A stretch of DNA of 63,785 nt, the filler included, from Nemertoderma westbladi (Eukaryota > Animalia > Xenacoelomorpha): NCBI GenBank assembly GCA_032718475.1. It is 3 parts of 3 records of this genome, joined end to end, with 100 filler letters (N's around TTAATTAATTAA, not from the genome) between each part and the next. Parts side by side here need not be neighbours in the genome. Positions count along the whole stretch, not along the records: positions 29,367 to 47,850 come from JAUCBJ010000034.1; 2 more parts are not named here. The stretch is one strand, 5' to 3'. The notes beneath the pieces are model-generated. The model was not told the origin of the DNA. It ran no database searches and worked only from the letters and a program-made list of their open reading frames with translations. Every line of letters starts with the position of its first letter. Position 1 is the first letter of the stretch. This document shows, piece after piece, positions 1 through 63,785 of this stretch. A program made the translations under genes and the position numbers.

Positions 1-229
1 TACAATTATCAGATTATGCTTTCAGACATGTCAGAAAGAAGGCCTACTCTAAAAGCTCCAAACAGTGATATGAATTATATTACAGTATTAGGCCTACTGT
101 ATTATATAGGGCCTAGCCTAGTGATCTGAATTCTGAGCCTGACTGCTTAAAGACAAACTGCTGAACTGACAATGTTGCAATGGATCAATGTGTTTGGGGG
201 CCTCCACATACTATAGGCCTAAGTAACCC

Positions 230-335
230 ACGTCATTAACCAATTGCGGGAAAGGAACAGGTTACAGAGGCACTCTTTTCTAACCAAAACAATAAACGGC
301 CACTTTACCAATTGAGAGAAAGGAGCAGGTTACAG
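230..335 (-). repeat. Two dispersed copies of the 68-bp repeat motif that is amplified at 13283-14200
   Basis: AAAGGA(A/G)CAGGTTACAG and TAACCAAAACAATAAACG are reverse complements of parts of the 68-bp unit. Confidence 0.75.
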
Positions 336-1650
336 AACACTGCACCAGTACCGGTACTACTCCAGTACTCTGCTACTGTACAACTACCTACAGTACAGCA
401 GTACTGCAGTACCGGTACAGTACGGTACAGGTGGAGGCCCTGTGCCCTGATGCCTGAAACACGTTAGTCCTGCATCCTGCTGAATCAGTATCGACAATGC
501 GGTTTAACCAGGGATGTTAAAATAAAAACTTGTTTTATCTGAAATGGCCAGCTTTCTATCAGATCAGTACTAACAAATCACTATAATGTTGAAGAATAAC
601 TACTGCAATGCAGTATTTATTCATCAACATTATAAGCAGTAACTGCATACTGTTTAACTGGTGTAATATCGACGGAGCTCGGAGACACCTTTTTCCAACG
701 CTTGTCTGCTTGCTGTCTTGTAGCTAAAGAATGAAAGCGAAAATATAAATTCTGGCTTACCCAGCAAGATATTACAGTTTTACCCTCTGCCTGTATATGC
801 TCATCAAGCAGATAAAGAGAACTTGACATAGATTACTGGGTTATTATTGTATTGTTTCTTCCTTAGGATTGTTGGGGTTCAGAAAGGAGTGGAGTTGAGC
901 TTCGATTCAACATCACATTGTCATCTTCCAGACGTTTTGAAACGCAAATGTAAAGGGCGGCTCTATCTAACTCGTTACAGGGTTAGTTACATAAATTCAA
1001 TTAGTTCGACACTGTTCAGTTAGTTAGTGTTTGTGGGGTAGTTGGGTTTACCTTTAGATTTTATTTATTGCCGGTATTTATTTTACACGTATAATACGTC
1101 AGCTTATCTTATGGTGTTTAATTAATTATAATAAATATATTTTATGATAAATACATCTATAGATGGACATTATTACTCTGTTGGTGTATAAGTACACGTG
1201 TATCATCATCGCACCGCTCCTTTAAAAGGTAATAATCAGCTCTTTGAATGTTGAAGAATTTGCATAATATTTGTGGAGACAATTTTAAAGGAATTCGATT
1301 ACCTGGAGAATATTTTAGTATGGAGTACATATAATATTTTAACATCTTGTTTGCTAGCTATAATGTTGTGAATTTATTCAATATAATGTGTAAATGGCCC
1401 ATCTTTCAACGCTCATATCTCAACGAAATTCAGATTTGGTATCCTTGAAACACAAATTTTCTAATGAAACATACTGATTTTTAAACGCTAATAAATAAAC
1501 CCTTAAAGGGCTGTGCACAAATGATGTCAGGGTCAAAGGGGGGAGGGGGGTTGCAATTTTGTGACATTGGGGGGGGGGGGGGGGGGGGGGGGTAGCAATA
1601 CTTGTGACGTCACAATAGCACTTTGGTGAACAAATAAATTATATAACACC

Positions 1651-1870
1651 AACATCAACAGCCAAAGTGAAATCTATTCAAGTAATCGCGAATCGAGGTG
1701 ATGAAGTGCTAATTCTAAGTGGCGATAAAGATGAAGAACACCACATTGACTGGGTAGATAAGGACGAGGTAGAGTTAGACCCAGGAAGTGGCACAATAGT
1801 CGGTCGTATACCTGGTATACTTCCGGTGATTGATGTCGAAACTCAGATGTCGTCATTCCCATGGGAGTGA
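1651..1870 (+). CDS. Possible terminal coding exon of an unknown protein (ends LPVIDVETQMSSFPWE*)
   Basis: Open frame with protein-like, acidic composition in an AT-rich context; CAACAG acceptor-like site at about 1650; no family recognised. Confidence 0.3.
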
Positions 1871-2099
1871 ATATGCGGGGTGTTTAGTGTAATGTGTAAT
1901 GTGTCATTGTTTGTTAATTCGCCGAGATGGGATTTGATCAGGGATCAGCTCAATAGCCCCCCCCCCCCCCCCCCCCCCCCCCTGTCTCATTATATACTTG
2001 GTATGGTATTTTAAATATTAATTTTACCCGATACTTGTCCCTCTTTTCATCTTTTAAATATTTCCCACAATCGCCAGTTATGTACATATTGGCGATCCT

Positions 2100-5000
2100 G
2101 GCGGGATTAGATAAAGTACAGCTTTATACTTCTATATTTCCCTCTATAACATAGAGTTGTATGGCTATAAAACAGTAAGCAATTACAGACTCGTTCGTCA
2201 CCGGCGAGCTAAACGAAGTAGTGGGGGGTTAACAGTATATATTCGTGAACATTTATACCGCTATATTTTGGTAACTAATGACCCAAACTGCGAGGGTGTT
2301 GTTTGGTTGAAACTTCAGAAGGATAATTTTAACACAAACCATGACCTAAATATTTGTTGTATTTATATCCCTCCAGATTCTTCTAAAAGCCATGATAATG
2401 ACTCTAATGGCATGTTTCGTATTGTTGAGGACGCTATAGCCAGGCTACCCCCCGAATCTAGTGTTTTGCTAATAGGAGACTTGAATGCTAGAACGGGTTG
2501 TGAACCTGATTATATCGTAAACGATATATTTTCCCATGATTTTAGTAATTTGCTGCCGAATGATTATATATTTTTGATTCAGTTACTGAAAGATTTAGTT
2601 GTGATCATATATTGTTAATAGCCATGGCATGGAAAATATTTACTTTCGCTTTGTAAATCTAGTAGGCTCCGAATTTTTAACGGTAGAGTAGGGTGTGATA
2701 AGGGTGTTAGAGCACCTACTTATTTTTGTAATTCGGGTGCTGGTAACATCGGGTCATTCATCCGTTATAGATTATTGTATAGGTACGCCAGATTTACTGG
2801 TATCATGTAATACGTTTAGAATTGATGAGCCGAATTGTTACTCGCACCATGTACTATTGTCTGTTTCATTTTCATTGAAAGTGCCAACAAACTGCGAGCG
2901 AGTACAGGATATGTGTACACAATCCAATATTCCGAAACCAGGCGAGCAAAATGCTTTGAATCCGAGAGTTTTCTGGCCATCAGGTAATTCTGAAAGTGCA
3001 CGTAGGTTTAAAAGCAATTTGCAGACTGACTTCGTTATGGAAACATTCGATGATGTTTACGAATTGTTAACTTGTCTTGTAGTGAAATTAGTCCTAGTAG
3101 CATTGATTGTGCAGTGGAAAATTTACTAATGTACTATATGATTGTGCAATTTCTAGTGGGCCTGAAAAATGTAAAGCGCCGGGAAACAATAACTTTAATC
3201 CAGTTCCTAAAATTGGAGCGGTTTGGTTTGATTTTATCTGTGAGGCGGCAAAATTATCGTTTAATCACGCTTTAAATTAATGTTCAGGCAAATCGTAAAC
3301 ATTACCGCAAGGTGTTACGTCGAGTCGAGCAAGGTTTAATTTCAATAAACAAGAGTCAGAAAAAGTATTATATCTAAATAAAAATAATCCCAAAGATTTT
3401 TGGCGCAAGTTGAGAAGGTGCTGTAACAAGAATAGAAATGGGCCTGATAGCCCAAATTTGGACCAGTTTGAGAAATATTTTCGTGACTTGTCTTGTGGCG
3501 AAGGTTCTTTCGAAGATATGGGTGGCAGTAGTGCATCCACTTTTAATGTTGAACTTAGTAAGGAATGTTTTGAAGTACATTTAGGTATCCACTTTGAGGT
3601 GGACGTAGTAGCTGCTGCAATTTTGGCTTTAAAAAGGGGCAAAGCCCCAGGACAGGACCTGCTTATTAATGAATTTTTCATCGAAGGTGCCACTGAGTTG
3701 ACGCCGATAATTACATGCAATTTTAATGCGATATTTTACAAAGGATATTTCCCACAGGCCTGGGCCATTGGATTGTTAATGCCCTTGTATAAATCGGAAA
3801 GGCAGCGCTGCGGAAGCCTCTAACTATCGTGGTATTACATTGCTAAGCACATTGGGTAAATTATTAACTTCGTTAATTAATAGGCGTTTATATTGGTGGG
3901 TAGATTGTTTTGGTGCTATAACGGAGGCCCAGGCGGGTTTCCGACCTGGATATTCTACTGTAGACCATATAATTACGTTAAATTCCTTAATCGAGCGAGC
4001 ATTTTTTATATGGTAATAACTCAAAACGTAGACTATTTTGTGCTTTTATTGATTTTCAAAAGGCGTTCGACAAAGTAGATAGAACAGCTCTTTGGACTAA
4101 ATTAATAAATTTAGGTTTTTAACTGTCATCAAGAGTCTTTATAGTAATATTAGGTCTAAGGTAATTTATAATGATGAGATATCAGCCGAATTTTCGTGCT
4201 TATTAGGTGTATTACAAGGTGAAAGCCTCTCCCCTTTACTTTTTGCACTGTTTATCAATGATCTGGAATCCGAATTGAGATTAGGTGGGGTTAATGGTAT
4301 TAGTTTCGGTTATATTAAATTATTTTTGCTGTTATACGCAGATGTCATTGTACTAATATCTGATTCTCAAGTTGGATTACAAGCCTCTTTAGATATACTT
4401 CATTCGTACTGTAGCTACTGGCATATGGATGTAAACCTTGCTAAATCAGAAATTGTTGTTTTCAGAACCCTACCTAATAGTTGCAAATGGGTATTTGAAG
4501 TACAGGTATTTAATACGTGTACTTAGGGTTAACATTTAGTTGTAGCGGTAAATTTAATGCTGCCCAGTGACTACTAACCGACAAGGCAAACAAAGCCTTC
4601 TTCTCACTGCGTCGTTATTTTGTGCATTTTCCTAACCTTCCTTATTATACGGGTCGTTTTTTATTTGATGCTTTAATTAAACCCATACGGTGCTGAAGTG
4701 TGGTGTGGGGACACCCCCCTCAATAGAAATGGAACGCACTCCAACTAAAAGTTTTTGAAAAATTTTCTTGGTGTAAAAATGTCTACCCCAAATTTTGCAG
4801 TTTACGGCGAGACCGGTTCGTTTCCATTATCTATTGACAGAAAATAAAGAACGATAAAATATTGGTTAAAGGTACTGAATATGAATAGCGATAGATTACC
4901 GAAAGTTGCATATACACTGTTTTGTACAATGACCTGTCAATCAACAATCTAGTTAAAAACTGGGTGTCATATATTCGTGATATTTTATACACCACTGGTT

Positions 5001-5600
5001 ATAACTATGTGTGGGATCAGCAATCAGTTGATGTGCCGGCAAGACATTTTATTTCGAAAATCAAATTGCGGCTACAGGACCAATACAAACAATTGTGGTG
5101 GAGTGAAATTGGTAATAGCTCGAAGGGTAACCTTTATTTTGTTTCACATTTTGGTGCAATACCGTACCTTGATACATTACGTAATCACATAATACTGCGC
5201 AAACGCATCTCACAGATTCGGTGTTCTTCATCTCATCAGTTAGAAATTGAGCGTGGTCGTTGGTACAATGTAGAATGCTCTAACCGATTTTGTCAAATGT
5301 GCAATAACGATAGTATAGAAGATGAGTTTCATTTCCTTTTAGAATGCAGTGCTTAGCTTAGCAGTTTGCTTAGTGTTGAGAGTAAAATATCTTAGAAATT
5401 ACTTCTCAAGGTACCCCACCAAATTAAAATTATCCAAATTTTATGCATGTTTATATAAAGACTCTGCTAAAAAAAATGGTGAATCTAGGCTTATCTATAA
5501 TTTATGCTTTTTTGAGAAGAAAAGCTTTTTTGCTCTGCTGGGCCATTCTGTTATATTATAATCCGGTAATTGTATTTAATAATGAATAAATTCATATCTA
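2100..5600 (+). mobile_element. Degenerate non-LTR retrotransposon ORF2 (APE endonuclease, RT, C-terminal zinc motif), RTEX-like
   Basis: Collinear motifs across shifted frames: SGGLTVYIR, CIYIPP, IGDLNARTG, SVIDY (APE); KAPGQD, NYRGITLLS, QAGFRPGYST, FIDFQKAFDKV, GVLQGESLSPLLF, LLYADV (RT, second catalytic Asp lost); HQLEIERGRW and CQMC...EDEFHFLLEC. Many stops and frameshifts. Confidence 0.9.
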
Positions 5601-5832
5601 GTCTAATTTAAGTACTGTATACTGGAATTGTGCAATTTTAAGTAGACCCTTAATTGGGTACAGTTAATTAATTAATTATACTACTTAAGGTTAAGAGTAC
5701 ATATTAAAAAAAATATATTAAATTATTTTAGTTTTATTCGCCAAAGTAAGAGGCCATCCATAAGTGACGTCACGCTGTGGGGGGGGGGGGGGGGGGGGGG
5801 GTGGGGGGGGTAGCGTATACCGCCTATACCAC

Positions 5833-5885
5833 AGTACTCTGCGTTGATACCACTGCTTTAAGCAGTGGTATCAACGCAGAGTACT
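5833..5885. other. Library adapter artefact: inverted pair of AAGCAGTGGTATCAACGCAGAGTACT (SMART / PacBio ultra-low-input adapter)
   Basis: 5833-5858 is the exact reverse complement of the adapter, then one T, then the exact adapter at 5860-5885. Confidence 0.97.
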
Positions 5886-6232
5886 AATTTAATTAGTTTA
5901 TGCTGAACACAGAATACAGGTCAACGCATGTCGATTGTAGAACAACGAGCCACTGTTACACATACCTTTCCCTAAATCTACTATTAAACCTGAAATAGGA
6001 CAAAAATTACCCGCAATATTACTCCTCAATAAACCTAGATATATATTCTGTCACCTTAATTGGTTTCTGAATCTGAAACTAGTTTAATATTATGATCTAC
6101 GTGGTGACAAGGTCATGTTATATCTTACTTAAATAATCAATCTAATCGGATCATCGTACTGCCTCCCCCTCTCATTGCAACGGCTCTCCTATATACTCGC
6201 ACAACCTACAACCCGATAAATGGGTAGTTTAC

Positions 6233-6460
6233 CTGGAAGAATTCTTCCACAGCCTTTTTACCGTGAGCAACAGGTCTAAAGGGTGGCATCATTCGGCAGT
6301 CATTCGCATAGTAGTGATCCTTAATCGTGTTGAATTCTTTCTCTCTGAACAATCGGCAATGTCCGAAAGCGAGTCCCTCCGCTACATCTCGTAACGGCTG
6401 TTTACCTCCCGCCACATTCATGGGTTTCAGTAGCTCTTCGTTGATATCAGCCGTAGTCAT
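6233..6460 (-). CDS. First coding exon (76 aa) of a probable NTF2/SnoaL-like (DUF4440-type) protein; later exons not seen
   Basis: ATG at 6460; YYANDCRMMPPFRPVAHGKKAVEEFF resembles the Y..D...MPP..P...G..A...F pattern of NTF2-like DUF4440 proteins; phase-0 donor CAG|GTAAAC at 6233/6232. Confidence 0.65.
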
Positions 6461-8459
6461 GGTAATATTATATAAAATTTACTTCGGAATTTAATATTTT
6501 TTCAAAACACGTAGGCCTATCATAAAAATTATTATTCTTAAATTGATACTTTTTCGCTCGAATATACACCCATGTCGGTAGAAAAAGGAGTACTATTTTC
6601 CCTAGGGAAAAAAATACCCCATAGGATTGCATTGATTTTACATAATTTCCCGGCCATAAAAAGTAAATAAAAATATTTTTGGAGAATTTCTTAAATTTTA
6701 TTTTATGTGATTAAAGAGAATCGAAGTAGAAAATTCTGCATGTAATTTGAGCAAATTCCATTCTCACACTCCAAAGTTATTGCAATTTTAGTGTCTGCAA
6801 GGCGAACTCCAAAACGGAACTCAATATCCAATATTGGTTTATGTTGTTAAGCGGTTCTACTGTAGTTACGTAATAAATATTCGAGAACACTAAATTATTT
6901 ATTATTGAGTAAGGCAGCAGCAGAAGTTGAAGAGTACAATAATTTGAATCGCAGTAACTATGGAAGCAATAAAGTAAAATACTACAGTTCAATTTATTTT
7001 GTAACATTTATACAGCGTTTTATCTTTCATTAAAGAAAAATAATTAATCAACAAAAAAAGTACCAATTTAACAATAAAATTACGTATTCCATGGGAAAAA
7101 ACGTAAGTATATCTGAGATGAAGAAAAATGATAAAAAGTATAACTTTTTTCCATGAAATAAATAATACCGGTATTATTAATCTAAAATAAGCCGATATAT
7201 ATTTTAATATTTATTGTTTTGTGTGCATTAAATATACGTAACCATTCATTAAAACTACTGCCGGTGTAAAAAAAATATATGATGATTACACTCTACAACA
7301 ACACCCTAAAGGAATAACAATGACAATAACATTGCATCATGTACAGTACAAGCCAAGCTAATATTACAGATCCCATACTGAGAGGAAAATAATAAATGCT
7401 GAAAAAATCATTGACTATTGATTAGGACTAACAAAGCAAAGGAGGGAATTCTCTATGTTGTCATTCCTCGTATAAGATCCAATGTTGTAGTTATTGCGGG
7501 AGATGTTTACAATAATAATGTTATGCTTTACGCAGATACTAAAGTGCAAAATTGTAAAGCCAGATCATCTTAAATATAAAGAGTGTCTTTTATTTTCACT
7601 TAGCAGTACTTAAATCATATATAATAATAATAATCATATATAAATCTGCTCAGTTTGTATGTATTGTATGTCCATCGATACACGTCGTCAGATTTCGCTC
7701 TCATTCCTTGCTTTGTGGCTCATTCGATGCGTATTAACACGATGCAGACAGCTGTCACTGTCTCCGGGTGTTATTTTACACGTTTATTGTTTGCGTGAGG
7801 TCGAGGTAGGCCTAGCAGTTCAGTCCTGTAGTCTGCCACTGTACACCTTGGGGCTTCTTTTGGCTCTGCACGTCTATTTGATGCATATCGTCGTAAGCAC
7901 GTGAGCCTGAACCGTCATTATCTCGAAGCTAATTTTCCGCATATGCCCAGCCCAGATGCCTGTATGCCCTTGGTGAATGCGTATTTGTGGTCAAATTGGG
8001 CTATTCTGTAGTCGTTTTCGGCCAAATTGCTGGTCAACAGGCAGGAAATAATAGTATTACTGTAAAAAGAAGTATTACTGTTCTGTATTACATCAGTTGC
8101 ACCATCAGACTCAGTCTGTTCTAACTGACACTTTGCAGATATATACCTGACCATAAGTTTGGAAGGACACTGACCAGTCTGCGTTTCTCCAGTCTACCGC
8201 AAGGTGGCGAAATATCTGAAAGTGAACATCTTCTCCAACTTTGTTATTTACAATCCCTTTAGTACTGATCCTTGCTAGCATCTACTACAGCATATCGGCT
8301 GTATCTTTACAGAAATGCAGCGCCGTCTGCATTACACCAGTCTGCAGGTAGACTGTGAAATTTCTGAAAGTTAACATTTTCTCGAACTTTTGTTATTTAC
8401 TTACAATTGCTGTTAAGCTGAAACTTGACAGTTATCTCCTACGGGGTGGGGTTTTACTG

Positions 8460-8990
8460 TACACCATAACCCTTAATACAACAACCATTTTTAGGGGGTC
8501 GGAGCCGCTCCCCTCCCTAATATTTTCAAATTCCAATAAAATGCTACAAAATTTGGTATGATGATAGATCGACACCTTTTCTTACTGGTGGCCAGGCCGG
8601 ATTTTTTAATTTATGACCTATTTCGATACAACAAGCCGTAAAAATCGTCTATTTCGAAATATTTAGCCACCTCCATCGGCTTTATTTTTTGTCTTTGGAA
8701 TGAGATCTAGATATCATTAGAACCACCTTCATCTGCAAATTCCAAATCTGAAATCCGTTGTAAATTTAACCAAGAACTTCCGGAGATATTATCAAAATAC
8801 TAAGGTGTAGATATTTATGACGTAAATCGCTATAATTCTAATGTTTTATTTACTCAATTCTAGAATATTAATTATGGGTAATGAAAAAACAAGATAGAGA
8901 GTTTTAAAGGCTCAGATAAATAATAATTAATATTCTAGAATAAAGACAACAAAACATCAGAATTATAGCGATTTTGGTCTCTAAATTTAG
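8460..8990 (+). mobile_element. Non-autonomous DNA transposon fragment (TA-flanked, Tc1/mariner-like end); same family as 52870-53277
   Basis: End TACACCATAACCCTTAATACAAC and internal blocks (ATGCTACAAAATTTGGTATGAT; AGAACCACCTTCATCTGCA) match 52870-53277 in inverted orientation. Confidence 0.6.
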
Positions 8991-8994
8991 GTAA

Positions 8995-10330
8995 GATTTG
9001 ATGCACAGTTACGTTTTATTAGTTGGAAGGCCATGTTTCCTTTACTGCATTTTTCAGTTACGTGTGCGGTCCAGGTAATATTCGATGAGAAGGTGACTCC
9101 CAGATCTTTTTCTGAGGTGGTTCGTTCTATTCTGGTTCTTTCTGTAGTAGTTTAGCCCGCTTTTCTGGGGGTAATGTAACTACTACGGGTTGCGAGTTGT
9201 TTTCTCGTAGTTTCCCCACACGTTTAAAGTTTATATCGTTCTCTTCTAGTGTGACATTGAGAGTAGAGGCGATGTCGATAATAAGATCTTTGTCATTATC
9301 TTGCGGACTGGAACCGGATATAACGATGTTTGATCTGCGTTTATTTTGTTCAGATTCTTCGTGTTTTAGTTGCCGTGTTAGTATAGCGAGGTTTGTTGTA
9401 TTGTTTGGTTTTTTGCAGCGGGAATATGACACGTTTTTCAACGTGCCAAGCTTCATTACTTGTTGTATCACCATTAGTAGTCGTATTTTCAGTCGTGCGA
9501 TTACTGGCAGCGGATTTTAAATCTTCGAGTTCTAGGTCTATATCATCGTGTTTCTTTTGTAGCTCTTCGATGTTACTTTCTGTCTCAACCCTAAGGTTCT
9601 TGAAAGCATTCTCCATAGCTCGTCTATTATCTTTGATCTGTACCTCCAAGATCATAGATCGAGAATCGAAGTCATTTACTTGTCCATGGAGTTTTGTTAT
9701 ATTGTGGTCTACTCGCAGTTCCAAGGCTTCCATTTCCTTTGATAAATTAGATAAACGACAACCAACACATTTTCCGCAGTAGAAGTCGATGCGACCAAAA
9801 TCCGTCCCTATCTTTACGATGCAAATCATCGATACATCGCAATTGGAGCCAGAGCAACTCACCTCAATCTCAGTTAGTCCATCGTCACGATTTGCTGTGG
9901 GATCCGCTACCGATTTAGTAGTTGCTGTGACCAAATTTGACGATTTCCCGCTTATCCTTTTGTTTTCTTCTTTTGATTGTTTGTGTAGTTGAGATTTCGG
10001 CTCGTTTATATTGGGGTTCCCAGCTGCAACTCCAATAATGCTGAGACGACGAGAAGATAAGGACATACTTTGACGATGGTTGTCATTGCTGTTATTGTTT
10101 CTTTTCCGCTGCGACGACATTCTTAAAGTAGTAGATACTAATCCAGATCGGCCCAAAGGGTGCCAGATATAAATTAATTTGTAGTACCGGTAAATCAAAT
10201 AAAAAGTATGTCGCCGGTCCACGGTAAACAGTTTAGTTATACAGTTTAGCAATAACAATATAATTAACAATGGAGTAGAATTAAACAATCAATGTTAACA
10301 ATCAAACATATCCAACAGATACCAAGTTTA
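8995..10330 (-). mobile_element. Internally deleted CR1/L2-type LINE: frameshifted ORF1 joined directly to the post-RT part of ORF2
   Basis: ORF1-like Cys finger (CSGSNC...FYCGKC), coiled coil and RRSNIVISG...FKRVGK...QPVVVT (ORF1 RRM-like), followed at once (about 9130-9000) by EKDLGVTFSSNITWTAHVTEKCSKGNMAFQLIKRN. Confidence 0.8.
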
Positions 10331-10604
10331 AGCTGTATGATGGACTCCATATAGGATATAGGATTACGAAATGATTGCACATATACATTATAAGTGATAT
10401 AAACTGCATAAATTATATTATTTCCTGTAAAAATAAATATAAAAATGACATAAATTATGTTATAAATAAGTTGCTTATATTTATGGTGGCGTTTGAAGCC
10501 ATGTTATAATAATATAGCTAGGCCCTAGTGGTTATTAATAGCTATACCCCGCCTACCGGTAGGTAATGCAGTAGGACTATTTGGCTGTCACGAAAATTTC
10601 CCCC

Positions 10605-10695
10605 TATTGTTTACGTGGTATCCAATGACGGCGTTAAGTAATGTCCCCTTAGTGGACATTACTTAAACCCGTCATGGGTTACCACGTAAACAATA
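10605..10695. repeat. 91-bp near-perfect foldback hairpin
   Basis: Nested arms TATTGTTTACGTGGTA/TACCACGTAAACAATA, ATGACGG/CCGTCAT and TTAAGTAATGTCC/GGACATTACTTAA around a 7-nt loop. Confidence 0.9.
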
Positions 10696-10949
10696 ACACC
10701 AAATAAAATACTAAATTTACAGGCCAATACAATGCTGTAATGTCCTAGAAAGTTGGAAAGTGCTAAATAACAATTCGCTGTTAATACTATCGGCGTTGAG
10801 TAATGTTACAATTTTGGAATAAAGATATTTTGTTGAGTGGAACACTCATAGGGCGTTTAAGTGTGGAAGTCTTGTAACTGTTCTTAGTTCAGTTCCAGTG
10901 CTTTCTTGTATTCTTTTTATATGATACGGAGAGCATAATTTTGTATTTA

Positions 10950-11470
10950 ATTGTGGTAGGGCATTACGAGTGTTTTATACAGCATTAGTTTCGTTAATAG
11001 AGGTAGTTGTCCTTTTATCTGTCTTAGTAATGATATTGTCATAAACATTTATTGCTGGGTTGTATGTAGTTGTTCCTTTCATGATATTTTATTATGGAGG
11101 AATTCTCGCGCTATCGTCACCGGCGTGGTAATCATATTCTTGATACAACATACAATAAATTGTGGCAACTTTTGTTTGATGTTAGTCTGGGTCTCTCTTG
11201 TAATAACTGTTGTTATTCATTTCATTAGTCATCTGTGGTCAACCCGCTCAACCCCAAACTGTATCGATTTTTATTATCTATAATAACCCCCAGATATTTA
11301 ATTTCTGTTGATTGGTCAATTATTTTATTGTTTAAGATTAAATTTAGGCTATTTATCTCAGGTGTTCGTGGTTTTGGGCTTCGTAGTAACAGTACTGTTT
11401 TAGTCTGTGTTATTGATTTGAATAGCTGTTCTATTATTTGTTTGTGTAGTTTATCTACAGCTAGAGGTTT
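10950..11470 (-). mobile_element. Highly degraded L2/CR1-type LINE ORF2 3' fragment
   Basis: Minus-strand translations IDQSTEIKYLGVIIDNK (about 11320-11270) and RQIKGQLPLLTKLMLYKTLVMP (about 11025-10960). Confidence 0.6.
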
Positions 11471-11651
11471 TGGTTCTCTGGACGCCAGAAGAAATTATTA
11501 CAGTTCTCTGATCACTGTACGATGGTTCCACCACATTAGTGTCTCCTGCTGATGGTGGCGACAGGGATCCATTCGAAGTCTTATGGGGAGTCCTTCACGG
11601 TGACACACTTGCACTCTTTTTATTAGTAATTGTGATTGACTGACTATGTTA

Positions 11652-11800
11652 TACGCATGTCCTTAGATCATCATAATGATTATGGGTGATGATAACTCCA
11701 CCTACTGTACTGCCACAAATAAATAAATCCATTAAATTACCTTACTGATCTAGAATTTGCTGATGACTTAGGGGTACCTGTACTGTCAGAATCACTCGGA
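11652..11800 (+). mobile_element. Small RT fragment of the RTE-like family at 51095-52070
   Basis: GCATGTCCTTAGATCATCATAATGA...GATGATAACTCCACCTACTG and ACTGATCTAGAATTTGCTGATGACTTAGG closely match the reverse complement of 51830-51955. Confidence 0.75.
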
Positions 11801-13282
11801 AACATATTAAGTTAGGGGGGGGGGGGGGGGGTTGCGATCTTTGTCAGGTGATCAAAGTAGTATTATACTTAATTATATTTAATATATATGTAATATATAT
11901 AATGCAGCTGCAATGCAGCACTCCGATAGCAGTAGTAGTATTTCCTAGACGAGCGCCAAGGTTAGAGTAACTCACCACACCCATTGATTCTCTATCAAAT
12001 TGAAATCCACATAAAAGACTATTAAGAACAGCACTAAACATCATCACATGACTTATGCTGAGATTTATTGTCAAATACCATGAGTGTTGGAGACAGGCGA
12101 TGAATATATATCCTGGGTGTTATATCCTTGGTTATCTTACAGTATGGGAAACTTCCGTTAAGATTATTGGTTCCCATGACCTGAGTCATATTCGGGGAAC
12201 ATAGTCACGGATTTTAATGAATTATAATCGATTTCTACGTACACACACCCCCTTCTTGTATAAAGATGACAAACATTACATTACAGAGATATTTGCGATA
12301 GATAATATCTCCCTTGGAACACACAGCCCATTAATTAGTGAACTAAATGGTAACACCCATATTTGTAGAAGTAAAGTTCAGTTGTTACCTAACCATAAAA
12401 AAGGCTGATAAACGGCTGTGTGTCAGTCAGTATACCTTACGAGTACTTAATCACAGTGTCGCAGAATCGCTACAATTTATTCAGCTCCAAATATCCTGAC
12501 GAAAGACAAAATTTATCTACAAATAAATGTAAGTTTGTAATCTAATTGCGTTGCCTTATGTTATACATATAAAGTAGCAAAGGTGTAGAAATATTTTTGT
12601 AGAAATAGATACATTTTTAATAATATATTTTCTCCTGAACATCTTATATTAAATCTTTCACCAACATTATTAATGTTGCTTCATAAACATACAACAACAT
12701 TCCAGTCACAGTGTGACCGTACACTTAATCAGGTTATACAGTATAAATAACTAGACCAATTATCTGTCTGTTCGTACATAATTAGACCAGCCAGCTGTCT
12801 CTATGTACGTACATAAAGTACATACGGAGATTTACCATCCGCAATAATTTTTATTGTCCGTTTAAATCCTTTTTTTGTCCTTTATTTTTTATTTTTTATG
12901 TCCTCCAAAAGTCTAATGTTAGGTTCCATGCTACCGGTTTCTCTACTGCTGTTCTCTCAGGCTATCAGTACCGGTATTAGTATATAAAGCACTATTTTGC
13001 TGTATTATGTATGTACAGATGTAGGTATAAAGCAGGTATTTCTGTATTTTAGTACCGGTACCGGCACCGGTACTGCTATAGGCCTACTGTGTAGCCCACC
13101 ATTTAAATACGGTAATGGTAGGCCTACCGGTTGTGCTAATAAATTTTAAATAATTGATAGGCCAAACTGGATTGCAGGATTGTGGAAAATGTGGATATAC
13201 CTTTCACATAATTTAGGCCTATTACTGTATTAGTTTTATAATCAATAATGGATCATGACTACTGTCTGAGTAGTGTTACGGA

Positions 13283-14200
13283 TAACCTACTCCTTTCCCT
13301 GATTTGGTAAAGTGACTGTTTATTGTTTTGGTTAGAAAATCCGGCCTTAACCTGCTCCTTTCCCTCAATTAGTTAAGTGATCGTTTATTGTTTAGGTTAG
13401 AAAATCCCGCCTCTGTAACCTGCTCCTTTTCGTCAATTGGTAATGTTATCGTTTATTGTTTTGGTTAGAAAATCCCGCCTCTATAACCTGCTCCTTTCTC
13501 TCAATTGGTAATGTTATCGTTTATTGTTTTGGTTAGAAAATCCCGTCTCTTTAACCTGCTCCTTTCCCTCAATTAGTTAAATGATCGTTTATTGTTTTGG
13601 TTAGAAAATCCCACCTCTGTAACCTGCCCCTTTCCCTCAATTAGTTAAATGATCGTATATTGTTTTGGTTAGAAAAATCCCGCCTCTGTAACCTGCTCCT
13701 TTCCCTGAATTGGTAAAGTGACCGTTTATTGTTTTGGTTAGAAAGGCCCGCCTCCTCTGTAACCTGCCCCTTTCCCTCAATTAGTTAAATGATCGTTTAT
13801 TGTTTTGGTTAGAAAATCCCGCCTCTGTAACCTGCTCCTTTCCCTCAATTAGTTAAGTGATCGTTTGTTGTTTTGGTTAGAAAATTCCGCCTCTGTAACC
13901 TGTCCCTTTCCCTCAATTAGTTAAATGATCGTTTATTGATTTGGTTAGAAAATCCCGCCTCTGTAACCTGCTCCTTTCCCTCAATAAGTTAAGTGATCGT
14001 TTATTGTTTTGGTTAGAAAATCCCGCCTCTGTAACCTGCTCCTTTCCCTCAATTAGTTAAGTGATCGTTTATTGTTTTGGTTAGAAAATCCCGTCTCTGT
14101 AACCTGCTCCTTTCCCTGATTTGGTAAAGTGACTGTTTATTGTTTTGGTTAGAAAACTCGGCCTTAACCTGCTCCTTTCCATCAATTGGTAATTGTTTTT
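13283..14200. repeat. Tandem repeat, about 68-bp unit, about 13 copies
   Basis: Unit GTTTATTGTTTTGGTTAGAAAATCCCGCCTCTGTAACCTGCTCCTTTCCCTCAATTAGTTAAGTGATC; period 13451 to 13519. Confidence 0.95.
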
Positions 14201-15564
14201 GGCTATAAAATGAGTGTTTTGCTACGTCATGTGGTAATCGAATATCGACAACAACCACAAACTATTAAATATAGAGTCTTTTTACCACAGGCGCATATGG
14301 AAATCTATCTCATAGTCTATAAATCATGGAATCATGGAATGTTTTGGCACAGGCATAGTGAAATCAACTGTCTGACAGTCCATAAATCAGCAGTCTGACA
14401 GTTTGAAGAAATACATACATAAAAAGTCATTAAAAGGACAATAAAAGACATTAAAAGGACAACAAAAGTCATTATGCATAATAGTAAAAAAAAAAATGAC
14501 AAAAAAAGTCAAATAAAAGGACATAAAAAATCACTGCCTTTACCATCAGTATGTACGTAGATACCAAAACAGAACATCAATCTTTACATACATAGATACC
14601 TACTGTCATTATTACTAAACCATAATTACTATCGGCTTGTAATATTATTATTTTAGGTTGATCAGCGATACAGAAGATCAAATTCTAAGTGAATATAGAC
14701 GAACCTCCCCAGTTACCAACGTTCCTTCTCGTTCCATCCAATAACCTTCAGTTCCAGAACTTAATAATTGTAAATCAACCCATTGTAAGTTATACTTTTG
14801 TTATATATTATAATGTGAGCCGTATTTTAGTTTTTGTGATATTTATGTTCCCGAGATATTCATTGATATTTCGATAGTAAACAATACCCTTCTGGTGGGT
14901 TTGGACGCAGAGTGGAGGCAGTTAGTTTGTAATGAATTATTTTACATTTTTTACATATTTTTTTTAATATATGTACGAGAATTATTTTATTTATTTAATA
15001 TCGGCGAATAGGAGTCAGCATGGAATGAAGAAATTGCATTGAATTTGGTAAGATAAACCTATTTTTGTAATCCATTTCTGTAATGATCTGTTTCGGAAGT
15101 AACCAAACCAATAGACACGGCGGTACGTATCATTTACCTTTACCGCAAACAAATTATTCCGTTAAAAATGAGTGTAAATGTTAGACCAAAACTCTATGTT
15201 GTCTATGATGATATATGTAAGCCGACCACTTGCGACTTACTCATAAAGAGTAAGTTTATTATTCTTTTATTACTTCTATTCTATTATACTTTATTATTCA
15301 TATATACTAGTTAACAGATTCAAAATAATTTAAATAGACATTAAATATATAATTAATAGTAAATAGTAATAACTGGCCAACTATATAGTACGTAGTTATA
15401 CCAATTAACCAATCAAATGCTGTACATGATAATGAGGGACAGTAATTAGGGTAGACGCATTGCTATTGGATTCATATAGCCGACCATTATTGCGTCGATT
15501 TTCCCCTGGAGAGGATAACATTTTTCTTGCGTCGAAAGTTCCCCGACTATCTGATAATAGAAAA

Positions 15565-16620
15565 TGCCGTAGGGCTGTTAGTTCTACATGCCGCAGTGCT
15601 GTTATTCACACATGCTGCAGTGTTGTTAGTTCTACATGCCGTAGTGCTGTTATTCACACATGCTGCTGTGTTGTTAGTTCTACATGCCGTAGTGCTGTTA
15701 TTCACACATGCTGCAGTGTTGTTAGTTCTACATGCCGTAGTGCTGTTATTCACACATGCTGCAGTGTTGTTAGTTCTACATGCCGTAGTGCTGTTATTCA
15801 CACATGCTGCAGTGTTGTTAGTTCGACATGCCGTAGTGCTGTTATTCACACATGCTGCAGTGTTGTTAGTTCTACATGCGTAGTGCTGTTATTCACACAT
15901 GCTGCAGTGTTGTTAGTTCTACATGCCGTAGTGCTGTTATTCACACATGCTGCAGTGTTGTTAGTTCTACATGCCGCAGTGCTGTTATTCACACATGCTG
16001 CAGGGTTGTTAGTTCAACATGCCGTAGTGCTGTTATTCACACATGCTGCAGGGTTGTTAGTTCTACATGCGTAGTGCTGTTATTCACACATGCTGCAGTG
16101 TTGTTAGTTCTACATGCCGTAGTGCTGCTATTCACACATGCTGCAGTGTTGTCAGTTCTACTTGCCGCAGTTCTGTTATTCACACATACTGCAGTGTTGA
16201 TAGTTCTACATGCCGTAATGCTGTTATTCAAACATGCTGCAGTGTTGTTAGTACTACATGCCGTAGTGCTGTTATTCAAACATACTGCAGTGTTGTTAGT
16301 TCTACATGCCGTAGTGCTGTTATTCACACAAGCTGCAGTGTTGTTAGTTCTACATGCCGTAATGCTGTTATTCAAACATGCTGCAGTGTTGTTAGTACTA
16401 CATGCCATAGTGCTGTTATTCACACATGCTGCAGTGTTGTTAGTTCTACATGCCGTAGTGCTGTTATTCACACATGCTGCAGGGTTGTTAGTTCAACATG
16501 CCGTAGTGCTGTTATTCACACATGCTGCAGGGTTGTTAGTTCTACATGCGTAGTGCTGTTATTCACACATGCTGCAGTGTTGTTAGTTCTACATGCCGTA
16601 GTGCTGTTATTCACACATGC
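15565..16620. repeat. Tandem repeat, 48-bp unit made of two diverged 24-mers, about 22 copies
   Basis: GTAGTGCTGTTATTCACACATGCT + GCAGTGTTGTTAGTTCTACATGCC; occasional 1-bp deletions shift the frame. Confidence 0.97.
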
Positions 16621-16624
16621 TTGA

Positions 16625-19170
16625 TAGGCCACTAGGGGGATGTAGCCTGGGTCTCTCCGGTCTGTCGTTGACTTAGGTTTGTTAGTGCTGAGGTGGGATG
16701 CTGGCCAAGGAATGGTGCAACCTTCGCCCGCATCCAAACTTCGCCCGGTGAAAACTTCGCCCGCTCCTTTTTAGATTTAATGCGGGCGTAGCTTTCTCAC
16801 GGGCTAATTTTGCTGCATACTATGGCCAACTGGGGAGATGTAGTCTGGGTCTCTCCTGTCTGACATTCACCGGGGTTGTGAGGGCCGAGGTGGGATGCCG
16901 GCCTACTGGGGAGATGTAGTCTGGGTCTCTCCTGTCTGACATTCACCGGGGTTGTACGGGCCGCGTTGAGATGCTGGCCAACTGGGGAGATGTAGTCTGG
17001 GTCTCTCCTGTCTGACATTGACCGGGGTTGTGAGGGCCGAGGTGGGATGCTGGCCAACTGGAGAGATGTAGTCTGGGTCTCTCCTGTCCGACATTCACCG
17101 GGGTTGTGAGGGCCGCGGTGGGATGCTGGCCAACTTTGGAGATGTAGTCTGGGTCTCTCCTGTCTGACATTCACCGGGGTTGTGAGGGCCTAGGTGGGAT
17201 GCTGGCCAACTAGAGGGATGTAGTCTGGGTCTCTCCTGTCCGACATTCACCGGGGTTGTGAGGGCCGCGGTGGGATGCCGGCCTACTGGGGAGATGTAGT
17301 GTGTGTCTCTTCTGTCTGACATTCACCGGGGTTGTACGGGCCGCGTTGAGATGCTAGCCAACTGGGGAGATGTAGTCTGGGTCTCGCCTGTCTGACATTC
17401 ACCGGAGTTGTAAGGGCCGCGTTGGGATGCTGGCCAACTGGGGAGATGTAGTCTGGGTCTCTTCTGTCTGACATTCACCGGGGTTGTACGGGCCGCGTTG
17501 AGATGCTGGCCAACTGGGGAGATGTAGTCTGGGTCTCTCCTGTGTGACATTGACCGGGGTTGTGAGGGCCGAGGTGGGATGCTGGCCAACTAGAGGGATG
17601 TAGTCTGGGTCTCTCCTGTCTGACATTCACCGGGGGTTGTGAGGGCCGCGGTGGGATGCTGGCCAACTAGAGAGATGTGGTCTATGTCTCTCCAGTCTAA
17701 CATTCACCGGGGTTGTGAGGGCCGAGGTGGGATGCTGGCCAACTGGGGTTATGTATAGGGGTTGTGAGTGCCGCGGTGGGATGCTGGCAAACTGGGGAGA
17801 TGTAGTCTGGGTCTCTCCTGTCCGAAATTTACCGGGGTTGTGAGGGCCGCGGTGGGATGCTGGCCAACTAGAGAGATGTAGTCTGGGTCTCTCCTGTCTG
17901 ACATTGACCGGGGTTGAGAGGGCCGAGGTGGGATGCTGGCCAACTAGAGGGATGTAGTCTGGGTCTCTCCTGTCTGACATTCACCGGAGTTGTAAGGGCC
18001 GCGTTGGGATGCTGGCCAACTGGGGAGATGTAGTCTGGGTCTCTCCTGTCTGACATTCACCGGGGTTGTACGGGCCGCGTTGAGATGCTGGCCAACTGGG
18101 GAGATGTAGTCTGGATCTCTCCTGTCTGACATTGACCGGGGTTCTGAGGGCCGAGGTGGGATGCTGGCCAACTGGAGAGATGTAGTCTGGGTCTCTCCTG
18201 TCTGACATTCACCGGGGTTGTGAGGGCCGAGGTGGGATGCCGGCCTACTGGGGAGATGTAGTCTGTATCTCTCCTGTCTGACATTCACCGGGGTTGGGTG
18301 TACGGGCCGTGTTGAGATGCTGGCCAACTGGGGAGATGTAGTCTGGGTCTCTCCTGTCTGACATTCACCGGAGTTGTAAGGGCCGCGTTGGGATGCTGGC
18401 CAACTGGGGAGATGTAGTCTGGGTCTCTTCTGTCTGACATTCACCGGGGTTGTACGGGCCGAGGTGGGATGCTGGCCAACTAGAGGGATGTAGTCTGGGT
18501 CTCTCCTGTCTGACATTCACCGGGGTTGTGAGGGCCGCGGTGGGATGCTGGCCAACTAGAGAGATATGGTCTGTGTCTCTCCTGTCTAACATTCACCGGG
18601 GTTGTGAGGGCCGAGGTGGGATGCTGGCCAACTGGGGTTATGTATAGGGGTTGTGAGTGCCGCGGTGGGATGCTGGCAAACTGGGGAGATGTAGTCTGGG
18701 TCTCTCCTGTCCGCCATTACCGGGGCTGTGAGGGCCGAGGTGGGATGCTGGCCAACTAGAGAGATGTAGTCTGGGTCTCTCCTGTCTGACATTCACCGGG
18801 GTTGTGAGGGCCGAGGTGGGATGCCGGCCTACTGGGGAGATGTAGTCTGGGTCTCTCCTGTCTGACATTCACCGGAGTTGTAAAGGCCGCGTTGGGATGC
18901 TGGCCAACTGGGGAGATGTAGTCTGGGTCTCTCCTGTCCGACATTCACCGGAGTTGTAAGGGCCGCGTTGGGATGCTGGCCAACTGGGGAGATGTAGTCT
19001 GGGTCTCTCCTGTCCGACATTCACCGGAGTTGTAAGGGCCGCGTTGGGATGCTGGCCAACTGGGGAGATGTAGTCTGGTCTCTCCTGTCTGACATTCACC
19101 GGGGTTGTGAGAGCCGAGGTGGGATGCTAGCCAACTGGAGAGTTGTAGTCAGGGTCTCTCCAGTCTGACG
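16625..19170. repeat. GC-rich tandem repeat, 76-bp unit, about 30 copies, interrupted near the left end by a small IR element
   Basis: Unit GGCCAACTGGGGAGATGTAGTCTGGGTCTCTCCTGTCTGACATTCACCGGGGTTGTGAGGGCCGAGGTGGGATGCT; diverged first copy at 16625-16710. Confidence 0.97.
16713..16820. mobile_element. Small degenerate MITE with CTTCGCCCG terminal repeats, related to 60762-60903
   Basis: GGTGCAACCTTCGCCCG plus two AAACTTCGCCCG on the left; degenerate inverted CGGGCGTAGCT / CGGGCTAATTTTGC on the right. Confidence 0.5.
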
Positions 19171-20594
19171 AAGACTGAAGAAGAAATGATAGGCAGCCAA
19201 CCAGGAATTGGACGACGCCAGTGGGCCACTTGCTTTCCTATTTCTCCATCCTCCACTGATGGCCAGACCAATGAATTATTTGCGACGAGAACCATATTTA
19301 ACAGTATGATGTTTTGTTAATGAGTTGGCTGTCGGGACAGTTACAGCACCATGATTGCCAGTCCACAGGGTGAGCTTCTAGTAGGTCCACCACTTGTTGG
19401 TGTCATCTGCAGTTACATTGACTGTAACATGGTCTAACGTGGTAACGTGTTCTAACATTGACTGTAGCAAATTGGCCAGACCATGTCCTGTGCATCTTTG
19501 CCAATACTAAGCTGAAACTACCAACACCAACACTATAAGTTAGCTACTTCATTTAAGATTTATGAGACTTTATTTAATTTGCAAATACTGTCGCATTATT
19601 CCAGGAAAATATTTTATGCAAATTAACACGCCGAGAAACAATAAAGGCTCCTTAACCAACCAACAACACCTATACAAACACAAACATTAAACAGATTTTA
19701 GCTCTAAACATTTTAAATACGGATTATTACACGTTCGTGGGGCCTTCGCGCAGCACGAGGCTAAGTTATCAGATACAGATTCAAATTGAGCAATTCTATC
19801 CCAAAATCGGTACTTAAGAAATTTAAATAAATAAATAAGAAATTTAATCAAACTGCCAATAAGAATAAATCTCTTAATCTGCACCACGCACCCCAAACCA
19901 AAGGAGCACAGAGGATTAATGAAAGGCAGAGGTATTAACAGGAAATTTGTGTTTTAAAAGTAATATATTTTTAGGTGTGGAGGCAACCAAATATGTAAAA
20001 ATTATTAAAACTTACCTTATGCCGATAGTATTGATACTGAAATATTGATTTATAAGGTCAACACCTCAACTTAATTATTTAGCTAATGATTCTAAAGAAT
20101 ATGATTAAATACTCCAGGCAAGGATGTTATTACGTTACGTTGCGGTATCTTTTCAGGAATACCGTAGCTCAATATTTTTCCGTAACGTAATAGCTTTTTC
20201 AATACCGTAACGTAATATAACTGTATATTTTTGCCGTAAACCGTAACGTAATAGCGTAATATTTGTTTTATCTACCAAGCAATCATTTTGGAAAAAAAAG
20301 ACCGACATACATCGTACAATACTTTACCACATCGTACTAACTGTACCAAACCACCATATACTGTACTGTACCGTAACCATACCGCCATACCTCGTACAAT
20401 AATTTACCATATCGTACTAAACTGTACCAAACCACCATATACTGTACTGTACTGTACCGTAACCATACCGACATACCTCGTACAATAATTTACCATATCG
20501 TACTAAACTGTACCAAACCACCATATACTGTACTGTACTGTACCGTAACCATACCGACATACCTCGTACAATACTTTACCATATCGTACTTTAC

Positions 20595-20931
20595 CAGTAG
20601 TTTACCACCAATATTTTCTCTGCTTTCGGCGGAATGGCACCAGCTGCCCATCAGGTTGTCAAACGAGTGGCAGTCACCGACTCATCGATCCGGTTGGCTA
20701 ATGCGGACTCAGACCCTGGGGTGTTGGCGCAGTTCGGTAGGGTGGGGTAAATACAGTAGTATGCTCCATACACCGTAGAGACGGTTTCTGTGTTGGGGCA
20801 GGCAAAGGATTTCATTTTAAATTTCCCTCCTACATTGGTTGCCTAGTAACGTTGGCTGGTGGTGGGTATTGGTTAACATTAACGTTTTATTATCTATGTG
20901 AATAAATGAGACTTAAAGAGTAAAAAAAAAA
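20595..20931 (+). mobile_element. 5'-truncated poly(A)-tailed CRE-like non-LTR retrotransposon 3' end, inside the satellite
   Basis: Translates FTTNIFSAFGGMAPAAHQVVKRVA, resembling the FTP..FS..GGM...A....KRLA motif of CRE-type RLE domains; AATAAA and an A-tail at 20922-20931. Confidence 0.6.
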
Positions 20932-21491
20932 CCACCATATACTGTACTGTACCGTAACCATACCGACATACCTCGTACAATAATGTACCATATCGTACTG
21001 AACTGTACCAAACCACCATATACTGTACTGTACCGTACCATACCGACATACCTCGTACAATACTTTACCACATCATACTAAACTACCAAACCACCATATA
21101 CTGTACTGTACCGTACCATACCGACATACCTCGTACAATACTTTACCACATCATACTAAACTGTACCAAACCACCATATACTGTACTGTACCGTAACCAT
21201 ACCGACATACCTCGTACAATATTTTACCATATCGTACTAAACTGTACCAAACCACCATATACTGTACTGTACCGTGACCATACCGACATACCTCGTACAA
21301 TACTTTACCATATCGTACTAAACTGTACCATACCACCATATACCTTACTGTACCGTACCATAACGTAACCATACCGTACCAAACCACCATATACTGTACT
21401 GTACCGTAACTATACCGGCATACTTCGTACAATACTTTACCATATCATACTAAACTGTACCAAACCACCATATATTTTACTGTACCGTACC

Positions 21492-21709
21492 GACTCTGAG
21501 CCGTAGCCTGGTAGTACAGCGCATGCAGTCGTACAGGCCTACAATAGCTGACCAGTAGGCCTACAACATAAACAACCAACTGTTTTGAATTTCCCCCTTA
21601 CATCCGTATCACTGTACCTCATTGTATAAATCAGATTTGGTGATAGGGTGTAATAGTGCAATTTGAAATCCATTGTATCAACTATGTTATTATACTATCA
21701 TTCTCACCC

Positions 21710-21738
<29 letters not shown>
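21492..21738 (+). mobile_element. Poly(A)-tailed retroposed fragment inside the satellite, family unknown
   Basis: Non-satellite sequence ending in a long A-tract, with satellite on both sides. Confidence 0.55.
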
Positions 21739-21741
<3 letters not shown>

Positions 21742-23730
21742 CGTACTATATTGTACCAAACCATAATATACTGTACTGTACCGTAACCGTACCATACCAT
21801 ACCGACATACCTCGTACAATACTTTACCATATCGTACTAAACTGTACCAAACCACCATATACTGTACCGTACCATAACGTAACCATACCATACCAAACCA
21901 CCATATACTGTACTGTACCGTAACCATACCGGCATACTTCGTACAATACTTTACCATACTGTATCATACTAAACTGTACCAAACCACCATATATTGTACT
22001 GTACCGTACCATACCATACCGACATACCTCGTACAATACTTTACCATATCGTACTAAACTGTACCAAACCACCATATACTGTACTGTACCGTACCATACC
22101 GATATACCTCGTACAATACTTTACCACATCGTACTAAACTGTACCAAACCACCATATACTGTACTGTACCGTACCATACCGACATACCTCGTACAATACT
22201 TTACCACATCGTACTAAACTGTACCAAACCACCATATACTGTACTGTACCGTACCATACCATACCGACATACCTCGTACAATACTTTACCATATCGTACT
22301 AAACTGTACCAAACCACCATATACTGTACTGTACCGTACCATAACGTAACCATACCGTACCAAACCACCATATACTGTACCGTACCATACCATACCGACA
22401 TACCTCGTACAATACTTTACCATATCGTACTAAACTGTACCAAACCACCATATACTGTACCGTACCATACCATACCGACATACCTCGTACAATACTTTAC
22501 CACATCGTACTAAACTGTACCAAACCACCATATACTGTACTGTACCGTACCATACCGACATACCTCGTACAATACTTTACCACATCGTACTAAACTGTAC
22601 CAAACCACCATATACTGTACTGTACCGTACCATAACGTAACCATACCGTACCAAACCACCATATACTGTACCGTACCATACCATACCGACATACCTCGTA
22701 CAATACTTTACCATATCGTACTAAACTGTAACAAACCACCATATACTGTACTGTACCGTACCATACCGACATACCTCGTACAATACTTTACCACATCGTA
22801 CTAAACTGTACCAAACCACCATATACTGTACTGTACCATACCATACCGACATACCTCGTACAATACTTTACCATATCGTACTAAACTGTACCAAACCACC
22901 ATATACTGTACTGTACCGTACCATAACGTAACCATACCGTACCAAACCATCATATATACTGTACCGTACCATACCATACCGACATACCTCGTACAATACT
23001 TTACCATATCGTACTAAACTGTACCAAACCACCATATACTGTACCGTACCATACCATACCGACATACCTCGTACAATACTTTACCATATCGTACTAAACT
23101 GTACCAAACCACCATATACTGTACTGTACCGTACCATACCGACATACCTCGTACAATACTTTACCACATCGTACTAAACTGTACCAAACAACCATATACT
23201 GTACTGTACCGTACCATACCGACATACCTCGTACAATACTTTACCACATCGTACTAAACTGTACCAAACCTCCATATACTGTACTGTACCGTACCATACC
23301 ATACCGACATACCTCGTACAATACTTTACCATATCGTACTAAACTGTACCAAACCACCATATACTGTACTGTACCGTACCATAACGTAACCATACCGTAC
23401 CAAACCACCATATACTGTACCGTACCATACCATACCGACATACCTCGTACAATACTTTACCATATCGTACTAAACTGTACCAAACCACCATATATTGTAC
23501 TGTACCGTACCATACCATCCCGACATACCTCGTACAATACTTTACCATATCGTACTAAACTGTACCAAACCACCATATATTGTACTGTACCGTACCATAC
23601 CATACCGACATACCTCGTACAATACTTTACCATATCGTACTAAACTGTACCAAACCACCATATATTGTACTGTACCGTACCATACCATACCGACATAGCT
23701 CGTACAATACTTTACCATATCGTACTAAAC

Positions 23731-24055
23731 TTTTTTTTTTTTTTTTACTCAATAGTCTCCATATATTATAATATTAACAAACAATAATTCGAATATAAAA
23801 ACGCACAAAAACAAGTACAAATATAACCCACCACCAGCTGATTCAAACTGTTACCTAGCAACAATACAAACAATACAAATTGGTTCAGTACCCATCACTA
23901 GTCTGCAAGGCGTTCTTAACTAAAGGCCATGCAACCGTGCAGCACTGAAGGCTGACTGGAGGCTGACCACATTAACTGAATTTTACATCTTGGAGTCCCT
24001 CTTTCATCAATTTAAACCTATGCAGCTGGTTCGTAACAATGGAATATCCATTAAA
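23731..24055 (-). mobile_element. Second CRE-like 3' end with poly(A) tail, related to 20595-20931
   Basis: Poly(T) from 23731; minus-strand 3' UTR shares GCTGGTGGTGGGT and GAGACT...GAGT-poly(A) with the first copy; residual PLLRTSCIGL. Confidence 0.55.
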
Positions 24056-24133
24056 ACGTTAAATTGAAATGTGAAATATGGAAAAAATATCGAATATTAA
24101 CAATTTTATAAATGGAAGATAATATCGGTTATA

Positions 24134-24533
24134 TCTATATATAAATAAAGAGAAGAGTATGTCTGTCTGTTCACGTTTTTCTCCAGAACTACTGACCCCA
24201 GAGGGCTGAAATTTTGTCCACAGGGGTATCATGACCCGGCGGGTAACATAGGCTATGTGGCTTTGGGGTAGGGGGTGTGGCACTGTCTGTCACTATGGCA
24301 ACCGTTGCTATGGGCCATTATTTCGGGTACCAATGATCGTACAGACCTAGGATCAAAACCTACCCCTACTATATCGACCCAGAGCAATTACATGGAATGA
24401 CTTTAAAGACCCTGTTACCATGGCATCCGTTGTCATGGGACGTTATTTCGGGGACTAAAGGGAATTTAAACTGCGAGCGCGATTCTGCCCATCGCGCCGA
24501 GCGGATGCCGGCGAAGCCGGCCATCCCAGCTAG
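24134..24533 (+). mobile_element. Non-autonomous Helitron (400 bp)
   Basis: A|TCTATATATAAA 5' end; subterminal hairpin GGATGCCGGC-GAA-GCCGGCCATCC; CTAG|T 3' end; inserted between A and T with no TSD. Confidence 0.85.
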
Positions 24534-24733
24534 TATTATAATATAACCGAACGTAGCACATGCAAATACATTAAACGATAATTACTAACACGGACCGTAT
24601 ATTATACAGCTATCCACATTATTTATCACATATATTTATTTATAAATTAAGCGTACAGTAGCACAAATGTGATTTAGGTTACCGTAGCACAATTATGCGA
24701 TTTAAGTTAAGTATATAGCACAAATGGAGTTTT

Positions 24734-25878
24734 CTAGCGAGATTCTGATAATTTTATTTTCTTTTGTGCATTCTCCTTTGTAGATCGTGGAGTTTTTAAT
24801 ATACAATCATTATTTACAAAAATATTAATCAATTTGCGAGTAGATGCGCGAGTTATTTCCAGACAATAGACAGATGACAAATAACAAAAAACGGTTTCTA
24901 GAGATTTTCGGCAAAATTCTGATTTTAAATTTATAAACAACATATAACAATAAAATGTGAATATACAAGTCTTGTCATCTGGTTTCCTTAATCCACCGCG
25001 GTCAAGTCTGTTTAAATATGAGCCATATTTTAAGTAGTATTGTCTATTGTCAGCTGGTATGTCCTCATGAGTTGCACTTATATACCCCGCGATATACACC
25101 AGTGCTTGTTTATTATCATCAGAAATAGAGTCCTCCAGTTCTTCCAAGTTGTCCAGTAATTCGCATTCGTCTTCACTCAATGTAGATGGACAGTTCTCAC
25201 AAACATGTTGTTGATTTCCTTCAACAGTGCTTCCCAATTCTAGCAAAAGTTTGCTAACCAAGATTCTCGACTTTTCCAATGCCTGTTGACAATTAATAAA
25301 GTATGTTCCACCTGATCCTTGACGCAGAACTCCAAACATACTTTCCACATCATCGCTGTTGTGTTCCCCAATCATGACAAAGTCAGCTGTCTCAAGACGT
25401 TTATGGACTAAATCGACAAGACCACGACAGGTATGCGATAAGGCGGTACCAGTATCTTTTGTTAAAGTTCTAAATCTCTCATTGGGTTTCACTGTATTGG
25501 TCATGGAGTCGGCCATATCAGCAATGTCTACCAATGTCTGTAACCGAGGATCGGAATTTAATCGAATAACAGCACGATCTTCGTCTCTTGAACGGATATC
25601 TGCGCCAACTGTGCGAACATTCACAATTCGCCAAAAGAGTATAATTATTTTTAAGAATTCGACAGTTTCTTTCACTTCGTCTTGGTCCACAAGACGAGAA
25701 GACTCGAAGGCCGCAACTGTTTCTACACAGAAAATTCGCAAACATAATCCAACACGCTGTCGTTCGATCAGTTTTGGCCTAACTGCTGCTTCGTTCAATC
25801 TAGAGAGTTTAACTAGTGAGTCCTTCTCCGTTTCATAAAGTTCAACGAGATGTGACCACTTTGCAACTCCAGTTTTAC
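24734..25878 (-). mobile_element. P-element/THAP9-like transposase, intact C-terminal part (about 380 aa), N-terminus replaced by satellite
   Basis: KLSRLNEAAVRPKLIERQRVGLCLRIF, FWRIVNV, SDDVESMFGVLRQGSGG (catalytic Glu region), YIAGYI and LDRGGLRKP fit P-element family C-terminal motifs; no stops. Confidence 0.85.
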
Positions 25879-26173
25879 CAAACTGTACCAAACCACCATA
25901 TACTGTACCTGCTCTGTACTTTACCGTAACCGTACCATACCGACATACCTCGTACAATACTTCACCATATCGTACTAAACTGTACCAAACCACCATATAC
26001 TGTACTGTACCGTAACCATACCGACATACCTCGTACAATACTTTACCATATCGTACTAAACTGTACCAAACCACCATATACTGTACTGTACCGTAACCAT
26101 ACCGACATACCTCGTACAATACTTTACCATATCGTACTAAACTGTACCATACCGACATACCTCGTACAATACT
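25878..26173. repeat. Further copies of the 80-bp pentamer satellite abutting the transposase
   Basis: Same unit as 20301-23730. Confidence 0.92.
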
Positions 26174-26765
26174 TTTGTTCGCGCTTTCAGACCTTTGGCA
26201 GTTTAACCCACCAAATCAAGATGTCTTCTAGATATTAAATCAGTTTTTAGTCTATGACAAGTATTTGATTCACTACACTAGTCGAAACCAATCCGTGCGC
26301 GACCATTCACCCGCTGGAGATTCCCGGGAGATTGGGTTCGACGGTTTAATTTTATTGCTATGTAAGCCTAATGTATTATTCGACTGACAGTATTATATAA
26401 TCTCTGACAATATTATTCACCTTCGGGAATATTAACAGTTCCTTTAGGACGTGGCGCTTTATCTATATAAACAGAGTTATGACTTAAACTACTCACAACG
26501 ATATGGCTTAATTATAATTCACATATATGGCGCATTCTTTAGGAATGCTTCTTTAACAGACTCACTCATACACAATGCTGCACAATACTGCACACTAATC
26601 TGCCGATCTTCACTGATTTTAGTCACATATAAAAGGAACACAGACTGGCTCATGTAGGGTCTATCAAATAACATTAGATTCACTTCAAACCACTTTAACA
26701 TAAGTCACAATCGTTTATCTGTAACCTTTCTCTCTTACCTTCGGTATATCAAGAATATTGGGTTT

Positions 26766-27403
26766 CGGGGTTATTTCTCGTTATTCCAAATATAATTATT
26801 CATCAACCATATTATGAAGAACTGACAGTAAATAGCAGTATAAAACAACAACTGAACACTGATTGTTATGAGTTTGCAATGTTTCAGCAGTCAGGATGTA
26901 TGATCAGTCATCAGTAGTCGTTAGGGTTAAAGGATATATGCCCTTTATAATTAAACCTACTAGTGTAAGACTAAAAAACAGTAAAGCACAAAATACTTCC
27001 AAGCCGTTCTTTCTTTGGCTCAGGACTGAATGTAAACACTGCACATAGGCATTGCGTCATTTCTCGGAAATTTTCTGTACAAGGAGCCACAAAAACGCTC
27101 TAATTGGCTGACTGAACTGAGAGACGCCGTAGAACAAAGGAAATCAACACGTATGAATATCAGCTGTTAACCGTAGTCATAGTAACTACTGTTCAAGAGT
27201 AGCTATCACCCCTTTGCGTCACGAATTGCCATAGAATCATAAAATATGCCTTTCACAGTACACATACGGAGGAAATAGGTCTTAGATCCTCTAAAAACAC
27301 CGATACGGCAATAATACGGTCTCTTACACTTATTAAATCAACTACAGAGTATTTTAATGTAAAAGATAATAAAAATAACGGGGCAATTCAGCAAAGGCTT
27401 TTA
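26766..27403 (+). repeat. About 620-bp dispersed duplication, copy 1 (copy 2 at 30111-30720)
   Basis: Near-identical from CGGGGTTATTT to GGCTTTTAC, with one divergent internal patch. Confidence 0.9.
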
Positions 27404-29266
27404 CACCGCTCCCAGAAAATGGGATTTTCAGTCTATAAAATATAAAAATCACAGTTTCTAAAACCTAAAGATACTCTAAACAGTTAGTCTTTCTTGCGCG
27501 GACGGCGTTTACGCAGTTTTTTAAAGCTAGCAAGAGTCCTTTTCTCTTTGGGGGGAACCACTTTACTAGGAGGGCCATAACTCCTGGGTGAAGGGTGCAA
27601 TATGATTGCATTAGAAGGTTTGGGTTTACTGTCGGTGTCTCGTCCATTTCGATATGCTTCTCCTCGAGCTGATTTTCCTCCGCTTGTCATGGGATACGTT
27701 CGTCCAAAACTCTCGCAGAGAATAGGGTTTTCTAAGCTTGATATCTCCTTTGAGATTCGAGGTTTCCCAATCGAACTGAGATAAGGCCAATTCGTTTATC
27801 GATTGGACTTACTGTTATAACTTACGTTTATCTGAACAAACGCAGGTTTCTTTTTTGATCTTTGTAGAATAGCGTTTAACTCGTTTCGTACAACGCTCTC
27901 CTTCACCTTGATGAAGGGTTGTATCGCGTCAAACGGGGACGACCATACGGTTGGATAGTGATATTAGGTGTCCGCGTCATAATCCGGCTAGGTAAGATGG
28001 GCGGCTAGCTAGAAATCACTGTCGGAGTGTTACCGATTAATTGTTAGGGTAGCACTAGATCTTGAACAGTGAATACCGTCCGCGAGGATCCGCGACACCA
28101 CCAGGATCGCAGGTCTGAGGTCCAACTAAGGAATGAGGAGGTTTGACCGAGTATTCCGGGACTCTGATCGTAGGTTTACTCTAGGATCGTTAGAGCCGAG
28201 TGAGCATAGGTGATACGTTAAACAAGTTTCGCTCGAAACTCCAGTAAATATAACGAACACAACTGTGTTTAACACAACGTTTCCGTGGATGTTTATGTCT
28301 TTCCGTTTATTGGCTGGGTCTAGGGCATTTACCGTAATAATACCAAAGACGCACGTCTGGTAGGGGAAACGCGGGTGATATTTATTTGTTGTTACAATGA
28401 TTCTATCAAGAATTCTAAATATACGTTGGAGTTACCGCGTTTATTTGTTTCTTTAGTGTCTTTGCTTTCGAGTCGATTTCGAATAGAATTTTCGCATTCG
28501 AATTTCAGTTTATGGTTCCGACTCCGCTGGGCAGGATATATAGTCGACATAGTCCGTATTATGTAAATCGATAGGATGACCAGTGGTCAAGAAGTCCATA
28601 TACGTACCATTACGATGCGTGTAGCGAGCAGTGAACTTTCTATAATCCAATTCACGCGTAAGTTGCTCTTGGGACATTGGCGGTTCGATATAACGACCAT
28701 CGTCCTCCGTAGTAGTTGGATCAGCGTCGCCGCATATCAAGCTATCGACAAACGCTTGTAAAGGTAGAGTATATCGCTCCCCGATACTAAGACCATCTTC
28801 TATCAACTCCGTCATATCTGCTATATATGAGTTTATCCATATTATAATGAGTTTATATTTAGGCGAGCGGGCGTCGCTGCCTACCCAATCAACCCCCGGA
28901 CAGTACGAGATCCTCAGCGCCGATGTGTCGTCGCCGCTGTGCTTTCGCCAACGACGTAGCCGCACAACGACAACGACAACCGACACAAGTCACTCGACTG
29001 TCCGTCCCAAAGACTTAGATGTACTTCAGGTTTTCCTTGGAGAGTTAGGTTACTTTTACGATTGCGACTAGCTACTGTAAACACACCTTAGCAGTAACAT
29101 TCACCTATAAACTCACAAATACCACACACACAACTTGTCACAAATTACACACATTCGGGCCATTTGTCCGTTAGTCAATGCCTTCCAGAATGTCACTGTA
29201 TTATTATGTATCCTTGGATACTAGTAGTGCGCTATTTATTCTCTATGCTATTCAATGGGACAGGCT

Positions 29267-29366
29267 NNNNNNNNNNNNNNNNNNNNNNNNNNNNNNNNNN
29301 NNNNNNNNNNTTAATTAATTAANNNNNNNNNNNNNNNNNNNNNNNNNNNNNNNNNNNNNNNNNNNN
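29267..29366. other. Artificial contig linker N44-TTAATTAATTAA-N44
   Basis: Exactly 100 bp; the central 12-mer gives stops in all six frames. Confidence 0.97.
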
Positions 29367-29601
29367 GGCGAAAATGTTGGGGAAACAAAAGTTGCGTGGG
29401 AGGTGAGCGCGATCGGCCCGACATGAGACGCCAGGCACACAGGGTAGCGTTATCATACCCATAGGGGGCGGCCTGGAAAGCCCGGCCCCGAGAGAAAAGA
29501 ATTCCACCCCACACCCGATACTAGATCGGGATCCAGCGGGATTGTAGCGCACTTTTTTGGTTGATGCTATCTTCTTACCGGGAAGATAGCATGGGGGGGA
29601 G

Positions 29602-30105
29602 TGTTAGCTTATTCAATCCCGCCAACACCCCATAAAGTTATAAGCCGATAAGCAATATTGGGAGCCACGAGATTGGGCAATTAACCAACTCGTGCCATCC
29701 CAATAAGAGTGGGAAGGAAGCACACAATAGAGGGTCAGGGGCCAAACCCCTAACCCAGAGAGAACAGGTGGAGTGAACGGGAATACTCCACGGGGCGCCA
29801 ACAAGGGTATTAACCAATCAGAGGGGGGGAATGGCATCGATTGAGTAGCAGTAAGGCCACCGTGCAATATAACCAATAACCTATTAATCAGTGATTCAGT
29901 TATCTCAGTGCAGCAGTGCTAGCGTAGGGTACAGCCAATTAGTTTAGTTAGGGGATCACGGGACTTTAGTTACCGTATCCCGCCTGCCGTACACATTCAC
30001 AATATATCTATATCCTATAACCTCCTATTATACACCGAACTTCAGAACTCAGTTATCTTTATTTCACTCTTATACACGGCGGGGACGCGTGGACTAAATA
30101 CCACA
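29602..30105 (+). mobile_element. Probable 3' LTR of an LTR retrotransposon truncated at the contig edge
   Basis: PPT-like GGGGGGGAG immediately before TGTTAG at 29602; candidate CCACA end near 30105; no partner LTR in the window. Confidence 0.45.
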
Positions 30106-30110
30106 TCGGA

Positions 30111-30720
30111 CGGGGTTATTTATCGTTATTCCAAATATAATTATTCATCAACCATATTATGAAGAACTGACAGCAAATAGCAGTATCAAACAACAAGTCA
30201 GTACCGGTATGTCAGCAATGAGATATAGGCATGCAGGTCCGTTAAAGGATATATGCCCTTTATAATTAAACCTACTAGTGTACGACTAAAAAGCAGTACA
30301 GCACAAAAATACTTCCAAGCCGTTCTTTCTTTGGCTCAAGACTGAATGTAAACACTGCACATAGGCATTGCGTCATTTCTCGGAAATTCTCTGTACAAGG
30401 AGCCACAAAAACGCTCTCATTGGCTGACTGAGCTGAGAGACGCCGTAGAACAAAGGAAATCAACACTTATGAATGTCAGCTGTTAACCGTAGTCATAGTA
30501 ACTACTGTTCAAGAGTAGCTATCACCCTTTTGCGTCACGAATTGCCATAGAATCATAAAATATGCCTTTCACAGTACACATACGGAGGAAATAGGTCTTA
30601 GATCCTCTAAAAACACAGATACAGCAATAATACGGTCTCTTACACTTATTAAATCAACTACAGAGTATTTTAATGTAAAAGATAATAAAAATAACGGGGC
30701 AATTCAGCAAAGGCTTTTAC
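30111..30720 (+). repeat. About 610-bp dispersed duplication, copy 2
   Basis: Matches 26766-27403. Confidence 0.9.
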
Positions 30721-30721
30721 A

Positions 30722-31735
30722 GAATGACTTAAGTACACAGTGAGTTGGCTACATTAATGCCAACATTATTGCAACATGTTTTATTGTTGGATTACTCTCT
30801 GTCAGTCTCCCCTTCAGAACATTGTATAGGGAATTTACTTTAGTTTACTCTACTGTGCCATTCAGCTGAATGGATTTGAGCGATTGCCAAGTACAGAGTT
30901 GGATCATTCCCTGACCATAGGCAAAGACATCAAATATTTTTAAAAATATACTTTTTCCATGTTTTTTTTTCTGACCAAAAATTTCAAAAAAAAATTTTTC
31001 GTAGCCAGTACTGCCAATCGATTCGCCATCAAAAATAACGCAAAAAATTTTTTTTGCAAAATTTTAAATTACTGTAAATTTTTGGCGACTGGGGGGGGTA
31101 AATTTTTTTCGATCCGCTATAACTCCGGAACTCTTTGTCCAAATTCGATGGGGTTTTCATTTTTCAACTTAATTCGATGTCCTCTTTCAGCCTATCCATG
31201 TTTCGAAACCCCAAACAGCGCCGTTCAAAGATTATATTTTTCTAGTTCTAGAATTTTACAAATTTCAAAAAAGTTGCAGTATTTTATTAACGCCTTTACG
31301 GAATTCGATAGCGGTTTCGATTTTTATATTAAACGCAATATCCTGAATCTCACTAGCCTAGTTTCGCGTCACCAATGCCAAGACTTCATACTTTTTGAGG
31401 AAAATTTTTCTAGAATAATTTGTATTTAATTACATTTATAGCGATTTCTTATTACTGGTTGCACATGAATTGATGGAGTTTTCAATTTATTAACTAAACA
31501 CGATATCGCGCATCGCACCAGTGTGGTTTCGAAATTCCAAAACGAGGTCTTCACTAGTTGCAGGTCGATTTTGTTCTAGAATTGAGCAACTATTAATAGA
31601 TCGAATTTATTAATAATTATTTTATGAAATATGATTGTATTTTTACATAATTATTAGTTCTATACTAATTCTCGTTGTCTCTTTCATTTAAAATAAAAAG
31701 TCGGTTCCTTATCGGGCCGCTAGGCCCGTCACTAG
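30722..31735 (+). mobile_element. 5'-truncated Helitron2/HINE-type non-autonomous element A
   Basis: Highly similar to 32222-33237; ends TCGGTTCCT, hairpin CGGGCC-GCTA-GGCCCG, CTAG. Confidence 0.8.
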
Positions 31736-33237
31736 TTAGGAACCGAGAGGTTCATTACTGTAAGAATTGCTCGAGACTGGCTGGCTGGCTGGCTGGCTGA
31801 CTGACTGACTAATCTACAGCCAAAACTACTCTAACGATTTTGATGAAATTTTCACAGCGGCTGGATACCGCGATTCTAAGGTCCCTGGTATGTTCCGCTA
31901 TTTCGTCCATGAGCCGTGGGCTCGAAAAATAGACATAAACGAAAAAACGCCATAGGCGCAATGGTAAAATAACACCCATGACAGCTGGTGTCGTGATGAA
32001 AAATGGCTTATGTAATGCATTTCTACAGAAGGCTTAGTAATAAATCGATGAGGTTGCCAAGATTATTATACTCAGTACACCCATACTGTTTGTATAGGCC
32101 ACCACTCTCTGTCAAAGCAAACATTATTAACTGGTTGGTTTAGTTTGAAATCTAATATCGCCTCAGCTGAATTACTCTTCCCAATGCAATCTATGGGAAT
32201 ATCTCACTCTGCTAATGTAAGCTGAATGACTGTTACGTACACATTGAGTTGGCTACATTAATGCCAACATTATTGCAAAATGTTTTATTGTTGGATTACT
32301 CTCTGTCAGTCTCCCCTTCAGAACATTGTATAGGGAATTTACTTTAGTTTACTCTACTGTGCCATTCAGCTGAATGGATTTGAGCGATTGCCAAGTTACA
32401 GAGTTGGATCATTCTCTGACCATAGGCAAAGACATCAAATCTTTTTAAAAATATACTTTTTCCATGTTTTTTTTCTGACCAAAAATTTCAAAAAAAAATT
32501 TTTCGTAGCCAGTACTGCCAATCGATTCGCCATCAAAAATAACGCAAAAATTTTTTTTTGCAAAATTTTAAATTACTGTAAATTTTTGGCGACTGGGGGG
32601 GGGGTCAATTTTTTTGATCCGCTATAACTCCGGAACGCTTTGTCCAAATTCGATGGGGTTTTCATTTTTCAACTTAATTAGATGTCCTCTTTCAGCCTAT
32701 CCATGTTTCCAAACCCCAAACAGCGCCGTTCAAAAAATAATTTTTTCCAGTTCTAGAATTTTACAAATTTCAAAAAAGTCTCAGTATTTTATTAACGCCT
32801 TTACGGAATTCGATAGCGTTTTCGATTTTTATATTAAACGCAATATCCTGAATCTCACTAGCCTAGTTTCGCGTCACCAACGCCAAGACTTCATACTTTT
32901 TGAGGAAAATTTTTCTAGAATAATTTTTATTTAATTACATTTATCGCGATTTCTTATTACTGGTTGCACATGAATTGATGGAGTTTTCAATTTATTAACT
33001 AAACACGATATCGCGCATCGCACCAGCGTGGTTTCGAAATTCCAAAACGAGGTCTTCACTAGTTGCAGGTCGATTTTGTTCTAGAATTGAGTAACTAATA
33101 ATAGATCGAATTTATTAATAATTATTGTATGAAATATGATTGTATTTTTACATAATTATTAGTTCTATAATAATTCTCGTCTCTTTTATTTGAAATAAAA
33201 AGTCGGTTCCTTATCGGGCCGCTAGGCCCGTCACTAG
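31736..33237 (+). mobile_element. Complete Helitron2/HINE-type non-autonomous element B
   Basis: 5' AGGAACCGA inside hairpin GAACC-GAGA-GGTTC; (CTGG/CTGA)n microsatellite; 3' inverted TCGGTTCCT, GC hairpin, CTAG. Confidence 0.82.
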
Positions 33238-35047
33238 TTAGCAAGTCGTTAGACTTGATTACTGTAAGAAAAAAAAGCTACTGACTACTGACTACTGACT
33301 ACTGGCTACTGGCTACTGGCTACTGACTACTGGCTACTGGCTACTGGCTACTGACCTAGAGCAAAAACGGCTCTAACGATTTTGATGAAATTTTGCATGG
33401 ACCATGAAAATGGATTTCTAAGGGTACTTGTGAAATCGCGGTTTAAATTGAAACATCTCAACTTGTTTTATTTCGAAAAATAGCCCCAAAACACTAAAAT
33501 TGCCATAGGCGCAATGATAAAACACCAGCTGGCACTCATGAAAAATGCATAGAGATGGCCTGGTAATGCATTCAATAGGAAGGCCAACTAACAAAGAAGT
33601 ACTTTCTCTGCCAAGTTTTATTATCACTCTACTATACAACCCAGACAGTAAGCAAACATTAATTTGTTTAACTGGCTATTACAGTTTCAGCTGAATAACT
33701 CTTCCCAATGCATCCTTGCTATGTTAATTAATTGGCGTGCAAGCTAAATGACTGTTAGTTAAACAGTGTGTTGGCTACACAGTGTATTGTGGGGCGAGAC
33801 ACGTAGTCGGCGAGCCTTTGCATACGGTTCATATAGGGCAAATGGGGCATGTCCGTCTGTCTGTCCGTCTGTCTGTCTGTCCGTCCGTCTGTCTGGTAAA
33901 TGTTTGAACGCGAATTTCTCGGCATCGTTCGTTCGGAATTGAACCAAACTTAGTAGGTAAGTAGTAGAGAGAAAGTTTAGAAAGTTTGTAAAGTTTGGTG
34001 AAAAATCATGCAGTCTGACGTCAGCTACGACAGATTATGTGGTTTTTAGAAAATGTTAAATTTCTCGGGAAGGCCTCATTTTCCTGAGCTGAAATTTTGG
34101 TGGCCTGTAGAGAATCATGATGTCTATCTTTTACGAAATTGAAAAGTTAAGACATTTAATTGGGGATCCGCTAGAGACTCAGAAGTAATGACATAGGCCT
34201 ACCGGTACGGTACTGCTGTACAGTGCTGCACTGGTAAGTACGAAATTGCAGAATAACAATTTGACACCACCTAGCGGATTAACATATGATTGTATATCGA
34301 ATGAATACATTTATAGCATGGGATATGGGGTCCAAACTAGACATGCCCCATTTGCTCTATATGAACCGTATGCCAAGGCTTGCCGACTACGTGCTGCGCG
34401 AAGTCCCCACGAACGTGTACTATGCTCTCATCGAATTATTGTTTTATTTTGAAATCTTTGTGCCAACATTAATACTGTGGAGGCTGTATGCTTATAGGGC
34501 TGGATATTTACTCAGCCTCAAAATGATTCTCCATAAGGCTAACATTATTGTTTGAAATATAAAAATCTGTTATAATAATAATATAATTGTTATATTTAAT
34601 TAATATCGTGGTTTACATTGAACAGTGTAAATTGTTAATCGCGGTTTACATTGAAACATCTCAACTTGTTTTATTTATTACAAAAATAAGAACGAATTTG
34701 TCTTATCACTTCTTGTGCGCGATTGTATTGAATTCATGACAACTGCTGTTATTGTTATTAATCAATTGACACCTCGACTCCTCTCTGAGACTCTGACTAC
34801 TCTATCCGATAGAATAAAATAATCATTTCGCTAACTGCTATAATCTATCTTCTATAATCACAACAGCTTTTATAATTCATTAGATGATTACAACATAATA
34901 ATTATAGTTTGAAGTTGTCTAGAAAAATTTTCGTACACCACCGGGACTACCCTCACACTAATTGATTATCAGACAGAACAAAAAGCTTTTACTTGACTCG
35001 TACTGTCTCCTACGACTTGCTTCACGGGCCGCTAGGCCCGTCTCTAG
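33238..35047 (+). mobile_element. Helitron2/HINE-type element C (different subfamily) carrying a nested MITE
   Basis: 5' AGCAAGTCGT inside hairpin CAAGTC-GTTA-GACTTG; (CTACTGR)n heptamer tract; 3' ACGACTTGCT at 35012, the same GC hairpin, CTAG at 35044-35047. Confidence 0.78.
33789..34410. mobile_element. MITE-like element with about 60-bp terminal inverted repeats
   Basis: CACGTAGTCGGCGAGCCTTTGCATACGGTTCATATAGGGCAAATGGGGCATGTC (33800-33853) recurs inverted at 34340-34393 with few mismatches; internal (TCTG/TCCG)n. Confidence 0.8.
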
Positions 35048-35049
35048 TG

Positions 35050-35403
35050 GTAGAGTGCATCATATCAGCGGGCATATAACCATTTACCAGTATTGCATTG
35101 ACCAACAATGTAATTGCACAAACAAGGTTGAAACCACATCCATAGATTAATTAGATGCTCAGCCGTCAAACCATCCGGTCCAGTAGCTTTGCCAGTTGAA
35201 ATGTCGAGCAATGAATCTAAAACATTTTTAAATGTAACACGATTTATTTCAATATTTATAGCACCCTCTACAATTTGATTGACATATGAACTATTGGTAT
35301 CGTCTTTTACACAATTAAACAGTTCATTACAATGATCTTTCAACATATTCGTAGCACCAGTATCCTTACCAATTCTATGGCTATAAAGCAAATTATTTGT
35401 CAA
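35050..35403 (-). mobile_element. LINE ORF2 fragment just N-terminal of the RT
   Basis: LLDISTGKATGPDGLTAEHL matches the KA.GPDG...E.L motif. Confidence 0.65.
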
Positions 35404-37199
35404 CTATTAATAAATTAATATTAAAAAGCCAATTTATATATTAATTAATAATACTGTATTAATTAAACATTGCTTATATTACAAAACAAAGTAGGTATTT
35501 ATATATTAATACAAATATTATTACAACTCAGTTACACTCTTTTTTAGAACGAAACAGTTTTTAAGACTATAATAATTAAAGTAAACATTAAAAAGCTCAC
35601 AGAAACAGACGTCTAACGCCAATACAAAAGGAAAATCGTCCTAAAGAAGCAGTTGATATATAAATATCCCCCAGTATAAACTAGAAACTGAAAGATATTC
35701 ACTATTTTACTTAATAACTTTTTTAAGAATACTGTACTTGAGGCTGACTGTTACGAAATTTTTAAGAATTGAGGATCGGCAAAATTTTAGTGGTTCTTAT
35801 ATAAAACAAGCGCGAAATCGCGTAAAGGTCCGCATCTACTAACGCATGAACTGTGATGAACTGATGATACCAAAACCTATCTGGAAATTAACAACAAGAA
35901 CAACAACACCAACAACGGAGTGAATACTAGAGGTCTCGCTACGCGGATCTAAAAAGAGGATCAATAAATGATCTGACATTAGTTAGTTATCTCACACAAG
36001 CAGTTAGCAACGCATACACCCTACAGTCAGACAGTATTCTAATTCCTATGCCTTTCGGTTAGAGAGTGGACATTTTTCAAAGTGGGAAATTCAAATTTAG
36101 TAATTCGGCATTTAAGACAAGTAAAGTGTCTTAAAAGCCAACAACCAAAACTCAATTAAATAAACAAACATAAAATAATAATTTATATTTTAATATTGTT
36201 ATTGCATCATTACAATTATAATTTTAACCAAAATTCATTTCATTTTTAGGATGAAGCGGACCTTTTGGGGATTTGGTGTGGCACGTTGTTTAGCCTGTTG
36301 CGTTCTGGACCATTCAGTATCAGGATGACTCGCCTGAAGGACACAAATAGTGCTTTAGTAGGAATGGAACTAACTACAGTACGAGTAAGACTAAAGTGTA
36401 TACTAAGAGTAAAATCCTGGTATTCTTCACCTTATTCCTGGTATTCGGGCCAATTAAAGCCCATGTTGGAAATCCGATTCGTCGGATTATTATCTTCTAA
36501 AGAAATTCTAAGATGTTGAACAGATCATCAATTTTACTTAATATACTACAGTAGCCCAAGATAGTAATGTCATAGGTTCTGTCGAGCTATCGGTTCGTTT
36601 GCATTGACATGTTCGAATTACCGGTAGCAGGCCGGTACTACCAGGAGATAATTGTGTAACAGGGCATGGCGTCGTTATCGTACAGTATGTCACATCGGAT
36701 TAAGGAATGTAAGTTTGTTAATTATTAGGTCAGCAGACTGTTTATTAGATTGACGCTATTGATATGGAAGCGCAGTCGGATGTTATTTCCAAATATATTT
36801 TCAATAATGCGCAAGATCACTGTGCCTATTTCTGTATATTTCGTTATTATCTGTTTTACAATAACATAAGAATACAGTATAATGGATTTAGTTTACACAA
36901 AGCCTGATAAAACTGATACCGAGTCTTTCTGCATAAAGCATAGAATTATTCAGAAAGCCTAGGCTTTTCGCAAAAAGCATAGGCTTTCTGAAAATTTTAC
37001 AGAAAGTCTAGGCTTTCTGCAGAAAGACTAATTCCACACAGCACACAAAGCCGCTAATTAAGAAGCTCTTGGTTTCTTTCCTGTCTCAATTTTTTCGCGG
37101 ATTTTTGGACATGAAGGAAAAAAACGTGTTGTGGCATTTAGCTCTCTGATTGGCTAGAGCTACAAAATCATGTATAAGCCTACTATACTACAATAATAT

Positions 37200-37750
37200 A
37201 CTATTAGTTGGCACACTTGGAATAGCCCTTCAGCTGGCGGGATAATACATTACAGACTACTACAATAACATATGTAGGTCTACTATACTACAATAATATA
37301 CTATTAGTTGGTACACTGGGAAGAGCTATTCAGCTGGCGGGTTAATACATTAACAATCTATCAGATATTTTTTAATTACTTGTCCGGGATAGAGTAATAT
37401 AGTAATAAACTTGGCAAGTACTGTAATATACTTCTCTCCAGTTTGGGCCTATCCATTCAATCAAATAATAGTAGTAGCTTACTAGTCCCTCATGAGCACC
37501 ATCAGCATCTGGTGTTTCTATCATTAAGTCTATGGCAATTTTCGTGTTATGGGGCTATTTTTCAAAATAAAAAAACACACTTTAATTTTTTCAAAACTTT
37601 TTTTCTAAATCCTGGGGTTGAGCTGCGTCGATTGATATAACTTTCATTGACGGACGAGCTATAGCTTCCGAGGAGTTCACCCGATATACATACATACATA
37701 CATAGATAGTGAATACTTTTACAGTAAGAAGTCCTAACGGTCTTCTAATC
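37200..37750 (-). mobile_element. Degenerate HINE-type element related to elements B and C
   Basis: Minus-strand TTAGAAGACCGTTAGGACTTCTTACTGTAA, then (TATG)n, then AATAGCCCC...AAAATTGCCATAG matching 33480-33510. Confidence 0.6.
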
Positions 37751-38718
37751 GTGTAAACTTATTGAAAGGTCAATAATTATGTGCCGCCTTCTGTTCATTA
37801 ACTCTTAGAGAACATAATAAAGGTCATTTATGTGATATACATTATTGATGTACTGTATATATTATTTTGAGTGTAACTTGAACGAAGACGTGGACAGTTA
37901 AACAGTCGTCTATAGCTAGAGAGCTTCTTTCGCGGTGCGCTAGTACCACCATCTAGTACAGTAATAAGATATTTAAATACAAGAAATGTAACGGACTACC
38001 CTCGTTGAATGATGATACAGTTAACAGGTGTACATCAGTAAAAGTACTCTCCCCCCCACGGTATAGGAACGTTGCGATTTTTAGGACATAAGTTGACTTT
38101 GTATCAGTTGTTTCATTTTGTAGGGAAAAAAGAGCATTTTCTTCCATGGATGTTGGTTCATCACTTTAGAAAAGGTATTTTCTAAATATAAATATTCACT
38201 GCGGTACCGGTACCTAAATAACTACAACTTAGCAAGTCTACAAATAAACGAAATAATTCGTAATAAAGCAAGTACTACTGGTATGATAATCTAATCTAAA
38301 ATTATAAATTACCGCACATAATCACTGAACATGTCTTGTTTATTACTTCACAATTTTTTTGTTCTATTATATAGTGTTGACGATTGCATTGATGATATAT
38401 AGTGTAGAAGATAAATGTAAAATTGTTTACCATAGAGTTGTTGTACTGTAGTAAGTTTTATTTATTAATTATTAACTAATTATCGCGTATGGATTTCATC
38501 AATATTACAACTTTACACTAATAAAGTTATTAAATAAGTGTCAATATGAACGCGATAAGTTTACATAATGTAACAACTTACTGTACACCATTGTAAGAAA
38601 ACCGTTAAAGAGCCTCGTTTATTAATGTAAACCCCATTCGCCACGCTCCTTCGGTGCATAAATACAATTGGGTCACAACGCTGAAACGTGCTTCTTTTAA
38701 CACAATGATGTTATAGTT

Positions 38719-38940
38719 TTATATCATAACTAGTACAGTAGCAGAGACTACAAGAAAGATACTTCCAACCAATCCTTCTACGCCGTTGTTACAAAGATTT
38801 CCACTGCAACAGACATATCCTGGCACATGAAGTATGTCATGATATATAGCGTAGATGTTGTCCTTAACGTATTCTATACAAGTAGCGTCAGGGTCATCCT
38901 TTTTATCTCCTCCTGCAAAATTTTCAGCTATTTCTGCGAT
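38719..38940 (-). CDS. Ly6/uPAR-like gene, last exon (73 aa plus stop) with CCxxxLCN motif and GPI-signal-like tail
   Basis: Acceptor TTCCTTTTAG|; IAEIAENF...GYVCCSGNLCNNGVEGLVGSIFLVVSATVLVMI*; phase 0. Confidence 0.88.
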   Translation of the reverse strand: MAEIAENFAGGDKKDDPDATCIEYVKDNIYAIYHDILHVPGYVCCSGNLCNNGVEGLVGSIFLVVSATVLVMI

Positions 38941-39299
38941 CTAAAAGGAAAATAATTCAATTCGAATTTGTTCTTTATAAAAAGGAAAACATTCATTTAG
39001 AAGCAGTTGTTCTAATGAGTGACTCACGCACTCATTCAGATTTTCTCTTTGCTAAAGTTTCTAATAAAAAACACCATGTCCATTGTCCAATAGCCTTTAT
39101 ATTTTTCATATTCAAAATAGTTTTTTTTGACACACACCAATAAAATAACAATAATTTTCGTCAAAGAGAGCTTCGCATATTCAAGTCGCCATTATTGACT
39201 CATTCACAAAAATTTCAAAACTTTTTTCATCAAGGAGGAATTTCATTGTCGAGTACAGTAATTACAATACAGACGGATGTACATGTCTTTCATACTAAC

Positions 39300-39497
39300 C
39301 TCGTCACTGGATGCCTCGGACAGATCCGCATGTGGATCGTATCGGTGGAAATAGTTCCCATCTGCGGTGCACGCGTCAATCACGTTGCTGTTGTCATTAA
39401 TATCCCATGGATTGTCGTGACCCTGTGGACATCCAGCGATTATACCGTCACTCCATGTTTTGAAATCCGAGCCTGGTGCAGTTGTTTGTATACCCGC
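39300..39497 (-). CDS. Ly6/uPAR-like gene, internal exon (66 aa)
   Basis: TTTCCAG| AGIQTT...IIAGCPQG...DACTAD...EASSDE |GTTAGT; 198 nt, phase 0/0. Confidence 0.82.
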
Positions 39498-39659
39498 CTG
39501 GAAATGCAATTATGGATGGCTTAATACTGCTAAAATGCCGCATAGTAGTTACAAAATATTAATGCGGAAATATTTTATGAAACGTATTTGAAATGCATCC
39601 GGTGACCGTGGCATTCATTACCTTTCCGAAAACATGTTATATTCATGAAATTTGAAACT

Positions 39660-39881
39660 TAGATAATGTTTACAGTACTGTATGTTTTACAGAACTCAAT
39701 TACTGTGGTTATTGTTATGTACCTGTAGGCTTACCACATGTATGACAGTACTAACCTGCACTGCATGTGCACGTATGTGTTATTCATATTCAGACTTTAG
39801 TAATACAACTGTACTAGCGATCATTGCGATTACTCGTAATGACTTATGATAATATTCGCTATTATGCATCATATTTATCTA
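39660..39881 (+). repeat. 5' LTR (222 bp, TAGATAA...TTATCTA)
   Basis: Identical by eye to 45389-45610 except at position 3. Confidence 0.95.
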
Positions 39882-40264
39882 TGATCGCTGTTGTTATTAA
39901 ATTGCTGAACTGTGCACTGTGATGATATATACTGATGCGCCGACTATCAGAAGTAAAGGAAATATACTGGTACACCGATTACCAGTAATCCATCATTGCA
40001 AAGTCGCCTACGCATTACCGGTACACCGATTACCAGTAATCCATCATTGCAAAGTCGCCTACGCATTACCGGTACGCCGATTATCGGGAGGCACTGCCCG
40101 CATTACTAGAACACTACCGGTACACTGTTTATCGGAACGTATTACCGGTACGCCGATTACCGGAAAACGTTATGGTACTAGGCCTACTGCTGTAATAGTA
40201 TGCTGACCAAAGCGCCAATTATTTACAATTAAGCCCTAGGCTGCTAGGCTAATTTTCATTAATT

Positions 40265-43200
40265 ATGGTTCAATTACACTGCACTGCTTTACAAGGGGGC
40301 CAACCATGCCCCTATATGACAGAAGATGTTGCTGCTGAGGTAGCTATACAAATACTTACAATGCATCAAACTAATGTTCACGGTGCAGCTGCTACTGTAG
40401 GGCAACAAGCTGCAATGGGTGGTCCAAAAGCTGAAAAGGTCAAACGACCGATCTTGGAGAGTGGAAATACATTAGAGAAATGGAACTATTTTGTTACCCG
40501 GTGGGAACGATATAAACGATTGACTGCCCTAACTCCAGCTGCGATTAGTGGTCAACTGCTGGAATGCTGCCAAGATGATTTACTTCTAGATTTGCATCGA
40601 AATGTTGGCATTGGACTGGACAACTTAAACGAAAACGATCTCCTGAATGAGATTAAACGCCTAGCCGTTCGTGATGAAAATGTCATTGTTAGTCGAATGC
40701 TGCTAAGAGGAATGCTTCAGGACCATAACGAAGGTATCCGGACGTTTGCAGCATGTGTCAAGGGCCAAGCTGCAGTTTGCCAATATTCTGTGAAATGTAT
40801 GGGTTGTGATATAGATATCTCATATGCTAATGACGAAATAAAAGATCAGATCTGCAAAGGGCTAGGTGACCAGGATATTCGACAAGATTTGCTAGGTGAT
40901 CGAAATCAAACCATGAACCTTGAAGAGGTTATTAAATTCATTGAAGCAAAAGAAGCTGGAAAAAGATCACAGATGGCACTCTCAAACTCTGATGGAATAT
41001 GTAAAATATCGCAATATAAACGTGATAAGAGATTCTCCAAACCAAAGACTAAACACACTGATGAGAAGGTGACAAATGATTCTCCATGTGGGTGGTGTGG
41101 AAAACATGGACATGGATCCAATGGGACCATCGAAAGTCGACGTAAACACTGCCCTGCCTTCCTGGTAGGATGTCGAAAATGTGGTCAGATTGGACATTAT
41201 GACTCAGTATGTCAGGGTCGCCCCAAGATTAAGAAAAAATCACCAGCTAATGCCATTATTGCAGAAGATGAAAGTGATAGTAACACATCTAGTGATGATT
41301 ATGATACAGCATACTCACAGGATATACCCAATGCTAGCTTTATAGGTGGAGTCCACCTAGAATCTACTAAGATGGTAATACTCAATAATGAAAGTGAAGA
41401 ATCTATACATGGAATTGCGATGTCACATAAAGAATACAATGACATCTTAGGTTGGGTGAGCCAACATTCACCAGATAACCCCACAATTAATGTATCTGTC
41501 GATATATGTAAGGATGCATACGCATACTTAAATATTCCACTAACAGGTAAACCAAGATGCATAACCTGTCATGCAATAGCTGATACTGGGGCCCAATCCG
41601 CGGTGGCTGGTATGCGTCTAGTTAAATCTCTTGGTCTAACAAAATCGGATTTGATCCTTGTGACACAGTCTTTGGTAGCAGCCAATGGAACAAAATTAAA
41701 GATTTATGGTGGGTTATTTTTAAAAGTCAATTGTCAGACAAAGCAAGGAGTTTCTAGGAGCACTAAACTACTTGTATATATTCAGGGCAACTGCGACCAA
41801 TTTTTCCTTAGCCGAAAAGCTTGTGAATGTCTAGGAATTATATCGACTGATTTCCCCCAAATAAATTCAATAACTAATCAATGCTTCAACAATGATAGCA
41901 ATAGTGCAATTGCCCCATGTGGCTGTCTTAGACGATCCGCACCACCAATTTCACCCTCAACGCCACCCTTACCCCTGATACCGGAGAATAGAGATGCCAT
42001 AGAGAAATGGTTGTTGAACTACTATGCATCAAGCACCTTTAACATATGTGAGCATCAGGCCTGGCCTACTATATCAGGACCACCACTCAGTCTAATGATT
42101 GATGTAAATGCAAAACCGCACGCTATTCACACACCGATACCTGTTCCTATCCACTGACAGAAGGCTGTCAAGGAAGGACTTGATAGGGATGTTCGTTTGG
42201 GTGTCATTGAGCCAGTCCCTTGGGGGACTCCTACATCCTGGTGCAGTCGGATGGTAACTGTAGCCAAAAAGGATGGTATGCCAAGGAGAACAGTTGATTT
42301 ACAAAACCTAAATGCAGCCTCAGTTCGCCAAACTCACCATACACCATCGCTGTTTCATCAAGCCATGTCTGTACCACATCATACTAAGAAGACAGTGTGT
42401 GATGCATGGAATGGCTATCATAGTGTTGCTATCAAGCCAGAAGATAGATATTTCACAACATTTATCACCCCTTGGGGGCGTTACCAGTATCGAACCACCC
42501 CTCAAGGCTTCATAGCCGCTGGTGATGGCTATACACGCAAGTATGACGAAATTATTACTGATATAAGCAACAAAACGAAATGCGTCGACGATGTATTACT
42601 TTGGTCGAACGATATAAAGCAAAGTTTCCAACAAACGTGTGAGTTTCTATGTCATTGTGCAGATAATGGCATTATACTAAATCCAAACAAATTCCAATTC
42701 GCAAAGAGTGAAGTTGAGTTTGCAGGCTTTGTCATAACAGATGATAGTGTAAAACCAAGCAAGAAATATCTGCAAGCCATTCTAGACTTTCCCACACCAA
42801 CAAATATCACGGGTATACGCTCTTGGTTTGGACTTGTTAATCAGGTATCATATGCGCTTTCCATGACTGATAAAATGCTGCCATTTCGCGAACTGCTGCA
42901 AACTGGAGTAAAATTCTACTGGGATAACCAACTACAAATGCTTTTTGATGAATCCAAACAGACAATCGTGAAAGCAGTAGAAGAAGGTGTCAGAATATTT
43001 GACCCGACTAGAAAGACTTGTCTTACAACAGATTGGTGTAAAATTGGCACAGGATTCTTCCTTACCCAGAAACACTGTACATGCCTAACGACATCACCTG
43101 ACTGTTGCTCCAATGGTTGGAAACTAGTATTTGCAGACTGTAGCAAATTCAATAGCCCAGCTGAATCTAACTATTCTCCAGTAGAAGGAGAAGTGTTGGC

Positions 43201-45325
43201 AGTAGTTAAAGGGTTGAATAAGACCCGATACTTTACTCTGGGTATCTCACACCTGATAGTAGCTACAGATCATAAGCCATTGCTGAAGATCCTTGGTGAT
43301 AAAAATATGGAAGATATAAGCAATCCCCGCTTATTGGCACTAAAAGAAAAAACATTGGGGTATAAATTTACCATTATATATCTACCTGGTAAGACTATAC
43401 GTGGTCCTGATGCGGCATCCCGGTATCCATCAGGTGAGTTACCATCATCTGATACGATTAATCCCATAGTAGCTGAAGTTGCTAATGATGATGATTGTTA
43501 TGAAACTGAATTATCCACAATGACGAGTGCTGTTTGTTCATTGTACTCGTTAGGTACTCTTAAATCTGTTACATGGAATCGTGTCCGTGAAGCCACTATG
43601 AGTGATGATGTAATGTTGGACCTGTTGAAGATAATCCAATGTGGCTTCCCTGATAACCGACATTGTGTACCAGCACATTTATTGGAATACTTTCCCTACC
43701 GCGAGAATCTCTCGACCGTTGACGATAGTGTCATTATCTACAACAACAGAGTAGTCATACCACCATTGCTAAGAACTGAGGTTTTAGAAGCTCTACATTC
43801 AGCACATCAAGGTGTAACATCAATGGTGTCACGTGCTACTGCATGTAATCAAATGGCCCCGTCACAACCCAATCAACCACCAATGCCGATGGTTTACCCA
43901 GAATACCCATTTCAATGCATCTGCGCTGACTATGCTCATATCGAGGTATCAAACTATCTCATCATTATTGATCGATACTCTGGATGGCCCCAAATTAGTA
44001 AAGCAGCCCCAGGAGAAGGTGCGAAACAACTAGTCGGAGAACTAAAGCAACATTGTGCCACATTTGGAATCCCAGAGGAGGCAGCAACAGATGGAGGACC
44101 TGAGTTCCAATCTGCTGAAACTTTAAAATTTATGAAAAACTGGGGAATACAGCACCGATTGTCTTCAGTTGCATTTCCCCATTCCAATACGAGGGCTGAA
44201 ATTGGTGTCAAAACAATGAGGCGTCTCTTAACTGACAATATAGGACCCAATGGAAACCTTAATACAGATAACTTCCTTCGAGCACTACTCCAATATCGAA
44301 ACACACCAGACCAAGACACGAAGATATCACCAGCAGTAGCGATATTTGGGCGACAAATTCGGGACTTCACACCCGTTCTTCCATCGAAATATAAGCCATG
44401 CAAAGAATGGCAAGATACTCTAATATGTCGCGAGGAAGCTCTTTGTAAACGCCATAACATAGCACATGAACGACTAGAAGAACATACACATCGACTTCCA
44501 CCATTAAAAGTTGGTGACCATGTCTATGTTCAAAACCAAGTTGGTAATCACCCCAAGAAATGGGATAGAACAGCATTGGTAGTAGAAGTAAAGCAATTCG
44601 ACCAATACAATGTTCGCATAGATGGATCTGGTAGAATGTCACTCCAAAGTCGTAAATTTCTTCGTAAATTCACGCCCTTTCCAACGAATGATACAAAGCT
44701 GATATCAAATAGCATACCAGTTCCCAAAACTTTATTGCCTGAGAATCATGCAAGAAAAACGATACAACCAACCAATACAGAAAGCCAAACCACCGATCCA
44801 AAAATCGAACCACCTAAACCAGATAATCAAATCAATGATCAACCACCTAAACCAGGTGATCAAACCAATGATCAACCACCTAATAGGGGCAATCAACCAC
44901 TCAAACCACCTATTCCTGGTTATCAAACCAGTGATCATACATTCATTGATCCCCATTCAATTCCAAAGAATCCATCAAGCACAATAACTCTCCCAGAGGA
45001 GATCTCAAGACCTACCTCAGATATTGTCATTACCCCACCGGCACCGCTACCACTAAAAGTGTCCCCTCACAAAACGGGCCGTACCGTAAGTACCACTAGC
45101 AGTCGACCACCAAACGTTGATATTACGTCACCTACGGCTACGATGTCATTGCCACGCCAATCAAATCGGAAGTGCCAGCCTAATACTCGTCTTCGGGATT
45201 ATGAGACTTCTCTTAATGTTGTCAGAGGTAGTCATGGTTTGTCACGAGTTTTCACACGCCAGCGAAGTAAACTTAAAGAGGGTGAAATAAATCACTCAAT
45301 AAATGACTCAGCGAAAACTCTCTAG
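40265..45325 (+). pseudogene. Single-frame gag-pol polyprotein with one in-frame TGA (42155-42157) and an apparent deletion in the integrase zinc finger
   Basis: Gag knuckles CGWCGKHGH...C and CRKCGQIGHYDSVC; protease AIADTGAQS; RT CDAWNGYH, FITPWGRY, KCVDD; RNase H TTDW, YSPVEGE, TDHKPL; integrase CADY, TDGGPEF, SNTRAE. The two listed ORFs are in the same frame and the stop falls where Trp is expected (PVPIH*). Confidence 0.9.
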
Positions 45326-45388
45326 AACTATATCGAAACAACTGTAAACTCATATGTTATCATGTGACTCTTGTTTGGGAGGGGGAGA

Positions 45389-45610
45389 TATATAATGTTT
45401 ACAGTACTGTATGTTTTACAGAACTCAATTACTGTGGTTATTGTTATGTACCTGTAGGCTTACCACATGTATGACAGTACTAACCTGCACTGCATGTGCA
45501 CGTATGTGTTATTCATATTCAGACTTTAGTAATACAACTGTACTAGCGATCATTGCGATTACTCGTAATGACTTATGATAATATTCGCTATTATGCATCA
45601 TATTTATCTA
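45389..45610 (+). repeat. 3' LTR (222 bp)
   Basis: Starts directly after the PPT and is followed by the TSD AAACT. Confidence 0.95.
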
Positions 45611-46570
45611 AAACTGAGATAGTTTGAACACCAGATTTCTTTCTTAGTGGCTGAGACAATTTTTATTGTCGCTTTCTATTTGTAGCTATATAATCGTTTA
45701 AAACCGTGTACGGCAAACGAATATGGCACCGGTCACAGTGGCTGAGCTATTCTTAAAGACGACTAGGGGCCTATGTAAGGATTCCAAATATATAAAAACA
45801 TCTGATTTTGTATAAGAAAAGTGTTGCGATATTGTGGGAAATGTTCCTAAACTATTAATATTATCTGCTACGTAGGTTTATTATAATTTTTTGGGCACAG
45901 CTTTCCAAAGTCGCCAACGACGTCCAGGTGGGATCGAACTGGTGACCTCCGGGTTTGAAGTTGAGGTTAGACCTGGAAATACCCTGATACCTTGTATGTC
46001 CGCAATTTAACTCCTCATGGCCTCCCATCTGTCAATACCATAATCTGCTGCCACTACTGTGCTCAACCCTACTGTACTACTGTAACACCAATTATAAAAT
46101 AATATAATTCTGGTGTACAGTAGTTATGTGTTACAATAGGATATTTGAACTGCTTATATATATTATTTTATTTTTATGCTTACACGCATAGGCCCCTATG
46201 TTGTTGTTAATTTTTCACATTTTATCTCGTTTTTTTTCATGATTTTTTTTTCGTTTCCAATATGTCTTGTACAATAAATCGCCTGGTATGATGTAGGCCT
46301 ACAGCTCTGGGACTCTTATTATTTACATAAACAATCAGCCCCCATTATGTAGGCTGTACAATGTTTTATGGTTCGATTAATATTACGTTTCAACATACAT
46401 GTACTGTAGCTGTGTTGTATAGGCCTACACTGTACAGTAGGCCTATCTTTGCAACAGTACAGTAAACATATAATTGTGGATTATTACTTAGTACATACTT
46501 AGTGCAGTATTAAGTACAGTACTTAGTGGTCTGATCTGTGTTTCTTCTACAGGTAACAGGCCTAACTAAC

Positions 46571-46642
46571 TTTTATGTTGTATTCTATAGACGGTACTGG
46601 ATTCTCACTCTCCATGCAAGTTCCACATTTGTACTGTGGATC
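46571..46642 (-). CDS. Ly6/uPAR-like gene, internal exon (24 aa)
   Basis: TATGTCAG| DPQYKCGTCMESENPVPSIEYNIK |GTTAGT; 72 nt, phase 0/0; 88-bp intron to the preceding exon. Confidence 0.75.
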
Positions 46643-46730
46643 CTGACATACGAAGTATACTGTACGAAGTATACTGAGTTACGTAATTTTTTTAATTTCA
46701 AATATAAATAATTATTCGAGTTATACATAC

Positions 46731-46879
46731 ATAGCAATGCTTTATATTGGATTTGCATTCGACAGTCGTAAGTTTCTTGTCCTTAATCGCCTTTTTGTAA
46801 TCCTCCCAACACTGGTCAACATCGCATTTTGTACATTTCACACGCCCCGAGTAACATCTTAGTGATTCGACTAACGAAA
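46731..46879 (-). CDS. Ly6/uPAR-like gene, exon with end of signal peptide and mature N-terminus
   Basis: TTCATTTCAG| xSLVES-LRCYSGRVKCTKCDVDQCWEDYKKAIKDKKLTTVECKSNIKHCY |GTATGT; phase-1 start as is typical after an LU signal-peptide exon; L.CY start motif. Confidence 0.85.
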
Positions 46880-47850
46880 CTGAAATGAATAAAGAAAGTG
46901 TTTTATACGAAACGTTGCCACAACATGCGGCAATTGACAACCATAGATAGGTCTGAGTTTTCTATTCAATCTATAGAAGAAGAAAGCACAGTTCAGCACT
47001 CTATTTATCCCTACAAACTACCAAGGTGATGCAATCAAGAAATGAAAACGAAAAAAAAAAAACGAAAAAAACTACACAAGATTACCGGAATTAGTCCCAT
47101 CATGTAGACCTACTTCAGGGGCCGAGATCAAATAACAACACCACATTACCACCTCTCCAAACACTCTCACACCTCTAAACGTATATACAGTAATTAAGGG
47201 GGGGGGGGGGGGGGGGAAATATGACGTAATTATTTTTTATGATCTATTATAATGCACGATGAAATTGTGTTTCTACATCTGAAAACCGCTATTTAATAGC
47301 TCTTTTAGTTTTCAAGTTATAACAATTTCCATTTAGGGAGACTTATTGAAATTACTATTACAGTACTATGTATAATGAAAGGTCGATTATCTCCAAATAT
47401 TTTTTTTATGAAATTGTCAACTTCAAAACCCTACTACTTCTAAAAATTTTGAGCAATTAGTGTGAAAATTTCTGTGGGTGTCTACATAGCCACCCTGCAT
47501 AAAAGTCTCAGACAACTTCATGAAATATTTTGTTAATAAAATTTAATACTATTTATAAAAACCTAAAAAAATAGCATAAATTCACCGCGCCACCTAGTGG
47601 TGCAGAATTAATTTCACAAAATTTCGCCTGATAGTTATTGTTGCCCCATCGTTGATCTATCATATAAAAAAAACTTTCATGTGATGATTCAAAACTGTAA
47701 TAGCCTTAGGGTTTTGGGCGCAACCAAGTTTTTTTATTTTTAACTATTGTTAACTAATATTAAATAGCGAAAAATACAATTTTTCTGACCTATCATGTAG
47801 AGTAGCATCTTAGATACTTAAATTCCAAATTATAGCCAAAACAAAACAAT

Positions 47851-47950
47851 NNNNNNNNNNNNNNNNNNNNNNNNNNNNNNNNNNNNNNNNNNNNTTAATT
47901 AATTAANNNNNNNNNNNNNNNNNNNNNNNNNNNNNNNNNNNNNNNNNNNN
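47851..47950. other. Artificial contig linker N44-TTAATTAATTAA-N44
   Basis: Same structure as 29267-29366. Confidence 0.97.
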
Positions 47951-49270
47951 CTAATGTTTTTGGTTTGTTTTGTATTAAATCTTATCATCTTACAAAAGGC
48001 AGATTATCAATAAAGACATATAAATTTCGGCAGGTTAAACTGCTGAAGGTCTATAAAAGCGCGTACATAGCATACCTGAACGTTTATCGGGAGACGCGGG
48101 TTCGATCCCCGCTGGTGACGAATTCATTTTTTCCGCTCCATTTGCTATAGAGTTGGATCATCCTTAGTCCTGTTTAAATTACTTAATAATTTAATTGTCT
48201 TTATTCTAGAATATTCATTATTATTTAATATACTATTACAATTAGGGATGTCCCGGAATTCCGGCGGTATTTGCCCGATTGCGGTTCCGACCGGAAATTG
48301 CAGCAATGGGGTCAATTCCGGCCGGAATTTTACCGGAATTACCAATTTGCTAACTACTGTAGTTTAATAGTTGCAATTAATTTGTGAAATTATTATCACA
48401 CATTATGTAAAAACAATAACAATATTATATATACAGTACAGTATGTATAGTATAACAGGTATTGTCCAACATAACATATACAGTAGGATTACTCCTAAAG
48501 CTGCAGCTTATATACTAGGGGTCCTTTATGTCACTATGTTACTGTATTAGGTCCAGCGCCGTTTGCGTTAGGTGCTGCGTAATATCGTAGTTTTATTTCT
48601 ACAGAAAAGCTATTTATTACCATAAATTTATTATTCCCAGTAAAAATTAAACTGTAACATGTACCGTAATATTGCCTCTAGTTTATTGATTTGGTTAGAA
48701 TAACATGTCACTGTAACCTGCTCCTTTCCAATAACGACACCAGGATATTGCACCAAAGCAATTAATATTACATTTTTGGTCAACGTAGGTATTCAAGGTA
48801 TGTGGCCAAAAACCTAACTTTTGGCTAAGGTTATAGGTTTTTGGAAAAATTATGAAATTTAATTCCCTAAACCCTATTTGGCCCGGGGAGGTCTTTTATA
48901 ATTTTTTTTGTAATTCAACTGTATCTTTGAGCCAGGTATGGTAGGAAAACCGATATTTCGTAGCTTTTCTTAAAATTTAATGGGCTATCCACCAGCGCAA
49001 ACGCCAAAACATAGCTTTGTTAGTTTTCGTGCTGTGGTCCCATTCTGGCACTCATCTCCCATATTTTTCGTCTCAAAATATTTTCAAAAGTTTTTATTGC
49101 TCGCTGAAATTAATTTATTTGCGGTATATAGCGTTTATTTTAGATGCTGATCACGAATATAGAACTCAGATATAACATTCGAAAAAATTTCCAGTAATTT
49201 TGAAAGTACCCCCGGGGCACGAAAAAAACAAGTAGTTTAAATATGATAATAAAAATCACCACCAAATCAA

Positions 49271-51090
49271 ATTGATTTTATAATAGGTATTGTCCAACAT
49301 ATTGATTTTATAATATATAGGTATTGTCCAACATATTGATTTTATAATAGGTATTGTCCAACATAATATATAGGATTACTTTAAGTATTAGTATTTGTAT
49401 TAAATTGATTTTATAATAGGTATTGTCCAACATATTGATTTTATAATAGGTATTGTCCAACATATTGATTTTATAATAGGTATTGTCCAACATAACATAT
49501 AGGATTACTTTAAGTATTAGTATTACTGTAGTATTTGTATTAAATTGATTTTATAATAGGTATTGTCCAACATATTGATTTTATAATAGGTATTGTCCAA
49601 CATATTGATTTTATAATAGGTATTGTCCAACATAATATATAGGATTACTTTAAGTATTAGTATTACTGTAGTATTTGTATTAAATTGATTTTATAATAGG
49701 TATTGTCCAACATATTGATTTTATAATAGGTATTGTCCAACATATTGATTTTATAATAGGTATTGTCCAACATATTGATTTTATAATAGGTATTGTCCAA
49801 CATATTGATTTTATAATAGGTATTGTCCAACATATTGATTTTATAATAGGTATTGTCCAACATATTGATTTTATAATAGGTATTGTCCAACATATTGATT
49901 TTATAATAGGTATTGTCCAACATATTGATTTTATAATAGGTATTGTCCAACATATTGATTTTATAATAGGTATTGTCCAACATATTGATTTTATAATAGG
50001 TATTGTCCAACATACAGTAATATATAGGATTACTTTAAGTAGTATTACTGTGGTATTTGTATTAAATTGATTTTATAATAGGTATTGTCCAACATATTGA
50101 TTTTATAATAGGTATTGTCCAACATATTGATTTTATAATAGGTATTGTCCAACATATTGATTTTATAATAGGTATTGTCCAACATAATATATAGGATTAC
50201 TTTAAGTATTAGTATTACTGTAGTATTTGTACTGTATTAAATTGATTTTATAATAGGTATTGTCCAACATATTGATTTTATAATAGGTATTGTCCAACAT
50301 ATTGATTTTATAATAGGTATTGTCCAACATACAGTAATATATAGGATTACTTTAAGTATTAGTATTACTGTGGTATTTGTATTAAATTGATTTTATAATA
50401 GGTATTGTCCAACATATTGATTTTATAATAGGTATTGTCCAACATATTGACTTTATAATAGGTATTGTCCAACATATTGATTTTATAATAGGTATTGTCC
50501 AACATAATATATAGGATTACTTTAAGTATTAGTATTACTGTAGTATTTGTATTAAATTGATTTTATAATAGGTATTGTCCAACATATTGATTTTATAATA
50601 GGTATTGTCCAACATGTTGATTTTATAATAGGTATTGTCCAACATATTGATTTTATAATAGGTATTGTCCAACAAAATATATAGGATTACTTTAAGTATT
50701 AGTATTACTGTAGTATTTGTATTAAATTGATTTTATAATAGGTATTGTCCAACATATTGATTTTATAATAGGTATTGTCCAACATATTGATTTTATAATA
50801 GGTATTATCCAACATATTGATTTTATAATAGGTATTGTCCAACATATTGATTTTATAATAGGTATTGTCCAACATATTGAATTTATAATAGGTATTGTCC
50901 AACATATTGATTTTATAATAGGTATTGTCCAACATACAGTAATATATAGGATTACTTTAAGTATTAGTATTACTGTAGTATTTGTATTAAATTGATTTTA
51001 TAATAGGTATTGTCCAACATATTGATTTTATAATAGGTATTGTCCAACATATTGATTTTATAATAGGTATTGTCCAACATACAGTAATAT
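49271..51090. repeat. AT-rich satellite, 30-bp unit, with a recurring linker of about 50 bp (higher-order repeat)
   Basis: Runs of ATTGATTTTATAATAGGTATTGTCCAACAT (often 3 copies, up to about 11) separated by AATATATAGGATTACTTTAAGTATTAGTATTACTGTAGTATTTGTATTAA. Confidence 0.97.
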
Positions 51091-51094
51091 ATAC

Positions 51095-52070
51095 TTGTCG
51101 ACAAAATTGCGCCGCCACAACTCCCTATCACCCATGACATTTGCTAGATCATCCTCATCTTCAAGACCAGTGTCCTTTAAGATGCGTCTCAAGAAAGTCA
51201 TGGGCTGTCCACCATGCTTATTCACTCCATGAGGCTGCCAAAGTACAAGATTATGCACTGGCTGGTCCTCACGGCGAAAGCAATGCTCCTGCAAAGCGGA
51301 GGCGATTTTGTTCTAGTGTCAAGCTTGGGGGAACCAATGAGACACCTCCAATGTTATATAGTGTCTGGTTGGAGATGTGTGCATTGTACTTGACACAATG
51401 AACCCGGCGTAGCATTCTTGTGAATGTGCCATCCAGAGATTTGGTATCCTCAGCAGTTAGAGCCCAGCATGGACTCCCATAGAGGAGTACTGGAACTACT
51501 GCTGCACTAAATAATCGGACCTTAAGAATTAATTCTCGGTGACTTCCAAATCCTGGAAAGCCTATTCAAGGCTGCCCATGCCTTTCCCTTACGTATTCGA
51601 AGGTCCTCATCTGACTTCCGGATCCATGATCCCAGGTAACAGAAGTCGTCCACATGCTCAAGCATACCATCCTTTGAGCTCATGCTCATCCGATCAGAGA
51701 CTTGCTGAGAACTTTCAAAGTTAACTGTCAAAATTTTGGTCTTTCTGGAGTTAATAAAAAGACCAACACTAGAAGCAGCATGTTCTAATGAGCTGAGGAG
51801 CCGTTGGGCTCCCTCTAGTGATTCTGAGAGTACTCCTAAGTCATCAGCAAAGTCTAGATCAGTTAGGTACTTGGCAGGATTTCCTCGACTCCTGGAGCCA
51901 GTAGGTGGAGTTATCATCACCCCATCATCATTATGATGATCTAAGGACATGCGTAGAACATAGTCAACCACAATAATGAACAAGAATGGTGCAAGTGTGT
52001 CTCCTTGGAGGATGCCCCATAACACTTCAAATGGTTCTGTGTCACCGTCAACAGTAGACACAGATGCTGA
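51095..52070 (-). mobile_element. 5'-truncated RTE-like non-LTR retrotransposon (RT C-terminal half)
   Basis: GILQGDTLAPFLFIIVVDY, DLDFADDL, VGLFINSRKTK, FCYLGS, HCFRREDQPVHNLVLWQP, MGDRELWR; frameshifted. Confidence 0.88.
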
Positions 52071-52869
52071 TCATGAATGGGACACTCATATCCGATTCAT
52101 TGTGGCATTACTCTATAGCTTCAGAATTATCCATCAAACACAACGTTTGTCAGTTTTACATTTTTTTTACTTGCACTTTTCAACCTGGGGTACCAGAATA
52201 GCAACAAAATGATGGCTGCAATGCCAGAATATATTTTTAACATGTGTTATCGTGATCAGCGACCTCGAAAACCCTTATAACTTCGAAATTGTAATTTTTA
52301 GCCAAGATCTATAAAATTTCCAAAATGACAACCCCCCAGGGTACATAATAAAAATAGTCCTGGCCAGAGAGGGTTAAGATACACCCCCCCCCCCCCCCAC
52401 CCCCGCCCCATAATCAATTTATCTTGCTTCCGGGCCAGTCCACTCTCCCACTCCCACCAAAACTCTCCCCAAGGTGCTGATTGATCTCATTAGTAAACTT
52501 GGCTTTAGAAATTAAAAAAAACATATTTCACAAAAAAATATAAAGTTTATGGGTCATTTAGAGTATTTCACTAATTACACAAAAATTCAGGTTCCGGCAT
52601 GTTGAATTCCGGTTCTGGTTCCGACCGGAATTAAAATATCGATTCCGGGATAGGCAATAAAATGGTTACCATATGCAATAAAATTCACAGTGATAAAATT
52701 CACAGTAAATAAAATGGTTACCATATGCAATAAAATTCACAGTAATGTTTAAATTAATTAAATTAATCTATGATAATAAGTGTAAGTAATAGTTCCATTA
52801 TAATTATGCTTGGGGGCTTAATATTTAGCTGAGTGTTTAAAACTGTTCACCGTGTTTCTTCATTAACCG

Positions 52870-53277
52870 TAATTAATATTCTAGAATTAAGTAAAAAAAA
52901 ACATTAATAATTATATCGATTTATGTGTCAAAATGTATACCTTTGAATTTTGATAATACAGATCTCCAAAAGTTAGTGGGGAAAATTAAAACGGTGTTCA
53001 GATTCGGAATCTGCAGATGAAGGCGGTTCTAATGATAGATTACATTCAAACGAGGAAAATTAAAGCCAACAGAGATGGTTAAATATTGCCAAATGTACGA
53101 TTTTTATACAGTAGCTCAGAAATTGAAAAATCAGACTCCGAATAGTGTGAAAAGTTGTCGAACTTAATCATACCAAATTTCGTAGCATTTGATTGAAATT
53201 TGAAAGAAATTAGGGGGAGTGGGGGGGGGTTCCTACTTGCTAAAAAAAATGGATGTTGTATTAAGGGAGATGGTGTA
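52870..53277 (-). mobile_element. Second copy of the TA-flanked DNA transposon family at 8460-8990
   Basis: Ends GTTGTATTAAGGGAGATGGTGTA; shares the internal blocks. Confidence 0.6.
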
Positions 53278-54119
53278 ATGTAAATGATTATTCATTATTT
53301 AGTTCAAGGCTTATATATGATAACCTTATGAGATTGGAAGGCGAAGCGTTTTTAGATGCAGTCGTATTATGTTAGGGAAGTTTTTATATTTCATTACAAA
53401 ACCACATTATATCCACAGACATAAATTGGGGGCGAATTCTTACATTCTTATTTATTTATTGCAGGAAGTAGTCTGGGTAGTTTTCGAGATTTTAGTAGTA
53501 GAGACTACTACTATCCACTACTAGAGACCACCGTAATTATTTTCTTAGGTTACAGTCTGCTGGTCAATGTATCTCACTAGCAATAATGTCACTGGTCCAG
53601 TCTCCGCCTAGACTTTTACACTCCCAGACGTATTTATCTGTCCTTGTTAAAATAACTCTATGTCTGGGCTGGGTATGAGTGACGCGTCAACTAATATAGA
53701 GCCAGACATACGCCCATAACCAATATGGATTGATTTGTATTTAACTCAACTCAAATGTAAAGGGAATTGCCCTAAAATAAAAACTTTCGATCTCAAAAAT
53801 AATGAGTTACAAAACTCCCCAAAGAACCGAAAAGAGCCTAATTTGTTGTGACTTTAAGTTACTGTAAGATGACACGACAAAATGTTATAAAGTTGGACCA
53901 ACTAACACCACAGAATCGAAAACAAACAGGATCCAATGCGGTTGAACTTATATTCTGAAGGGATAATGATTGACACCCTGACTTATAATTTGGCGTTGGT
54001 TATTTTGTGTTCTTTAGATGCGCTTCTATAATGTAAATATCTTAAAATGGAAAACTTTTCTTCGGCCATTAGACCGGGGATTACGCACAAAGTGTGGCGA
54101 CTTATTTGTAGAAAGGGGT

Positions 54120-54218
54120 AACAGTGGTGGGGGGGGGGGGGTGTGCCTGCCCCCCGTCTGGGGTTCGAACCCACGACCCAAGGAAACTGATGCCACTCAC
54201 TACGCCAAAGTAAGGACC
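54120..54218 (-). mobile_element. tRNA-derived SINE head (Pol III A and B boxes)
   Basis: Minus-strand TGGCGTAGTGAG (A box-like) followed by GGTTCGAACCC (B box); no complete cloverleaf. Confidence 0.45.
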
Positions 54219-54289
54219 TAAATTAATTAGTCGATATAACGACAATGAATATCATCTGATTGGTTCCAGCACAGTTACTGTATTAGGGT

Positions 54290-55699
54290 AGGCAACAGCG
54301 CTATTAATGGATGTGGGCAACCCAACCCAGCCAACAGCGCTAGTAATGGATGTGGGCAACCCGACCCAACCAACAGCGCTATTAATGGATGTGGGCAACC
54401 CAACCCAGCCAACAGCGCTAGTAATGGATGTGGGCAACCCAACCTAACCAACAGCGCTATTAATGGATGTGGGCAACCCAACCCAGCCAACAGCGCTAGT
54501 AATGGATGTGGGCAACCCGACCTAACCAACAGCGCTATTAATGGATGTGGGCAACCCAACCCAGCCAACAGCGCTAGTAATGGATGTGGGCAACCCGACC
54601 TAACCAACAGCGCTATTAATGGATGTGGGCAACCCAACCCAGCCAACAGCGCTAGTAATGGATGTGGGCAACCCAACCCAGCCAACAGCGCTATTAATGG
54701 ATGTGGGCAACCCAACCCAGCTAACAGCGGTATTAATGGATGTGGGCAACCCAACCCAACCAACAGCGCTATTAATGGATGTGGGCAACCCAACCCAGCC
54801 AACAGCGCTATTAATGGATGTGGGCAACCCAACCCAGCCAACAGCGCTATTAATGGATGTGGGCAACCCAACCCAGCCAACAGCGCTATTAATGGATGTG
54901 GGCAACCCAACCCAACCAACAGCGCTATTAATGGATGTGGGCAACCCAACCCAGCCAACAGCGCTATTAATGGATGTGGGCAACCCAACCCAGCCAACAG
55001 CGCTATTAATGGATGTGGGCAACCCAACCCAGCCAACAGCGCTATTAATGGATGTGGGCAACCCAACCCAGCCAACAGCGCTATTAATGGATGTGGGCAA
55101 CCCAACCCAGCCAACAGCGCTATTAATGATGTGGGCAACCCAACCCAGCCAACAGCGCTAGTAATGGATGTGGGCAACCCAACCCAGCCAACAGCGCTAT
55201 TAATGGATGTGGGCAACCCAACCCAGCCAACAGCGCTAGCAATGGATGTGGGCAACCCAACCCAACCAACAGCGCTATTAATGGATGTGGGCAACCCAAC
55301 CCAGCCAACAGCGCTATTAATGGACGTGGGCAACCCAACCCAGCCAACAGCGCTATTAATGGATGTGGGCAACCCAACCCAACCAACAGCGCTATTAATG
55401 GATGTGGGCAACCCAACCCAGCCAACAGCGCTATTAATGGATGTGGGCAACCAAACCCAACCAACAGCGCTATTAATGGATGTGGGCAACCCAACCCAAC
55501 CAAGCCAACAGCGCTATTAATGGATGTGGGCAACCCAACCCAACCAACAGCGCTATTAATGGATGTGGGCAACCCAACCCAGCCAACAGCGCTAGTAATG
55601 GATGTGGGCCACCCAACCCAACCAACAGCGCTATTAATGGATGTGGGCAACCCAACCCAGCCAACAGCGCTAGTAATGGATGTGGGCCACCCAACCCAG
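54290..55699. repeat. Tandem repeat, 39-bp unit, about 36 copies
   Basis: Unit CCAACAGCGCTATTAATGGATGTGGGCAACCCAACCCAG. Confidence 0.97.
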
Positions 55700-56959
55700 G
55701 GACCCAGATATGTAGTTGTGAGGTGTTGGACTATCGGCTATTCGAACAAGATGTCATTGAAATGTCATTTTTACCGAAACATATAACAGGAAACTGTCAA
55801 TGACGATTATGCGCAGCTCTGCGGTGGAAGATGATAAATATATATTTAGTATAATATTTGCAGTTGCGATAATTAAAGTTTGTATGTAATGATTAAATAA
55901 ATATTTAATATAATTAAATTTAGGGTGAATATTTAAATAAATAATTAATATAAACTTGTATAAATTGTTTGTGGTTAATTGATATAATATAAGTATAGTC
56001 AGTCAGTATAATGTCATTTATAAATTTATTTTTTAACGGTTTCAAATGTTAAGATAAATTGAGTGCATCATGATTTATCTGCACTGCAAAGATTGCAAAG
56101 ACTGCAAAGATTTATCGCACTCATCTTATTACGTACCGTATAATTTATTTTAAATTCAAAAAATAAAATTTCATACAAATAAATTAGTAACTGTAGAGTA
56201 GTTTAATTTGAGTTGTAAACATAATAACTTGTTATCCATGGGCCTGTAAGTTGGTGATTACGGATCACATACGGAAATACAAATAAGACAGGAATACTAA
56301 TGAAGAATAAAGAATACGCTTGGGCTTTGAGACCCTTAAAATTCCTAACTTCGCCTGCGGTTACAAACAAACTGCCAAGCCCAAGAGACTGCAAGTTAGA
56401 AACATTTAGTATCTGAATCAACAGTTGATTACTGACAAAAATATAACTATGATTTTTGTGATTCGCACAAAAATATAACTGTAACACGTAGTTTTACACT
56501 TTTACACTTTTAGTTTTACAGTTTCACACTTTAGTTTATTGTTTTGGTTAGAATAACGTGCCAATGAACCTGTAATTATCGGTCATTCTGTTTGTTTCAT
56601 TCTTTCTCATTTATCCTACTGTAGCATTCCATTTGTATATAATCTGTATGGGAACGTCTACCGGAAGTACTGTAATTGTGATGGAAGATAAAACGCAAAT
56701 ATTAAGTGGCAAAGCCAAATCAATAATAACTGTTTACCAATCTATCCCAATATGCTGTAATACAATGTTTGCTTACAGTCTGTAAAAATGACGACCGTAG
56801 TTTACTTATTTTTAGAGATGGAATGTGGATAGGTTATGAACTGTCAATCATTTCGAACGATTCCATGTCATTCAACATTTGGAAATGTAATCAACCGAAC
56901 CGTGAAAATTCAGTTTAAATTAGAACCTGAGTGTGAGTGCGAATATACTTCGCGCGTGA

Positions 56960-59525
56960 TTTGTTTCCTGAGTGTGACACAGCACTAACCATTGGTGGGA
57001 CACTACACAATTGTTTGTATCCTGAGTGTGACACAGCACTAACCATTGGTGGGACACTACACAATTGTTTGTTTCCTGAGTGTGACACAGCACTAACCAT
57101 TGGTGGGACACTACACAATTGTTTGTTTCCTGAGTGTGACACAGCGCTAACCATTGGTGGGACACTACACAATTGTTTGTCTTCTGAGTGTGACACAGCA
57201 CTAACCATTGGTGGGACACTACACAATTGTTTGTTTCCTGAGTGTGACACAGCACTAACCATTGGTGGGACACTACACAATTGTTTGTTTCCTGAGTGTG
57301 ACACAGCACTAACCATTAGTGGGACACTACACAATTGTTTGTTTCCTGAGTGTGACACAGCGCAAACCATTGGTGGGACACTACACAATTGTTTGTTTCC
57401 TGAGTGTGACACAGCACTAACCATTGGTGGGACACTACACAATTGTTTGTATCCTGAGTGTGACACAGCACTAACCATTGGTGGGACACTACACAATTGT
57501 TTGTTTCCTGAGTGTGACACAGCACTAACCATTGGTGGGACACTACACAATTGTTTGTTTCCTGAGTGTGACACAGCGCTAACCATTGGTGGGACACTAC
57601 ACAATTGTTTGTCTCCTGAGTGTGACACAGCACTAACCATTGGTGGGACACTACACAATTGTTTGTTTCCTGAGTGTGACACAGCACTAACCATTGGTGG
57701 GACACTACACAATTGTTTGTTTCCTGAGTGTGACACAGCACTAACCATTAGTGGGACACTACACAATTGTTTGTTTCCTGAGTGTGACACAGCGCAAACC
57801 ATTGGTGGGACACTACACAATTGTTTGTTTCCTGAGTGTGACACAGCGCAAACCATTGGTGGGACACTACACAATTATTTGTTTCGTGACACAGCACTAA
57901 CCATTGGTGGGACACTACACAATTGTTTGTTTCCTGAGTGTGACACAGCACTAACCATTAGTGGGACACTACACAATTGTTTGTTTCCTGAGTGTGACAC
58001 AGCGCAAACCATTAGTGGGACACTACACAATTGTTTGTTTCCTGAGTGTGATACAGCGCGAACCATTGGTGGGACACTACACAATTGTTTGTTTCCTGAG
58101 TGTGACACAGCACTAACCATTGGTGGGACACTACACAATTGTTTGTTTCCTGAGTGTGACACAGCGCTAACCATTGGTGGGACACTACACAATTGTTTGT
58201 TTCCTGAGTGTGACACAGCACTAACCATTGGTGGGACACTACACAATTGTTTGTTTCCTGAGTGTGACACAGCGCTAACCATTGGTGGGACACTACACAA
58301 TTGTTTGTTTCCTGAGTGTGACACAGCGCTAACCATTGGTGGGACACTACACAATTGTTTGATTCCTGAGTGTGACACAGCGCAAACCATTGGTGGGACA
58401 CACACAATTGTTTGTTTCCTGAGTGTGACACAGCGCTAACCATTGGTGGGACACTACACAATTGTTTGTTTCCTGAGTGTGACACAGCGCTAACCATTGG
58501 TGGGACACTACACAATTGTTTGGTTCCTGAGTGTGACACAGCACTAACCAAACCATTGGTGGGGACACTACACAATTGTTTGTTTCCTGAGTGTGACACA
58601 GCACTAACCATTGGTGGGACACTACATAATTGTTTGTCTCCTGAGTGTGACACAGCAGTAACCATTGGTAGGACACTACACAATTGTTTGTTTCCTGAGT
58701 GTGACACAGCGCTAACCATTGGTGGGACACTACACAATTGTTTGTTTCCTGAGTGTGACACAGCGCTAACCATTGGTGGGACACTACACAATTGTTTTAT
58801 TCCTGAGTGTGACACAGCGCAAACCATTGGTGGGACACACACAATTGTTTGTTTCCTGAGTGTGACACAGCGCTAACCATTGGTGGGACACTACACAATT
58901 GTTTGTTTCCTGAGTGTGACACAGCGCTAACCATTGGTGGGACACTACACAATTGTTTGGTTCCTGAGTGTGACACAGCACTAACCAAACCATTGGTGGG
59001 GACACTACATAATTGCTTGTCTCCTGAGTGTGACACAGCACTAACCATTGGTAGGACACTACATAATTGTTTGTCTCCTGAGTGTGACACAGCACTAACC
59101 ATTGGTGGGACACTACACAATTGTTTGTTTCCTGAGTGTGACACAGCACTAACCATTGGTGGGACACTACACAATTGTTTGTTTCCTGAGTGTGACACAG
59201 CACTAACCATTGGTGGGACACACACAATTGTTTGTTTCCTGAGTGTGACACAGCGCTAACCATTGGTGGGACACTACACAATTGTTTGTTTCCTGAGTGT
59301 GACACAGCGCTAACCAAACCATTGGTGGGGACACTACACAATTGTTTGTTTCCTGAGTGTGACACAGCACTAACCATTGGTGGGACACTACACAATTGTT
59401 TGTCTCCTGAGTGTGACACAGCGCTAACCATTGGTGGGACACTACACAATTGTTTGTTTCCTGAGTGTGACACAGCGCTAACCAAACCATTGGTGGGGAC
59501 ACTACACAATTGTTTGTTTCCTGAG
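56960..59525. repeat. Tandem repeat, 54-bp unit, about 47 copies
   Basis: Unit TTGTTTGTTTCCTGAGTGTGACACAGCACTAACCATTGGTGGGACACTACACAA; recurrent 2-bp deletion and 6-bp insertion variants. Confidence 0.97.
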
Positions 59526-59741
59526 AATCTGTTTTCTTTACTTATTACTTGATTAGTTTGTTAATTTTATGGCGACTTTAAATAAATTTGATAGTAGTCA
59601 AGATTACGTCACTTAGCAGTATACATTCTGTAGAGCGAAGCTTTAATTTCAATATCTATAAATTATGAGTTGTTATTGTGCCCGCTTTGCCGCTTTATGC
59701 GTTATAAAGTTATTTATAATATGTAAATGTAAATATTTCAT

Positions 59742-60218
59742 GTGACGCAATATTGTTGTTCAACATTTATTCAGGATAGGGCGGCGTATGTTGAATAAAC
59801 ACATTCACTAACTGGTAGGGTTTGTGGAGGCGCTATAAATTACCAATTTGGATAGAGCAGGATCTAGACCAGAGGCTCTATAGGATTCTGTGGCAAGCCA
59901 AACCAGCACACAATACGAGGAACCATGTGTCACAGCTGAGCCTGGAACCGGCATCCCCTATTGATTGGTGCTCTGACAACGGCTGTCCCGTCCGCTCCAG
60001 TCATTTCATTCTGTACTCCTTCCCCCACTCAGAGTATTACATATTATATATATATATTGGTATAGGGAGAGTATGCAAACCATATGTCATACAGCAACCG
60101 ACGAACTCTTACTACATATAGCTAAACGTATTCGCTATTATACAACAAACACACTGTAGATAATTATAATACTTAAAATTGTACTTTGTTTCTGTCATGT
60201 TATAATTGACTCCCCCGC
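59742..60218 (-). mobile_element. Possible degenerate LTR
   Basis: Minus strand: PPT-like GCGGGGGAG at about 60218-60210, CCAAT box, AATAAA about 25 bp before a CGTCACA end at 59742; TG start not clean and no partner LTR. Confidence 0.3.
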
Positions 60219-60761
60219 TAGATCTTTCTGGCAAACCCCAATGCCCTGTACTCCTGAGCCAAGAGTGGCAAATCACTAGCTAGTTAGTTAGCAACCGGGC
60301 TGGGTGTGTCCTGTTTGAGAATATAGCCCCGATATTGGATAAGAGATTGAGTATACTTTCTGAACCAATCCCGTAGCGCTCGGCTTACTTAGGTCTAACT
60401 ACATACATTCTGATTATAAGTGGGGGGTTTGGAGAACATTGGCTTGCGACTTGCAATCAATGGTGTTATACAGTATTAGCTTAGTCTATCAGCGGCTTAC
60501 TAAATGTGAAATGCATGCCAATATGTTACAATCTCATACACTGTGACCATGTAATCGCGTTCCCTTTCTTTGTACATGGATTGCCCGTTGTACCCCGGTA
60601 GTGGCGAACGAACAATATAATTAGGGGCGTATTCCCTGTATAATTATTATTTAGTTGTACCTCCAAGGAAACCAAACACTCACAATGGAAAACTACCTGT
60701 CCCAGGTAAGTTTAAGTTTAGATATTAAACTTTTTACTTTAATACCTAATATTTGCTTGGA

Positions 60762-60903
60762 TGCAATCTTCGCCCGCTAATTATCAATTAGGGGAAAGGA
60801 GCAGGTTACAGTGCTATCTAATTTTAACCAAAACAATAAACGTGATTTAGTAGCATAGGTTACAGTTTCATAATGAGACAGACACTTTAGGGCGAAGATT
60901 GCA
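60762..60903. mobile_element. Short MITE with perfect 14-bp inverted repeats enclosing one diverged copy of the 68-bp satellite motif
   Basis: TGCAATCTTCGCCC (60762-60775) / GGGCGAAGATTGCA (60890-60903); internal GGGAAAGGAGCAGGTTACAG...TAACCAAAACAATAAACG. Confidence 0.75.
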
Positions 60904-61736
60904 CACGGCGACACGTGCGAAGCTTTATTGCGGACGCAGTTTGTTGCTTATCTAAAATCTAAAGTTTATGTACGTATCTTAGACGAATTCGAATATAAGG
61001 TTTGTAAACCACTACTGCACTAGGCTAATATTCCGTCTTTTAACTCCGATCTAAGATTGGACTTGTTTCTGATGGACCTCGATGGAGATCGAATGTGTAA
61101 ACTACTAAGATAATGATAATGTATTTTACCTGACTCGAAATCTAGACCCCGATGAAACTAGTTAATATCAGTAACAACACCTACTTCTGCTTCGCCTACT
61201 GATCAACTTAACTTTATCAATATATTCCCGTCCTACTGTGCTTTTAAAATATTTTTTACTTAAATAATTATCTTTTAACATATTGTACGTGCGACAAATT
61301 TTATCCAAATGTTTGGATGTAATATACAGAATTCTAATATTGACGCGGATTTAGTAGGCTTTGACTTTGTGGTGTTCACTATCCGCCGATGCACTCGACC
61401 GGCCGATTAGCGAATCCCTTGTCGTTCTTACATCGTACGCTATGCCAATAATTTAAATTTCTATATTTTATATGACTATTCTTACTCGGTCGTTTTAATA
61501 ACGTAGTAAATTATTAACTTTCATCTGACCTATATTCCCCAAGCTGAGTACAGCAAGTAACTCTGGGTTGAGAGAATTCACGTGCGTTTTGTTTTGTATC
61601 AGTATTTCACATTGGGACTATCTTATTTGAAGAATTTAATCCAACATCAGGGATTGTATACCTTTATTTTACATCCAGTTAGACTAATTCTATTGAAACT
61701 TCTATTTTATCATAGAAAATGAGATAGATAACTGAC

Positions 61737-61899
61737 CTGCTTTGTTTGCCGTTCCCGTAGGTTCGTGATCGTGATTGAATCGAAGTTCTTCCCGGAGGAG
61801 TTCAAGGAGGACGGACTTGACGACACCGATATGCTCCGACCTCGACCTCGTCGCTGGCCCTATCACTGCGAGTTTGCCGCATATAGGAATCTCCATCGG
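61737..61899 (-). CDS. Candidate internal exon of an unidentified gene
   Basis: GC-rich island bounded by TACTAG| and a strong GCAG|GTCAGT donor; one open minus-strand frame (PMEIPICGKLAVIGPA...GTANKA). Confidence 0.35.
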
Positions 61900-62696
61900 C
61901 TAGTAATTGGGGCGTGTGAGTTGAACTAAAACATACCTGCACCGGTAGTAGCTAGGTGTACCTGTAGCGGTAGTAGCTAGGTGTACCTTGAGAGTAGCAG
62001 CGCATCTTATAGTCAGTTTGAGAATTGAGACTATCAGCTATCAGAAAGACTCTGCAAACAAGCAGAATCGAAAGTGAAATTAAGGAATACTGCCGCGTAC
62101 CGGTGGTACCTGGTGCTGTTGTGTACTGCCTAATGAATATAACATTTGTTCTTTGTAATACTTTATTAAAATTTACGTCGTTGTGGTCTGGTGACATGTT
62201 CGTTGTGGTTATATATATTTGCTGTTGATCAAAAGAGTTGGCATTGAGTTTAGTCTGTTAAGTGACTGCTGCACGCACTACTTCTAGAAAGTAGTAAATT
62301 ACTATATATCCTGAAATAAATAGTTTAATATATTAAACCAAAAGGTATTCTTTTTGCAGATAAGGGGGTGGCGGAAACTGGACGCAATAAAAATGCATCT
62401 CTCTCCAGGGGAAATTAGACGCAAATAACAGCTGATTACTCTCAAAAATAAAACTGTACCATTGTGTTTAGTTTATTGTTTTGGTTAAAATATTTTGCCA
62501 CTGTAACCTGCTCATTTCCCTAAATTGAGAATTTAACATTGAGGCGGGATATTAATTCTCCAAGATGGGATTTGCGCCCAGTCCCCCCCACCCCCCCCCC
62601 CCCCCCCCCCCTGTCTCTATTTTTGTGTGGGGAGATTTGGTGGAACCTAAATGGGATGTAGGGTGCAGGTTAATGTAGCACTCACACCCAAGGCGT

Positions 62697-63445
62697 CAAC
62701 TACAATGCATGTTAATGTAGCACGCACACCCAACTACGATGCATGTTAGTGTAGCATGCACACCCAACTACAATGCATGTTAATGTAGCACGCACACCCA
62801 ACTACAATGCATGTTAATGTAGCACGCACACCCAACTACGATGTATGTTAGTGTAGCACGCACACCCAACTACAATGCATGTTAGTGTAGCACGCATACA
62901 CCCAACTACGATGCATGTTAGTGTAGCACGCACACCCAACTACAATGCATGTTAATGTAGCACGCACACCCAACTACGATGTATGTTAGTGTAGCACGCA
63001 CACCCAACTACAATGCATAGTGTAGCACGCACACCCAACTACAATGCATGTTAGTGTAGCACGCATACACCCAACTACAATGCATGTTAGTGTAGCACGC
63101 ATACACCCAACTACGATGCATGTTAGTGTAGCACGCACACCTAACTACAATGCATGTTAGTGTAGCACGCACACCCAACTACAATGCATGTTAGTGTAGC
63201 ACGAATACACCCAACTACAATGCATGTTAGTGTAGCACGCACACCCAACTACAATGCATGTCAATGTAGCCCGCATACCCAACTACGATGCATGTTAGTG
63301 TAGCACGCACACCCAACTACAATGCATGTTAGTGTAGCACGCATACCCAACTACGATGCATGTTAATGTAGCACGCACACCCAACTACGATGCATGTTAG
63401 TGTAGCACGCACACCCAACTACAATGCATGTTAGTGTAGCTCGCA
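62697..63445. repeat. Tandem repeat, 34-bp unit (33-36 bp variants), about 22 copies
   Basis: Unit CAACTACAATGCATGTTAGTGTAGCACGCACACC; period 62701 to 62735. Confidence 0.96.
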
Positions 63446-63785
63446 TAGCCAAGAAAGCCTCAGTCAGATATGGCAATTATTGGTCCTCCCTTTGTGTTAG
63501 CCATGGGTTTATAATGACATATATTGTTAATAAACCACTGATTAGTTGAACATTTACCATTGGTTTATTAGTTTATGGATAGTATTACAAAAACAATGAA
63601 TAAAGTCGACATGTTTGGCAATCTGTCTGATATTTCAGCTGTTTTTTATTGAATTTTAAATCGCAGCGGGCAACAACTCCACGGTTGCCTTATTTCTTAG
63701 ACAATAGTAAGAATAACTCTTTTTAAATGTTCAGTTTTACTTTCAGTTTATGGGTACATTAAATGCTTGTAATCGATAAAACATT

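What the first reader, a model, noticed from the sequence alone, without database searches (positions are those of the whole stretch)
39801..39899. No tRNA primer site: the PBS position pairs with the element's own LTR (candidate self-priming retrotransposon)
Seen: after the 5' LTR the sequence is TGATCGCTG, not TGG. ATGATCGCT (39881-39889) is the exact complement of AGCGATCAT in the LTR (39816-39824) and can extend by a G-U pair. The next bases, GTTGTTATTA (39890-39899), can pair with TAATACAAC (39801-39809) with one bulge. A rough chance of the 9-mer alone occurring in a 222-bp LTR is 222/4^9, about 1 in 1000. Known: Tf1/sushi-type chromoviruses self-prime by annealing the transcript 5' end to the PBS, followed by RNase H cleavage. 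Inference: this Mag-like element, which shows no chromodomain, may have evolved tRNA-independent priming separately, with a primer ending ...GAUCA right at the LTR edge, possibly linked to its TA termini.
Basis: partly seen in the sequence, partly recalled or inferred. Interest (0 to 1): 0.85.

Follow-up and report, generated by a model that had tools for sequence, protein, structure and literature searches.

The report
Self-priming retrotransposon clade with TA ends
This jumping gene and dozens of its relatives carry, where a host tRNA normally lands, a short sequence that matches their own end-repeat and changes in step with it, so they likely start copying themselves with the front of their own RNA, a trick known from fission yeast that likely arose here separately.

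Summary
The element (39660-45610) is a young Ty3/gypsy copy with 222-nt LTRs, TA..TA ends and a 5-bp target duplication. Its 9-nt LTR complement starts at the LTR's last base (1 of 5000 shuffles) and is shared by other copies of the family.

The feature is clade-wide. In 17 of 20 elements whose ends were set by target duplications, 9-17 nt from the terminal A pair exactly with the element's own LTR. Across 29 families there are 28 different 11-mers, and 2 of 812 cross-family pairs match. The LTR arm usually starts at an initiator-like A (22 of 29 families). Among 32 other gypsy elements, 29 have TGG and none shows this pairing. One close relative (L073) keeps TG..CA ends and a TGG site, which favours a gain separate from Tf1/sushi.

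Tf1-like self-priming is inferred, not shown (about 0.8). The window's own duplex is the clade's weakest, and its distal block is unproven. I found no paper describing this clade. The scan reported what is probably the same clade on other DNA (e1-7857863).

The parts
39655..39659 (+). left target-site duplication (AAACT)
   Evidence: identical to 45611-45615; empty-site contigs in runs X1-X3
39660..39881 (+). 5' LTR, 222 nt, TA..TA ends
   Evidence: one mismatch to the 3' LTR
39799..39799 (+). candidate transcription start (A of TTTAGT); alternatives are 39816 and 39792; inferred
   Evidence: relatives' arms start at an initiator-like A; a related cDNA contig has TTCAGTAATAC at the matching place
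39801..39809 (+). possible distal extension of the primer duplex, pairing with 39890-39899; unproven
   Evidence: 29 of 3000 shuffles; none of 28 other families reached p<=0.05
39816..39824 (+). core of the predicted self-primer (AGCGATCAT)
39881..39889 (+). LTR terminal A plus primer-binding position (ATGATCGCT), no TGG
   Evidence: unchanged in family contigs
40253..45325 (+). single gag-pol frame (gag with CX2CX4HX4C, protease, RT, RNase H, integrase; no chromodomain). This copy is broken by a stop at 42155-42157 and is about 60 nt shorter near 43839 than a contig of run X2.
45377..45388 (+). polypurine tract directly against the 3' LTR
45389..45610 (+). 3' LTR; a related family's cDNA contig ends in poly(A) at its last base
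45611..45615 (+). right target-site duplication (AAACT)

Best explanation
This is a young copy of a widespread clade of chromodomain-less Ty3/gypsy retrotransposons with TA..TA ends, whose primer-binding position is complementary to their own LTR and which likely prime reverse transcription with the 5' end of their own RNA instead of a tRNA. Shown: the complement starts at the LTR's last base, is 9-18 nt long, lies 36-73 nt upstream in the LTR and changes sequence together with the primer site. Inferred steps: (1) transcription starts at the initiator-like A at the head of the LTR arm; (2) the first 9-18 nt fold back onto the primer site; (3) the element's RNase H cuts the RNA at the end of the arm, as in Tf1, freeing a primer that usually ends in CA(U) and pairs with TG where a tRNA's CCA would pair with TGG; (4) RT copies the loop into minus-strand strong-stop DNA, which jumps to the 3' repeat. 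The trait was likely gained inside a tRNA-primed, Mag-like lineage, separately from Tf1/sushi. The window's family has the shortest perfect core (9 bp) and may add a bulged distal block.
For: Target-duplication-defined elements: 17 of 20 have a 9-17 nt exact complement from the terminal A. Unanchored search for the longest perfect inverted repeat upstream of RT: 54 of 76 loci reach 11 bp or more, against 4 of 76 control stretches inside pol; in 52 of the 54 the downstream arm begins AT. 29 families give 28 distinct 11-mers, and cross-family pairing of 9 nt or more occurs in 2 of 812. YYANW lies at the arm start in 22 of 29 families (control mean 9.2; 0 of 2000 draws) and the duplex dominates the predicted fold in 28 of 29. 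Other gypsy elements from host contigs in the same assemblies: TGG in 29 of 32, no such complement. Tree: 31 TA-end rows form a clade (SH-aLRT 99); with L073 and L146 they form a 33-row clade (100) whose neighbours carry TGG. L073 has TG..CA ends and a TGG site. A cDNA contig of a related family is polyadenylated at the LTR end, so the repeat would cover the loop needed for strand transfer. Precedent: Tf1, Tf2, Tj1 (PMC4600332, PMC5341516, PMC10085805, passages).
Against: There is no RNA 5'-end, cleavage or strong-stop data. In the window's own sequence the core duplex has predicted probability 0.08-0.54 over 12 start/end choices and lies 0.4-2.3 kcal/mol above the best fold. The window's arm start (39816) has no YYANW. 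Tf1's two flanking 'pretzel' duplexes were not found (1 of 29 families each). A U5 hairpin is present in only 11 of 29 families and not in the window. L073 and L146 are unresolved at the base (AU p 0.31), so one gain, two gains, or gain plus reversion all remain open. L073 is one circular contig without a target duplication, and its tRNA match was not confirmed by a tool. 14 loci showed no duplex in the re-search; not all were checked by hand for a missing junction.
Confidence: 0.8

Rival explanations
1. The duplex is real and selected, but serves another role, such as hiding 3'-end signals in the 5' LTR, packaging or dimerisation. Priming uses some other primer.
For: AATAAA/ATTAAA lies inside the loop in 7 of 29 families. 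No cleavage is shown, and the Tf1 flanking duplexes are absent.
Against: The downstream arm is fixed at the LTR's terminal base, exactly where priming must start, and replaces TGG. The upstream arm begins at an initiator-like A. No other primer site is visible.
Confidence: 0.09
2. The same arm is the primer but is supplied in trans, from the 5' end of the co-packaged second genome or from the copy in the 3' repeat (45545-45553), rather than by fold-back.
For: The arm is present in both LTRs. The cis fold of the window's copy is marginal.
Against: The narrow loop range (36-73 nt) and the high predicted cis pairing in 28 of 29 families fit fold-back.
Confidence: 0.07
3. Priming uses an internal tRNA fragment (as in copia, Osser or Bianca half-tRNA priming), and the LTR match is secondary.
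For: Half-tRNA priming exists without TGG (PMC6317226, passages). No host tRNA set could be compared.
Against: 28 different 11-mers in 29 families, each matching only its own LTR, cannot all track conserved tRNAs. No Rfam match at 39600-40400.
Confidence: 0.03
4. The match is chance, or TGA is a copy-specific mutation of TGG.
For: Only 9 perfect pairs in this copy, in an AT-rich LTR.
Against: 1 of 5000 shuffles; unchanged in high-depth family contigs; same geometry across the clade.
Confidence: 0.01

Closest known systems
Tf1/Tf2 of Schizosaccharomyces pombe, Tj1, Tosmo and the Tf1/sushi chromovirus group (PMC4600332, PMC5341516, PMC10085805; passages read)
   Same: Ty3/gypsy element with no tRNA site; the sequence just after the 5' LTR is complementary to an LTR segment; predicted fold-back, RNase H cut and self-primer.
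   Different: No chromodomain found here. Ends are TA..TA, whereas those 5' LTRs always end in CA. The three-duplex pretzel was not found. Nearest relatives are TGG-type elements. Cleavage is shown for Tf1 and only inferred here.
Tcn1 (gypsy) and TAR/Houba/Osr-1 (copia) plant lineages (PMC6317226; passages read)
   Same: Self-priming predicted from sequence for a whole lineage; TAR is a precedent for a separate origin.
   Different: Other hosts and other clades; Tcn1 belongs with Tf1/sushi and TAR is copia.
Mag lineage of Ty3/gypsy (A, B and C clades, SURL; MolGy3 and MolGy11 near it) (PMC6238403, PMC8556966, PMC3601003, PMC8220671; passages read)
   Same: Short element, single gag-pol frame, no env or chromodomain, marine invertebrate hosts among named homologs, 'K02A2.6-like' cluster name, gag zinc-knuckle pattern recalled as Mag-type.
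   Different: Mag A and Mag C LTR ends are TGT..ACA (PMC3601003, Table 3). The mollusc and annelid surveys have no occurrence of 'PBS'. This clade may already carry a MolGy, PolGy, LGF or Repbase name that I could not match.

Membership tests
Ty3/gypsy LTR retrotransposon | LTRs, target duplication, polypurine tract, order PR-RT-RH-IN | tested here: met
   best PDB match Ty3 Gag-Pol, E 3e-37
Tf1-type self-priming (works like) | primer site next to the 5' LTR is complementary to own LTR, not TGG | tested here: met
Tf1-type self-priming (works like) | the complementary segment is the transcript's 5' end | tested here: inconclusive
   initiator-like motif at the arm start in 22 of 29 families; no 5'-end reads
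Tf1-type self-priming (works like) | RNase H cleavage releases the primer | not testable with these tools
   RNase H domain present; known for Tf1 from the title of Levin 1996 and passages of PMC5341516
Tf1/sushi group (membership) | three-duplex pretzel structure | tested here: not met
   flanking duplexes significant in 1 of 29 families each; a weak U5 hairpin in 11 of 29
Tf1/sushi group (membership) | chromodomain at the integrase C-terminus | tested here: not met
   no PF00385 in the window's protein, in 5 of 5 full-length homologs scanned, or in the precomputed lists of 120 homologs
Tf1/sushi group (membership) | TG..CA LTR ends | tested here: not met
   5' TA in 20 of 20; 3' TA in 19 of 20, GA in 1
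Tf1/sushi group (membership) | RT clusters with Tf1/sushi | not testable with these tools
   no reference sequence could be loaded; nearest neighbours in my sample are TGG-type elements
Mag lineage (membership) | RT/RH clusters with Mag, SURL, CFG1, Gulliver | not testable with these tools
   no named references; motif searches of two papers' supplements and of the library found nothing
Mag lineage (membership) | TGT..ACA ends and tRNA primer site | tested here: not met
   met by L073 and the sister elements, not by the TA clade

The most novel reading that the evidence does not exclude
One marine-animal gypsy lineage both dropped the tRNA primer and moved its integrase cut two bases inward. 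Today's TA..TA ends are positions 3-4 of the ancestral ends (L073: TG-TAGA...TCTA-CA; clade: TAGA...TCTA), and L146 still has TG between its purine tract and a TAGA start that its 5' LTR lacks. The primer would then end two or three bases short of the LTR edge, and integrase would trim a dinucleotide after TA instead of joining at CA. Living tRNA-primed, intermediate and fully switched members would make the origin of self-priming traceable step by step.
Probability: 0.3. Interest if true: 0.78.

Novelty: new variant of a known kind. Interest (0 to 1): 0.62.

Why it matters
In the papers I could search, self-priming in Ty3/gypsy is tied to the Tf1/sushi chromoviruses. A large chromodomain-less clade that appears to do the same, with a tRNA-primed close relative, suggests that the switch from tRNA to self-primer is repeatable and can be studied on a tree. 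The clade offers 29 natural compensatory variants of primer and site. It also breaks the near-universal CA rule at integrase ends. Pipelines that demand TG..CA ends and a tRNA site would miss or mis-bound these elements.

Tried and rejected
No whole genome is held for the window, so there was no host tRNA set and no direct copy count. The run search listed no RNA holder; X4 and X6 laid nothing. Two protein scans of viral contigs found no relatives. Searches of 151 and 63 further MAGs found no new clade member.

No tRNA gene was found in the window or in any fetched locus. Pattern searches for a tRNA matching L073's site gave 0 of 5 genomes and 86 viral matches, none a tRNA. Its reading as tRNA-Ser is recalled.

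The idea that L073 already pairs its 5' end with the leader behind the tRNA site is not in its best fold and was dropped. The pretzel duplexes were not found, and RNAalifold gave no consensus U5 structure. The distal block is not general.

The careful IQ-TREE search did not finish; trees are FastTree or quick ML with SH-type support only. In one search, L146 was labelled tRNA-type before I had seen its sequence; it has the self-complement. L095 has no LTR data, so its 'tRNA' label is unsupported. A Chromo search of five MAGs gave hits in one; they were not followed up.

Naming the clade by motif failed. Three supplement files of PMC8556966 and one of PMC6238403 were not searched; Repbase, GyDB and subscription journals were out of reach.

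Full report
THE ELEMENT. Window 39660-45610 is an LTR retrotransposon. Its 222-nt LTRs (39660-39881, 45389-45610) differ at one base, begin and end with TA, and are flanked by AAACT on both sides. Contigs of three runs hold the empty site, which confirms these ends and shows that the insertion is polymorphic. One frame, 40253-45325, encodes gag, protease, RT, RNase H and integrase; the best solved relative is Ty3 Gag-Pol. This copy is broken by a stop at 42155-42157 and is about 60 nt shorter in the integrase region than a contig of run X2. No chromodomain was found. The host is probably an animal; I did not identify it.

THE OBSERVATION. The 9-nt complement is there, starts on the LTR's last base, and occurs in 1 of 5000 dinucleotide shuffles. 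It is a family trait: an X1 contig across 39660-39998 at depth 218, against 23 for the flank contig, differs only at 39937. The distal block is weaker (29 of 3000 shuffles) and has no counterpart in 28 other families. On its own the window's duplex is marginal: predicted probability 0.08-0.54 over 12 start/end choices.

RELATIVES, THREE TESTS. I fetched 80 metagenome loci (the best of 538 confirmed) and 17 from genome contigs. The latter are probably host contigs inside symbiont MAGs. First, I took the 20 elements, of 30 LTR pairs, whose ends could be set by a 5-bp target duplication (18 exact, 2 with one mismatch). All start with TA; 19 end in TA and 1 in GA. In 17 of 20, the terminal A plus the following bases match the own LTR exactly for 9-17 nt. 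The misses are a deleted junction (L010), one substitution (L015) and a mis-set boundary (L071, 14 nt). Second, an unanchored search for the longest perfect inverted repeat upstream of RT gave 11 bp or more in 54 of 76 loci, against 4 of 76 control stretches in pol; 22 loci were too short to test. In 52 of the 54 the downstream arm begins AT. Third, an anchored search kept 52 loci (23 without a hit, 23 too short), which fall into 29 families at 85% RT identity. The first nine pairs are given by the selection, but lengths reach 18, there are 28 distinct 11-mers, and swapping primer sites between families gives 9 nt or more in 2 of 812, both from one pair that shares its site. Re-searching the 23 misses found 11-17 nt duplexes in 6, one-mismatch duplexes in 2, a canonical element in 1 (L073) and nothing in 14. 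L050's duplex is split over its contig ends and L010 and L060 have deletions; I did not inspect all the rest.

WHERE THE ARM LIES. The LTR arm ends 36-73 nt before the LTR end. It starts at or within three bases of a YYANW initiator-like motif in 22 of 29 families (control mean 9.2; 0 of 2000 draws), often TCAGTT, and the duplex has predicted probability above 0.5 in 28 of 29. The initiator reading of that motif is from my own knowledge. This is what a primer made of the transcript's first bases predicts. The window's core lacks the motif at 39816. A related contig has TTCAGTAATAC where the window has TTTAGTAATAC, pointing to A39799 and a longer, bulged primer; this is a guess. Run X5, listed as 'DNA?', has a loose end that I recall as a cDNA template-switch adaptor. 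It holds a family roughly 80-85% alike, and one contig ends in poly(A) at the LTR's last base. That is one contig, and priming on an A-rich flank is not excluded.

CONTRAST AND ORIGIN. From host contigs of the same MAGs I took 40 more regions. Of 32 other gypsy elements with LTR pairs, 29 have TGG within 8 nt of the LTR and none has a 9-nt complement at the junction (one, L126, has 9 nt starting 3 bases inside the LTR). Two of the three without TGG have it further on because the LTR alignment stopped early; L117 is unresolved. In a quick ML tree of RT-RH-IN, 31 TA-end rows form a clade (SH-aLRT 99) with the window's element deepest. With L073 and L146 they form a 33-row clade (100) next to TGG-type elements. 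L073 has TG..CA ends and a TGG site like that of outgroups L108, L112 and L129. L146 has an 11-nt self-complement, a TAGA start, a CA right end and no target duplication. Their order is unresolved (AU p 0.31). A gain inside a tRNA-primed lineage is the simplest reading, but no Tf1/sushi or Mag reference was in the tree.

TA ENDS. L073 reads TG-TAGA...TCTA-CA where the clade reads TAGA...TCTA (or TTTA). L146 has TG between its purine tract and the 3' LTR that its 5' LTR lacks. The TA ends therefore look like ancestral positions 3-4, as if the integrase cut had moved two bases inward. This is inference from two contigs. Self-priming does not require TA ends, since Tf1-type 5' LTRs end in CA (PMC10085805).

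MECHANISM. Shown: position, length, covariation, loss of TGG, and phylogenetic clustering. Inferred by analogy with Tf1: start site, fold-back, RNase H cut, strong-stop synthesis. Differences from Tf1: the pretzel's flanking duplexes were not found (1 of 29 families each); a short hairpin just before the primer site occurs in 11 of 29 families (half-swap null 6 of 1000, shuffle null 0 of 1000) but not in the window.

LITERATURE. I read passages of PMC6317226 (self-priming in Tf1/sushi, Tcn1, TAR), PMC10085805, PMC4600332, PMC5341516 and PMC11042837 (Tf1-type mechanism), PMC3601003 (Mag ends TGT..ACA), PMC5006619, PMC6934838, PMC8220671 (lists a TATA end motif among tubeworm elements without comment on priming in the passages seen), PMC6238403 and PMC8556966 (no occurrence of 'PBS'). 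The Levin and Lin papers were seen only as reference titles. Ten library searches (listings read) showed no paper on self-priming in a Mag-like or TA-ended animal clade. Repbase, GyDB, subscription journals and four supplement files were not seen, so a prior description is possible. The scan's notes list a 'self-priming retrotransposon clade in marine animals' (e1-7857863), probably this clade, and self-priming candidates in BEL/Pao and copia. These are unchecked notes and add no evidence.

VERDICT. The feature is real and clade-wide. Likely Tf1-like self-priming (0.8), likely of separate origin. New variant of a known kind; interest 0.62.

Noticed in passing
window 39968-40071: A 51-nt tandem duplication in the leader; a contig of run X2 has one unit fewer.
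   Followed up: partly
L010, about 2500 nt upstream of RT: A second 14-bp inverted repeat with the same AT-anchored signature lies upstream of the element's own 5' LTR, perhaps a neighbouring or non-autonomous relative.
   Followed up: no
L117 (G002:C30:9700-24900): Outgroup gypsy element whose detected repeat has neither TG..CA ends nor TGG after it; boundary or priming unresolved.
   Followed up: no
L111, L132, L137: Short gypsy elements with TG..TA ends and a normal TGG site, so a TA right end can occur with tRNA-type priming.
   Followed up: no
G001-G008 (GTDB MAGs): Several symbiont MAGs contain many eukaryotic retrotransposon contigs (for example 151 RT matches in G001), which points to host contamination of these genome records.
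   Followed up: partly
window 24734-26215 (-): 493-aa frame with a weak match to a P-element-like transposase GTP-binding domain (E 0.006).
   Followed up: no
window 51525-52070 (-) and 2115-2615 (+): An RT fragment (E 2e-10) and a weak endonuclease-family match, probably LINE remnants.
   Followed up: no
window 13200-23800, 48400-51200, 54100-59600, 62600-63450: Many minisatellite arrays (units of 24-86 nt) surround the element.
   Followed up: no
run X5, laid at window 40571: A run guessed as DNA carries what I recall as a cDNA adaptor and a poly(A) end, so it is probably RNA-derived.
   Followed up: partly
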